A stretch of 64,000 nt of DNA from Chrysomallon squamiferum. Its lineage: Eukaryota; Animalia; Mollusca. Positions 1 to 64,000 of the stretch are shown one piece after another. The notes beneath the pieces are model-generated. The model did no database searches and was not told the DNA's origin. It saw only the letters and a list, made by a program, of their open reading frames with translations. Positions within the stretch are counted from its first letter, which is position 1. Every line of letters begins with the position of its first letter. The DNA lies in contig CM022665.1 in NCBI GenBank assembly GCA_012295275.1, positions 11,470,001-11,534,000 on the forward strand. Reading direction: 5' to 3'. The position numbers and the translations under genes were made by a program.

Positions 1-308
1 GGAAAATGCATTTGAAAATACGGATTTGTTAAAATAATTAATTTGCACTTAAATGGCTTGTGAAACATTTGTTTAATCCAGATATCTTTATACATTTTCC
101 CTTTCACAACCACTTAATCAGTAATTTAATGCATTGTGATATTGGTATTGACAGATAATGCTGAATTTGTTAAATATTTCTTGTTATAATAAGATCATCA
201 TGATACAGATGTTGTCAGTAAAGATAAATGATTTAAAATAATTTTAAAAAACCACTAATTTCTAAACTGATTACAAAGTGTATTTAGTCATGAACTTTTG
301 TTTTGTAG

Positions 309-2035
309 AAAGAACAAATAGAGAAACTGCAAAGAAAAATATCAGAACTTTCACAGTAAGTTTCTTTTCTTTTTTCTTTTTTAAATTTTACTTTTGATAA
401 TTTATGATTCCTCTGTCAGCCTGATGGACAACCTGAAAATACTGTATAAATACTGTCTAGTTAAAGTTAAAAGTATTTTTTATCACTGTATTTATTAATA
501 TTCATATAATCCATTTCTTTAATTCCACATTAGAAAATTTGCTTTTAATTCAGTAAAGTGAAAAAAAATGAAAATCAGCCTAATTATATTTTAAGAAATA
601 ACTTACAATTATTTTCATAGTATTTTTCTTTCTTTCTTTTCTTTAAACACTGGTTTGTTATTTTCAGATATTAACAAAATGTTCATTTCAAGGGTAATAA
701 AACCAAAAAACAGTTAATGATACCTTCATGTTTGATCATGCTATATATTTTATTCTAATTTCATTTTTTTATATATTTTTTTTTTTTTTACATGACTTAC
801 AGGCAGACACATATTTGCCTAAAGCAGAATTTGTATCAGATCTTGCAACCTTCAGTTTTGTATTTTATTTTCAGAGTGGTTGAAGATGCTGCCTGTGTTT
901 TTCCAACAAAATATCAAAGTCCAGAAAGTCCAGGTAAATATATTGATATTTAATGAAAAACTGCATTTTTAACTGTGGTACATGTTTATATAATGAAATA
1001 ACTTTTTTTTTCTTTTTTCCTTTTTTTTTAAAAGAGCATATTAAATAATTTTCTATCATTTTGTATTCAATGTATTTCCACTGAGGTTTTTTTTTTTTTT
1101 AACACCTTAATGAATTTTTCAGAGAGATTTAATATTTCTTAATAATATCATTATTTGATACAAGTACTTTATTTGGGTAGCAGTGTTATTTAATGTAATT
1201 AAGTTACATATTTTATTGTTTTAAATAAATGTATTTATTTTAATTCTACATTAATGCATCTTTCATAGGGATGTAATACTGCATAATAATATCTTTGTTT
1301 CATACCAGTACTTTATCTTGATAGCATTATTTATTGATGTAATTAAATTATATATTTTAATTTTTATAGTTATTAGCTTTTGTTCTAAATATTTTTTTCA
1401 GAAAAGGTGAAGATTTGTTGTAAGTATCTGAATGGCAGTGAAAAGTCACGGATATTCCTTCTAGACAGTGGACGTCTACAGTTGGAACCAATCAAACAAG
1501 CTTTCGGCCTGGCTACTGTGGAACTTATTATTGGTAAGAATATTAAATTATATACACCCTTCTCATTAATGTTTCTAGTATAAGCTGGTTTTAGTTTCTA
1601 GTAAAAAGGAAAAATAAAAATGCTAGCTATTTACCAGTAATACAGAATTGGTGGTAAGAAATCTTAGTTTAACAATGAACTGTTGTGAGTAGACCAAATA
1701 ACTATACAACAGTGATGTAAGTACAGCATTAAAATTATAAATTCTGAATGACTGGTTACTGTCTTAAGATATCAGCTTTATCCTGTGAAGGTTAAAATGG
1801 GACATATTTAGCAATAAAAATGGCAAAATATTATTCTTAATGCATATGTAATACAAATAAGTCCTTTGATTTGAGAAGGATGAAGCTGATATCTTGCCAC
1901 CGTTTTGCAGTGATTACAGGATATATATATATATATATATATATACACTGAGTGATGATTTTTTGACAGAGCTTTTGATAAACTTCCACGAAAAGATAAA
2001 CAAATAAATATGTATTTAATTTGCACACACTTATG

Positions 2036-2080
<45 letters not shown>

Positions 2081-2271
2081 TAAGAGAAGAAAAGTAAAAC
2101 TTTGAAATGTCCTCAAAAGTAACCATGTACATTAATTTTTCAGATGGTGAACCATGTGTGTTGGGTATGAACATTGATGGTTACATTCCAATGAAGTTTA
2201 GTCCCTCGTCGGTCCTTCACATCACTGGTTTGTCCTCTTCTAGCAGCTTGTTAATTAAAGAAGAAACTTGA
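309..2271 (+). CDS. 3' part of an unidentified multi-exon gene (5' end outside window)
   Basis: GT-AG exons 309-355, 875-933, 1402-1533 and 2144-2271 (TGA 2269-2271) join in phase: KEQIEKLQRKISELSQ-VVEDAACVFPTKYQSPESP-EKVKICCKYLNGSEKSRIFLLDSGRLQLEPIKQAFGLATVELII-DGEPCVLGMNIDGYIPMKFSPSSVLHITGLSSSSSLLIKEET*. An alternative reading of the first exon plus a micro-exon at 668-693 is also phase-consistent. Family not recognised. Confidence 0.7.
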
Positions 2272-2632
2272 TTGTTATCTATTGCTCATTGTTGTTTTAA
2301 TGATTAATGTTTATGAAGGTATTCACAGTAACTGTAACATGAGCATAGTGTATTGTTGCACTAAGTTATTTTATTTTATTTTATTTTTTGATAATCTTAG
2401 TGCAGTTGTGCTGTTTTTATACAAGGTATTTCATTAGAAATGTCTCTGATATTGGAACCAGAAAAACCCAATTGGATGAACAAAAGATTTTACCTACATC
2501 AACACATCAAGCCTCAGACAACTGTCTAATATAGTTAATTTGATAGTCATAAAAACTTTAAGAATTAAACTAAACAATTAAATATAATCATAGACTTCAA
2601 ACAAAGTCTAAATTATATATGTATGTTAGTGT

Positions 2633-2668
<36 letters not shown>

Positions 2669-5600
2669 TAGTGTGAACAGTATAGGCATGTTTTAGTTTT
2701 CAGTATCTGATTGCAAACAGCCTGATCTCAGATTTCACTCTGTTTTATGTTTTATAAAGTCCCACATTTGTTTATAAGCTTGTCATAATTTTATTAGTTG
2801 ATCTAAACTGATGGGAATTGGTATCTTGTAGAATAGATAATAAAGATTTTGTATTGCTTATCAAAAGCATTGGTCCTTTTAATTGTTGATGATTAAATAA
2901 AACTTGATATTGGAATGAAAACAAATTAGTGTAATGTTGTTATTTGTAGAATGTAATCAAGCATTCAGAGTTGCAAAACTTTGTTGGAAATATTTAAATT
3001 ACTTGATTTTAAATATAAATCAAAATATTATTTCTTTTAGAGCACTTTATTTTATACAGTTTTTCAGTAATTTTGTGAGTGTTTAGAAATATAATCATGT
3101 TATTTATATAATTTATCATTACATAATCATATATTCTTATAGATAAGTAGTAGTAAATTTAGCTGAAAATAACTATTTTATTTTTCTAGTTCTATAGAGA
3201 AATTTATCCATACCATTGTTAAAATTGCATCTCAGATGACTGGACAAGCAACCAAAATGCATTTCATACATATCTAAATGTTGTTTGTTACTGGACACAG
3301 TTATGTAACAAGATGAAGGAGATAAACAGAAGTCATTCCATGCCCAATAATGTTAAAAGTGGAGAGACTGAATAAAGTTGCTAAATCTATATCTTTTAGA
3401 CATTTTTCAACATTTGCCGATTCAAAAGAAGATGCATTATCCTGGGATTGTTACACTTTTTTATTAGCAAAGATTAGTTGTCTCAAATAAAACAGTTGTA
3501 TGGAAAGTTCATAAAATGTGTTTAGGCTAAGGTACATTTAAGATGGAATTAGTTCATCATTTTCTATTAATCAGGATTTGAATTAACCCCACATCAGTAA
3601 TTCTGTTAGAAACTTTTTAATTAATATTATCAATTCTAAATTACTAACCCACTGTATATATCAAAAGACATTATTTTTATAGTGAAAATTTTCTAATATT
3701 TTTATCAGTTTAATGTTTTAATTTATATAGTTCATCTTTCCGTTTAAGTTGTAGGTACCATCTTGTTAAATATATGTATCTTGTGCAATTTTATTTTCTT
3801 ATAAATGTTTCTGTGACTAATAAAAGATTACAAATAACAAATTATCAATTTATTCTTTCAAGTTTTTATTATGACTGAATCAAAAGTAAAACAGTACTTC
3901 AAGTAACATTTTATGCATTAAAAAGGATAACTTTTATAATTTGTTTTTGAATAGTTAAAAACAATGTAACAAATAAACTGAAAATATAATAATATATTAA
4001 ATTAGCTGGCCATACTGCTAATAATATTTATGTATATTCATACATAGATCCGTTTCAGAAGACACCGGCTTGATTATATAACTGGACCAAAAGAACTAAA
4101 TTTAATGGCCAATAGTTATAAATGTTTATGCATACTCTTCACATTAGTGTACATAGTACACAAGGCTTTAATTTACAGTACTGAGCAAAAACTGTAAAAC
4201 AAAGTACTCAAATTTTAAACACAACTTGCAAGAAATGTTTGTATGAGCATTTCCTTCAGTGCTAACATGGTGATTATAGAAATATTAAAAAAAAAAAAAA
4301 AAAAAACAAACACCAATTCCTTTAATTTCTAATAAACTTGTGACTGATTTCCTTCATTTCAAAAATGCATACAAAGATTACACGACAAGAAAATTTCCCT
4401 TATTTTCTGTTCACTGTTGCATATAATTACAATTCAAATGCTTCAAATTAAGTTTTCTCACAATTGTGACTATCTTAATGTTTTAAAAGTAACATTTGAA
4501 CTCTATGGCAATTTGTTCTAATATATACCACATTGCTAAAATTTAATACTGTTAAAACTGGAATGAGGAAGTCAAAGGCAATACAGGTGTCAAAACATTT
4601 AATTTATCTGGTGAACATAACATACATTACAGGTAAAGTCAAACTTGATCTAATGGGCATATCTATACAATAGCCACCCTGAAACTTTCTTTATTTGACT
4701 TCTACAGAACCATCACCTGTCCATTTTGGTCTGTGGCCACTAAAAAATAGGGTCTGAAGGTGCATTAGAACAAAATAATTTACACTGTCTGATTATTGCA
4801 GTATTCCCAAAGGCAATAGTCCATACTGTCATCTGGGCATGATCATTGTTTGCATCAAGGAGCAAACATTAATGAATTTAGTTAAGCTGGTATGCTTTGG
4901 TAAATTACAACTGTCGAGCAATATGCCATTGAAAAATTGTTCTGCCTTCACTTTAGAACAAGTTAGAAGTCTGAGAAAGATTGTGTAAGTGCTTGAAAGA
5001 CAGCAGACCAATTTGGAGTGGGCCCCATTCAAATTGATGGCATTTTGAAAATAACATGGCAAGAACAAGAAAAAAAACAGAAGAAGGCCAATGGCAATGG
5101 AAAAAATGAACCTGTTTTTCTGGCAGTGTTTCTATGATGTAACATCACATCGCATAAACCACAGTGGTGTGATTATTTCATTATATTAAACGAAAAGAGG
5201 ATATTAAATGTTTTAATAAATACAGTTACTTAATTTCTTTATGTTCTTTTTCTTTTATTAGGGGTATTGGAATTAACAAATGAAATCAAATTATTAACAA
5301 CAGTTAATGAGATTTTATAGTGAAACATGTTAGGTTCTCAACTGAATATTTTGGAACATTTACATATGTCATCTGTCTGTAAATGTGTAATACCCCTTTC
5401 CGCTGGTCCTTTGAATGGTATATACAAATTTGACTGTATTCATTTTAGGTTACCATAAATTAAATAATCTGACAATTATCAATTACTAAGTTGGGGTTCT
5501 TATGTTGTTTTATTTAATAATATTTAAAAATTAATTAAAAATAAAACATTCTTCTTTAGAAATGTAGATCAGTGTATGACATTTATATCATAAATGATAC

Positions 5601-5699
5601 AAATACATGCAAAATAATGCTGTTACTGGTTTAAATGTTAAAACATCTGTAAATATCAGCAGAAATATTTCTACCTGAGTATTAAGAACATGTTGGTTG

Positions 5700-8410
5700 C
5701 TATGGCCATGAAATCCTCTTTATTTTAATTTTCTTCGTTGGTGTATCTGAGGAAAAAAAAAAATAAAAAAATAAAAAAATTTAAAATGTTAAATAAATCT
5801 ATAATCAGTTAACATTTTTTAAAGTAATAACTTAAATTTTATTCATAAAGACCAAATATTCATCCATCATGCATGTTTACTGAACAAAAATTCATAAATA
5901 ATTAGAAACTTAAAAACAAAATAGTCATCAAAACAAAAAAATGTTTATAGTGTACTTTAATACACATTCAGAATGTTTTAAAAAAATTTTAAATATATAT
6001 TTATTTAAATATCAATGTTTACTAATTTAATATATTCATAGAACAATCTTTAAGACTAGACTAAATGCTCTTAAATGTATTTGTGCTGACATGAATAAAT
6101 ACCCTAAAAATATTCTCTATGCTTTCACTTAATGAAGTAATGAAGTATCACAAAATAATAAATTTACATAGATATTTCCTTTTTTTTTTCTTTTTTTTTC
6201 GGTTTTCTTTTTTTTTTTTTTTTTTTACTAATTGGCGTTTTTCATCCTTTGTTTTGTTTGTTTGTTTGCTTGTTTCTGTGATAAACACATCTGTACACAT
6301 CAGCAGAGTATTGTTTTGTACAATGTGAGTAATTTTATCACCAAACAAGAATCTATATTAGTATATACTTCTTATTATAATCTTATTATTGTCATACTTA
6401 GTTATTTTGAAAGGCTGATGGTGACTAGAACACAATAAATTAATAGAATACAAAATGTTTTAAGGGATAGTCACAGTGTTTCTTTTTTTAAATTTTGGGG
6501 TTTTTGTTGAAGGGGAGTATTTTTGTTTTTTGTTTTTTTGTTATTGTTGTTGTTCAAACAATCAACAGAAAATATCACAGAATGTTTTATGCCACTAGGC
6601 TATATTCAGTACAGTAATAACATCTTCACATCTGCAGTACTCTTTTAATTAACAGAATATGATAAAACATTGATAAAAGGTTTTTTAAATTTACCTGTTT
6701 TTCTTTTTGTTCCTCTGAGTTAACAATTTTCATCTCCACATCGTTGCAGCCATTTTTTGCATTATTTTTGTTTTCTTCACTGACTGAAGCTTTCAGACTT
6801 GTATTAATATGAGCATTTTTCAATTTAATGATTTTATTTAATGATGTGGTCTTCTTCAATTTTTCCTGCTTTGCTTCAGTTGGTGCGGATGATGAATCCA
6901 TTATTATTTTGACAACTTTCTTTTCAAACACTGCTACTGAATTTGCTGTGTTTGTTGTATCTGATGGCACTTTTGGTTGTGAATTAAGCTTTACAACTTT
7001 CCTTTCAAAGTTGATACAGGATGGTGGAGGCTTCAGTCGACTCTGGGTGGAGCTAGGGTCAAATGAAGACATGAACCGACTCGAGGTAACCTCACTTTTC
7101 TTCCTGTTTAACCAAAAAAGACAATATTAACAAAGGTCAAATGCTTAAGGATATAAATAAAATATAATTTAGAAGTTTTTATCAAGACAATAAAACACAA
7201 ATAGACACTGAGACAAGCTTAAGAAAGTCAGTAAGGTAATGGATACCTTATAAACAGTTGTTTGAAAAATAATACAAAATGCATTTAATATTTTAAGTTA
7301 TATAAGGTACACTTTAAGACAAATTGTATTTCATTACTAATGGAGGAGGATATAAAAATACTAATTTTAATTGTTCTAGTTAAGATGTATTCCAGTTCTC
7401 AACCAAATAAATTCTTAAATGTCAGTATATGAAAGAACTGTATTTCAACTGAGATAAATCATAAAAGTTATATTTTTAAATAAGGATTTTATGGAAAATA
7501 TTTGAATAATAATAAAACATATAGAAAGAAATTTCTAAAATTATAAATAAATAAATAAATAAATAAAAGATAACAAAGGCTATTTTATTCATGTACTTTG
7601 CAGGAGGTTCCCCATCATCTTTAGATTCAAGTCTTCTTTTCTTGGCTAGTATTATCTGTTTCTTTGTCATCTCTCTGCCTCGTCTGTTTGGTCGGTATTT
7701 GCGTTGAGGTAATGGAATAATGTATTTATAGTACAGATCAAGAAGATCTTGTTTGTCCATCTCAGCAAGCTTAGCATCTTGAATGTACCTCTGTAGAAAA
7801 TAAATATCTATTCTATATAATACTTTTAGAATTTTCATTAATATTATAATAATGTTATAATTATATACTTGCATGTTACCAATATACCAATTTTAAAAAT
7901 ATATATTAAAAAAAAAGCTGAAACTAATTGCCTTTATCAATTTACATATGTTTTTAATTTAGTTATAATGGTGTTAAAATCCTTATCATTATAATATATA
8001 TTTATAATATTATTATTTGATACATTGATAGTCAAATATACTGACTGAATGTCTGATTATCGAGTGAAAATGTCATTGTCAATGCATGAAGATGTGGCCA
8101 CATTTGCTATTATAATATTTATAAAATAATATGACTGTTGTTAAGAAATTGAATAAAGTAGCGTTCATTATTTAACGCAGTCTGCAAAAAGCGTATTAAT
8201 CTAAAAATAGAACGAACTACCAAGATTATGATCGAACAATTTCATTACCCCCACCCATTTTTCTAATGATGAATTCAATGCATCAAATGATATATTTTTC
8301 CTATAGGTGCATAAAAAGATTTGTACCTGACTTAAAATTAATATCAACCCCTCTTTAGTTAATAATTCAGGATAAAGCCAGTCAATTTCTGTAGGTATGG
8401 AGGCTGACAT
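5700..8410 (-). CDS. C2orf49: Ashwin (subunit of the RTCB tRNA-splicing ligase complex)
   Basis: Exons 8327-8410 (MSASIPTEIDWLYPELLTKEGLILILSQ), 7597-7790 (RYIQD...DLYYKYIIPLPQRKYRPNRRGREM), 6695-7103 (RLKPPP) and 5700-5746 (TPTKKIKIKRISWP*). The motifs PELL, IPLPQR, RLKPPP and the terminal xxWP match Ashwin. The last junction is one base out of phase (see findings). Confidence 0.9.
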
Positions 8411-9295
8411 TTTGAAACGTCCGCAACAAATATCAAAATGATACTAAAAACAAACACAAAAAAATCAATCTTAAACCGTAACGATGATTATATATTTTTT
8501 TCCCCGTTTATATCTTTAGAAAAGATTACAAAGCAATATAAAACAAAATTAAAAATTAGATAATAGATAATAATTAATAATAATAACAATGACGAACAGT
8601 GCCAAAAATGTCTACCGGAAACCTTTAAAAAGACTAATAGGGTAGGGCCCACATAATCATAAAACATGGTCAGAGGGATCTGTCATTTTCAAGATGATGG
8701 ATCGTTACTTTGGGGCCCATCGGGAAATTGTCCGATATCACAGTGGGCCAGTCTGTTGATAATTATTACTGTTTCTTATTTATTTATTTATTTTCAATTA
8801 CTTAATTACGTAGTATTTATCGTCAATATTACGATAACATTTTCTACTTTTAAAAAGTGATAGCATGTCGTGAACTCAATCTACAACTATAATACATGTA
8901 TTAATTAGTGTCCAAAACATGAACAAGATTAGACATTAAATTATATTTGTAGTTTAGTACAAACATAATATTTCATTAAAAAATAAAAGTAAATTAAGAA
9001 AAAATTTTTATATAAATCAGATGTCATGTCAGTGATAAATATGTGATTCTTCAAATGAATTTTACAATATATATTTTTATATTTGTATAGTGTTGTGTTT
9101 TCTTATACAAATATGTAAATTGATTGGCGAACAAACTTCTAAAAATAGAAAAGTGACGCTTGCATACCACGTGAACAACAACAACAACGCGGAAGTTGTT
9201 TAATGTGTACGGGTGTAAATGTGTTAAACGTTTTAACATAAATTATGACTATTATTCATTCACTCACCAAAGGTCACAAATCAACGTTTTCGACA
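8411..9295. promoter_or_regulatory. Probable bidirectional promoter region between Ashwin and PARP4
   Basis: Divergent ATGs at 8410 (-) and candidate 9296 (+). Locally more CpG than flanking DNA. ETS-type motifs ACCGGAA at 8614-8620 and GCGGAAGT at 9189-9196. Confidence 0.55.
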
Positions 9296-9328
9296 ATGAA
9301 AGAAAGACAACCAGAAAAGCTAGAAAAT
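9296..9328 (+). CDS. PARP4: Candidate PARP4 first coding exon (MKERQPEKLEN)
   Basis: ATG at 9296, 33 nt, donor GTAAGC at 9329. Phase 0 matches the ATG-less BRCT exon at 12437. It lies just downstream of an ETS motif. Confidence 0.55.
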
Positions 9329-10928
9329 GTAAGCTGACAAAACATAAAGTATAATTATAATTATAAAGACATTTCAACAGTTGTCGTATAAAGATATTCA
9401 GTATTGTATACCATTTTATGGAATAATTTTATTATATTTTAAACACTTTTATATGAGAATTTTTTCCTTTATTTATACTACTACTAGTACAATACCGAAA
9501 GATTTCTCTCTGTTTCAAATCACTATAAAAAACATTTTAAACCCAACCATGGGCGTGACCACCAACCTTTGAAACAAAAAATATTACACCCAGGAAACTT
9601 TTATATGTTTTAGTTAACATGTGGGAGATTAAATTTCAATAAGGGTCAGCAATTATTATTGTATAAATACAGTAACATCTTGCTTAACGATACCACGCTT
9701 TAACAATCTTTCTTCTTTACAAATTATATAAATAGAAATTTAATTTAATAGTTAATTGCTTGAAATAAATGATACAAATGTATACAGTGCATGTTCTTAA
9801 GTCCTTTTTCTGAATTTTTCGTTCATTCACGACCTTCTCTCAGTTTTGTTGATCAGTTGACACGTCATATGTGCATCTGATATTCTGATTCTCTTTTGTC
9901 TTCTGCTTCGATTTAGACTTAAACTTGTTTGTAATTTACCCTTCCAATATGTCAAAATGAGTAACAGTATACTGGCAAATGCTGATGATAAAAGAAATGG
10001 AAGATAATAACTTTAGAAACAAAATACATTATCTTAAATGAAACCAAAACCCACAATGAGCGGCATATACTTATTTCTTAATGTATTTGTATAAATTGAT
10101 TTGTAAATGATTTACTGTTTATTTAATATCTACAATCTATTAAATCATTTATGTCTAAACTGCCATTTTATTTCTCCTTATTTCACCTTTTTTTTAATGT
10201 CAGATCTCATCAGTAAGAAAGTAACCACTGCTTTTAACCTTAATTCAATGTAAATTAGTCTCCCGCTTACCTCACTTAATTATTGGAAGTTTTGGAACCA
10301 ATTACATCTTTAATCTGAGGTATTATTGTAGTATGGATATTGCTTATCGCATAAAGTATGCAAATTTGACAAATATTGAAATAATCTATGTATCGAATAT
10401 AGTGAATGTAAATAATTAAAAAAGAAGGTATTTATCTAAAAGTATTCCCAATGATTTGGTCCTTCGTATAAACTTTTTCAGTCATAGCCAAAGTATTTGC
10501 AGGTCATAATATCTTTAGTGTACACACTATTAATATACTATGTCACATATATTGTATAATATGTGCACAATCTGAATATGTATGTGTGCATAACGTAAAT
10601 ATGATCAGTAACAGATATCTTGTACATGTTTAAGCTGAATACGGTTGAATTCAAAAAGTTAATGATAAATGTAACGTTCAAATACTCTATTTACTGAATA
10701 TAAGTAAATTACTCATATGTAAAATATGTTTTGTTAAAAATTATATTTGCTGAATTAGTTATTTATAATATTTTTGTCGTATTCTCTTACAGAAGCAAGC
10801 CATTTTTCTTTTCTTTCATTCTTTTTTCGTTTTGTATTTTAATAGATAGATGAAATTGATGTAAAATTGTTTATTATTGGTTGCTTGTTTTGTAACGGAA
10901 ATGAAATGTTTATGAATTAGAAATGACC

Positions 10929-10968
<40 letters not shown>

Positions 10969-13900
10969 ATAATAATAGTAACAGTAATTATAATAAGAAG
11001 AATAAGAAGAATAACAATAATAATAATAATAATAACAACAATAATAATAGTAATAATATTATAATAATAATAATAATGTTGATGATGATGATGATGAGAA
11101 GGAGGAAGATGATGAAATAATGAAAAAGTAACAAATCAACAACAAATGAGTTGTGAATGCTTATTCTGCTTTTGGTTGATGTTACATAATCAATTTAGGA
11201 ACAATGCGCTCCCCCTCTGAATGTTAGAAAGAAACCAGATGTATGCACAGGCCAAGTTCATTATATACAGAGGTAATCAGGTATTGCTGTAAACCAGGTT
11301 TTTCTACGAAATGGGAATTATACGAACTGGGAATCTACCAGATGGGAAGACACCGGTTCTAGGTATGATCAGAGATAAGATCTTCTATAAAGTATATATA
11401 AGATAGCACTTTAGTTCACTAGAAAACACAACAAAACACAATACACTTTGGAATCTGTATTAACCCTAAGCTGACAAATATATCTGCCACAGTTAAATAT
11501 CTAACAACCCAGAACTACTCACTTAATTAGTTAATCACTGGGTGTCTAGTTTACACAATATTCTAATCACTTCACCTTGATACAACACATACACAAGTGA
11601 TAACTGAGAAACGCAGCCAGGTGAACTTAATTAATAAAGGAAATACAACTCTATTCCTAACTGGTTAATTTTTAATTAACCCTTAACTACTCATTCAGTC
11701 ACCTTGTAATACAGAATTAATACTGGTACCTATCACAATAAAGACCATAACCTACGGTTTACCTATGTCCTATAGATGACTAGCTAAGCTTTAATAATTT
11801 TAGACAGTGAAGCTTACAATTTACTTCATCTTAATAATTTTGGTATAACAAAGTATTAAAATATTTAAGTCACATCAATCACATCAAGGTTATACAACAG
11901 AGCAGAAAATATAAAATTAGCAAGTCCTGTTGGACTAACCTTCCCTGGCGTGGTCTGGATGTCTCTCCACTGTTTCTCTCTAAATACTCTCTATTTATTA
12001 CAATTTAGAATATTGCCTCGGGGTACAAGGCAGTACCAAATACCTACAAGTGATATTTCCACAGCAACCCTGACAGCATATTTTCTAAGATGGTCAGACT
12101 TGCTGTCGCCAGATCGCAGACAATACCCTGGTAGTAAACAGAACTAGCGGATGTGTTATGTAATTACTGGCCATATGGCCTTCACATGTTCTACTTGTGT
12201 ATTGGTGGGGGCTGTCTGGAAGAGGCTTTATGTAACAAAAGTGCCCACTAAGTCTAAGTGCATAATGGGACTGCACTCTGCCCTCTAAAACAATTAATAT
12301 TGCCACAGGCAAAAAGAAATTAAGAGCATGTTCCATCACACAAAAGACAGTTGTACTGATATGGTAATGTACCACAGTAAAACATGACCCACCTGTATTT
12401 GTTTCAATATTTATTTACTTATTTATTTATTTACAGATAACTCTAACAGGAGTTTTCAGTGGATGTCAGATTGTTCTAGACCTCACCACAAGTGTGCCAT
12501 TCAAAAAGAAGTTGGAAATAAAGAAGAAAATAATTGAAAATGGAGGAATTGTATCATTCATTGTTACAAAAAAGGTATCATATGATGATGCACATTACAC
12601 TGCCATCAAAGTTTGTCATGATCTGTTTGTGAAATCTTTTCTGTGGAAAGGTTGATGACAATTATTCCTTTGCTGCTAATGTAAAAAATAAAGTTGGCAC
12701 AGTGATTTTTTCATGTTATAATCTTTACACCAAAAAACCCAAAGAACAATATAAAATAAAATTATGAAAATGTTATGAAGCGTTATACTGATTTACTGAA
12801 CATAGCTATATTTTTAAGAAATATTAAGACTGTCAATTAAATAATGTATATCAGTACATATTATTTTGATTTATGTTGTTATTTTATCAGTCAACTCATG
12901 TGGTTGGAAATGACCCATGCAAGTTTGATGTTTCCTACAAGTGTCAGATGGCTGTCAAGTACAACATTCCAGTGATCTCCCCTGAATTTATATGGGATGC
13001 AATAACAACAGGGAGACTGCCAAATCCTGATGATTACATAATTGGTGGTAAAAGCAAAAAATCTGAATTCAAATCTGGAAAAATTACAGGTGTTTATATT
13101 TCATAACACTTAGAAAAGTTATTTTATTACAAATAATTAAAAGCTTTTTACATTAATAAGATGGTAAATGTTAATATCAGATAATCCAGTTTCAAACATT
13201 TCACATGTCACAGTAAAACTATTGTATCTGGTGTTTGAAAGTTCTAGGCATTTGGTTCTTTTTCTCTGAGAAAATACATGTGCAGTATCCTTTGCTGGTA
13301 TTTTATATTTCACAAAGTAGCAGCAAAAAAAGGATTCCTCTCTCATTTTACCCTAATACAAAAATTATGTTATACAGTAAATGTTAACGGTAAAATGTAC
13401 TCAGGTGTAATTAAATACTCTATATATGTGTTTGCTGTAATCCTGGTCTGTTTAACATCTTCAGTACATGAGGTGACAGTTATGACTTTGACTTCCTCTC
13501 TGGTACTGTATTTATTACACTTTTATCAGATCCATACAATTCCTTGGCCTTGTCTGCTCCTACCATCATTCAAAGTTTTGTGTCAAACTGCTATATCCAC
13601 CTTTGTAATGAAGAAGCTAGACTATATTCATACAGTGATTTATTTGTTTAGATTGAATATGATAATAAAGAATATAATTTGGATCCATTGCAGACAGAGA
13701 AATCTGTATAATCAACTGTATTAATTTTTTTAATTTTTAATTTTTAATCCAGCATCTCATCCTAAAACAGGTGAGAAGAAGAAGGCTAATATCTTCTTTT
13801 CTGTCAGAGGTACAAAAGTCTGGAAACCATATGATAAAGATGCTCCATTCTTTGATGAGTTTTCTTTTGAAATTGCAAAATATGCAGCTTTCCAGGTAAA

Positions 13901-16900
13901 TAGATAAATATAGATGTCCATTTAGGTAAGAAAATTGGTTATTTTATTAAAAGAATTAGAAATGTGGGCATTTTAAATGTTTGTAATACATGAAAATTAT
14001 ACATTTCACATTTACAATATTTTTAATATAAAATGCATTCTAATTTTTGTAAAGTTTAAAATATGAACAATAGACGTTCCTCATTTATAGTATTTTTAAT
14101 GTAAAATTTAACTTAAATTTTCTCATGTTTAGAACAAGGATATTAGATAATTACCATGTTATTAATGTAAAAAGACATTTTTATTGTTTGTAACATTTAA
14201 AACAAGAATATTGGATGTTTCACATTTACAACATTGTGTAATATTTAAGGACAAGCATAATATAAAATACATTTTATTGTTTGTAATACTTAAAACAAGG
14301 ATAATAGATATTTTGCATTGACAACATTTTTTATATATAAAACAGATTTTAATGATGTTGTTATTGTTTTTTTAAATAAGCATAGTAGATGCTTTGCTTT
14401 TGCAATATTATTAATGTAAAATGCGTGTATCTTGATTGATGTGTGTAGGGATACAAGAAGAAAACAGAAACTCAGATATTCTATGTACTGGAATTGCATG
14501 TTGCTGATCCAAACTCAAAAAATGCTAAGGACAGGGAATTCAAATTCAGAATTTGTACACATTATGGTTCCTTAAAGGATATTCAGGTACATTCATCTCA
14601 GTTAATGCTCTATGCTGTGTACATATATAATATCATAGCATTAAAATTTGTCCACAGAACTGAAATATTGCTATACATTAAATATAAAAATAAAAGCAAC
14701 TTCAAAATTCTGCAAAACCCATAAAAATGAAATGCTGCCAACATTTTAACTTTCACAAAATTTGTCATATGAAATAATTACCTCTTGAAAAACTGAAAAG
14801 ACTAAATAAACAAAACAACAACAATGAAGACATTTCTAATCCTATATGTAGTCAATGGTTCCCAATCTTTTCACCACCAGTGAACCTTTTATTTAAATTA
14901 TACTTTTCCTTGGACCCTGGGTTTTGAAAGGTTTCTCAGTAAGCTGTAACTAAGTATATAATTTCCAGTTACAAATAAAACAGCCTTCAGACAATAAAGT
15001 TATTTACCTCTAAATTTATTGTAATAAGAACATTCCACTATGCAGTATAACCTAACAGACTTTTTAATGAATATCAGAGTGGTTTGATTTGGGAAGTGAC
15101 TTCTTCTTGTTGTTTTGAAACATATTTTTGTCTTTAATTTCAGGAAGCTAGTGAAGGGACCTATGAATATCGATATGCTCAAACAGCAGACTTGGCACTT
15201 GCCATATACAGCCAGCTCTGCAAAGACCAGACTGCTCCTTCCAAACAAATGAAGAAAATCGATGGTTGCCTGCCCACAAGAATTGGTTCACTTAAACTTC
15301 AGCAGGTTTGTTTTGAAATGCATAGAACCACAACATTCAGAAAGATGTATTTGATATAATTAATTATGAACTTATTAAATTACACATTTTGAAAGTAATA
15401 CAGATTTGCTCATGAATACAATTAAATTTGTTTGACAGCATTGGACCATTCAGTCACTGGATCTTATAATCATTTATCATTTGTGATTCAACTAAATTAT
15501 TATTTCTTAGGTGTCTGACTACTGTAGTTGTCTTCCCTTCATCTGAAATCAGAAATTCATTTTTTTCTTTATTTATTTATTTCAAGTTTTTTTGACAGTC
15601 GTGGTGGTGGTGGGAATATATAAAACTTTTTTGTAATATTTTTTAATTTATTTATTTATATATACATATTTATTTATTTATTTTATTTTATTTTTTTTTT
15701 TTTTTTTTTTTTTTTTTATTATTATTATTTTTTTTAGATTCAGCATCAGTGGTTAAATACACAGGTTTATGCTATTTAAAACTTCAAAGAAAATGCTTTA
15801 TTTTAATATCTGAATGTCAAACATTTTTCATCAAATTTTTGTATTTTGGAGTAATATTTACCTGTTAGTAGAAAAAAAAAGAAGAAAAAAAAAGACAAAC
15901 AAAAAATAAAACCTAATTTGTAAAATTTCAACTTAAAAAAGAAGTTTCTATATTTTCATTTTTTATTTTATTTTATTACTTCATCAGAGTAGTCATGAAA
16001 TATTTAATAACTAAGGAAAAAACTGGGTTTTTTTTATACCTTGCATTTATTTTAATATTCAGATGATATCAAAGCTGATGATTGATGATGAATCACTGGC
16101 ACCCACTGTTATCAACCTTGTTGAACATATTTGGCAGGAAGCTACTGGGGAGGTGGAAGATATAATTGCAACTGCAGTCAGCGAAATCAAATTGGAACAG
16201 GTCAGTTGGGTAAAAGTCAAAAATATTACTGAAGATGTGATAACCTTGGTAAAATGAATTGTTGTTTACAGACCATTTCAACTAATGTGCCATGAAGAAC
16301 AGAAGTGCTATCTCCAGTGTCATGAGACTTGCAACGCAAACATAATAATTAAAATTGTTAACTGCATGACTGGTGTTAGTCATATACTGACTAGGAATAA
16401 AGGGACAATTAAAATCTTGTTATAACTATTCCCATTTTACCAAATAATTATTTTTTAATGGTAAATCCACGTTCTCTTAAATTAATATTTTAATTACTAC
16501 ATTGTTCATTGTTGTAATCTAAATAAAATTTTAAACAGTAAACTCAGTCTTTTAATTGTTACATTATCTTTGTTGTAAATCCAAATAACTGATTTTGATC
16601 GTAATTCCTAGTTTTCTATGTTAAATCAGTCTGATAATTGTTACAGTTCATGATTCTTGTTACTGGTGATAAATAACAATTCCTAATAGTATATCCATCT
16701 TACAAATAATAATGGTAAATCTAAGGTAATACAGATATAAATGATAAATATAGTTAATATATTACAATTAATAATTGTTAATCCATATTATTAATAAATT
16801 ACAGTTGTGGATGGTAACTGTACATTATTAATATTGTTAAATTCATAATGAGGGTAATGGGGTAAATCTAATTTATTTAATTTATTCCAATTTTCAGTGA

Positions 16901-18137
16901 TAAATATTTGTTATTTTACTATATAGTTTTCATAATAAATCTTTCTTTTTTAAAAACAAATTTTTGTTTTTAATAAATAATAATTGATTTCATGTTGATA
17001 TTTCCCCTGTACTTTGATTAATATCCTGAAGTACACCATTCAGACTGAAACATGAAAGAATGTTTGCTTATTATCCTTTGCTTGAACAAATCTTAGATTG
17101 AAAAAGCAGAAGCCATCCTTCTTCAAATTCGAGAAGCTTTTGACAAGTCACTGGAAATGAAAACACTGATCAATGATTTTTACAATACACTACAACACAC
17201 AAATGAAATTGCAGAGAAGACTACAGTCACAAAAGCCTGGCTGGCGAAGAAGCAAGATCTTTGTCAAGTATATTTTTTAAATTTTACAGTTATTTTTTCT
17301 CGGATCATTTTAAATGATTTAGTGGATTAATATTTGTTTTTGAAAGTCCTGTTTTTTGGGGGTGGGTTAAAGTATATCTTAACATTTTGTACAATTGTTT
17401 TTCACAGATCATTTTAAATAATTTAGTAGACTGATATTTATTTTTGAAAGTTATTAAAAATAACTTTATCAAATATAATTTAACAATTTAAAGGATTCAT
17501 TCTCCTCAGATCTTTTTAAAATAATTTAGTGAACTTATACTGGTTTCAAAAAGTCCTGAAAAAAAAAAAACAACTATTTTATCAAGAATAATTTTAAAAT
17601 GAAACTTTGAATTTTTGTGGAATTACTTTAAATAAATTAATGGACTAATATTGGTTTTTGAAAGCTTAGTGATAAGAGTCAGACGTATAATTTTCCTTCG
17701 TTTGCTTTAGCTTATTAAAAATTACTGTCACTGTAAATGAGAGAAGACACTTGTTTTGATAAATAAACTTTTGTTCAATTATTTCAGCTTATCAAAGATA
17801 TGGTCTCTGTAAATGAGGCTACAAACTGGTCAAAACGAAGCAGTACTGCAGCAAAATACAGAGCATTGAGATGCAGGATTGAACATATGGACATTTCAGA
17901 TAGCAATCATAAAATGGTGAAAGATTTGGTAGAATCTTCCATAATTGGGTATGTTGACAGAACTTTTAATTTGTTTTTTTTAAATGTATTTATTTATTTA
18001 TTTATTTTATGTCTGTCTTTAATTTTCAGTATACTACCTTTTTCTTACTTTTTAATTGAATCCCTGGTACAATATTCTCCACATTATTATTTAAAAGTAT
18101 CAAAATTGTGATTATTACTACTCACTAACTTTTCAGG

Positions 18138-18172
<35 letters not shown>

Positions 18173-21100
18173 GTTAGTTATTACTATTGTTGTTTGAGAA
18201 AAAGAGCCAAAAAAAAAAAAAAAAAAAAAACAAACAATCCAAAACATGATAATTATCTTGTATATTTCTTATGTTATGGTTTTTTCCCTAACTGTTCAAA
18301 ACCTTCCATTTTCTTTTTTTCAGAGATCTCAAAATTGAAATCAAATCCATCTATCAAATTCACAGACCTGTCGAAGATAGCAGTTTTCTTCATGATATGA
18401 CCAACACTCAGCTACTATTTCATGCATCCAAAGCTGAAAATTTTGTTGGAATTCTTTCCAGGTGAAATGATGTAGTGGATCATTCAGTGTCATCTCTATC
18501 ACTTTTGGGGCATTTTTTGCACAGCCCTGTCAGATTTCTGTAAATTTTAATAAACCAATAGAGTTCCAGGAAAGAACATGTCCATCCTGTTGCTATATAA
18601 AATTTCATAGAAATTTGAGTGGGGTATGTTTTAGGTAATAGAGATGACATAGATAAGCCTTTTTTTCAAACAATAATATCATTTGCTTGGACCTGATACA
18701 TGAAGATGCATGCAAACAATTAGTGTTCTGTTCAAGCTAGTTTTATATATTCAAAGTAAAATGTAATGAATAAATTAATTTTTATTCATAAGAATTTCTC
18801 TTTTTTTATCATCTAATTTTATTTCTTATACATATGATTAATGGTTGCCTGTAATTTATTTTTCATCAGTTATTCAGTTATTGATCACTTACATATAAAT
18901 AGTACAGTAGTGTTGAGTATTATTTATGATCAGCAAACATCCATCACATTATCACATATCTTAGCAGTTCTTGTAGTTGAAATGTTTTGTTTCTCTTTAT
19001 TTTTACTGTGTTTTAATCCTACATACATTTTGTTCATTAAATAATATTATTTTTTAAACAAATATATAATCCATGACCATAAATTGATTATTTTACAGAG
19101 GCCTGTTACTGCCTAAAATAGTTGTTGATGATTATGGTGGATCTCGGACTGATGTTGGCATGTTGGGAAATGGCCTATACTTTGCTAGTTCAGCCAGGTA
19201 AGTGTGAAATAAATAAATGATAAATCTGTATTTAATTCATTTCAGTCACAATACACTAAGTCATAACAAGATATCTGGTGATCATACAGTACTGGGTATT
19301 GTCTACATCACCATAGTTCAAATGTTTTACATTTGATATGTAATATGGAATTAGACATAACTCATATATAAAGGATTTGCCACTTCAGACCATTTACTTA
19401 TTTCATATACATGTGATGTCAAATAATAATATGGTTAGGTGTTGTAGAATCAGTGTTCATTCATTTATTTTCATTTATATTAAAATGCATATTTATTTGC
19501 ATAATTGGCATTTGTCGTTATAAAAGAAAAAAAATGAGAGTAAAAATATAACAAAAAACCCCTCCAAATATGTTGCCAAATATTACTTGTGAACAAATAA
19601 ATAATGAGTTTTAGAAAAAACAAACCTCTGCCAAAATGCACATACTGATCCAAATGTATATTAATTTTGTTTTCCAGCACAAGTGCCAAATACTCAAAGG
19701 CAAGCAAGACCAAAGGGACACGACTCATGCTGATAAACAAGGTTGCTTTAGGCAGGTGTATGGATGTGTACAAACACAACACTGAACTAAATGGACCACC
19801 AGAGGGCTATGACAGTGTTCATGGAGTCAGAAAGACTGATAATAATGATTCAGATTTTGTGGTAAATTATTTGTTTTTCAGTTAATTAATTGCTGAAAAC
19901 ATTTGTGCTTGTGTGTTTTTTATGTGTGCATGTATATCTGTGAATATCTGTTTGTATATGTGGGTATGTACGTGTGTGTGTGTGTAACATGTGTGCATGC
20001 ATAGGTGTATATATTTGTATACATGCTTCTTTTGTATGCATGTATATTACAGTCATGTTTCTGTTACATATGGGTATGCGTCTGATAGATTTTAAGCCAT
20101 ATTATAGATGTTATATAATCTCCTTTTCTCACTGTAGGATGATGAGTATGTAATATACTCTCTCAGCCAGCAAAAAATCATGTATTTGGTTGAATTTGTT
20201 CTGGAAGGAGATACCATAACTAACATCAACATTGGAGAAACTGAGGAAAACCTGGATGAAGAAACACACTCAGACATCACTATCATAGGTTTGTTTTCAC
20301 ATTATACAATGCCAACAAAATCATCAGTAACTACCTTAGTAAGAAACACACACTGTAAAATAATGACTTATAGGTCTACAATTAAATATTTATTTATATG
20401 AAAACAAAGTTGAAAAATATAAAATAATAATAACACCAAATATTTATCAGTATAATTTATACAGGATAAAAAAACAGAAAATGTTTGAGTAATAAAATTT
20501 GGTTATTATGTTATGTATTTAATTAGATTATTATGTTGTATTTATTATATATTTAGTTTGATTATCATGTTGCATTACTATATTTTAATTTGATTATCTT
20601 GTTATATTTATTATATTTTGAGTTTGATCATTATATTTTATTCAGTTATCATTTATCAGCATATTTTAAGACCAGTACTGTATAAATGATGATAACACAT
20701 ATTTAAAAAAATCTAATTATCTAGATGTTCAAAAACTCCAAGAATTAGAGGATCCCATTTCAAAAGTGAAGTCAGGTTTGATCTGTGACCAGCAGGAGAA
20801 TGCAGTAGATCTTAAAGCTGTACATGTCAAAGCTAGACTTGTAGATTTGGCTTCAGAGGTAATGTTTCAATGCATATTTACAGTTTGTTTGAGAAAAACA
20901 AACAACTATGAGGAACTATGAATTATGTGTGCCAAGAAAATGAATATTGTTTCACAAGCCTTTTTCAAATTTATAATGCTATTCCACAAGAGATTTCAGA
21001 ATTGTTCAAATTGTGCATATGTTACCCTTAATCTTTCAGTCAATATGGGCAGACTTAAAAAGTTTGTGCAACTATCACCCTTAAACTTCAAACAAGTACT

Positions 21101-24100
21101 ACTAATAAATAAAAATAGATATTTATTATATAAAAGCATTTTTTGTTCAATTAATATATATTCAAATAATCCACCAATTCACAGGTTTTGCATTTTTTAA
21201 ATCTATTGTGATATGTTGATTAGTTTTCTTGTGCCTAATTTTATACTTTTTTGGTAAATAAGTGAAATCAAACAAATGATCACTGTAGCACTGTAGTTAA
21301 AAAACTGGCTCAGAATTTGATGGAATGGATATTTGAATCAGTCTTCTTTAATTTTTCTGTATTATTTTCCATACAAACCAGTGTTCCATGACTGATTTAT
21401 CAAAGGTTAAATTTACTATCTGTTATAGGAATGCGAATAAGGAAGGTTATTGACAGATTTCCTGTGATTCATTGAATTTTATTGTTGATTATCAATGACT
21501 GATACCACACAAGGAGTGCTGTTTCTCTCCAGAATGTATTTTAAACAAATTGATGCTAAACAAATTGTTATTGTTACTGTGTTATTATTATTATTATTAT
21601 TATTTAATTAATTAATTAATTATAATTATTATATTGCATTTTATTGTACTGATTGTATTGTATCATATTGTATTATATATATCATTTATCATATATAATC
21701 ATATCATTTTATATTTTATTATTATTATTATTATTATTATTATCTATTTTTTAATTTTAATTTTATTTCATTTCCTTATTTCTTTATTTCTTTTGTCCTT
21801 GCAGGTGATAGTCATGCAAGAGTACTCTAACAACTTGGACATTGCTGTTGAAGCAAAATTTATTTTTCCTCTGGATGACATGGCTGCAGTGTGTGGCTTT
21901 GAAGCTTTCATCAACGGCAAACACATAATAGGAGAAGTGAAGGAGAAGGAGACTGCTCATAAGGAGTACAAGAAAGCCATCAGTGAAGGTCATGGTGCAT
22001 ATCTCATGGACCGTGATGAAGAAACTCCAGTCAGTAATAATAATCATAATTCTAAAAAAAAGTAGTAATAATAACTCTTAATAACAAATAATAATAATAA
22101 TAGTAATAATTCGTTGTTGTATGGGTTGGATATATATATTTTGTAATTTGGTCATTATTGTTCTTATCATTTATTTTTATTTACTTTTATTTTTATTTTA
22201 CTTTTTTCCTTTTTGTTCTCTTTGCAGGATGTTTTCATAGTCAGTGTTGGTAATCTCCCACCAAAAGCGCATGTGCTAATTAAAATAACCTATGTAGCTG
22301 AATTACAGGTAGAAGGGGAGGTAATCAATTTCCGACTTCCTGGCAGTGTGGCACCATGGAAAGAGAACTCTGCTATCAAAGAAACTACACAGGTTAATGT
22401 TTGTTTTGATGGTAGACTTCCAGTTAATTTATTTGTTTTAAAAATCACCAATGTTTACTAACAGATAAGTTAGAAAATAAGTGAGGAGAAGTAGAGAAGT
22501 TACTTTCTGCCTTTCTCATGACATTGTTTTATAAGAGTAAAAGACAATACATGCATGTGCATGTGTGTGTGGGTGTGTGTGTTTGTATGTGTATCCTGTA
22601 TGTATTGTTGACATGTTTAACATAACTTGTTGTACATTCATAAATATAATGTTTATAGATATTTTCTTTAAGACTGTTTATATTTTAAAAATAAGTCACT
22701 GTGGTATATTTGTAGACTGAGCTGGGCACACACAAAGTACAGAGCGGTAAAACAACAGTTCAGGTATCCATTGACATGCCTTTCAATATCCACAGCCTTG
22801 AATGTCCCACACACAAACTCAGAATTAAAGTAAGAGCCTTATCTACTTATTGTTATAAATCTTTTTGTTTTCACTAAATAATTTGTTTTGAATGTATGTA
22901 TGCGTGTATTTATAAACATACATAACAGTGTAGGTAACTATTTATGTGCATAGTTCATATATCTGTGTGATTATCTGTATACACAGGCAATTGTGAATGT
23001 GTCTATGTATATTTACAATACTGTGAATATGTTATTCATATATAATGTTGACTATATCATCATATGTCTGTAGAAATTTGATTTTATATAATCTGTGTAT
23101 TTATCTTTGTAATATATAATAATATATGTGTATATCAATATAATTTATTCTTTATTAATATTCCTTCTTACGGTTTTATGTATATGTTGGTAAATGTCTT
23201 TACTTGTATATATCTAATTGGCTGTTTTTCTCTCAGAGAACTGACACCAAAGCTGTGATTGAGACGATGGAGAACCAGTCTTTTGATGATGGCTTCCTAC
23301 TGCTCATTGGTCTCTCAGAAATACATGTCCCAAGAATGTGGGTGGAGAATCATCCATCACAGCAACATCATCAGGTACATGCTGAAAGCAAGACAGGAGA
23401 AAGACAGACGACAGAGAAAGAAAGTCAGTGAGTGAAGAGTTAGTGAGTGAATGAGTTTGAGAGAGAAAGAGAGAGATTTATAGAAAGAGCAGGACGGTCA
23501 GACATAGACAAAGACAGAGAGCAAGACCGACATACACAGAAAAAGACACACAGAGAGAATTTGACTGAGAGTGAGTGTGTATAATTACTTTATTATAAAA
23601 TAATTAGCTTACTTAGCATAGATACACTTGAATAGTGTATATCGTGATTTGTCAAGAGTCTCTATTCAATGACATTAATTTTTTCAGTAGTCTCTTCTAT
23701 TAAATAAATGCTTTAATATTTATTATTTAGGCTTGCATGTTGACATTTTACCCAGAGTTTGAGGCAGGAGAGCAGAAGGACCTGGAGATTGTATTTCTCT
23801 TAGATCTCTCAAATTCAATGAAAGGATCAGCTCTTGAAGATGCCAAAAATGTTCTTTCTCTAATGTTGAGTCGATTGCCATCCCATGCTTTGTATAATAT
23901 TATTGTGTTTGGAACAGGTGTGTTAGACTTTGATGTTTTCTCATTGGTCAAAAAATTTAATTTTAATAAATAATAATGCATTTACTGATTTTGTTTTATC
24001 TCTGTGTAAAGAGAAATAAAGTTTTGGCATATTTTAAATGTTTATAATCTACAAATGTATAAATTTTCTTTTGCAGGGATTGTTTTATTTAATGACATTC

Positions 24101-26585
24101 TTGGCACATCTGTAATCAAAATAATTTGTGCCAAGTTATTCTCTATAAATTATCATAAATTTTAATTATGTTATATAATGTTTATATCATGATACAACTT
24201 CGTCACATGTTTTTTTTTATCAATAAATTATGAATGTTATATGTTATGTACAAGGTAATACAAGTTCATCAAAATAACCTTAAACATCTATTTAAAGATT
24301 TTTTAATAATATTTCTCTCTTTCTTTATATATTGTTTTCTTTTTTCTTTTTAAACATCCCAAATTGTAATATTATAAAGCTTTATATAAAGTTAATTCTG
24401 ATTACAGTCACTTACAAGTAACTGTTAAAATAACTGATCATCCATTGCATAACTGAATTGTATATATTTGTTGTTATTGATATGTTTTATTGTTACAAAT
24501 TTCAGCATACAGTGAGCTATTCCCAGTTAATGAGGCCAACACTCCTAGCAATACAGCCAGGGCTCGCAAATTTATAATGGTAAATAAAGATAATGTTAAA
24601 CAAAAATGGATGAACAAATGTTTATTAATGGTTCCCCAACATATCTGATGAGATAATTTTCAATTTTGTGGTCATTTTTCTCTTAGGCAAGTTTTTATTT
24701 AAAAAAAAAAAAAATGAACCTTGATTACTGGCATTTTTTTATTTTTATTTTTTTTAGTGTTTGTTTTTGTATGAAACTATGTCAGCCATCACAATCCAAA
24801 TGAGCTTGTTATATTATTAGGAAAATGTATATAGGTTTTCACACATTCTCTTCAACTTTTTGTTTTTTCATTTTATTTTCATAAATATCAATTTTTTTCA
24901 AAGAGAGAATTATATTATTTTTTTGTAGGATGCTGAAGCCAATCTTGGAAATACTGATGTTTTCCAACCACTACATTCAAATTACCTACTTGAGTCAGAG
25001 AGTTCCGTGAAAAACATTTTTCTTATCAGTGATGGACACATCAACAATGAAGATGCTGTCCTCCAAGCTGCTTTAAACCATGCAGCACACTCGAGACTCT
25101 TCACATGTGGAGTCAGGTACACACTTTAATTTAACTGTCACAATGTTACAGATAAAATCATATCACAATCCTACAGTTACCAAAAACAAAAAACACAAGA
25201 TGATTTTATGTTGTTTAATCCTTTTTTATCTGGCAAGACAGTGTTTATTTAATGCTAATTATTTTGTTGTAGTTCATAATTATTGACATTATTGTAGTTA
25301 GTGTCGTTACGTCAGTGGCAGACATTACACTATGGTGCTTCTGCTTCCTTCCCTTTTGATGTCGGAAATTTGATATTCTATCTATTTATTTATTTTTGCA
25401 TTATTATTATTATTAGTGCAATAGTTTTAATTGAAAAGCACATTCTCTTTTAGCTCAACATCCAATGTACATTTACTTAGATCATTAGCTAGAGTTGGAG
25501 GTGGAGCATTTGAATTCTTTGACAGAAAGGCAAAGTCAAAATGGGATAGGAAGGTAACCATAACTGATCTAAAGCATATTAACAATATTTATAAAATATA
25601 AATTACAGAATTCTATTTAAAAAGTATAATAATATTTAATTTAACAATATTGTGTTTAAAAAGTATAACAATAATTAACAATATTATGTTTAAAAAGTGT
25701 AACAGTATTTAATTTGACAATATTCTGTTTAGAAAGTTAAACATTATTAATAAATTCTGTTTATATATTACAGTCAATTTAGAAAGTATTACAATGTTTA
25801 AATTACACTCTTTTTTAAATTTATCAGCTGGAATAGCTTACAAATTACTGTATTTTGAAAATCATTCTTTGTGTCAGTTTGTTCATTAATACAAAGATTC
25901 ATTTAAATATTAGAGTGTTGTCCTTACAAATAAAATTCATTTCTCAGATAAGTGTTTTGTTACAGCATTCTTTGAACAAATTACAAAAGGCCAACCAATT
26001 TATTTATTTATTTATTTATTTATTTTTGTTTCTTCTTTTTCTTTACAATAATAACTAAATGCTATATGTTTTATATTCAGGTAAAAAACCCAGAACAAAT
26101 AACTAAATGTAAGACTCTTATTATTCAGGTAGAAAGATGAGGTATAATGATAACTAAATTCCAGACTCTTGTTTTCTGAGGTTCAAAAAAAAAGAAAGAA
26201 GCCCAGATATGATAACTAAATGCCAGACACATATTACTCAAGTACAAAACCTGGATATAATTGATAGTTATATTCTTATTATTCAGGTGAAAAACCAGAT
26301 ATAATAATAACTAAATACCAAATACTTATTATTTAGGTGAAAAACCAACTGACCAAGGCAGCCCAGCCAGGTTTGACATCTGTTTCAGTTGAGTGGCGAC
26401 AGTTTGATGAAGATCCAGACAAGCTGCCACAAGCTCCTCGGCAAATTACATCTCTGTTCAGTGGATCACGACAGGTTGTCTATGGATATGTACCAAACTG
26501 TACCATGGTTGGTAGTTACTGTAAATTGTAATACGTTTTTCATTCATTTTGTATATGGACAAACCTTCAAGCAGAGCATACACAC

Positions 26586-26646
<61 letters not shown>

Positions 26647-29600
26647 CACACACTGTGAATACATATATACATACATACATACATACATACATACCTACAT
26701 ATGTACAGATATACATACCTACATATGTACAGATATACATACATGCATACATGTATACATATATACACACACATATATAAACATTGACATACTGACAAAA
26801 ACAACATGCTTACAAACCTTAACATATACATATATAAACAATACACAGCCTTCTTTTTATTTATTTTGGTTGATATTATTTTTATTTTTTTTATTATTAC
26901 TTTTACTGTTACAATCATTATAACATTTATTAATTTATTACTTTTTTTAATTTTATCTTTCTATATATATTTTTACTTTATTTTTTTAATTATTATACAT
27001 TTGTTTTTTCACAGGCCACATTAAAAGCTGTAGTAGGTGGACAAGAAGTTTGTACAGTTGTTTCAACTTCAGATCTCAGCATCACAGAAGGACTGGTAAT
27101 AATTACAGTGATAATTCATAAATCCAAACGTGTTAAGTTGGAATGTCTCCAGCTATTTATCTGTAAAGTTCTACTACAAGCAATACTTAATGGAAATTAA
27201 GTTATTAGCTAAATTGTTAGAGTATTGGATTCTCAAGGTTCCTGGTTCAAAACTCTTTGCAGAGGTTCACTAAACTGTTAGAAAACAATTGAGTATTACT
27301 GATCCACATACGTGTGTTCTTCATTTTTAAAGAATTATTTGCAAAAGAGATAGTGGCCTTCATATATTACATTCAAATATTATAAACTATTCAATGCAAA
27401 AGACACAAATGAGAAAAAACAGAAGGAAAAATTGACACAGATGCTTAAAGAAGACAAAGAGGACAAGAAATTGAGAGAGAAAGGAAAAAGTTTGAGAGAA
27501 AGATGGAAAAATATGGAATAAAAGAAATGGAGACGGATGAATAATATGAAGGAAGGTTGATAGAGAAAGCCCTGTTTAAACAAATGAAACTGAGAGAGAA
27601 CAAGAGGGAGGGAAGAATGGATATTAGAATATCAAGATAGAAATAAAAAATATATAGAGATCCTTAAATATTAAAATTTAAAAAGCATGATGTATTTTTC
27701 TGTGTATGGAAGCTAAATGAAACAAAGATTAAATTATTTGTATTGTTCTGCAGACTGTTCATAGACTGACTGCCCGGGCTATAATAAGAGACTGGGAGGA
27801 TGGCATGCTTTCTTCAGACCGTACCAGGCATGAGGTATGTGGTTATTTTATATAAGAAAATGTCCAGTGTAGTCTAATTTTGTGATCACACTGTAATAAA
27901 AACTTTAAATTTAGTGTGAACATAAAATGCATGTTTGTTGACAACTGATCACATACAGACCCAACTTGATGTTGACCACAGTAGTCACTTATTTTCCTAG
28001 CTGGATGTAGACCACACTGGACATTTACTTACTTCGTCCAGTATAGACCATACACTTACTTACTAGTAGAATGTTTACTTATCTAGTTGGATGTATATTA
28101 CACTGGACATTTAGTTACTAGCAGGATGTTGGTCACATGGTCACTTCCTTATCTAGCTGGATGTTGACTTACCCTGATCACTTACTTACTTGGCTTAATG
28201 TAGACCAAATTGGTCACTTACTTGTGTAGCTGGATGTTGAAAATATTATTCCCACTGCTTCCATTCCTGACATCCAGAATCTTAATCTTTTGTTACTTGC
28301 TATTTTCAGATGTTGAAGATGAATCTGAAACAATACATCATTGACTTGAGCACAGAATATTCTATTGTCACCCAGTTTACAAGTTTTGTAGCAGTGGAGA
28401 AACGAGATGAGGTTGGTTGTTTAACATTTGTGTTTCTATTTTCATTAAAAAATATTTTTGCATTAATCAAAACTGTATTCAGTCCATGATGGAACAGTTA
28501 TTTCTTAAATAGACTACATGGAAAATGTAAACAGTACCTTGAGGCATTGTGATGTTAACACATAATTAGGTGTCTGGCTTTTCTTTTTTTTTTTTATCTT
28601 GATGATTTAAGAGAGAAAAATGGTTACTGCCAAGAACAAGTAATTCTTTATGTTGACCTTCTCATAAACATGAAAGCATATATCATAATTTGATAAATCA
28701 ATGGAGACACCGAAAATGATTATTTTTCACCTATGATCTTTCAGAACACTGAATTACAGCCCACTTAAAAATGACTCTGAATCCTATCGTTGGTAAACCA
28801 TCATAAATAAATAAATATAATAAAGCTACAATGAAATAAAACATAAAGAACTGTAATGTAATATAATGTAATATAATGAAATGTAAATTATAAAAAAAAT
28901 AATAATAAATTACAAAACATGAATTCAAAATGGTGTATAATTTAAAAAAAAAAAAAAAATTGTTGTTGTTTTTTTTTTTTTTTCTAATTTTTAATTTTAT
29001 TTTATAATTTCAGGATGAAAAAGCAGGTAAATGGACCAGTACAGGACCAACTATGTTCCAGCTTGTTGAACAGGAGTGTGCAGATATTTTGCCATACTTG
29101 TCCTGGATAACAGACAAAGATGACATTATGGAGGTCGTACAAGTGAGCATTATTTTTATATATAAACATGGAGAATTGGGGTTTAATGGATAGGAATGGG
29201 AATGGCTATTTTGAGTATATTTGTTTTTATGATAAGTGTTTATCTGTGTTAAGTGTGTGTGTGTCTGTGTAATGTAAATGGATGAATATGTTTAAAGTGT
29301 CAGTGGTTGTGTTAAGGAATATTTGTTTTTAATGAAAGAATAATTTTGTGTTTATTCATCTGTCCTGTGGTTAGAAACAGAATATTGTGTGTACTAAATT
29401 GACAAAAATAAACTAATCACATTATCACTATCAGTGAATGATATAGATTGAAATGTCAAAGTTAAGTGTTTTCAGGTGATCTGTTAAATCTGGTTCTCTC
29501 TAAGTAATGTGGTCATTACTCCCTTCAGTGCCACAGAACTCAAACTTTTTTTATCTTTTGTATCCAGTTCTTGCACAAACTAAAACAACATATAGTTATA

Positions 29601-31347
29601 AGTGACCCAGAAAGTGAGGAAGAATGTGTGTACTGCACATACATCATACACACACACACTCACACACACAAACACACACACACACACACAGGCATTCCTT
29701 GCCTTCTACATACATTATATATAATTTCCTTAAGTCCATAGATGAATACCTACATATGTACATACAAATCTACTCAAATACACACACACATTCTTATACA
29801 TATACACATTAGACTACATACCTATATACACACATACATACACACATCCATACACACATCCATCTATCCATCCATCCATCCATCTGAAAGCCTGTCATCT
29901 ACACACATGCTTACTTTACCTTCATTATACAAAGTGCATCAGTTTAACGATTATTATTTGTCAAATATAAAGTTTGTGTTTTAAAACTTTAAGTAATATT
30001 CTGCTGTTATTTTGATAGAGGAAAAAAACTGAAGAATATGCAATGTAGGATGCTAATATCACTGTACTTAATAACAAGACTAATTAATCAGCCAAAACAG
30101 TTTATTTGGCTGAACCTGTTTGTTGTACTCAAGCAAAACCTGTATTTTTCTTTCAAGTCTTTTTTTTTTATATTTTTATTTAATATAATTTTTTTTTTTT
30201 CAGAAAAGTCATATTATGCCATTATTAGGTGAGCATTTCTTATTGTTTGAGAGAGGATGTAAGAATTGTGCATAAAAGGATCTTTGGTGGTATATATTTT
30301 CTTATGCTAGTATTTTAGTTCTTACTGGATCCCAGTCTTTGCTAATAACAAATCATATAATAAAATAATATATGGAGGCTGACATTTTCCTTTTTTATTA
30401 TATCAATTCATAAAGGTATGTAAAAATAAAAGAATTTAAATTTTAAAAACAAATATGTAAAACAGGTAAATTATTGCCTTATCTTCAATCACACTATGTT
30501 CTGACATTTCCAAGCACAAAATAATACCACAGTAAAATAGAAAACATCCATAAACACACAAGCTTTTTTATTTCATTGACACATACTTCATTATTAGCAA
30601 AGACTGGCCATTAGAGTGGAAGTATTCCAAACATAGGCCAGATATTTTGTATCACCAAAGTGACACTTTAACTTCCTACAGTTCCGAATGATGTGAGACA
30701 AGTGACATTAAAAACACTGACAAGCAAATCAGTTGAATTTTCACTTCTTGCCTCAAACACCATTGCTGATTTTAAAGCTGACTTACAAGCAGTAAAGGGA
30801 ATTCCTACTAACCAACTAAGACTGATATACAGAGGCAGACTGCTTGTTGACAGTCACACTCTGGCTCATTGCAATATAACAGACACATCTGTGGTTCATC
30901 TTGTACTCAGATTAAGGGGAGGTTGACCACTGCTCAGAGCTGATTCAGACAGAGCAATGGATAGAAGATCATTTTTAAGTGTTGCTTTTGAACTAAGTGG
31001 AAATGGTAGGTTTAGAATGTATGGTTTGAGAAAGAGATATGATTATACTGTGTTTACACCATTATTTCTGAGCAGAGTTGTAAGTTGCACATGATAGTCT
31101 ACTTTATTTCAAAACATCTTTTACTTATGCACCTTCTCACCAACAGGCTAATTGCACCACTGGCATCATCAGTGCCAAACAGACAGGTACTTTACTACTG
31201 ACTCATTAAAACATTTTATTACTACTGCATGCATTGTTATTTTGATAGCGGAAAAAATTGAAGATGATGAAATGCTGACAGAGCAAAGTGACTCAGAAAG
31301 TGAGGAAGAATGTGAGTACTGCACATACATTACACACACACTTACAT

Positions 31348-31382
<35 letters not shown>

Positions 31383-31674
31383 GGCATTCCTTTCCTTCTA
31401 CATAAATGGCACTATAAACACATCAGTTACAGTCTTAATTTCCTTAAGGTAATTTACATACAAAATATCTAATTAACAATAACAGTTATTATTTGTCAGA
31501 TATAAAGACTGTGTTTTAAGTAATATTCTGCTATTATTTTGATAGATCAAGAAACTAAAGCATTGGCAATCTTTGATGATGAAGATTATGAAAAAAATGC
31601 CATAGGTGAATATCTATCCATCAGTCCATAGATGAATACCTACATATGTACATACAAATGTACACAAATATACA

Positions 31675-31717
<43 letters not shown>

Positions 31718-34700
31718 ATAAGTACATACACACTAGACTACATACCACTAAACTACATTACACTACACTGAACAACATTGCATTACACTTCATACATACA
31801 CACATCCATCCATCTGAAAGCCTGTCATCTACACACATGCTTACTCTACCTTCATTTTAAAACTTCATCAGTTTAATGATTATTATTTGTCAAATACAGT
31901 GGATGCCTTGACTTATGAGTTTAATTGTTCCGTGGCCGAGCTTGTAACTCAAATCTGCATGTATATCAAATCAATTTTCCCAACTGAAATTAATTGAAAT
32001 ACCTTTATCCATTCCAGCCCCCTAAAAACCACCCCATTTTGTTTTGTAGCGTGTTTTTAAATAAGAAAAATGTATTTATAAATAACAAATATTGTATAAA
32101 AACACAAAATAAAATAGAATGTAAAGAAATAAATTGGTTTTGTAAAGTGTATTAATCTTGGACATCAGACAAATTATTTTAACACCTTTGGTTGGAGTTA
32201 CAGCCTTTATCAACTCCTTCTGCTTCAGTATGATACTATGCTCGTACTGCTTAGCCAAATCGACTACATGCACAACGCTCATATTTTTTTATGATTTCAT
32301 GTTTTAATTCAATGGACATCATCCGCTTCTTCTTCTCAGCACTGTCCTTTACACTCACTTTCTTAGGATCCATGGTCATAAAAAGAAATTTGGCAAAATT
32401 CTGCACAAAACATGAACACACCACAACAGAGATGCTTCTGCAGTGAGGTAATTATGTGAAGTAAACGAGTGAGATGCAGGATGCTGGCCAGATGTTGTGT
32501 TGTTTCTTGCACTGAAACTTATTTGTAACTCGGATTTTGGCTGGCAACTCAAAGCACAAAGTCAACTATGCGACTGCTCGTAACTTGGAAAACTCATAAG
32601 TTGGGGCACTCGAAAGTCAAGGTACCACTGTATAAAGTTGTGTTTTAAAACTTTAAGTAATACTCTGCTCTTATTTTGATAGAGGAACAGTATGATGAAT
32701 GTGCAGTGTATGGTGCTAGTGAATTCTCAGAAAGTGACAAAGGTGAATATCTATCCATCAGAATCTTTGGTGGTATATATTTTCTTATTCTACTATTTTA
32801 GTTCTTACTGGACCCCAGTCTTTGCTAATAACAAATCATATAATAAAATAATATATGGAGGCTGGCATTTTCCTTTTTTATTATATCAATTCATAAAGGT
32901 ATGTAAAAATAAAAGAATTTAAATTTTAAAAAACAAATATGTAAACCAGGTAAATTATTGCCTTATTTTCAATAACACTATGTTCTGACATTTCCAAGCA
33001 CAAAATAATACCACAGTAAAATAGAAAACATCCATAAACACACAAGCATTTTTATTTCATTGACACATACTTCATTATTAGCAAAGACTGGCCATAAGAG
33101 TGGAAGTATTCCAAACATAGGCCAGATATTTTGTATCACCAAAGTGACACTTTAACTTCCTACAGTTCCGAATGATGTGAGACAAGTGACATTAAAAACA
33201 CTGACAAGCAAATCAGTTGAATTTTCACTTCTTGCCTCAAACACCATTGCTGATTTTAAAGCTGACATACAAGCAGTAAAGGGAATTCCTACTAACCAAC
33301 TAAGACTGATATACAGAGGCAGACTGCTTGTTGACAGTCACACTCTGGCTCATTGCAATATAACAGACACATCTGTGGTTCATCTTGTACTCAGATTAAG
33401 GGGAGGTTGACCACTGCTCAGAGCTGATTCAGACAGAGCAATGGATAGAAGATCATTTTTAAGTGTTGCTTTTGAACTAAGTGGAAATGGTAGGTTTAGA
33501 ATGTATGGTTTGAGAAAGAGATATGATTATACTGTGTTTACACCATTATTTCTGAGCAGAGTTGTAAGTTGCACATGATAGTCTACTTTATTTCAAAACA
33601 TCTTTTACTTATGCACCTTCTCACCGACAGGCTAATTGCACCACTGGCATCATCAGTGCCAAACAGACAGGTACTTTACTACTGACTCATTAAAACATTT
33701 TATTACTACTGCATGCATTGTTATTTTGATAGCGGAAAAAATTGAAGATGATGAAATGCTGAGAGAGGAAAGAGACTCAGAAAGTGAGGAAGAAAGTGAC
33801 TCAGAAAGTGAGGAAGAAAGTGGCTCAGAAAGTGAGGAAGAATGTGAGTACTGCACATACAACACACACACACACACACAGGCATTCCTTTCCTTCTACA
33901 TAAATGGCACTATAAACACATCAGTTACAGTCTTAATTTCCTTAAGTCCATAGATGAATACCTACATATGTACATACAAATCTACTTAAATACACACACA
34001 CACAAACACACATTCTTATACATATACACATTAGACTACACATCTCTAAACTACATTACATTACACTACATTGCACAACATTGCATTACACTACATACAT
34101 ACATACATACATACATACATACATACATACACACATCCATCTATCCATCCATCCATCCATCCATCTGAAAGCCTGTCATCTACTCACATGCTTACTTTAC
34201 CTTCATTTTAAAACTGCATCAGTTTAATGCTTATTATTTGTCAAATATAAAGTTTGTGTAAAACTTTAAGTAATATTCTGCTGTTATTTTGATAGAGGAA
34301 AAAACTGAATTCTTTAAAAAAAAAAAAAAATGTATTTTGTTTTTTTTAATTTTTAAATTTTATTTTATTTTATTTCCTGTAATTATATCACAATAATCTA
34401 TATACATTATATGAATAGATAAAAAACATAGAAGTCATTAGAAAAGAAAATGCTCTTTGCCTTATGGGCTAGTCACTCTTTTATATACGTCTTTAGAAAA
34501 GTGACAAAAGAACATGTAACAGCTTTTGGTAAACAAGTCATGAGATTGGTTGGATTGGGAAATGGTCCTATGCTTTAACAATTGAGTCTGGCTTTTCCTA
34601 GTATATCATAACAGAAATCTTGATTACTTCTGGTATCTTTTTTTTTATATACACATATATATATATATTTATACAGATATCACATTTTATTTTTATTTAT

Positions 34701-37292
34701 TTTCTTGTTCCAGCTGAAACGCTTTATGAGAATGCAGAAGAAGATGGTAAGATCATAGTTATCTTTTCTTTTATAAAAATATTTATGATCTGTCATCATT
34801 AATGACATTAAAATAATAGTGTTACTCTGAATGCTGTTGTTTTATTCTGGGACTGCAACATCATCATATACACAGTGGACTGATATCTGTATTTTTTATG
34901 TTATACATATATAAAATACAGTTATCAATGTGTTCACACACACACACACACACTTTTTACAGTGAAATGATCCAGTTCTGATCAAAGAAGACTAAATCAG
35001 TGTTACTAATCAAGATTCAATAGCCAAAAAAATTAACAGAACAATGCAGAATATATTTAGACTATTTCTTTTTATCACCAGAAGTACACTGTAAGCAGTA
35101 ACATTAGTTAACAATTATTTTGCTTCTTTAATTTTTATTTTTATTATAAATGCTATGTAACTGTCTAAAAGTAATCCTACTTTTACTAAACAGTAATATT
35201 TAAAATACCAGTACCTGAATTGGTTAACTAAGATGATACTGACTAAGTTATTCACATGTAACAAAGAGGCTCATTCTCTTCTGGTTTTGTTTCAGGACGA
35301 AGAGAAAAAGAAAGAGAAGAAGAAGAAGAATTGGTAGAATCTTTTTCAAGAGGATCAGAAGAATTCACTGAAGTTGGGTCGTCAGTTCCTCGAGCTGTAT
35401 CAAAACAAGTTCCCCAAGCTCAAGAACCAACCTCTCAGACTGTATCAGATGTTCCCGCCAATGCCATGCCAGTGTTATCTAAATCCATAATGGCATTGAA
35501 AAGAAGCAAAATTATGCGAAAAGTATCATATGGAAGAGAGGATACAACTAGCCTGTTTGAACAATCTGATCCACAAGAGGAAATAGCAGTCAAAGGTAGG
35601 TCTGAGCATTCTGAGCCTGGGATAAGGTTTAAGAGTATGGAAGAAAAACCAGTTGCAGAGTTTCAGTCTAGGTTTTTTTCAAGGAAGGTATCAGATAGTT
35701 AAAGAGGAACAATACCTGTAATGGTTGACATAGATGATACTGACTAAGTTATTCACATGTAACAAAGAAGCTCATTCACTTCTTGTTTTGTTTCAGGACT
35801 AAGACTAAAAAAAGGAGATGAAGAAGAAGAAGAAAAAATGAAAGATTATTTTTTAAGAGCATCAGAAGAATTCATTCAAGTTGGGTCATCAGTTCTTCCA
35901 GCTGCATCTAAAAGTTCAAAATCACTGGCATCCAGAATTTCTGACTCTGCTGTATCAGTTGGGAAAAGAGGAACAATGGGAAAAGAGAAAGCATTATTTC
36001 CAAAAGCATCATTTCAAATGCAAAAAGCAGAAATTTATAAACCTGTGGTAAAGCCTGTTGCAGTGTGTAGTTCTTATTCATCAAAAGCAGGTCGCGTATC
36101 CTACACAGCCATGTCAATAGAACAACAGTCATCACCACCTGCACCACCACATGTACCAAAACGTGTACAAAAAGTGTCCAACCTATCGTTATCAGCTTTA
36201 TCACAACCCCAATACCTATCAACACACTTTGATATAACTCAACAACAACAGTCACCACCACCTGCACAACCACCTGCACGACCACCTGCACCACCACCTG
36301 TATCACCACCTGTACCACCACCTGTACCAGAACGTGTACGAAAATTGCCCAAACTATCGTTATCAGCTTTATCACAACCCCAATGCCTATCAACACACTT
36401 TGATATAACTCAACAACAACAGTCATTACCACCTGCACGACCACCTGCACGAACACCTGTATCACCACCTGTACCACCACCTGGTACAGAACGTGTACGA
36501 AAATTGCCCAAATATCGTTATCATCTTTATCACAACCCCAATGCCTATCAACACACTTTGATATAACTCAACAACAACAAAGTCAGATGCACCCAGACCT
36601 CGACCACTCTCAGGTACAGCTTCAGAACAATGGCATAGACATTGTGCATCTTTATCGGAAGAAGTGTATGATCAAATTCAGATGCAACCAGACCTCGATG
36701 AAACAAACACATACACTGATGTTATGGACTTGATTAATGAACAGACCACTGTAAGTGTTACAATTTAGTAAATAGCTCTTCACAACACACACACACACAC
36801 ACACACACACAGATAAATACGTACACACACATATAGATACAGATACACATACATTCATACAGTCATAACCATACATGTATACACATGCACTGTGTGTGTG
36901 TATATTATTATTATTACAACACAAAACTATTATAATTGATCCCATTTCTATTTTTATGTAAAACAGTTCTGTCAGATCTTTCCTTTTTGTGATAATGTTT
37001 TTACATTTCATTGACAGGATGGTTATTGGGAACTAAAGGATGATCTTGACTGTTTACTCAGAAACATTCTGCAGAAAACTGGACTAAGTACACTGAGTAA
37101 GAAAAAAATGTACTATCTGTCAGAAAACTTTGGGGTGGTCATAAAGTATCTGACAGTTTAAAATATTTCCATATTTCCATTCTGTTTGTTTCTTTATTAT
37201 TATGTTTTTTAAACTTATTTATTTTGCTAGTTAGATTTAGTTAGTTATGAATATTTATGTTTATTATTTAATTTATTTATTTATATTTTACC

Positions 37293-37337
<45 letters not shown>

Positions 37338-37977
37338 TATCTTATTTATTTTTATTTTTTTTATTTTTATTTATTTACATTATTAATATATGATTTTTTT
37401 ATTTTGTATGTTTATTTAATTTATTCAGTTTTATCAATTTTTATAAAAACAAAATTTAAATAACAGTTGTTATTATTAAATTTATAGTTTCTTATTATTT
37501 ATTTATTTTTGAATGCATCTAATTTATTAATTACTATTGTTATTAATTTTTATAGGTCCTAAAGTTAGCAATGAATTCCATCGTACTTTAGTAACAATAA
37601 TGGCACTACTCTACATCTATGAAGTAATCATGCCAGAATTGTTTCCCTTGGATCCTCAAACCATCAACACCGAATGGAGCGGGGTAAAACTGATTGAAAA
37701 ACAATTTTGTCAACAATGGGAGGAAGTTTTGAAAAGAATGACAGGTCACTTGACTCCATCTGATGTCAACAAAGTAACAAATGCTGTCAAAAAAGGATTC
37801 AGTTACTGGAAAGAGTTTGATAGCAGATACCCTCTCATCTATTACATTTTAGAACTCGGGCCCAACTGGTTATCAGTAATCAGGTCTTTAATCTGTAGGT
37901 TTGGCAGTTCATTTTGGATACTCCAAAATAAACTCCTATTTAAAAACACTGGCTGGAAGACACTTGAATTGCATTAA
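9296..37977 (+). CDS. PARP4: Vault poly(ADP-ribose) polymerase PARP4/VPARP, multi-exon gene
   Basis: Phase-consistent GT-AG exons: 9296-9328 (candidate ATG exon), 12437-12574, 12891-13089, 13753-13895, 14449-14586, 15144-15305, 16063-16200, 17097-17267, 17788-17948, 18324-18461, 19099-19197, 19678-19861, 20138-20288, 20725-20858, 21805-22029, 22228-22392, 22716-22829, 23237-23374, 23731-23917, 24506-24579, 24929-25116, 25454-25553, 26337-26507, 27015-27095, 27754-27834, 28310-28411, 29014-29142 (1248 codons). Then a variable cassette region, 35296-35595, 35797-36750, 37018-37096 and 37556-37977. The BRCT-PARP-VIT-VWA-MVP-interacting domain order is diagnostic of PARP4. Confidence 0.95.
11222..12376. 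mobile_element. Unclassified ~1.15 kb interspersed insertion in PARP4 intron 1 (possible solo LTR)
   Basis: High-complexity, GC-richer, microsatellite-free block beginning TGT and ending ACA. No TSD or coding remnant seen. Confidence 0.3.
12437..13089 (+). CDS. PARP4: PARP4 BRCT domain exons (12437-12574, 12891-13089)
   Basis: GVFSGCQIVL...KKIIENGGIVSFIVTKK|STHVV...IPVISPEFIWDAITTGRLPNPDDY carries the BRCT hallmarks (GG turn, THxV, conserved W). Confidence 0.9.
13753..17948 (+). CDS. PARP4: PARP4 WGR-like and helical regulatory domain exons
   Basis: Six in-phase exons (13753-13895, 14449-14586, 15144-15305, 16063-16200, 17097-17267, 17788-17948), including EIAKYA, VLELH, QIEKAEAILLQI, KQDLCQLIKDMVSV and AKYRALRCRI. 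Confidence 0.88.
13965..14425. repeat. Degenerate intronic minisatellite
   Basis: Recurrent cattttattgtttgtaa.atttaaaacaag.atatt and ttcacatttacaa motifs. Confidence 0.6.
17285..17665. repeat. ~100 bp tandem repeat, about 4 copies
   Basis: Recurrent gatcattttaaataatttagtg.actaatatt..tttttgaaag. Confidence 0.7.
18324..20288 (+). CDS. PARP4: PARP4 catalytic ADP-ribosyltransferase domain exons
   Basis: Exons 18324-18461 (LLFHAS), 19099-19197 (RTDVGMLGNGLYFA), 19678-19861 (TSAKYS...VALG...GYDSVHGV) and 20138-20288 (DDEYVIY...YLVEF). H-Y-E triad present. Confidence 0.95.
20725..23374 (+). CDS. PARP4: PARP4 VIT domain and following exons
   Basis: Exons 20725-20858, 21805-22029 (EAKFIFPLDDMAAVCGFEAFINGKHIIGEVKEKE), 22228-22392 (VSVGNLPPKA), 22716-22829 and 23237-23374 (HVPRMWVE). 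Confidence 0.93.
23731..29142 (+). CDS. PARP4: PARP4 VWA domain and post-VWA exons
   Basis: MIDAS DLSNS (23731-23917), NLGNTD and LISDGH (24929-25116), LARVGGG (25454-25553), HRLTARAIIRDWEDG (27754-27834) and TQFTSFVAVE (28310-28411). Confidence 0.93.
25590..25810. repeat. ~35 bp AT-rich minisatellite
   Basis: Recurrent tttaaaaagtataacaatatttaatttaacaatatt. Confidence 0.65.
26050..26347 (+). repeat. ~50 bp minisatellite built from the PARP4 intron/exon junction
   Basis: About 6 copies of ataactaaat..ccagactcttattattcAG|GTgaaaaacc. The last copy is the true acceptor at 26336. Confidence 0.8.
27960..28240. repeat. ~35-37 bp minisatellite
   Basis: Recurrent tagctggatgtagaccacactggtcacttacttact. 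Confidence 0.8.
29568..29625 (+). CDS. PARP4: Candidate PARP4 linker exon (FLHKLKQHIVISDPESEEE), phase 0 to 1
   Basis: Acceptor ttttgtatccag, 58 nt, donor GTGTGT. Its 3' half is homologous to the DSESEEE acidic exons. Confidence 0.5.
30019..30060 (+). pseudogene. Decayed copy of the acidic cassette exon (pseudo-exon); a second truncated copy starts at 34296
   Basis: Same acceptor (ttaagtaatattctgctgttattttgatag) followed by AG GAA AAA AAC TGA. It has an extra A, a further TAG and no donor. Confidence 0.55.
30204..30228 (+). CDS. PARP4: Candidate PARP4 micro-exon (KSHIMPLL), phase 0 to 1
   Basis: Strong poly-T-cag acceptor, 25 nt, donor AG|GTGAGC. Confidence 0.55.
30682..30926 (+). CDS. Ubiquitin-like domain exon, copy 1 (ends LRLRGG-stop), within PARP4
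   Basis: Acceptor ctttaacttcctacag ending 30681, phase 1. The 76-aa domain aligns to ubiquitin without gaps (36/76 identical by hand). No in-frame ATG (in-frame TAA at 30669-30671). TGA at 30924-30926 and a possible donor GAG|GTTGAC after 30921. Confidence 0.85.
31249..31311 (+). CDS. PARP4: Acidic cassette exon (EKIEDDEMLTEQSDSESEEE), phase 1-1
   Basis: Acceptor ttattttgatag, 63 nt, donor GTGAGT. Confidence 0.65.
31546..31605 (+). CDS. PARP4: Acidic cassette exon (QETKALAIFDDEDYEKNAI), phase 1-1
   Basis: Acceptor ttattttgatag, 60 nt, donor AG|GTGAAT. Confidence 0.65.
   Translation: MKKLKHWQSLMMKIMKKMP
31897..32630 (-). mobile_element. Internally deleted Tigger/pogo (Tc1-mariner superfamily) DNA transposon, 734 bp
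   Basis: TIRs CAGTGGATGCCTTGACTTATGAGT and (reverse complement) CAGTGGTACCTTGACTTTCGAGT. TA duplication at 31895-31896 and 32631-32632, confirmed by paralogous empty sites tcaaaTAtaaag at 29961 and 34241. Frameshifted transposase N-terminus on - strand from 32373: MDPKKVSVKDSAEKKKRMMSIELKHEII.../VVDLAKQYE..ILKQKELIKAVTPTKGVKII (CENP-B-type HTH). Confidence 0.92.
32683..32742 (+). CDS. PARP4: Acidic cassette exon (EQYDECAVYGASEFSESDK), phase 1-1
   Basis: Acceptor ttattttgatag, 60 nt, donor AG|GTGAAT. Confidence 0.65.
33166..33410 (+). CDS. Ubiquitin-like domain exon, copy 2 (ends LRLRGG-stop), within PARP4
   Basis: Same acceptor and structure as copy 1, offset by 2484 bp. I see one nucleotide difference (T30783 vs A33267, L30I), giving 37/76 identity to ubiquitin. 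Confidence 0.85.
33733..33843 (+). CDS. PARP4: Acidic cassette exon with three 24-nt DSESEEES units, phase 1-1
   Basis: Paralog of 31249-31311. 111 nt, donor GTGAGT. Confidence 0.65.
34714..34746 (+). CDS. PARP4: Acidic micro-exon (ETLYENAEED), phase 1-1
   Basis: Acceptor tttcttgttccag, 33 nt, donor G|GTAAGA. Confidence 0.7.
35296..35595 (+). CDS. PARP4: PARP4 disordered linker exon, phase 1-1
   Basis: Acceptor ttttgtttcag, 300 nt open, donor AAG|GTAGGT. Overlaps ORF 35331-35702. Confidence 0.75.
35797..36750 (+). CDS. PARP4: PARP4 large Pro/Ser/Gln-rich linker exon, frame-disrupted as assembled
   Basis: Acceptor ttttgtttcag and three internal Pro-rich repeats. The frame stops at 36566, but the exon end DLINEQTT|GTAAGT (36750) lies in another frame and joins DGYWEL of the next exon. 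Confidence 0.7.
37018..37977 (+). CDS. PARP4: PARP4 C-terminal MVP-interacting domain exons (37018-37096, 37556-37977)
   Basis: QTT|DGYWEL, TGLSTLSPKV, LVTIMAL and YPLIYYILELGPNW resemble the PARP4 C-terminus (QxxDGxW; YPxxxxxLELGxxW). Ends TAA at 37975-37977. Confidence 0.88.
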
Positions 37978-39944
37978 CTCGGTTAGATTTTTATACTGTT
38001 TTTCATAAAATGCATTGGCTATTGACTATGAAACCTTGAAGAACAAGTACATTTTTTTTTTCATTTATTAATAAAGATATTTCTATGATAAGCATTTTGA
38101 TATGAATACTTGTGATTATATATTCCACTAAGATTCCAATGAAATATGTGTTTGGTAAAATGAATTCCTACTTGTGCTAAAACTTTGATTTGTATATGTT
38201 AATTTAATGGTTCGTAGGCATCCACAGGATGTGGAAGTGGTAAGGGAATATTCTTCTCCTAAGGATCTGGATGTGTAATGTCTAGGACATTTATTGCTTG
38301 CATTAGATATATAAATAAATGTTATTTTTGTAACCTGACAAATAACATATAATATAATATGTAATTCGTGTAACCAAATAAATGTTATGTAATAACCAGA
38401 TAATTATTATTTTATTATTTTTTTTTTACACTTTTAGTTTGTTGCTTATATTTGCATTACTTCTATAGTTAAGCAATTCTTTGATATTAGATATAATAAA
38501 AAGAATTAAAAAAGAAATGTAAATATAGATACCTTTTTCATACACATAATATTAAGTCATTTAAATATATATATATATAATCTGTAACCAGAGAGATATT
38601 GTATGCATATAACTTGATAATTATTTTATCAAGAAATTATGAGAGTATATCACTTTTGGTAATTTTAAAAAGATTGGTTGTTATGTTAACCAAATAAATA
38701 TAATATTATAGTTTTTTATATAATCAGATAAATTTGTTACAGTGAAGTATTTTATATTATCATATTTGTTCTTTACCAGTGGTTTGTATCAATCAATGTC
38801 TGTTTTAAATATTATTTTTGTTTTGTTTTTTGCATGTATTTTCATGTACATTATAGTTTTAATTAGCTCTTCTTTGGCTCAAGAAGAGAAACACAGATTT
38901 TGCTTTTGTTATAACACACACACACACACAACACACACACATCAAAACCTGACTTTTTATACATTCCTTTATGATTTAGACAGTTATATTAACTGTTATC
39001 ATTAACTCCTGTGATCCTTTCCAACTATCTTAATTGCAAAGAGATTTGCAGGTTATGAATTTTTCAGATAACCCTATGTTTTTATACTTGCCTTTAATAT
39101 ATTAATAAGGTTGTGATTTTATTTTGTATGTATGTATTTCTAGTAGTGTGATAACATTTTTTAAGAAATTGATAGATATATATTTAATTAATTGATTATT
39201 TTTATTTGCTTTTATATAAATAATTAAAAATAGATTAAAACTATCATAATACTTAAATATTTTACAGCTTGTTAAAAAAAAAAAAAAAAAATCTGAAGCA
39301 ATTAATGTTTAGAAGTTTGCATTCTGAACAGATTTGACTTTTTTAACGAGGAATATAAAATATTAATTTAAACATGTAAAAATTTATTTTTGTAATCATG
39401 ATACAGTGGTGAACCTATAACAACAACTTAGTACATTTTATAGACATCCATATTACATAATATTGATATTGTGTGTATATAATTGTGACCCATCTTTACT
39501 AAATGCAGAGTAAGCAGCAAAATACCACATTTATGTAAATGCACAGACTGACATTTTAAAAAATATCTTGACCTAGTACACAATTTTTTTTAAAGAGAAA
39601 TTTAAAAACAAAATCATAGACTGTGCAAATGATGGGTTGAGTAGCCATTTCCTCAGTGGTATTTGTCCATTTCTCTGCAAAGTAAGGTCACCAAAATAAT
39701 AATGATAGTAATAAAATATTAGCATTTGTTTAAAAACCCTTTGACCAGAAGTATAGAAAAAAAGAAAAGCATTTCAAAATGTATTTGCTTATTAACATTG
39801 CCAACAATACACTAAAGGTTATAATTTGTATATCTTTGTATTACTTTTATTATTATCGTTGTTGTAGTTGTTTTCTTGTAACAGTTGTTCTTTAAGTTTG
39901 TAATTTTATATTTCATACTTAATGTATATTTAAACTTTTTCAGA

Positions 39945-39980
39945 AATAAATGATTGCTTCAGTTTTTTCTTTTTGTGGTT
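39945..39980 (+). terminator. Candidate distal polyadenylation signal of PARP4
   Basis: AATAAA at 39945-39950 followed by a T/GT-rich tract. A proximal AATAAA also lies at 38070-38075. Confidence 0.35.
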
Positions 39981-40889
39981 TATTTTTAGCACAATTTACA
40001 ACAGCATCATACCTAATTATAATGACCATGCAGATAATCAACAAGATAAAACACTGGGATCATTATTATGAATTAAAATGATGGTCTGTAATTATTCACA
40101 GACAAACAGACAACAGGACATTATTATCTATTTTCTGAGGATTGGGTTGTATGTATAATTTAAACATGCATTGTCCAGCCCTGCCAATGTCCGGTGGCAA
40201 GTATAACTAAAATCCCAATTATATGGATAAAAAATATTCTATCAAATTTCCGTTAGGTACTGCTAGTCTCATGGGCAATGCAAAAGTTCACTTGTTCAGT
40301 AAGAAATCTAATAGAACAGCTATTTAAAATGCTTTCAAATTCGGGTAAGTCATAGGAGAAAGTAGATGTATGTTAAGACTTGGGTAAATGATTTAGAATA
40401 ATATCTGAAGAAACAGGAAATGATGTTACTTTGTTGAACATAGAAAGATGGGCAAATAGATATATTGAGACAAATAGACATATTCAAAGAATAGATACAG
40501 AAAACAGACTGTAACAATGCTATACATTTTATTCAGAAGTAATGTATTATAGTTTATAGAATTAATCCTAAGTGCTACGTTATGGCCATTTCCCAATCTT
40601 GCAAGTGCTCCATATCTGGTTTATTAAAAGCAGTTAACTTTTAATGCATTCTTTTGCTGGCTGCTACTGTTATTGTATTATAATCATCATCATTGTCTTC
40701 ATCAGCAAGATCATCACTATTATTATTATTACAATTATTATTGCTATTGTTGTTATGACTATAGCCCTTCAACTACTGTTGTTATTAATAAAACTACAAT
40801 TATTATTATTAAAACCATGAATAATCTTTGTACAGCTAACAGAATAGGGCCAATAATGATCATAGTAGTTGTAATAAAAATAGATGTTA

Positions 40890-41214
40890 CAGGTACCGGA
40901 CCAATTATCTGGCATCCTGAAATCCTGAAAGACCAGAAAACCGGAAGTTTTTTCCCGACGTTATTTTCATAGTTCGCGCTCGCGGGTGTTGTCCTCATCA
41001 AACCGGAACTACTCTTTCAAGCCGCGTGGCGTTCATTCACTCGCCGCATTGTTTACGTGTCAAGTCGCCACACTTGTGTATCGTCAATTTTCTTTATGTT
41101 TTTAATTTTAAAATGTTTATGCCTAATTATTTACGTATTTAGGTGCCTTGGTACCAGAAAAACAGAAAATCCAGAAATCTGGAATGCTTCAGGCGCCAAT
41201 TGGTCTGGTACCTG
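40890..41214. mobile_element. Tc1-mariner/pogo-type MITE, 325 bp
   Basis: 17-bp TIRs CAGGTACCGGACCAATT / CAGGTACCAGACCAATT (1 mismatch), with TA on both flanks (40888-40889, 41215-41216). Confidence 0.88.
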
Positions 41215-42920
41215 TATATTATTATCATTATAACAACAATAGTAAAATATTATAAAATGAGAATGAACAGGAACCAAGAACAATATGAAATATGACACTG
41301 ATGAGAAAATTCATTGGTTTTAAGATATTTCTAAATAATTAACTATACTGATACTGCTGTACTCAGGGCAAAATAATATAAAGTCATAAATAAATTGTAA
41401 TTTAGTGGAATGAGTCTTGATGGGTTGTGGGGTCAAAACCCTAAAGTGTATTCATTGGAGTTTTTTCCAAATATAGCCAATATCACACAACAAGTTTATC
41501 AAATAGTTTTTTGTTGTTTGCATATCGGGGTTTTGAAGTTTTGGCTTTTATAAATACAGATGATTGCTTAGAATTTCATTACTGTAGCTGAAAATATTAA
41601 ATTGTATATATATATATAACTGCAATGAATGCAAAATTCTATACAATCTCTTTCTGTAGTGTTTTCCTCCCTCTCACTACACACCACAGTACAATGATTT
41701 GATTGACACATGGGGCGAGCAGTTTACCCTAAACTGGTTGATCCTGACAGTAATCGGGATGCACTGTTTTACAAGAGCACTTCACTGTTACAAGTGTCAA
41801 TACTTTATTCTTTATCACTGTCTCATCTTGTGACAGTATTACTGCAGCTTTCACTTCCATTGACATTTGCTAGCCAAAAGGCAACATGATATGCACACAG
41901 TTTTATGCTAATGTTTGTATAAATAAGGGTGATCAGTGACTGGTACAACAGTTTCAACTTCTGTTGTAAGAAACTGAGAGAGATTCGTGGCTCTTTTGTG
42001 AATCATGTATCTAAATATTTTAACACACGTTTACTGTATGTTACAGCATCCACGTAAAGAGTTTATGACTTTATATATTCTTAGATGGTGCTTGGAATAA
42101 TAATGATGATGATGATGATGATATTAATAGTAACATGTAATAATAATAATCATGATGATAACAAATAACAAGAATAAAAATAATAAAGATTTACTCAGAA
42201 CGTTTTTATATTACAGATTATTAGCCATCACAAAATATTCTTTCATTTTTGATTAAAAACAACAACAACAAAAAAACAGCTGTTTAAAGGCCAGTTTAAT
42301 AAAGACATAAATAAATACTCTTTTAACTAATTAATCAGAAATAACATCTGCAAACCAACAAAGTTTCTGTTAGCCATCTTTGGTGTATGACTCTTTTGAC
42401 ACAATACGTCTGTTCCATATAACCTCCACCATTTTGACTTCATGAAAAATTCAACAGACCCATTACTCCTTTTGAGTTGTTGCCAGCAACCATTATGGAT
42501 GTTGTCACTAGGGAATGGTAAACCATTTTTATTTCTGAAATACTGTGTGCTTTTCTTTTCATTCATTATGTATGAATATATCTTGACTTTGAAGTTGATT
42601 TGTTTTCCTTGGCCATTGCGTCTGCTGATTTCACCTGCTGTAACAAATGACTCTTGCCATCTCAGTTGGTTTGCAGCTAGAAACTTTGACCTAAGGTGTG
42701 AAGGGTTCTACGATCAGTTCTCGTTACTGACACATTATAGGTTTATTTAAAATCCCAGCCATTTGCCCTCTATGTTGTTTTCTTAATGGAAAGGAAAATA
42801 TATGTTATGATCTTTTGGTAAATTAGTTTCTATGACTATGGCTGAAATGAAAAATAAGAAACGTCATTAACATAATAAGCTTTATCATTCTTTTTATTTT
42901 ACTTCTCTTTCATCCTTTTC

Positions 42921-45900
42921 ACATCATTTTTCTTCATCATCTTTTTTCTTCGTCTTCTTCTTCTTTAGTAATCTTCACCATCTTCTTTTTCATTAGTAAT
43001 CTTCTTCACTATCTTCTTTTTTCTTTTTCTTCTTTAGTAATCTTCTTCATCTTCGTTTTTCTTCTTCTTCTTCTTTAGTAATGTTCATCATCATCTTCTT
43101 TTTCTTGTTCTTTAGTAATTTTCTTTATCATCTTTTATCTCCTTCTTCTTTAGTAATCTTCATCATCTTCTTTTTCCTTCTTCTTCTTTAGTAATCTTTG
43201 CCATCTTCTTTTTTCTTCTTCTTTAGTAATCATCTTCATTTGTAATTTTCTTTGTCATCTTTGTTCTTTTTCTTTAGTAAATTTCTTTATCATCTTTTTT
43301 CTTCTTTTTCTTTAGTAATCTTCATCATCTTTTTTCTTCTTCTTCTTTAGTAATCATCTTCATTATCTTCCTTTCTTTTTCTTCTTTAGTAATCATCTTC
43401 ATTATTTTCTATTTTCTTCTTCTTTAGTAATCTTCATCATCATCTTTTTCTTCTTCTTTAGTAATCTTCTTCATCATCTTCCTTTTTTGTCTTATTCTTC
43501 TTTAGTAATCATCTTTATTATCTTTTTTCTTCTTTTTCTGTTGAGTAACCATCTTCTTTTTTCTTCTTTACTAGTCTTCATCATCTTCTTTTTTCTTCTT
43601 TTTCTTTAATAATTTTCTTTTTCCTTCTTCTTCTTTAGTAATCTTCATTATATTCTTTTTTCTTATTCTTTAGTAATCTTCTTTTTTCTTCATTATCCTC
43701 TTTTTTATTCTTATTTTTCTTTGGAAATCTTCATCATCATTTTATTTTTCTTCTTCGTCATCATTTCTTTCTTCTTCTTTAGTAATCTTCATCATTTTCC
43801 TTTTTCTTCTTCTTCTTTATTAATCTTCTTTATCTTCTTTTTTCTTCTTCTTTAGTAATCATCTTCATTAGTAATTTTCTTTGTGATCTTTGTTCTTTTT
43901 TTCTTTAGTAAATTTCTTTATCATCTTTTTTTCTTTTTTTTCTTTAGTAATCTTCATCATCTTTTTTTCTTCTTCTTCTTCTTTAGTAATCATCTTCATT
44001 ACCTTCTTCTTTTTCTTTTTCTTCTTTAGTAATCATCTTCATTTTCTATTTTCTTCTTCTTTAGTAATCTTCATCATCTTCTTTTTTCTTTCCCTTTAAT
44101 AATCTTCATCATTTTCCTTTTTCTTCTTCTTCTTTAGTAATCTTCATCATTGTCTTTTTTCTTCTATAGTAATCTTCTTCATCATCTTCCTTTTTCTTCT
44201 TCTTTTTTTCTTTAGCAATCTTTATCATCTGCTTCTTTTTTTTCTTTTTCTTCCTCTGTAATAATCTTCATCATCATCTTCTTTTTTTTCTTCTTCTTCT
44301 TTAGTAATCTTCTTCATTATCTTCTTTTTCTTCTTTTTCTTTAGTAATCTTCTTCATCATCTTTTTTTCTTCCTCTATAGTAATTGTCTTCATCATCTTC
44401 TTTTTTTCTTCTTCTTCTTTAGTAATCATCATCATCATCTACCTATTTCTTCTTCCTTTTCTTTGGCAATCTTCACCATCTTTTTCTTTTTTTCTTCCTC
44501 TTTAGTAATCTTTATCATCTGCTTCTTTTTCTTTTTTTCTTCCTCTGTAATAATCTTCATCATCATCTTCTTTTTCTTCTTCTTCTTTAGTAATCTTCTT
44601 CATCATCTTCTTTTTCTTCTTTTTCTTTAGTAATCTTCTTCATCATCTTTTTTTCTTCTTCTTCTTTTAATCATCTTCATCATCTTCTTTTTTCTTCTTC
44701 TTCTTCTTCTTTAGTAATCTTCTTCATCATCTTTTTTTTCTTATTCTTTAAATAATCTTCTTTCATCATCATTTTTTTTTCTTTTTTTTTTAGCAATCTT
44801 TATCATCATCTTCTTTTTTTTTTCTTCTTCTTTGTAATAATCATCATCATCATCACCTATTTCTTCTTCTTCTTTTTTTTGGCAATCTTCATCATCTTCT
44901 TCTTTTTTCTTCTTCTTTAGTCTTCTTTTCTTCTTCTTTTTCTTTAGTAATCGTCTTCATCATCATCTTTTTTTCTTCTTCTTTAGTAATCTTCATCATC
45001 ATCTTTTTTTTTCTTCTTCTTCTTCTTTAGTAATCTTCATCATCATCATTTTTTCTTCCTCTTTATTAATCTTCATCATCTTCTTCTTTAGTAATCGTCT
45101 TCATCATCATCTTTTTTCTTCTTCTTTAGTAATCTTCATCATCTTCCTTCTTTGTTCTTCTATTTCTTTAGTAATCTTCATCATCATCTTTTTTTTCTTC
45201 TTCCTCTTTAGTAATCTTCATCATCTTCTTTTTCTTCTTTTTCTTTAGTAATCTTCTTCATCATCTTTTTCTTCTTCTTCTTTAGTAATCTTCTTCATCA
45301 TCTTCTTCTTTTTTCTTCTTTTTCTTTAGTAATCTTCTTCATCATCATCTTTTTTTCTTCTTCTTCTTTAGTAATCTTCTTCATCATCTTTTTCTTTTTT
45401 TTTTCTTCTTTTCTTTTCTTAATCTTCTTCATCATCATCTTTTTCTTCTTCTTCTTTAGTAATCTTCTTCATCATCTTCCTTTTTTTCTTCTTTTTCTTT
45501 AGTAATCTTTATCATCTTCTTCTTTTTCTTTTCTTCCTCTTTAATAATCTTCATCATCATCTTCTTTTTTCTTCTTCTTTTTATTAATCTTCTTCATCAT
45601 CTTCTTTTTCTTCTTCTTCTTTAGTAATCTTCAGCATTGATCTCTTTTTCTTCTTCTTCTTTAGTAATCTTCTTCATCATCTTCTTTTTCTTCTTTTTTC
45701 TTTAGTAATCTTCTTCATCATCTTCTTTTTTTTCTTTTCTTCTTCTTTAATAATCTTCTTCATCATCTTCTTTTTTTTCTTCTTTTCTTTAGTAATCTTC
45801 TTCATCATCTTCTTTTTTTTCTTCTTCTTCTTTAGTAATCTTCTTCATCATCTTCTTTTTTTTAGTTTTCTTCCTTTTCTTCAGTAATCTTCTTCATCAT

Positions 45901-46846
45901 CTTTTTTTCTTCTTCTTCTTTAGTAATCTTCTTCGTGATCTCTTTTTTCTTCTTCTTCTTTAGTAATCTTCTTCATCATCTTCTTTTTTTCTTCTTTTTC
46001 TTTAGTAATCTTCTTCATCATCTCTTTTTTCTTCTTCTTCTTTAGTAATCTTCTTCATCATCTTCTTTTTCTTTAGTAATCTTCCTTTTCTTCAGTAATC
46101 TTCTTCATCATCTTTTTTTTCTTTTTTTCTTTAGTAATCTTCTTCATCATCTCTTTTTTCTTCTTTTTCTTTAGTAATCTTCTTCATCATCTTCTGTTTT
46201 CTTCTTTTTCTTTTGTAATCTTCTTCATCATCTCTTTTTCTTCTTCTTCTTTAGTAATCTTCTTCATCATCTTCTTTTTTCTTCTTTTTCTTTAGTAATC
46301 TTCTTCATCATCTCTTTTTTCTTCTTTTTCTTTAGTAATCTTCTTCATCATCTTCTTTTTCTTCTTTTTCTTTAGTAATCTTCTTCTTCATCTTCTTTTT
46401 TTTCTTCTTTTTCTTTAGTAATCCTCTTCATCATCTCTTTTTTCTTCTTCTTCTTTAGTAATCTTCTTCATCATCTTCTTTTTCTTTAGTAATCTTGATC
46501 ATCTCTTTTTTCTTCTTCTTCTTTAGTTATCTTCTTCATCATCTTCTTCTTCTTCATTAGTAATCTTCGTAATTGTCTTTTCTTCTTCATTAGTAATCTT
46601 CGTAATTGTCTTTTCTTCTTCTTTAGTAATCTTCATCATCATCTTCTTTTTCATTTTCTTCTTTAGTAATCTTCTTCATCATCTTCTTTTTTCTTCTTCC
46701 TCTTTAGAAATCTTCATCATCTTCTTTTTTCTACTTCTTTAGTAATTTTCTTTATCATCTTTATTCTTCTTCTTCTTTAGTAATCTTCATCATCATCTTT
46801 TTTCTTCTTCTTTTTCTTTAGTAATTTTCTTCATCATCTTCTTTCT
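42921..46846. repeat. ~3.9 kb pyrimidine-rich compound satellite
   Basis: Roughly 100 units of ~30-45 bp, consensus (ttc)n-tttagtaatc-ttcttcatcatc-(t)n. Confidence 0.95.
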
Positions 46847-47325
46847 AAAGTAAATCAGATCAAACACAGAAACCAAATATTTTACCAGATCTTCATTCTG
46901 ACATTGATACATCTCTTTTTTTTTTTTTTTTATTCTTTTTACTTTTTCTAATAAGAAAAAGTAGTGACATGGTGATTGTCTATAAAGACTCAGTAATTGC
47001 TGTGTGATGGTATATCTCACAAGAATTATTTCTGATAGATATTCAGACCCATTATTTTTATTTCATTAGGACCCAAGCAGAATTTAACTGATTCCTGTCC
47101 CTGATGGCTGGATTGGAATAATGGGAAAGTGGTGATGTTAGATTGCAGTTTTATGAGATCTGTTGTATTCTTAGTGTGTGGTTCACACTTCAAATTTGTC
47201 AAATGGCTAACAACAACTGATGTAAAATAACAAAATATTTGTTGACATGAAAACCGTATGAAATATTTTTACAAAAAAAAGAAAAAAAAAAGAAGATATA
47301 TCAGCAGATACAGTATATAGATTTA

Positions 47326-47390
<65 letters not shown>

Positions 47391-49754
47391 CTATTTATTA
47401 ACTTTTTTTTTTTTTTTACAGAATCATATTTAACAGAAACATTTGCTTTCCAATGTTTGTATTTCGAATAGACAATGGATGAATTAATGAAGGATTATAT
47501 GAATGGATAGATGAATGTGTGAGTGAATGAATGAAAGAATGAATGAATGTATGCATGAAATAAAAAATGAATGAATGTTTTGGTAAGTTAATTATGTAGC
47601 TTGGAAAGGAGTGGGATAGTAACTCAAAGAGAATAATGTATATTTGCACTTACATATGTATGTATGTATGTCTGTATGTCTCTATGTATATATATTTATG
47701 TATGTATGTATGAATGTATGTATGTATATATGTATGTGTGTATGCACTTAACATATATATATTTTTAGGAATGAGTAGTCTGTTTATGTATGTATGTATG
47801 TATCTATGTATGTATATGTGTGTGTGTATTGTGTTTGTATGTATAAATGTATGTATGTATATATGAATGTACATACATATATATGTATGTAAACTCAGAT
47901 AATACTGAGAAATCTCTCCAAACAGAAACACGAACCTGTGATCCTTGCATAAATATTAATTGAAACAGCATCAGAATGAGCCAAACTAATCCACACTCTT
48001 TATGCATAATCATATGATTACAGATCAAAACACTTTATGGCCAAATTATCTCATACAATTCTGTGCCACCACCATCTTTACAAAGCAGTACTGCTGAGCT
48101 TCTGTATGAAACAGTCAGTCAGAATTGATTAAATCTGTCAGAAGAGTTGACTACACAAGTGATATGTCTATGTGTTTTCAAATCCATTATTTGCAGATAT
48201 GACATCAGCTGAACAACTAAAACCAGACCTGTGAACAGCGGATCAGCTCGTGCAAAACAAACCTGAAAACGATTTTATAATCTTACTGAAAATTTATTAT
48301 TTTGAGATTTTAAAATAAAGTCTTTTTTTTATGGATAGATGTATGCATGTGTGTATATGAGTGTATGTATATATGTATGTATGCACAAATGTACATATGT
48401 GTTTATATGTGTCTATGTACATGAATGTATGTATGTATGTGTGTCTGTATGTACATGTATGTGTATATATTAATGTATGTACATACGCACAAATAACAAT
48501 AAACAAGTCAGTTAATCTAAAGACAGTAAATGGTTATACTGTTTATCTGTGTTTACATATATATGTGTGTGTGGTTATGTGTGTGTGTATGTATGTGTGT
48601 GTGTGACTTTGTCACTAACTGTTGTTATGAAAACTCCATGATCAACTCCTCATTATTGATTTAATAATTTAAGCCATGTGAATTATCACTATTTAAACAA
48701 ACCACTACTGTATTATTTGTGTAGATATTCTAGGTAATATGAAAATATGTTTATTATTGATCTAATTATCTTTGTTCTAACAGGCACATTTGTTTTCTGT
48801 TCTCAGAACCTGTTCAGTTTTCTTCAAGTATTTGTTTATTGTTTAATGTTGATCAATATTTTAATGTATTCTCACTAGTGTGTGGATCTCACTACATAAT
48901 TACTTTTCCTTTTATCCATTCTTCAAAATAAAAAGCATTATTATAAATACTATTATTAAATTAGTTTTGTTAAAAATGTATATTGTGTTGTAGGAATGAA
49001 AAAACCATAGAGGTTTTTTTTAAAAATAAGTGTCATTAATAAGGTGCTTGTTTTTTTTGTTTTTTTTTTTTTTTTAAATTGGACGAAAATATTTGTAAAA
49101 TAATTAATTATATTTTAAATGCCTAATTAAATAAATAATTAAAAATTAAAAAGTAGTTACTTGTAAATTTGTGTGTGTATGTGTGAATGAATGAATAAAG
49201 TGTTTATATATATTTATGTATGTACATCTGTACATATGTATCTATGTGTGTGTGTGTGTAAGTATTATGTGTGTATCTCTCTTTCTCTCTCTCTCTATAT
49301 ATAAATATACACACACACAGATACATATACATAAACACATACACATATACACACACACAGACACACACACACACAGATGCACACACACACAGATGCACAC
49401 ACACACACACACATTTTAAACCACAAAAATTTCTTCTACTTCAACAATTATCTGTCACGAGGAAAGCAATGACTTTGCTGTCAGACCTGAGTTTGATCCT
49501 GAGTATAATTTATTTTTATATGTCATATTAATAGATGTCACAGCAAACATACATACTACATTATTCATTTATTTTACTCTCACAGGTCAGTCATTTGAAC
49601 AGATGTTAACTTAGGAATGATATATCTAATTATGTGATGATAGGAGAGAAACCATTTATTTGTATTTCTGACTCCATTCATGTATTTACATGTATAGGAT
49701 TCTTTCTGTCTATTTCTCTCACTCTTTCTCTCCTTTCAGTATATAATTTTATGA

Positions 49755-50170
49755 GCATGTAACAGTAACAAACTAAATGGACATGTAACTGTATCAAATT
49801 AAGAGAGCATGTAACAATAATAAATTAGATGGACATATAACACTTACAAATTAAATGAAAATATAACAGTAACAAATTAAAAAGACAGGTAACACATAAA
49901 TTAAATGGATGTAACAGTAAAAATTAAGTAGACATGTAATGGTAACAAATTAAACTGACATGTGACTAATGAATTAAATCAATGTAAAGTAACAAATTAA
50001 ATGGACATGTAACGGTAACAAATTAATCTGACATGTAACAATAACAAATTAAATGGACATGTAACAATAACAAATTAAATGGACATGTAACAGAAATAAA
50101 TTAGATGGACATGTAACAGTAACAAATTAAATAGACATGTAACAGTAAGAAATAAACTGAACATATAACA
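49755..50170. repeat. 26-bp minisatellite, about 16 copies
   Basis: Unit acatgtaacagtaacaaattaaatgg. Confidence 0.9.
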
Positions 50171-50508
50171 GACATTTATTGATTTGGTTTCATTTATTTC
50201 AGTTTGTCTCTCTTTTTTTTTTTTTTGTAAGAACATTTATCAGATGGTTTGTTCCAATTAGCCTCATGCTGCTCTCTGAAATTTGTTATCATTTATTAGA
50301 TTATTTACTATCTTTTCTTGCTCTCTGGCATGAGCTCTGTGGAAGCTGAATGGCTAGTTTTTAGATTACTGAAACAACTTGAAAGATGAAGTATCTTATT
50401 AGTCATGATGTTGGTTTTGTGGATATTATTACTTTTTTTTTTTTTTTTTACACACCATGGAGAAAAACAATGTGTATTGGATTCTGGTTTTTGTAATTTC
50501 AATAAATG

Positions 50509-50547
<39 letters not shown>

Positions 50548-51136
50548 TTATTTATTTTATTTATTTTTCATTTTTATAAAGAAACTATTTTCTTGTGTTT
50601 TTCATGAATAATTAATCTTGTGAAATGCCAGTACATATAACAATGTCTCTTTCACATTTTATGGAAATCAATAATATTTTTAACTTTTTTTTAAAATTAA
50701 TTAATTAGTTGTTTATGACACACAGTGAGATCTGCTTTATACAATCCAACAAAAACACAGAGACATATATAAAAAAAAGTAAATAAATGAGTGAATAAAT
50801 ATACTGATTAATAATAAATGAATTGATAAATAAGTAAACAAATAAAAAAAACAAAAAAATAAGAATATTTAAATAAATAAATAAATAACTACAAAAATAA
50901 GACTATAAATAAAATAAGTAAATAAATAAAAGAAACAATCTTGAAACAAATGATAATAAATAATCAAATAAACAAAATAAATAAATATTAATAATGAATA
51001 ACTAAATAACAAAAAAGGGATCAACTGAAACTATTTCAAGGAAAGACCTGAATAATTTTCCAATTAGCTGCTATAATGTTATCAGAGCTTAATGTTAATA
51101 AAAGTTATACATTTTTGTATCTTCTCTCTGTCTCTT

Positions 51137-51168
<32 letters not shown>

Positions 51169-51378
51169 CCTTAACACATTTTTTAGAATCGTTGCCAAAA
51201 CAACAACATTCTACAACAGCTAAGATAAATATAACAGAGTGAACTCCATCTGACTTGTAAGTACTTGAAAAAATTCTAAATGTTAACATAATATCATCAC
51301 TGATTAAGTGTTAAAGGCAGTAAACATTCAAAAAGTCATTTGATATATATAATTCTTATATCTGTATGTGTGTGTATA

Positions 51379-51484
<106 letters not shown>

Positions 51485-51954
51485 CTGTGTGTTTGTATGA
51501 GTGTGTGGAAAAAGTTAAGGTATGAAAATAGGTGAATGTGTGCATGTATGTGTTTGTATTATTATAAAGAGACAGAAAGATGGCATGAAAGAAAGAGACA
51601 AAGAGAGAGGGGGTGTGTGCATTTATATGTTTTCCACCCTTCATTACTATTTCTTGAGCACAGACTGAACGTTAGGTAACCAGCCTCTGATAAAACATTA
51701 CCATTCACTTTCCATTACAAACGTGATTCATTCACTCGTACATTGCGTCTTGTGCTGTTTGTTTTCACCCATGTTTCTCTCGAAACTGAACATTACAATC
51801 CGATGTTTTATGACAGTTATTTGACCTGACACTGGTAACTGTTAGTTTTAGACAATCCTGTGTTTGCCTTCACGAGTTGTTCTCTTCACCTGTCACACCT
51901 AATAACTTGTAATTTCTCTTAAAGTTTTATTTTATTTAACAACCTTACAAAATA

Positions 51955-52256
51955 CAGGCTGATGATCCTTTATCCAAAATTCCGAAATATGAATCCTTTT
52001 TGGGCTGATGAGATTGTGATATATTATAATTTTCTGATAGATGTGGCATTCACAAACCTTATTTCACATACAAATGTATTACAAATATTATATAATAAAT
52101 CTGTAGACTATTTGTACAAGCTGTTTATGAAAAACCAATGAGTTTTAGACATTAATGATATTCTAATGCTACATCCTTAAACTGCAAGATCAAAAAAAAT
52201 TGGAAATCTGAAACATTTCCAGTCCCATGCATTTTAGATAAGGAATTCTCAACCTG
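51955..52256. mobile_element. Tigger4/Zombi-like pogo MITE, 302 bp
   Basis: Ends CAGGCTGATGATCCTTTATCCAAAAT and (reverse complement) CAGGTTGAGAATTCCTTATCTAAAATGCATGGGACTGGAAATGTTTCAGATTT. TA flanks at 51953-51954 and 52257-52258. Family assignment is from recalled similarity to Tigger4/MER46 ends. Confidence 0.8.
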
Positions 52257-52309
52257 TACTTTCATTTTCTATCATTTTATTTCAAATGCTATTTACAATA
52301 CAGTTTTAA

Positions 52310-52490
52310 GAAGAAATCTTATGTATTTTTCCATTAACAGCAAGATTTTTTTTGTGTGCAGCTTTCACCAGACAGGCTAGATTATACCATAGCTTTTAAT
52401 GACTATTCATGGGGACACTGATGGACTGGGACATAATATCTCAGCCATATGAAATTTTTTTTATCTTAACACTATATTCACCTCCGTAGT
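52310..52490 (-). mobile_element. Decayed SINE fragment, antisense
   Basis: cagcaag...cagacagg...ataccat...cactg is the reverse complement of motifs in the SINE at 59541-60236 (cagtg...atggtat...cctgt...cttgctg). Similar fragments lie near 21370-21560 (+) and 28540-28720 (-). Confidence 0.5.
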
Positions 52491-53030
52491 TGTTATTTTT
52501 CTTTTTTTCTATCTTTAATTTCCAAATGGATCAAATTAGCATTTTCAAACAAATTTCTTTTTTTTTCTTTAATCTGTAATTTCGAAATGGACTACACAAT
52601 TAAGCTGTGTTCAGGCATTAACGTTAACAACAGTGATGTTATTTCTCTTTTTTTAACTTTATTTTCAAAATAGACTAGTGAGTTGTTGTAAATGCAAACA
52701 TCAATGTGACCAAGAAGTTTTTTTTTGTAATTTTTTTCTTAACTTTAATTTGTAAATAATATACTGCACAGTATTTACTGTTCTATATCCACTCAAAACA
52801 TTTTTACTTTTTTTTTTTTTCATTTTCTAAGTTTTAATATCATAATGAATTTCTCAGTTATCATCAAACCAAATGTTATTGTTATCAACAATGATAATGT
52901 TTTCCTTTTTTTTTTTTTTTTTATCTTTTATATCAAAATGGATGATTATAACTGTGAATCCAAACATTACTGTTTTTCATATTTTTTCCTTTTTTTCTTA
53001 CCACTGCTTTCAAAATGGACTACATAATGT
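52480..53030. repeat. Degenerate tandem repeat
   Basis: Recurrent ttttttaactttaatttc.aaaatggact motifs. Confidence 0.5.
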
Positions 53031-53414
53031 CTGTCTCAATGTTAATGCCCTACCATAGATGTGATGTCCTGTGAGATTTCTGATAGATAAATGTGTTTAT
53101 ATCTAACTGAGATGGGTTACTGCCTGTTATTGATTTCTCATTGTTTTATTTAACTGCATGTCAATAAGCTTGGTGCTGTGGCAAACAGTTTCTAAACAAC
53201 TAGCTGTAACAAATAAATGACATTCCTTGTTAACATGACAGAGAACATTTTATATTTTGTACAAGTACAAGAATATATATTTATTTTTCTTGTTTATTTA
53301 TCTATTTATATTATTAATGTTTTTGTTGTTATTGTTATTACTATCATTATCATCATCATTGTTGTTGTTATTTGGATTTTTATTGTTGTTTTCTTGCAGT
53401 TGTTACTGTTATTG

Positions 53415-53448
<34 letters not shown>

Positions 53449-54381
53449 TTACTTACTTACTTACTTTTTACAGATTTTAAATATAATAATAATTTTTGGA
53501 TACCCAAATTTATAATTAATTTAAGTTAGTTGTTGTTGTTTTCTTTTGTATTTATTAATTTTTATTTATTTATTTTATTATTATTATTATTATTATTATT
53601 TTAATTTAATTTATCTTATTTATTTATTAATTTATTTGTTCTTTTAAACAGCAAATAATAAGATAAGGGAATAAAATTTTGTTCCTTATTACAAAAAAAT
53701 AAAAAACAGTTATGGGAAGACATTTTTTCCAAAATATTTACATTTATATAAATACAAAATATTAATCACAGGGGCAAAGTTAGGTCAGCATTTGTGTTAT
53801 GATCTCTTCAAATAAATACCAGGCAACATTTTGAAAACACACTTAACAGATATTCATCTACAATGTTTGTATCAACCTTCCTTTCAGCACTGGACAATAA
53901 AGTTTATCTTCATTCTGTGTATTTAAACTTTTTCCTGTCACTTGATATGTAAATACAAAAATATAAAAATAATCTCAAATTGGCTCATATGTAAACTCAC
54001 ACCTTTAACATATATATTTAGTGAATGTTCAAGTATTTTTTTTTTAGTATTTTTTTTATTAAGCAAACAGGAAGATCTTCATAAACAGGAGTGTGGTGTT
54101 GTATTGGACAGAAAGATTCTGTGGTGAGTAGTGGTTAAGATATTAGAGATGGAAGTGGAAAACACAGAAATGTTTGGTACAGTTTATAAAATTAGTTTTG
54201 ATGTATTCTTAACAGACACACAAAACACACACACACACACACACATACATACATACATACATACATATATAGTACCTGCCTGTCTATCAATCTGACTTTT
54301 CTTTATTATCTCTCTCTATATCTGTCTGTCTGTCTTTCTTTCTGTCGGTTTGTCTGCCTTTCTTTATACCTATCTATCATT

Positions 54382-54439
<58 letters not shown>

Positions 54440-55232
54440 GACAGAGAAATATATATATATGTAGTTAGATAGATAGATTGACAGATGGATGAACAGATAG
54501 ATAGGTAGGTAGGTAGGGAGAGACATACAAATATAGAAAAAGAGAATATGTTTGGGTAATCTGAAGTATCAGGTAAACAAAATGTCATTTAAATATAAAT
54601 AGTTTTAAATAGCTATAATGTTAAAATAAAAATTAAAGTGTGTAATTAAATATTCAGGAAAATTTAAATTTAAATAATGTTAATAAAAAATTGCATGGTT
54701 AGTAATATATCTGTAGCATCTTTGAAAAAGTCAAAAACGGAAAACAAACAAACAAAACTAACAACAACAAAATGTATCATTAGCTGTTACATTAAGAATA
54801 CAATAATTTTTATTAAAGTAAAAACAACAAAAGAAAAAACTTCTGCTGGTCTATTGATAACGTAATTTCTCTGACTGGGGCAGACACTGAGTTAAAGATT
54901 TACCTGCATACTTAATAATTTCAAAATCTTTTTAAATTATAAAATATTACACTGCTAAACTGGAGTATATAATTTTACTGAAAATGTATTACTTCCCTCA
55001 ATCTCCAAATAAAATTTGCATTTCAATTATCTCCCCCATTGCCTTCTCCATAAATAAAGATAAAACTTGTATTTGGATCCATGCACAGTTTTAAACAATA
55101 AATATATTTTGCATCTGAATTACCTCCTCCAGTCATTTCTGTATACATGTAAATGGAGAAAAAACTTTTATTTCAGTCCATATATAGATTTTAAAGAATA
55201 AATATTTAGTGCTATATACATTTACATTAAGT

Positions 55233-55572
55233 CTTTTAAACAGAATGCAATCGTTCTGTTTCAGTCTACATTCATTATTTTAAACAAAACATAAATCTTT
55301 CTTATTTCATAGATAATGTGGCAGTTTAAAACTATGTCCACTATTTTAAACAAAAGATATTCTTTGTTATCTTATAGATAATGTCACAATTTAAATTTGT
55401 ATTTTAAACAAAACCAAAAACAATAAATCTTTTTTTATCTCACAGATATATTCACAATTTAAATCTATGTTCCCTATTTTAAACAAACGATAATCGCTGT
55501 TATCTCACAGATGTCATCGGTTTAAATTTGTATTCTGTGTTTTAAACAAAAAATAAATCTTTCTTATCTCAT
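55233..55572. repeat. ~60 bp tandem repeat, about 6 copies
   Basis: Recurrent ttttaaacaaaa.ataaatctttcttatctcatagat..tcacaatttaaat. Confidence 0.75.
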
Positions 55573-57210
55573 CGTCCTTTTATATTTGTGGAGAGGATTG
55601 TATATCTGTGTTGCTGTTAGCACATGTTCAGCTGAATGGATAAACAGCATTACACTGTGTGTGAACAATGAAATACGGTAATGACATCGCAAATAGGAAG
55701 ATGGTGCTTGGCTCCAGAAAAGATTTCTCTTGTGTCTGTCCATGTTTACATTTTCACACTAAAATGTCTGAAACATTATACAGGCTATCTGTGTTTCTTG
55801 CTTGAATTAGTGAACAAATTGTTTTGGTGTGCATACTTTGCATGGAGTGGTGATTTTAAAACATTATGCAGATGGTAAGACTGAAGAATGATGAAATGAC
55901 AAAAATGATTAATGCTGTACTCTTTATCAGATTTAAACTGCTCATGGGTTATTAATTAAACAGACTGATAGTCTGTGGCTGGACAGATGAATGGAAGATT
56001 AAACTGAATCAGACTGTCTCATTTTGACAGATATGACATTAACTCTGAATAAATATATCATTAATAATGAATGATAATCCCTTTTTCTATAGTTATATGT
56101 GATTTGAAAAGTACTAGCCAGCTAATCTTTCTATTAATGCTGAAATCAAGATTTTTGTTTTTATTTTCTTTTTTGAATAAATCTTCTTTTACTACAGTAA
56201 AAATAATAATAACAACAACAACAGCAATAATAATTATAATAATAATAATAATAATACTTAATTTTAATAATAATAAATTAATAATGTTTATAATGATAAC
56301 AATAAACTAATAATGTTAATGGTGATAACTTTTAATTTTTTAATGTATCTTTTTACATGTTTTTTTAATCATACAACATGGAAATTAAAACTAATGATGA
56401 TGATGATGATACACTAATAGTAATATAATAATAATAATAATAAATTAATAATGTTAATAATAAGTTTCATATACTGTTTCTGAAAACAAAACCAAAAAGT
56501 ATTTTTACAATTTTTATTTATATTTGTGTCATGTGTGTTTGTGTATGTGTCTATATTTCCATGCATGTGTGTGTGTTCAGTGTAATTTTAACTGTATGCA
56601 GTATCTCATCATGTTAGTTATTAAATTTAAATTCACTTAAATCTTTTGTTATTGAAATAAATATTTTTTAGTTTATTTTTGCAAATGAAAAGAGGTAAAA
56701 AAACAAACAATAAAAAAACAAACTACAGGCAAGTTTATTTATAATTATCAAAATAATTTTTAAAAATATCAGAATTTCTTTTACACAACCCCATCCTATT
56801 TAACAAAACAAGATAACTTTATTAAAATTTGTTTTAAATTTTGTATTATTATTAACATACTGCCATAGATACACACACATGCACATTTATACATTGACAT
56901 ACAAGTGAGCACACACACACACACACATACACACAAACATACACATTCGCCTAAAAATAATTATTTTACTATATTAATTTTCTTTTATGGTTTCTGTAAG
57001 CCCAGATCAACCATACAGCAGAAATGGTTTGCTGTCAAATCTGAGGTTAACAACCTCTTTAAGATAACTAATTACACTGCTAGGCTGTTTGCCAGCACAG
57101 TTAGTAACAGGCTGATTATCTCAGCAAGAAATAAATTTACCTAAAGCGATATGTTGTGTGTGTGTTTGATAGTGTCTGTGGATGTATATGTATGTATATG
57201 TGTATGATAG

Positions 57211-57245
<35 letters not shown>

Positions 57246-57600
57246 ATGTATTCATATATGTGTTTATATACATGTGTGTGTGTGGATATACATATGTAGA
57301 TATTTTGTCATACTGTGTTCACAGCAATTAATCAAAGAAATAGTAGTTTTAACTGACAGTTGATTGATTAGAAATATTTTTCTCCTTTTGTTTTTCTCTG
57401 TGTTGGATTTGCTGGTAATGATATATTTTGCATTTTGATTTGTGGATTTATTTATCTATTAAATTTTTTTATATATCTATATATTTAATATGTTTTCATA
57501 AATATTTTATTTTATTTTATTTATTTTCAATTTTATTATTATTATTATTTTTAATTTATTTATTCTTTTCTGATAAAAAAAAAAAAAATTAAATTAAAAG

Positions 57601-57645
<45 letters not shown>

Positions 57646-58078
57646 GCTGCCACCCCCCAACATAAAAGTTTAAATTTTTTTTAAAAAGTCTCTATAAAAC
57701 TTTGCACAATATTTTTTATTATTTTTTATTTATTTAATTTTTTTTTATAATTATTTATGTTTTATGTTCATATCTTACATTACTACTTTAAATAGAACAA
57801 TGATTTAAAAATAAATGTAAGTGATTATACATGTAGCTTTGTGCAGAAAAATTTGGTTTGTGGCTTCACCCAAAATGTACAAAATATTTGCAGTTTCCAT
57901 CTTCTGTATTGTAATTTTATTTAGTAATAAACTGACTTTCCTTTATTAATATAAAACTGAAACTTCCAGAATATCTGAACATTTTATCAGAAACAACAAA
58001 AAAGTAAAACCAGTCTATTCTGTTGTTTCTTGTATGTCTATAATTTTATATACATTGTGCATGTGTCTGTCTGTATGT

Positions 58079-58134
<56 letters not shown>

Positions 58135-59004
58135 ATATATTTATATAACAAAATAGTATATTTATTTATTTCTATATTATTTTAAGGGCATCTGTTTCTT
58201 ATGGTTTTTTGTGCTTTTTTTTATTATTAAAATCATTATTTAACAGTAATATGAATTGTATTATTATTTTGTTATTATTTATTTTATTTTATTTTATTGT
58301 AAATCATTTACATCATACACTTTTATTTTATTTCTTTATTTCTTTTTCCTTTTTACTTGATTTTATAAATATAAATATAATAATTACTCTGCATACTAAT
58401 ACTTTTTATTTCATCCCTATTTCCTGATCATATTTTATTTTTTAAAAGTAAATTAAAAAATATGGTAATGTCACAAACAGTAAACACATTATTATAACCA
58501 GTGTAGAGAGATCAGTTTAGTATGTACGATGTCCTAGTAAAAACGATTTTCTATCGGAGAGCAAAGTTTAAGTCCATGACTTTTAATATAAGCGGATACG
58601 AGATCATATACTCATTTCATTTACATGTATTGAATCTCAAAATGACAAAGCATTTTGAAAGCTTTTAGTGAATGAACTGTCACTTCTGAGACTAATTATT
58701 TTATCTTCATCAAACCCATCCAATAATGAACTTATAACATGGCTGACTGTCTGCATGTTTGTCAGGTCTGTCTTCACAATCACCAACCTTTTGCATTTGC
58801 ACAATTGAAACCTGACAACATATCTCTCTTCACAATGACCTTTTGCACATGCATATCACTAGATGCCATGTTACAAGCTCATTATTTGATGGGTATGATG
58901 AAGGTGTCATGAAATATTTCAAGAAGTATGAATTCATTGACATTTTTCAAAATATCTCATGATATGCTTGTCAAAATAGGACAAATAATTATTGTATTGA
59001 TGAA

Positions 59005-59525
59005 GTTTGTAATAATGTTGATAAAGATCGTAATACATGTTGATACAGTTCATAATGTATGTTGATAAACCTTACAATGTATGTGTTGATAAAGTTTATA
59101 ATGTATGTGTTAATAAAGATATGTTTTGATAAAGTTTATAGCCTATGTGTTGATATAGATCATAATATATGTATTGATGCAGACCATAATATATGTATTG
59201 ATGCAGATCATAATGTAGGCAGTGATAATGGATATGTTGATTAAGTTTATAGTGTATGTTGATAAAGTTTATAATACATGTACTGATGATGTTGATCATT
59301 GTTTATAGTGTAAGAAGTATTGATATAGTTCTTAATGTGTTGTTAAGTTTCATATGTTGAAAAAATAATGTGTTGATGAAGTTCATAGTATATATATATA
59401 TATATATTGATAAACTTCATAAAATGTGTTGATAAAGTCAGTAAGATTTTGATAAAGTTTATGATATATTGTGTCAAAAAAGTTCATAATGTATTGATAA
59501 AGTTCAGGATAGTTATATATGTTGA
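59005..59525. repeat. ~21-26 bp minisatellite
   Basis: Recurrent gttgataaagttcataatgtat. Confidence 0.8.
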
Positions 59526-59540
59526 TGATATAATATGGTT

Positions 59541-60236
59541 AGGCTCTAGTTTAATGGAAGAAGCGTAAGAATGAGGCATGACAGACCACAGGTTCAATCC
59601 TTTTCAGAGTGTTCATTGTGTTGTTTCACATTCCAGTTAGTGCTCAGTGATTAGTTTACAAAAGACAATGGTATGTACCATCCTGTATGTGGAAGAAAAA
59701 AATTCCTTGCTGTAAAGTGAAAAAAAATAAGCATTGTGTATGGTGAAAATGTATTTTTCTCTCTCTAATTATTTATTTATTGCTTATATATATAGGTATA
59801 ATGCCATTCAAATGATGTTTGAAAAATTTCCTTGCTGATAATATGGAAAAGAATAACCATTGTGTATGGTGAAGGTCTGTTTTTCTGTAATCATTTATTT
59901 GTTATGTAAATATAGGTATAATGCCATTCAGCTGTAGATAAAAATATTGATGGAAATACAGGATCCCTTGCTGTTTACTGAAAAAGAGTAACAATTGTAT
60001 ATTATGGAAGTGTGTTTTTCTCTCTGTGATTTAACCAATGATATAATGCCATTCAGATGTAGATTAAAATGTCTATGTAAGTACAAGATCCCTTGCTGAA
60101 AAAAGAGTAACATTTGTGAATGATGCTAGTGTGTTTTTTCTGTCATTAATTGTACTATCCTTAACCACAGGTTCAGAGATGCCATACAACCATAGGTTAT
60201 AGAAGTGTTAAATAAGAAACATTCTTCTTCCTTCTT
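59541..60236 (+). mobile_element. Decayed tRNA-derived SINE with a 4x internally amplified segment
   Basis: A-box-like TAGTTTAATGG (59547), B-box-like GGTTCAATCC (59591-59600), a body with ccttgctg repeated at 59705, 59830, 59966 and 60091, and a tail ttaaataagaaacattcttcttccttc. Confidence 0.6.
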
Positions 60237-60477
60237 CTCATGAGTGATACTGTAGAAATGTTAAAGTAATTTTAAAATTATTTATTGTCTGAAGCAGTAA
60301 GTATTAAGTTTATTGTTTCCTTGAAGATTACTGACATCATAGTTACACAGCAGAGTCAAAACAAAAGATTTGCACTTTAAATTTCAAATTTTCAGAATGT
60401 AATTCATTCATTGTTTATTAAACTGATTAATAAAATATGCTTTATATAAATACTTTAAAAAAATAAAAAAATAAAAA

Positions 60478-60531
<54 letters not shown>

Positions 60532-61763
60532 TTATAAAAATCTGGAAATAATGTAGATAATAATTATAATACCAACAATAACAAGTAAATAAAAAACAAC
60601 AAAATAAAAAATAAATAGATAATAAAAAAAATAATAAAAAACCAATATGAAACAAAATAATGAACAACAATAATAATAAAATGAAAACACAAAGCAGTGA
60701 TATTTTTAAAATATAAGTTCTTATTTGGATTTTCATTATCAAAAACAATAACAAAATAAACAAGTTAAATTTTATATATAATGTAAGTATGCGTTGATAC
60801 TTTGGAATGCACCTTCAATGACATATTCATAAAACCATGAAAATCAGAAATATTCTGAACAATAAGCCATATATATTAATATATGAAATCATTTTAATAC
60901 TTAATTTTAATTTATATATATAAATTAAAACCAACTGAAAAAATACCATATTTTACAGTTTCGAGTTCAGTACAATTTCCATACTTCATATTTCAAAAAG
61001 TATTTATATTTTATAATAATATTAATATAATTATTAAGTACTGTATAAATAAAACACTGATTATATAACTTAAAACATAACACTGATATAATAACAACAA
61101 TGATTCCGTAAAATATAGGAGGTAACTTAAGAAACAATATATATATAAAATTATATATACGCAAATATGTATATATATAGATATATATATATTTTTTAAA
61201 CAAATTTATTAAGGAGGTAACTTAATGTATTGGTTTGAAATTGGAAATAATGTGATAAGAATTATAACATTGGTTGTGTTTATGTAACAACTTCAAAACT
61301 ATTAATAGTTTAATGTTCTTTACAAATGCTGATATTTAGTCAGCATATATCTATATCTATACAGTATTAAGCCTATATATTGTAAGTGCTGAATTCCATT
61401 CAACACTTTGCTGAACACATCACTTGAACTTTTGTATTCTCCAGCCAGAAAAATCAACAACAACAACAGCCTCATAAACAAATGAAAAACACAAAATGGC
61501 AACAACAAGAACAAAATAATAATAATTAAATTTTTTTAAAATAATTTAAAATTGTAAAATGGAAATATTAATGGAAATCAATGAAAAAGTTTACTTAGGA
61601 ATGTCTTAAGAAGGCCTCTTTAACAAGTTTTAAAACATGTCCTTTCTGACTGCACTAACAGGTAAAAATGCAACAACAGAACAAAAAAGTATAGATATTT
61701 TCAAAATAATGACAAAGTTTCTATTATTATGGCAGTAATCTGGTTTGTTATAAACAATTATTA

Positions 61764-63275
61764 CTAATTTTTCTTCATACTAATGTCTTTTTCAAACTGT
61801 TTTAACTCTTTCATAGCCAAGTTAAACTGAGTCTGAAGAGCAGCACCATATTTAGTTGGCACCAGTTCATCATTTTCAGTCATCTGACACTTCATTCCAT
61901 AATTACTAATACATCTTCTGTAATGGTGAAGAAAAGCCACATCTGTTTTTATTTCTAATGGTGTCCACTGTTCTTCATTTTGCTTACTGATGTGATGAAT
62001 GCCAACTTCAAAGACACGTTTAGGGTTAACCATGACCTTTTTACGAACATGGCTCATTGGAGATCTGACTGTCTTTGACAAAGTTAGCAAAGAAGATGTG
62101 TAAGGACTTGTCAATGCTGGGTCAAAAAATGCACTAGGGAATGTGAATCCACAATGGTCTCCTAGCAATGGTGGCAGAAATTCTTGCCAGGTTTTGGCTG
62201 AGGTATGAGGAATGATAAACTCATCTACATCATGTATTGCCAGGAATGACAACATTGTCATAGACCTGTATAAACAGTCATTGTGAGCTAGAAGCTGGCC
62301 ATGGTACCAGATGGTTTTGTCTGTCACTTTGGCTGGCAGAGCCCAAGGAATGACTTTAGTTATGTTTTTGTATTTGTAATAGTTTAGCACCGATTCCATC
62401 TCTGGAGAGATGTTGTGGTTGTAAAAATAAAAGTATTGAGCTCCTAGAAGTTGAGACAGTTCAATAAATTCAACTAAGATGTCTTGTTTCAGACTACCAA
62501 ACAGTGGTGGAATGCAGATTCCAAACTGATGTCTTGGTGGACCCTCAGGTCCTTTGATTATTGAAATGTCAGTCCTTTGGTTTTCAGAAGAGGTTGAAAC
62601 AGAAAAAGGACAAGGATTCTGAAAATTGGATGTTTTGCAAGAAAATATGTAACCACCAAACATTTTATTATGGTTCTCACACATTTCATACAGAACAGCT
62701 TTTTCCATGCTATATGAAGATGTACCAGTTCTGAAATGGCAGAACAAAGAAATCTTGTTCTTTTTGTCCTTGGCCATGAGAACTATTATACGAATGTAGT
62801 GGTCATTTTTCCTGTTATCGAAATATGCTGAGTAAACAAAAACATCTGGGGCAATGCTGATAAATTTGTTATCTTTTACGTCCATGGGATCTTTGAAGCA
62901 AGTAGAATTGATGTTCACATTGTCTTCAAGAACCTTATTATCAGAAGTTTTGTTTATGCTGGACTGTTGTGGCTTCTGAATAATCATTTCTCCTCTGATG
63001 TGGGCAACCTCATCCTCCAGCTTGGAAATTTTCCTAGCCAAGTCCTTGATGTTATTATAGTGCTCCACCCAGCCTTTCAAGTCTTCAATGCTGGTGTTCA
63101 GAATCAGCTCTTTTCTTATGAGTTCTTCTGGTGTTGTTTTCTGATGCTCGACTTCCACTGTAGTTCCTCTGTACAGCTGATTGTGGAAGATTAGCACCAT
63201 GGAAATGTACAGACCACACAGAAGAAAAAGAAAACGACTGAATGAAACAGATCGAAAACAAGATCGTTTGGACAT
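61764..63275 (-). CDS. Glycosyltransferase family 92 (GALT-1-like beta-1,4-galactosyltransferase), type II membrane protein, single coding exon
   Basis: 503-aa ORF with a short basic tail, TM helix (FLFLLCGLYISMVLIF) and coiled-coil stem. Motifs VFVYSAYFD, FGICIPPLF, LVEFIELSQLLGA, WYHGQLLAHNDCLYR, DxD in HDVDEFIIP, GIHH and LHHYR. Candidate 5'UTR acceptor at 63547/63548. Confidence 0.92.
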   Translation of the reverse strand: MSKRSCFRSVSFSRFLFLLCGLYISMVLIFHNQLYRGTTVEVEHQKTTPEELIRKELILNTSIEDLKGWVEHYNNIKDLARKISKLEDEVAHIRGEMIIQKPQQSSINKTSDNKVLEDNVNINSTCFKDPMDVKDNKFISIAPDVFVYSAYFDNRKNDHYIRIIVLMAKDKKNKISLFCHFRTGTSSYSMEKAVLYEMCENHNKMFGGYIFSCKTSNFQNPCPFSVSTSSENQRTDISIIKGPEGPPRHQFGICIPPLFGSLKQDILVEFIELSQLLGAQYFYFYNHNISPEMESVLNYYKYKNITKVIPWALPAKVTDKTIWYHGQLLAHNDCLYRSMTMLSFLAIHDVDEFIIPHTSAKTWQEFLPPLLGDHCGFTFPSAFFDPALTSPYTSSLLTLSKTVRSPMSHVRKKVMVNPKRVFEVGIHHISKQNEEQWTPLEIKTDVAFLHHYRRCISNYGMKCQMTENDELVPTKYGAALQTQFNLAMKELKQFEKDISMKKN

Positions 63276-64000
63276 GGTATAACTTTGGTGTTTTGCTACA
63301 CTGTTGAAAACTCAGTTTTAAATTTGTTTATACCTTTAGCACTATTTATTTATTATTTTAACTTTTTTCTTTCCATTTAATTAGTTACTGTAGTTGGTTT
63401 TAAATATCTTGTTATATCAAGATGTACATATTTTCAAGATAGTTTTTTAGTTTTTTCTGAGAAAGCCAAGAGGTGATATCATAATGGTACAATTTCAGAA
63501 AGTTGAAGGTTTCTTAATGCAGCATGACATCAATGTATCCATACAACCTGCAAAAAATAAATGTAAAAATGATGATAATTACAATGTATGAATAATGTAA
63601 TTAAATAAATAAAATAATAAAATAAATAAATAAAAACTTTTCCTGCAATTAAAGTAAAAACAAAAAAAAAAAAAAAAAAAATTATTTAATATTTTTGAGT
63701 AAACAAAATACAAGTACTCAAATCTAAATAAATAAAAAAGAGGAAGAAATAAATACACACTACAAACACCTTGCAGAAAATAAGATTAAATAAAACATAA
63801 TAGTAAGATTCCAGTATATAAAATTCATAACGAAATAACTACTATTTTACCATTAAAGAAACTCCTTATAACATATGAAGGAAAGTTTTCAGGTCAAACA
63901 ACAAACTTCAACATTTAGACAATTTAAACACAGCAGCATAGTTGCAGAATATTTAACACAGAAGTGACAAATTCAAAAATAAATTTCCTTATTTATCAGT

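What the first reader, a model, noticed from the sequence alone, without database searches (positions are those of the whole stretch)
29568..34746. Birth-and-death array of acidic phase-1 micro-exons with conserved introns but highly diverged peptides
Seen: the acceptor (ttaagtaatattctgct)gttattttgatag recurs before 30019, 31249, 31546, 32683, 33733 and 34296. Four copies open frame-preserving exons (63, 60, 60, 111 nt) with strongly different peptides (EKIEDDEMLTEQSDSESEEE / QETKALAIFDDEDYEKNAI / EQYDECAVYGASEFSESDK), two are dead pseudo-exons, and the adjoining intron blocks remain easily alignable. Known: in primates the disordered PARP4 region between VWA and the MVP-interacting domain is the part under strong positive selection. 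Inference: the same linker is diversifying independently here by exon duplication and combinatorial splicing, as in a host-pathogen arms race.
Basis: partly seen in the sequence, partly recalled or inferred. Interest (0 to 1): 0.7.

Follow-up and report, generated by a model that had tools for sequence, protein, structure and literature searches.

The report
Host-protein decoy exons in snail PARP4
In a snail's PARP4 (vault) gene, a recently duplicated stretch holds tiny fast-changing exons and an overlooked, apparently switched-off copy of ubiquitin, and related invertebrate PARP4 proteins carry pieces of actin, 14-3-3, SNAREs, HSP70 and other core cell proteins at the same spot, which likely serve as baits for pathogen enzymes.

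Summary
The micro-exons are real. They lie in the linker of a gastropod PARP4 gene that has been tandemly duplicated. One paralogous exon pair differs at 28 of 60 bases against 4 of 64 in its flanks, so exon-over-intron divergence holds. Combinatorial splicing does not: RNA contigs string the four exons into one path, and no skip is among the joints shown. The largest 'conserved intron' holds a ubiquitin-like cassette exon, in two copies, with a stop right after LRLRGG. It is skipped in the RNA seen, reads CGA in another run, and is an in-frame cassette in Gigantopelta. Among relatives, 75 of 96 non-vertebrate PARP4s (isoforms included) and 0 of 56 vertebrate ones carry fragments of ubiquitin, actin, 14-3-3, SNAREs, HSP70, Snf7, EF-hands or the ribosomal stalk tail in this linker. 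Best reading (about 55%): an ITIH4-like bait region with integrated decoys, caught in turnover. Function is untested. Perina 2014 noted 14-3-3, actin and ubiquitin-related add-ons but read them as signalling links. This scan noted similar inserts before on other DNA (fungal and protist VIT-vWA genes).

The parts
12437..28411 (+). PARP4 exons 1-25 of my model (BRCT, PARP1-like region, catalytic domain, VIT, vWA, rest of the ITIH-like body); the start-codon exon was not found
   Evidence: Open frame across 25 exons; tblastn to Gigantopelta PARP4 at 53-96% identity; domains read off the relative's Pfam scan
29014..29142 (+). Last conserved exon before the linker (ends in phase 0)
   Evidence: spliced in RNA contigs
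29568..29625 (+). 58-nt phase 0-to-1 exon, weak donor, not on the spliced path seen; its 3' half is K-family sequence; alternative by frame to 30204
   Evidence: only unspliced contigs cover it; weak local match to the pre-ubiquitin segment of Gigantopelta (score 31)
30019..30063 (+). Dead E-family exon (extra A, in-frame stop)
30204..30228 (+).
   Evidence: GT-AG joint 30228 to 31249 in X1 and X3
30277..31448 (+). First copy of the recent tandem duplicate (second copy 32760-33946)
   Evidence: blastn 95.5% over 1187 columns; 972-nt block with 12 mismatches
30682..31005 (+). Ubiquitin-like cassette exon, copy 1: phase-1 acceptor at 30682, LRLRGG then TGA at 30924-30926, 26 further open codons, phase-1 donor at 31005 (324 nt)
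   Evidence: no splice into it among the joints shown
31205..31210 (+). ATTAAA, possible poly(A) signal behind the ubiquitin-like exon (second copy at 33689)
   Evidence: use not shown
31249..31311 (+). K-family acidic micro-exon 1 (63 nt; the RNA runs carry one more 12-nt unit)
   Evidence: tables 5, 5c
31546..31605 (+). E/Q-family micro-exon (60 nt), live
31897..32630 (.). High-copy TA-flanked DNA element with terminal inverted repeats, inserted in the intron
   Evidence: Inverted ends and TA flanks; summed contig depth near 100,000 in X5
32683..32742 (+). E/Q-family micro-exon (60 nt), live
33166..33489 (+). Ubiquitin-like cassette exon, copy 2; TGA at 33408-33410, read as CGA in run X5
33733..33843 (+). 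K-family micro-exon 2 (111 nt; 48 nt of added 12-nt units)
34296..34310 (+). Dead, truncated E-family exon start
34714..34746 (+). 33-nt phase 1-1 micro-exon (predicted)
   Evidence: not covered by the read lay
35296..36750 (+). Two larger linker exons (35296-35595, 35797-36750), Ser/Pro-rich; the second has two single-base gaps near 36510 and 36580
37018..37977 (+). Last two exons (37018-37096, 37556-37977): C-terminal MVP-interacting-type domain
   Evidence: Matches the C-termini of mollusc and fish PARP4

Best explanation
This stretch is a tandemly duplicated part of the PARP4 linker whose small exons change faster than their introns and whose ubiquitin-like exon is skipped in the RNA seen, and it likely works as a bait region in which copies of host proteins that pathogens attack are gained, altered and lost. 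Shown: the module (intron with ubiquitin-like exon, K exon, intron, E exon) has been duplicated; four acidic exons plus a 25-nt exon are spliced in series; the ubiquitin-like exon has a stop after GG in this assembly and CGA in another run; the orthologous segment is an in-frame cassette in Gigantopelta; many invertebrate PARP4s carry fragments of conserved host proteins in this linker. Inferred: a pathogen protease, deubiquitinase or modifying enzyme engages the bait; as in ITIH4, the adjacent VIT-vWA body (MIDAS intact) would hold the enzyme, or cleavage would free the catalytic half from the vault-binding C-terminal domain, and PARP4 would then ADP-ribosylate the intruder or signal. Inferred for this lineage: the 14-3-3 insert seen in Gigantopelta is gone, the ubiquitin insert is being silenced, and the acidic micro-exons are the part now diversifying. 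What they imitate, if anything, is not identified.
For: Exon vs flank divergence 28/60 vs 4/64 and 10/38 vs 7/136; differences peak at codon position 2 (8, 12, 7). Run X5 differs from the window by 3 amino-acid changes in micro-exons and 2 changes in the ubiquitin-like exon, against a silent change in a conserved exon (40 of 57 rows shown). Gigantopelta isoform X3 lacks exactly the 102-aa ubiquitin-like segment. 13 of 120 relatives carry the domain at this place. Among 233 of 343 proteins with the anchor and a tail of 150 aa or more, inserts occur in 75 of 96 non-vertebrate, 0 of 56 vertebrate and 30 of 81 unnamed proteins, and always after the anchor. Pfam confirms them as fragments: actin about 2-66 of 410, 14-3-3 about 125-223, HSP70 from about 380, the R-SNARE motif, the stalk tail. 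SNARE inserts come from different donors, Ykt6 in Ruditapes and VAMP2-type in Crassostrea virginica, which points to separate captures. After LxGG, Pro follows in 15 of 26 distinct modules against 4.6% background, and Ub-Pro fusions are not cleaved (PMC9703124, passage), so the insert looks built to stay attached. ITIH4 uses a variable region behind the same VIT-vWA body as protease bait (PMC7793589, abstract and passages). The primate linker is under positive selection (PMC4038475).
Against: No binding, cleavage or immune function is tested for any insert. dN/dS alone is not significant (p 0.2), and the short flanks (44 + 20 nt) may be held by splice signals or gene conversion. None of the eight module profiles convincingly matches this window's acidic exons (stalk profile -2.2 bits, 510 of 1000 shuffles as high). 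Counts include isoforms and close kin, and the profiles were seeded from the same set. 14-3-3 and actin inserts are ancient (Capsaspora, amoebae; PMC4245714), which fits a conserved housekeeping role as well. RNA evidence is contigs from 3 runs of one study, and the tissue was not established. The window's ubiquitin-like copy has lost G10 (35 of 35 relatives) and Q41 (32 of 35), which fits plain decay.
Confidence: 0.55

Rival explanations
1. The linker is a permissive disordered spacer: exons drift or slip, flanks are kept alike by splice constraint or conversion, and the inserts are either tolerated passengers or docking sites that link PARP4 to the cell's own ubiquitin, cytoskeleton and signalling systems (Perina 2014's reading). 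The ubiquitin-like exon here is simply a decaying pseudo-exon.
For: dN/dS not significant; loss of G10 and Q41 and an Ile-to-Lys core change in X5; repeat-unit length changes in K exons; old 14-3-3 and actin inserts; vertebrates do without inserts.
Against: Drift would not make exons diverge 5-8 times more than intron sequence 80-150 nt from the splice site. The inserts are drawn only from highly conserved hub proteins, are fragments that cannot do the donor's job, and were captured from different donors.
Confidence: 0.25
2. The TGA allele is adaptive: splicing into the ubiquitin-like exon with polyadenylation at ATTAAA would make a short PARP4 ending in a free LRLRGG that could be conjugated to proteins like ubiquitin or ISG15.
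For: The stop lies exactly after GG in both copies; junction codons are in frame; ATTAAA lies 280 nt downstream; L8, I44, H68, V70, R42, R72 and R74 are kept.
Against: No joint into the acceptor among those shown; contigs run unspliced across it and on past ATTAAA; X5 has CGA; in relatives the domain is internal.
Confidence: 0.08
3. The stop turns the cassette into a poison exon: inclusion would send the mRNA to nonsense-mediated decay and so tune PARP4 levels.
For: The stop is 79 nt upstream of an intact phase-1 donor, beyond the 50-55 nt rule (recalled); decay would hide the included form from RNA contigs; the exon is a cassette in Gigantopelta.
Against: The stop is not fixed (X5); the duplication is recent; no inclusion junction seen.
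Confidence: 0.07
4. One reading: the micro-exons are combined by alternative splicing into many isoforms.
For: All four are phase 1-1; the two K exons share their first 30 nt, so a skip from 30228 to 33733 cannot be excluded in contigs.
Against: One contig path with equal depth across both inner joints (52.5 in X1, 11.4 in X3); K-to-E junctions give TAG; human and rhesus ESTs always include the selected exon.
Confidence: 0.05

Closest known systems
PARP4/vault PARP with appended 14-3-3, actin and ubiquitin-related domains (Perina et al. 2014, PMC4245714; passages read)
   Same: Same family and the same kinds of add-on domain, in amoebae, Capsaspora, lancelet and sea urchin.
   Different: In the passages read the add-ons are taken as links to signalling, cytoskeleton and ubiquitination. 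Not covered there: molluscan ubiquitin cassettes, SNARE, HSP70, Snf7, EF-hand or stalk inserts, their fragmentary nature, the GG-Pro bias, or exon-level turnover.
Primate and bat PARP4 exon 30 (Daugherty et al. 2014, PMC4038475; passages read) and the linker-cleavage idea of Suskiewicz et al. 2023 (PMC10450202, section 21 read)
   Same: Same linker between the ITIH-like body and the MVP-interacting domain; fast protein change.
   Different: There, one large disordered exon with no recognisable domain, always included; here, duplicated micro-exons plus a folded host-protein copy.
ITIH4 protease-susceptible (bait) region (PMC7793589; abstract and passages read)
   Same: VIT-vWA body with MIDAS followed by a long, variable region.
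   Different: ITIH4 is a plasma protein that traps host proteases and has no PARP domain; no trapping is shown for PARP4.
Plant NLR integrated domains (PMC4759884; abstract read); NLRP1B as integrated decoy (PMC13037943; search listing only)
   Same: Lineage-specific copies of pathogen-targeted host proteins fused at one position of a conserved chassis.
   Different: The chassis here is an ADP-ribosyltransferase, not an NLR; effector binding and signalling are untested.
Ubiquitin-like modifiers and ubiquitin fusions (ISG15, UBA52-type; recalled)
   Same: Ubiquitin fold with LRLRGG; about 47% identical to ubiquitin by eye on the alignment.
   Different: Internal, mostly followed by Pro in relatives; here skipped in the RNA seen and not shown to be processed or conjugated.

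Membership tests
PARP4 (clade 5) | BRCT - PARP catalytic - VIT - vWA order | tested here: met
   Exons match Gigantopelta PARP4 in order, whose domains were scanned; Pfam was not run on these window exons themselves
PARP4 (clade 5) | H-Y-E catalytic triad and vWA MIDAS | tested here: met
   LFHAS, LYFAS, DDEYV and DLSNS motifs in the translated exons; motif identity recalled
PARP4 (clade 5) | C-terminal MVP-interacting-type domain | tested here: met
   Last exon matches C-termini of relatives, best E 2e-8 in a local set of 343
PARP4 (clade 5) | Binds vaults; ADP-ribosylates | not testable with these tools
   None
Conjugatable ubiquitin-like modifier | Ubiquitin-family domain | tested here: met
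   PF00240 at 78.6 and 80.3 bits, cut-off 25.4; PDB ubiquitin matches
Conjugatable ubiquitin-like modifier | Free C-terminal Gly-Gly in an expressed product | tested here: inconclusive
   TGA after GG in the window, CGA in X5, internal in relatives; no spliced inclusion among the joints shown
Conjugatable ubiquitin-like modifier | E1/E2/E3-dependent conjugation | not testable with these tools
   None
Integrated-decoy receptor | Copy of a conserved host protein fused into a conserved chassis | tested here: met
Integrated-decoy receptor | Diverse, lineage-specific, repeated integrations at one site | tested here: met
   Eight kinds counted plus PDZ, WH2, Pol II CTD, FG-like repeat and Roc hits; different SNARE donors; no tree was built
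Integrated-decoy receptor | Donor proteins are pathogen-effector targets | not tested
   Recalled for ubiquitin, actin, SNAREs, HSP70, 14-3-3, calmodulin and the ribosomal stalk; no call
Integrated-decoy receptor | Effector action on the insert triggers a defence output | not testable with these tools
   None; so filed as 'works like', not as a member
ITIH4/alpha-2-macroglobulin-type bait region | Variable region directly behind a VIT-vWA body with intact MIDAS | tested here: met
ITIH4/alpha-2-macroglobulin-type bait region | Cleavage leads to an inhibitory complex | not testable with these tools
   None
Combinatorial or mutually exclusive exon array (Dscam-like; recalled) | Duplicated exons used as alternatives | tested here: not met
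   Serial inclusion in RNA contigs; stop-forming junctions; limited to one study

The most novel reading that the evidence does not exclude
PARP4 of invertebrates is an animal integrated-decoy enzyme: its linker is an exon-shuffled array of fragments of ubiquitin, actin, 14-3-3, SNAREs, HSP70, ESCRT-III, calmodulin-like EF-hands and the ribosomal stalk that lure pathogen effectors, with the ITIH-like body as trap and ADP-ribosylation as output. This locus catches one decoy (ubiquitin) being switched off while new acidic baits duplicate and diversify, and primate exon 30 is the domain-less remnant of the same bait slot. That would give vaults a testable immune function.
Probability: 0.45. Interest if true: 0.9.

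Novelty: new variant of a known kind. Interest (0 to 1): 0.72.

Why it matters
What PARP4 and vaults do is a long-open question, and why the PARP4 linker evolves so fast in primates is unexplained. If invertebrate linkers are arrays of baits, the inserts name the host targets under attack in each lineage, as plant integrated domains do, and make the question directly testable: swap or delete an insert and ask whether infection cleaves or activates PARP4. Even without that, the locus shows a folded host-protein copy hidden as a skipped exon, with a stop that differs between samples, next to exons diverging several times faster than their introns.

Tried and rejected
No whole genome is held for this window. 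A search with the ubiquitin-like domain for longer proteins found none at E 0.001 among 443 candidates, a false negative, as one search shows. The atlas gave only generic ubiquitin-like clusters. I thought the spliced acidic exons resembled the ribosomal stalk tail: not supported (-2.2 bits; 510 and 601 of 1000 shuffles as high). Weak EF-hand (4.6 bits) and Snf7 (2.8 bits) scores in the same test beat most shuffles but are low, came from eight profiles tried, and are not accepted. No 14-3-3 remnant was found in the window by tblastn or profile. 26 open codons after the stop arise by chance about 15% of the time, so they are weak evidence alone. Unspliced RNA cover of the ubiquitin-like region (depth 19.6 in X1, 5.9 in X3) is close to twice that of other introns and is not taken as expression of the exon. 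X5 contig depths (about 47 single-copy, 26 at the duplicate junction, 72 in the shared block) would fit a duplication on one haplotype, but the tool states depth is no copy number, so this is a lead only. Assembly artefact for the duplicate: rejected, as both K exons sit on one RNA path. The region past 34290 has no read evidence. Paper searches for a decoy reading of PARP4 found none: 0 papers; 2 listed, not on point by title and abstract start; listings only. The library lacks most subscription papers, and Fig. 1B and supplements of PMC4245714 were not seen. No structure, complex or tree was computed.
Full report
Setting. The window holds an intron-rich PARP4 gene on the + strand from about 12.4 to 38 kb. 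A 36-exon model is open from 12437 to the large exon at 35797, which has two single-base gaps, and resumes in the last two exons. The closest protein is Gigantopelta aegis PARP4-like, 93% identical over the VIT exon and 53-96% over the other matched exons. The organism is therefore a gastropod near Gigantopelta (inference). The finding lies in the linker between the ITIH-like body and the C-terminal domain.

Observation. The long acceptor occurs four times with none expected by chance; the two K exons share only its short core. Sizes, phases and peptides are as stated. Self-comparison shows a module of [intron beta, K exon, intron alpha, E exon] in two near-identical copies (30277-31448 and 32760-33946) plus an older partial copy upstream, and a TA-flanked high-copy element at 31897-32630.

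Exons 31546 and 32683 are both 60 nt, align without gaps and differ at 28 sites; their flanks differ at 3 of 44 upstream and 1 of 20 downstream (Fisher p 1.5e-7). The dead exon 30019 differs from 32683 at 10 of 38 sites against 7 of 136 in intron alpha (p 5e-4). Differences by codon position are 8, 12 and 7; pN 0.52, pS 0.27, dN/dS about 2.6, not significant on 19 codons (p 0.2). The K pair has 3 changes, all non-synonymous, in 63 nt against 13 in 1075 intron sites (p 0.054), plus 48 nt of added repeat units. The test is met, with the caveat that short flanks may be constrained or converted.

Splicing. Five runs hold the stretch, four on record as RNA from one study. I laid three RNA runs and X5 (kind not on record; it shows no splice joint among those listed) on 28250-34290; all are contigs. 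The RNA allele of 31249 has one more 12-nt unit. No exon-skipping joint is among the 15 shown; 33 are not shown, and contigs drop rare forms. K exons end in T and E exons begin with AG, so K-to-E joins give TAG: free combination is not possible. This argues against combinatorial splicing.

The overlooked exon. Intron beta contains an 84-codon frame ending LRLRGG-TGA in both copies, a full-length ubiquitin-family match, with a phase-1 acceptor at 30682/33166 and a phase-1 donor at 31005/33489. It is 57-59% identical to an internal domain of Gigantopelta PARP4, and the Gigantopelta isoform X3 lacks exactly that 102-aa segment, so it is an annotated cassette there. Here only unspliced contigs cover it. 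In X5 the stop reads CGA and Ile30 reads Lys. By ubiquitin numbering, the window copy keeps L8, Q40, R42, I44, H68, V70, R72, R74 and GG, but has lost G10 (35 of 35 distinct relatives) and Q41 (32 of 35). I read it as an ancestral in-frame cassette now mostly or wholly silenced; a poison-exon or free-GG role remains open.

The family pattern. 13 of the 120 proteins listed carry the ubiquitin-like domain right after the same anchor, all from molluscs. A second search and a representative search widened the set to 343 proteins. Pfam scans of 24 and 19 proteins, most picked for their extra domains, place actin (profile about 2-66 of 410), 14-3-3 (about 125-223), HSP70 (from about 380), synaptobrevin, Snf7, EF-hand, ribosomal-stalk, PDZ, WH2, Pol II CTD, FG-like repeat and Roc matches behind the vWA region in sponges, cnidarians, molluscs, an annelid, echinoderms, hemichordates, lancelets and Capsaspora. 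110 proteins lacked the anchor or the tail and were left out. Isoforms and kin inflate these counts. Paralogues in Mytilus and two Dysidea proteins carry different sets. The SNARE insert is Ykt6-like in Ruditapes, VAMP2-like in Crassostrea virginica and closest to VAMP4/8 in Dysidea. After LxGG the next residue is Pro in 15, Gly in 7, Leu in 2, His in 1 and Arg in 1 of 26 distinct modules, against 4.6% Pro nearby; Ub-Pro fusions escape cleavage (PMC9703124, one passage). Gigantopelta has a 14-3-3 insert before its ubiquitin domain; the window has no trace of it. The window's acidic exons match none of the profiles convincingly.

Mechanism. Fragments of highly conserved hub proteins, unable to do the donor's work, swapped among lineages at one site, are the signature of plant integrated domains (PMC4759884, abstract). 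That these donors are common targets or cofactors of pathogen enzymes is recalled, not tested. The site is the one where ITIH4, which shares the VIT-vWA body, has its variable bait region whose cleavage yields a MIDAS-dependent complex (PMC7793589), and where primate PARP4 is under positive selection (PMC4038475) and was suggested to be cut or modified by viruses (PMC10450202). I therefore commit, at about 55%, to a bait linker in turnover: engagement of a bait would trap the enzyme or uncouple the catalytic half from the vault, with ADP-ribosylation as output. Every step after 'the inserts exist and turn over' is inference.

Prior art. Perina et al. 2014 reported 14-3-3, actin and ubiquitin-related add-ons and read them as cellular links (passages); Citarelli et al. 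2010 describe only the core architecture in the passages read. Eight searches aimed at PARP4 inserts or decoys showed no paper with a decoy reading of PARP4; the library is incomplete and I saw only listings for most hits. Earlier notes of this scan describe histone-tail and stalk copies in a fungal PARP4/ITIH-like linker, Pol II heptads in a protist VIT-vWA linker, a VWA5A array with variable loops, and a bacterial linker mosaic. They are unchecked, two of them concluded against a decoy role, and my reading was fixed before I opened them.

Verdict. Observation confirmed and incomplete; interpretation partly supported. New variant of a known kind; interest 0.72. The decoy-enzyme reading has probability about 0.45 and would deserve 0.9.

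Noticed in passing
window 35797-36750: Two single-base gaps (near 36510 and 36580, in a 171-nt Pro-rich tandem repeat) break the frame of the large exon; the frame resumes into the conserved last exons, so assembly error is likely but unproven.
   Followed up: partly
window 35296-35595 and 35797 onward: These two exons and their upstream introns are themselves paralogous: a further duplication in the linker.
   Followed up: no
window 31897-32630: TA-flanked inverted-repeat DNA element of very high copy number, Tc1/mariner-pogo type by its ends (class recalled).
   Followed up: partly
window 31147-31186 and 33631-33670: A 40-nt AG-GT stretch behind each ubiquitin-like exon, open in two frames; no splicing seen.
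   Followed up: partly
window 12437 and upstream: No start-codon exon found for PARP4; the relative begins three residues before the matched part.
   Followed up: partly
window 6629-7892, - strand: Exons of an Ashwin-family gene (PF15323), divergent from PARP4.
   Followed up: no
window 61767-63311, - strand: Single-exon glycosyltransferase family 92 gene (PF01697).
   Followed up: no
window about 42900-46750: Long, strongly skewed T/C-rich simple-repeat array.
   Followed up: no
proteins P0154 and P0156 (Dysidea); P0013, P0043, P0168, P0181 (Mytilus): Isoforms or paralogues within one genus carry different insert sets (ubiquitin + actin + SNARE vs ubiquitin + Snf7; actin vs ubiquitin + Roc vs EF-hand + Snf7 + HSP70 + stalk).
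   Followed up: partly
proteins P0003, P0141: The actin insert keeps the D-loop segment almost unchanged between an oyster and a sponge although most of the actin fold is absent.
   Followed up: no
proteins P0142, P0149, P0181: HSP70 inserts all begin at the hydrophobic linker between the two HSP70 domains.
   Followed up: no

Follow-up and report, generated by a model that had tools for sequence, protein, structure and literature searches.

A duplicated, optional ubiquitin-like exon in the PARP4 gene of the snail Chrysomallon squamiferum and a possible bait role for the PARP4 linker

Why should the gene of a vault-associated ADP-ribosyltransferase contain, in sense orientation, two ubiquitin-like open frames that stop directly after Gly-Gly? 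The frames lie in a window of 64,000 nucleotides of Chrysomallon squamiferum (GCA_012295275.1, contig CM022665.1, positions 11,470,001 to 11,534,000 of the forward strand), here numbered from 1. A preliminary description made from the letters alone proposed that splicing switches to an isoform that is free of the vault and could conjugate itself, with a decoy in immunity as a side suggestion. It is the latter that agrees with our preferred reading, in which the gene probably carries a duplicated, inherited and optional ubiquitin-mimic exon that is skipped in the sampled RNA and whose ancestral job was likely that of an uncleavable bait, not the ligation of PARP4 (probability about 0.55).

The naming of the gene as PARP4 is borne out by an exon-by-exon match to homologues. 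Coding exons 1-27 (12361..29142; forward strand, as for all exons below), placed by tblastn of homologues and a homology-guided spliced model, encode 1238 aa that are 77% identical to Gigantopelta PARP4 and include a putative 3-nt first coding exon at 12361. They hold the domain set of PARP4 / clade 5, namely BRCT, central PARP catalytic, VIT and VWA (the ITIH-like core). In the model, the H, Y and E motifs of the catalytic domain are intact (LLFH, G.G.YF and DDEY). The exons of the MVP-interacting (MINT/MVPID) domain, 37018-37087 and 37556-37977, were unrecognised by Pfam and PDB searches and were found with a purpose-built profile of 21 homologue C-termini (E 3.2e-6 at 37531-37974, the DGYWEL exon scoring E 0.44). 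In the assembly, the reading frame into these exons is broken by two 1-nt losses, which lie in the third repeat unit (near 36512/36580) of the linker exon 35797-36750.

The linker between the core and the vault-binding end was read with the help of RNA data, namely assembled contigs that came from three runs (X1, X2 and X3) of a single study and were compared over 29930-31325; a further run, X5, is DNA-like. A 25-nt micro-exon ending in phase 1 (30204..30228) is joined in an X1 contig to an acidic micro-exon (31249..31311), which is present in spliced contigs of X1, X2 and X3 and agrees with a frame check. It is followed by two 60-nt micro-exons, 31546..31605, where an X2 loose end matches from 31546 on, and 32683..32742, where a loose end of X2 covers 32713-32740 and continues into the acidic exon. 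The second acidic copy, with expanded SEEE repeats (33733..33843), runs in RNA contigs into a 33-nt micro-exon (34714..34746) that X2 and X3 loose ends match from 34718 on. Two long low-complexity exons (35296-35595 and 35797-36750) complete the linker in the gene model.

The two ubiquitin-like frames, 30672-30926 and 33156-33410, both end HLVLRLRGG-TGA and, as first described, have a stop just upstream and no in-frame ATG. Pfam matches them to ubiquitin with E values of 3.3e-22 and 9.9e-23, and the fold is plain from an ungapped alignment to ubiquitin; just 1.7% of 240-nt frames drawn at random from the region are stop-free. The two encoded domains differ by one Leu/Ile exchange, their frames are clean, and they possess the features of a type I modifier, that is, a beta-grasp fold, a C-terminal Gly-Gly and the E1 contacts R42/R72/R74, together with intact L8/I44/H68/V70. 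The usable phase-1 acceptor that had been reported (...ttcctacag|TT, at 30682 and 33166) does fit the 30204-30228 exon. The preliminary description overlooked a predicted phase-1 donor at 31005 (AATG|gtaggt), whose score of 4.0, like that of the acceptor at 30682, lies inside the gene's own range (2.5-5.5 for donors). Since this donor is good, 30682..31005 would form a frame-preserving cassette of 324 nt (phase 1-1; Pfam, identity and gene model) with an internal stop, comprising 80 codons to LRLRGG and a TGA at 30924-30926 that by its coordinates sits 79 nt before the donor. The second cassette (33166..33489; Pfam and gene model) has its TGA at 33408-33410 and a predicted donor at 33489. There is also a weak alternative donor at 30921, which with a candidate exon at 31147 would again give GG-stop.

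Both copies arose in one event, a tandem duplication of about 1.19 kb within the linker region, in which the first unit (30277..31448, forward strand), holding the ubiquitin-like exon and the acidic micro-exon, is 95.4% identical to the second (32760-33946). It is not an assembly artefact, because the copy-specific upstream flanks of both units occur in independent runs, X5 and the RNA runs. A probable DNA-transposon remnant lies between the copies (31895..32632, ends approximate, strand unassigned), with inverted arms at 31904-31922/32590-32608 and 31906-31920/32608-32622 and no Pfam match. The ATTAAA that follows each copy, put forward earlier as weak evidence, was rejected as support: because both hexamers lie in the one duplication they count as a single observation, the window has 1.47 such hexamers per kb, and the ATTAAA at 31205 is traversed by RNA contigs of X1, X2 and X3, a data type that cannot show transcript ends.

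All spliced RNA forms observed in the contigs of X1, X2 and X3 skip both ubiquitin-like exons. The joint 30228>31249 (GT..AG) in an X1 contig of depth 75.7 skips copy 1, and the joint 32742>33733, from an X2 loose end, bypasses copy 2. The spliced entry to 30682 on which the preliminary description depended was looked for, and no joint or loose end into that position was displayed in any of the three RNA runs, with six loose ends and nine pieces lying outside the display. The first exon copy is covered by unspliced contigs only, among them an X1 record (30107-31249, depth 19.6) that is unbroken across the acceptor; X3 has no cover at 30682-30917, and an X2 contig at 30722-30881 has a depth of 6.2 against 3.4-3.7 beside it, contig depth being a quantity that cannot rank parts. 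A third X1 record carries 313 nt before 30204, near the 312 nt of three upstream exons. Contigs from one study drop rare forms, and induced or tissue-specific inclusion would therefore be missed. The stop follows GG directly in both genomic copies and in the X1 and X3 RNA contigs; the X5 contig, one collapsed contig, reads T30924C, by which CGA replaces TGA, and also has AAA (Lys) at the codon for the ubiquitin core residue I30. The stop of the exon is thus not fixed but polymorphic.

These results bear on the proposal of an alternative last exon, the use of which would yield a PARP4 without vault binding, 1327 aa long through copy 1 or 1388 aa through copy 2, whose free LRLRGG is charged by UBA1 and ligated to targets. 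The modelled copy 1 isoform does end in LRLRGG, its length being 1327 aa and not the approximately 1337 aa first given. The acceptor phase is right, the frame is open, the stop directly follows GG in both copies and in the X1 and X3 contigs, the weak donor at 30921 would yield the same end, R42, R72 and R74 are retained, as had been noted at the outset, the I44 patch is kept too, and E1 can charge N-terminally extended ubiquitin. Nevertheless we regard self-conjugation as unlikely: the three RNA runs display no spliced entry, the joints seen all skip, the RNA passes the ATTAAA, the stop is CGA in X5, and the good donor downstream places the stop in a decay context. Even lower is the chance that the exon is a regulated poison exon that tunes the PARP4 level through nonsense-mediated decay, its protein product being irrelevant. 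Splice sites within the gene's own range and a stop 79 nt before the 31005 donor would suit such a role, and the transcripts would be too rare for contigs, but the stop is polymorphic, the duplication is recent and the sites bear no sign of selection.

The preferred reading, an inherited exon, draws on relatives. The window domain is 58% identical to the ubiquitin of Gigantopelta PARP4 compared with 47% to ubiquitin, and the two form a sister pair with support 0.96 in a tree of 26 ubiquitin units (76 columns), whose weak deep support does not separate one ancient capture from several. RefSeq isoform X3 of Gigantopelta PARP4 is without exactly the ubiquitin block, 102 aa including 20 aa past GG, a cassette equivalent to the 324-nt phase 1-1 exon at 30682-31005; this isoform and the skipping in the window RNA agree with the alternative exon first proposed. 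By these sequence comparisons the window domain is orthologous to the Gigantopelta cassette. A processed ubiquitin pseudogene or dispersed repeat, named beforehand as what would overturn the case, was rejected because of this orthology, the domain being closer to the Gigantopelta PARP4 domain, in the same slot and with a matching N-terminal boundary.

Nor is the architecture confined to this genome: PF00240 is already present in 13 of the 120 homologues listed. We collected 24 embedded ubiquitin units in 23 PARP4 proteins from molluscs, Euglena, Diplonema and other eukaryotes; the units are not independent, and the homologues are gene predictions among which some fusions could be chimeric. Their junctions read GG-P in 12 of 24 and are without Gly76 in a further 6, whereas GG-stop occurs in none (0/24), so that a free or cleavable GG is not conserved in the relatives and self-conjugation loses further ground. 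In the control, polyubiquitin-dominated matches to the ubiquitin-like domain from which canonical ubiquitin was also taken, Pro followed 0 of 949 ubiquitin junctions in 125 non-PARP4 proteins, and 0 of the 150 junctions not followed by Met. Most DUBs cleave Ub-Pro inefficiently, according to the available part of PMC4522658, and the ends of the embedded units in most relatives are predicted to resist cutting. In the relatives the domain lies inside the protein, and with such an end it is the reverse of a tail made for conjugation. The six unlocked units belong to five heterobranch snails (GG-G or GG-L) and one case of GG-R, and in three gene models with embedded units the protein stops soon after GG, by 3, 4 and 11 residues. 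Across 12 mollusc units the ubiquitin tail has an identity of 0.90 against 0.53 overall, and the enzyme-facing surface is conserved (L8, T9, G10, R42, G47, V70 and R72-G76).

Ubiquitin is one of several host proteins whose pieces occur in PARP4 linkers, together with 14-3-3, actin, HSP70, synaptobrevin, SNAP-25, EF-hands, the histone H3 tail and the ribosomal P-stalk. For the P-stalk, PDB by itself gives a weak match (E 0.34-0.57), and the assignment is made because of Pfam PF00428 matches in other PARP4s and motif counts, with 0 matches in 213,616 core residues. Recognisable fragments were found in the linkers of 25 of 30 named invertebrate PARP4 proteins compared with 0 of 31 from vertebrates. 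Many inserts are partial (actin residues ~2-55, the C-terminal helices of 14-3-3, one SNARE helix, ~18 residues of the H3 tail), and their make-up differs between lineages. A PDB search recognised no host-protein mimic in the window exons 35298-35594 and 35799-36140; this, with the six unlocked units, is an observation against the bait reading.

Such inserts could instead be ordinary host-partner modules, targeting PARP4 to the proteasome or p97 as uncleavable ubiquitin-fusion degrons do, or docking ubiquitin-binding proteins, with the local exon skipped. Uncleavable ubiquitin fusions serve as degrons, and K27 is retained in 12 of 12 mollusc units. The available text of Perina et al. (2014; PMC4245714) likewise takes the domains related to 14-3-3, actin and ubiquitin in clade 5 PARPs to connect these enzymes with the corresponding pathways. 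We find this explanation doubtful, given that many inserts are partial, that insert composition shifts between lineages, and that of 12 mollusc units 7 retain K48 and none retains K63.

Returning to the bait reading, which we infer from the pattern of the sequences alone, the linker that connects the ITIH-like core to the vault anchor would display copies of common pathogen targets, and an enzyme engaging a bait by binding, cleavage or modification would be trapped at the vault or ADP-ribosylated; alternatively, its action on the bait would release or activate PARP4. According to the portions available of two papers, positive selection acts on this linker in vertebrates (PMC4038475), and the suggestion has been made that viruses cleave or modify the protein there (PMC10450202). 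The snail exon would have lost its Pro lock and, with TGA upstream of the good donor at 31005, its inclusion would most likely trigger nonsense-mediated decay, while the main mRNA would continue to the vault-binding domain. The ubiquitin bait is likely silenced or decaying in Chrysomallon squamiferum. The clean frame of both copies, the intact key residues and a stop placed exactly after GG are observations that speak against the preferred reading.

Across the family, the linker of PARP4 probably forms an array of putative decoys. More tentatively, and with somewhat less than even confidence, PARP4 may be an ancient eukaryotic decoy sensor, in which evolving baits, copies of housekeeping proteins attacked by pathogen enzymes (locked ubiquitin, 14-3-3, actin, SNAREs, HSP70, calmodulin-like EF-hands, H3 tail, ribosomal P-stalk and Ras), are tethered inside the vault beside an ADP-ribosyltransferase, from euglenozoans and amoebae to molluscs; the snail would then show one bait in the course of being duplicated, silenced by splicing and lost. 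What vaults and PARP4 do is a question of long standing, and the positively selected vertebrate linker has no known partner in the accessible portion of PMC4038475. Non-vertebrate linkers are readable, with recognisable housekeeping copies and, repeatedly, ubiquitin whose end should escape cutting by host enzymes. The bait reading would give the linker a concrete, testable job and name its baits; if true, the vault would be a trap for pathogen enzymes. A self-conjugating enzyme would be striking, but the current evidence opposes it.

Among known systems, the closest is PARP4 / vPARP itself (clade 5; BRCT-WGR-HD-ART, ITIH-like region, disordered linker and MVPID/MINT), with which the snail gene shares the core, the catalytic motifs and the C-terminal MINT, the vertebrate protein differing in its linker, which holds no recognisable host-protein fragment. 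Like extra domains are described for clade 5 PARPs of amoebae, lancelet, sea urchin, Capsaspora and Salpingoeca, including ubiquitin-related domains in two Acanthamoeba proteins, in the parts of Perina et al. 2014 at hand (PMC4245714); those parts say nothing of ubiquitin inserts in molluscs or euglenozoans, the GG-Pro lock, cassette splicing, a bait reading, or H3-tail, P-stalk, SNARE, HSP70 and EF-hand fragments. Type I ubiquitin-like modifiers and ubiquitin precursors (ubiquitin, NEDD8, ISG15, polyubiquitin and ribosomal fusions) share the beta-grasp fold and LRLRGG tail, the snail domain being 47-49% identical to ubiquitin, whereas the snail domain is without its own start codon, the RNA contigs displayed for the three runs show no expressed free-GG form of it, and the junctions of its relatives are predicted to resist processing. 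Plant NLR integrated decoys (NLR-IDs) and NLRP1-type tripwire linkers, as far as the sources at hand describe them, likewise combine a conserved immune-linked scaffold with one slot for host-protein copies, and PARP4 has such copies fused in a variable slot of its conserved scaffold across lineages. It differs from the NLR-IDs in that this scaffold is a vault-anchored ADP-ribosyltransferase and not NB-LRR, with several short candidate baits per chain and a putative sensing role.

The gene that carries the ubiquitin-like exons is the PARP4 of a gastropod near Gigantopelta aegis (top identity 93%, on the VIT exon), and its BRCT/PARP/VIT/VWA core comprises 27 exons encoding 1238 aa, 77% identical to Gigantopelta and with intact catalytic motifs. 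The exon for the MVP-interacting domain (MINT) lies downstream at 37531-37974 (E 3.2e-6). In exon 35797-36750 the third unit of a Pro/Gln-rich repeat has lost one base near 36512 and another near 36580. These two losses disrupt the frame that leads to MINT, giving a stop at 36564-36566 and a product of 1711 aa; they are likely assembly errors, less likely a real truncating allele. Elsewhere, the minus strand carries Ashwin exons head-to-head with PARP4 (7479-8443; Pfam PF15323, E 2e-10) and a family 92 glycosyltransferase as a single 515-codon ORF (61767-63311, E 1e-37). A 329-nt MITE-like element (40888-41216) has 19-nt terminal inverted repeats at 95%, and is followed by a degenerate 3.9-kb tandem array, period about 40 nt and T/C-rich on plus (42983-46844), and a second array of period 26 (49756-50171).

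The two ubiquitin-like ORFs previously described in the linker between core and MINT (30672-30926 and 33156-33410) were confirmed. Neither has an in-frame ATG, both end in LRLRGG-TGA, and they match Pfam ubiquitin (E 3.3e-22 and 9.9e-23) and align gap-free with ubiquitin at 47% and 49% identity. Differing by a single codon, they lie inside a 95% identical tandem duplication (30277-31448 and 32760-33946), which is real since both copy-specific flanks were found in contigs of X5, a run of unrecorded kind. The ATTAAA after each copy, earlier offered as weak poly(A) support, carries no weight: the window contains 1.47 such hexamers per kb, and the duplication copied this one along with the exon. 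Around the acidic micro-exons, 29600-34309 holds older partial duplications at 73-87% identity, and 35209-35907 holds two long-exon starts that are paralogous (83% identity); together they show that exons of the linker have been duplicated repeatedly.

Of the 120 homologues listed, 13, all from molluscs, have ubiquitin at this position of PARP4. Gigantopelta isoforms X1 and X2 include it and isoform X3 omits exactly that 102-aa block, 20 residues past GG included; the counterpart exon here (30682-31005, with its copy at 33166-33489) is 324 nt, frame-preserving, with a donor score of 4.0 (gene range 2.5-5.5). The 58% identity to the Gigantopelta domain, the pairing with it in the tree (support 0.96) and the matching cassette speak against a fresh retrocopy. 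The exon is very probably an inherited cassette. The Gigantopelta 14-3-3-like block (residues about 1225-1350) had no match within the 64-kb window. Because the exon runs to 31005, the stop in copy 1 falls 79 nt before the donor, which by the 50-55-nt rule is a decay context. A regulated poison exon is a very unlikely reading.

The stretch is present in five runs, four of RNA from one study and X5, and contigs of three RNA runs (X1, X2 and X3) and of X5 were compared on 29930-31325. The ubiquitin-like exon is skipped in the three RNA runs. The sole RNA joint among those listed, 30228>31249 in run X1 (GT..AG, depth 75.7), bypasses copy 1, and a loose end in X2 that matches 32713-32740 and continues into the acidic exon bypasses copy 2. 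Length arithmetic suggests that record 5 of X1 and record 17 of X3 link both acidic exons (31249-31311 and 33733-33843) without the ubiquitin exon, and contigs of X2 and X3 extend into the exon at 34714. No joint or loose end among those listed for the three RNA runs on 29930-31325 enters at 30682, and the exon is covered by unspliced contigs only, one unbroken over 30107-31249; because contigs lose rare forms, this establishes which form predominates, not that an included form is absent. X5 covers introns with no GT..AG joint and thus behaves like DNA; in its contig CGA stands in place of the stop, and the codon of ubiquitin core residue I30 specifies Lys. Two further differences between X5 and the window, at 30209 and 30211, each change an amino acid within the 25-nt exon 30204-30228, and acidic repeats vary in length between runs; these hint weakly at rapid turnover of the linker. 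A 40-nt stretch at 31147-31186 and 33631-33670 has AG/GT ends and starts GC TAA, so that phase-1 entry after GGA G would again yield GG-stop; no RNA joint among those listed (contigs on 29930-31325) uses it.

We favour, at a probability of about 0.55, an inherited decoy exon that has been duplicated in this snail, is skipped in the RNA and is likely silenced or in decay. The preliminary description instead proposed a conjugatable isoform terminating in the ubiquitin-like domain; its reading frame is open, at 1327 aa rather than ~1337, and the clean frame, intact surface and stop exactly after GG speak for it. That isoform is improbable, and while the underlying observation was partly confirmed, the headline of self-conjugation is not supported.

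A ubiquitin-free PARP4 searched against 1.84 billion representatives returned at least 150 proteins; ubiquitin occurs in 14 of the 150 matches listed, including Sinanodonta, Euglena gracilis and two Diplonema species. Removing one truncated model and five isoforms or alternate models left 24 units, from 23 proteins, for comparison. These units share ancestry and so are not independent events: Pro follows GG in 12, Gly76 is missing from 6, and the other 6 are unlocked, namely one unnamed protein and five heterobranch snails whose identity to ubiquitin is 36-45%. GG-stop occurs in 0 of these 24 embedded units, three models terminating 3, 4 and 11 residues past GG, and Pro in 0 of 949 ubiquitin junctions from 125 non-PARP4 control proteins. 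Most DUBs cleave Ub-Pro inefficiently, according to passages of PMC4522658. In 12 mollusc units tail identity is 0.90 against 0.53 overall, with L8, T9, G10, R42, G47, V70 and R72-G76 each retained in 11 or all 12 of the units; no unit keeps K63. The enzyme-facing surface is retained and the predicted effect on processing is a block; the embedded ubiquitin may serve as bait.

Other host-protein fragments occupy the linker. At least 100 aa past the core are present in 160 of 270 homologues, among which we found ubiquitin (28), the 14-3-3 C-terminus (17), the actin N-terminus (12), the P-stalk motif (9), HSP70 (6), the H3 tail (6), synaptobrevin (5), EF-hands (4) and SNAP-25 (1), with isoforms and six self-matching query proteins counted; the two motif patterns had 0 matches in 213,616 core residues. 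Independent checks gave E 3.3e-4 for SNAP-25, 3.4e-4 for the H3 tail and 2.3e-5 for 14-3-3, the last ranked below two engineered TPR proteins. The P-stalk was weak by PDB search and Pfam-positive in sponge, dictyostelids and Euglena, and various PARP4s are Pfam-positive for HSP70, actin, synaptobrevin, EF-hand and Ras. Among the homologues listed, at least one fragment is present in 25 of 30 named invertebrate proteins versus 0 of 31 vertebrate ones. That fragments recur in this slot in sponge, cnidarian, mollusc, hemichordate and protists speaks against explaining them in general by chimeric gene models. Further possible baits come from six PARP4-like proteins (P0337, P0339, P0341, P0355, P0298 and P0336), in which the core is followed by a kinase, a Slu7 fragment, Ras-family domains or FG-nucleoporin-like repeats. 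Microbial toxins and effectors frequently target the host proteins represented in the linker or use them as cofactors.

The locus leads to a wider, testable pattern. Mollusc PARP4-ubiquitin, the GG-Pro lock and the bait reading appeared in none of the titles and abstract openings searched, most subscription journals lying outside that search; public Pfam annotations already show the PARP4-ubiquitin architecture as such. MINT has been positioned on the vault wall (PMC12280208; bioRxiv 2026.05.01.722283), and vault docking in this snail is putative because the PARP4-binding residues of MVP are, in the sample of PMC12280208, confined to vertebrates. Positive selection limited to the linker exon (Daugherty 2014, PMC4038475) and a suggested viral cleavage or modification of the linker (PMC10450202) have been described. 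Beside the standard PARP4 architecture (Citarelli 2010, PMC2964712), 14-3-3, actin and ubiquitin-related domains have been reported on clade 5 PARPs and read as pathway links (Perina 2014, PMC4245714, whose figures and supplements may hold further fusions of these kinds); that the fragments are host-facing interaction or degron modules is a possible, if doubtful, alternative to the decoy exon preferred here.
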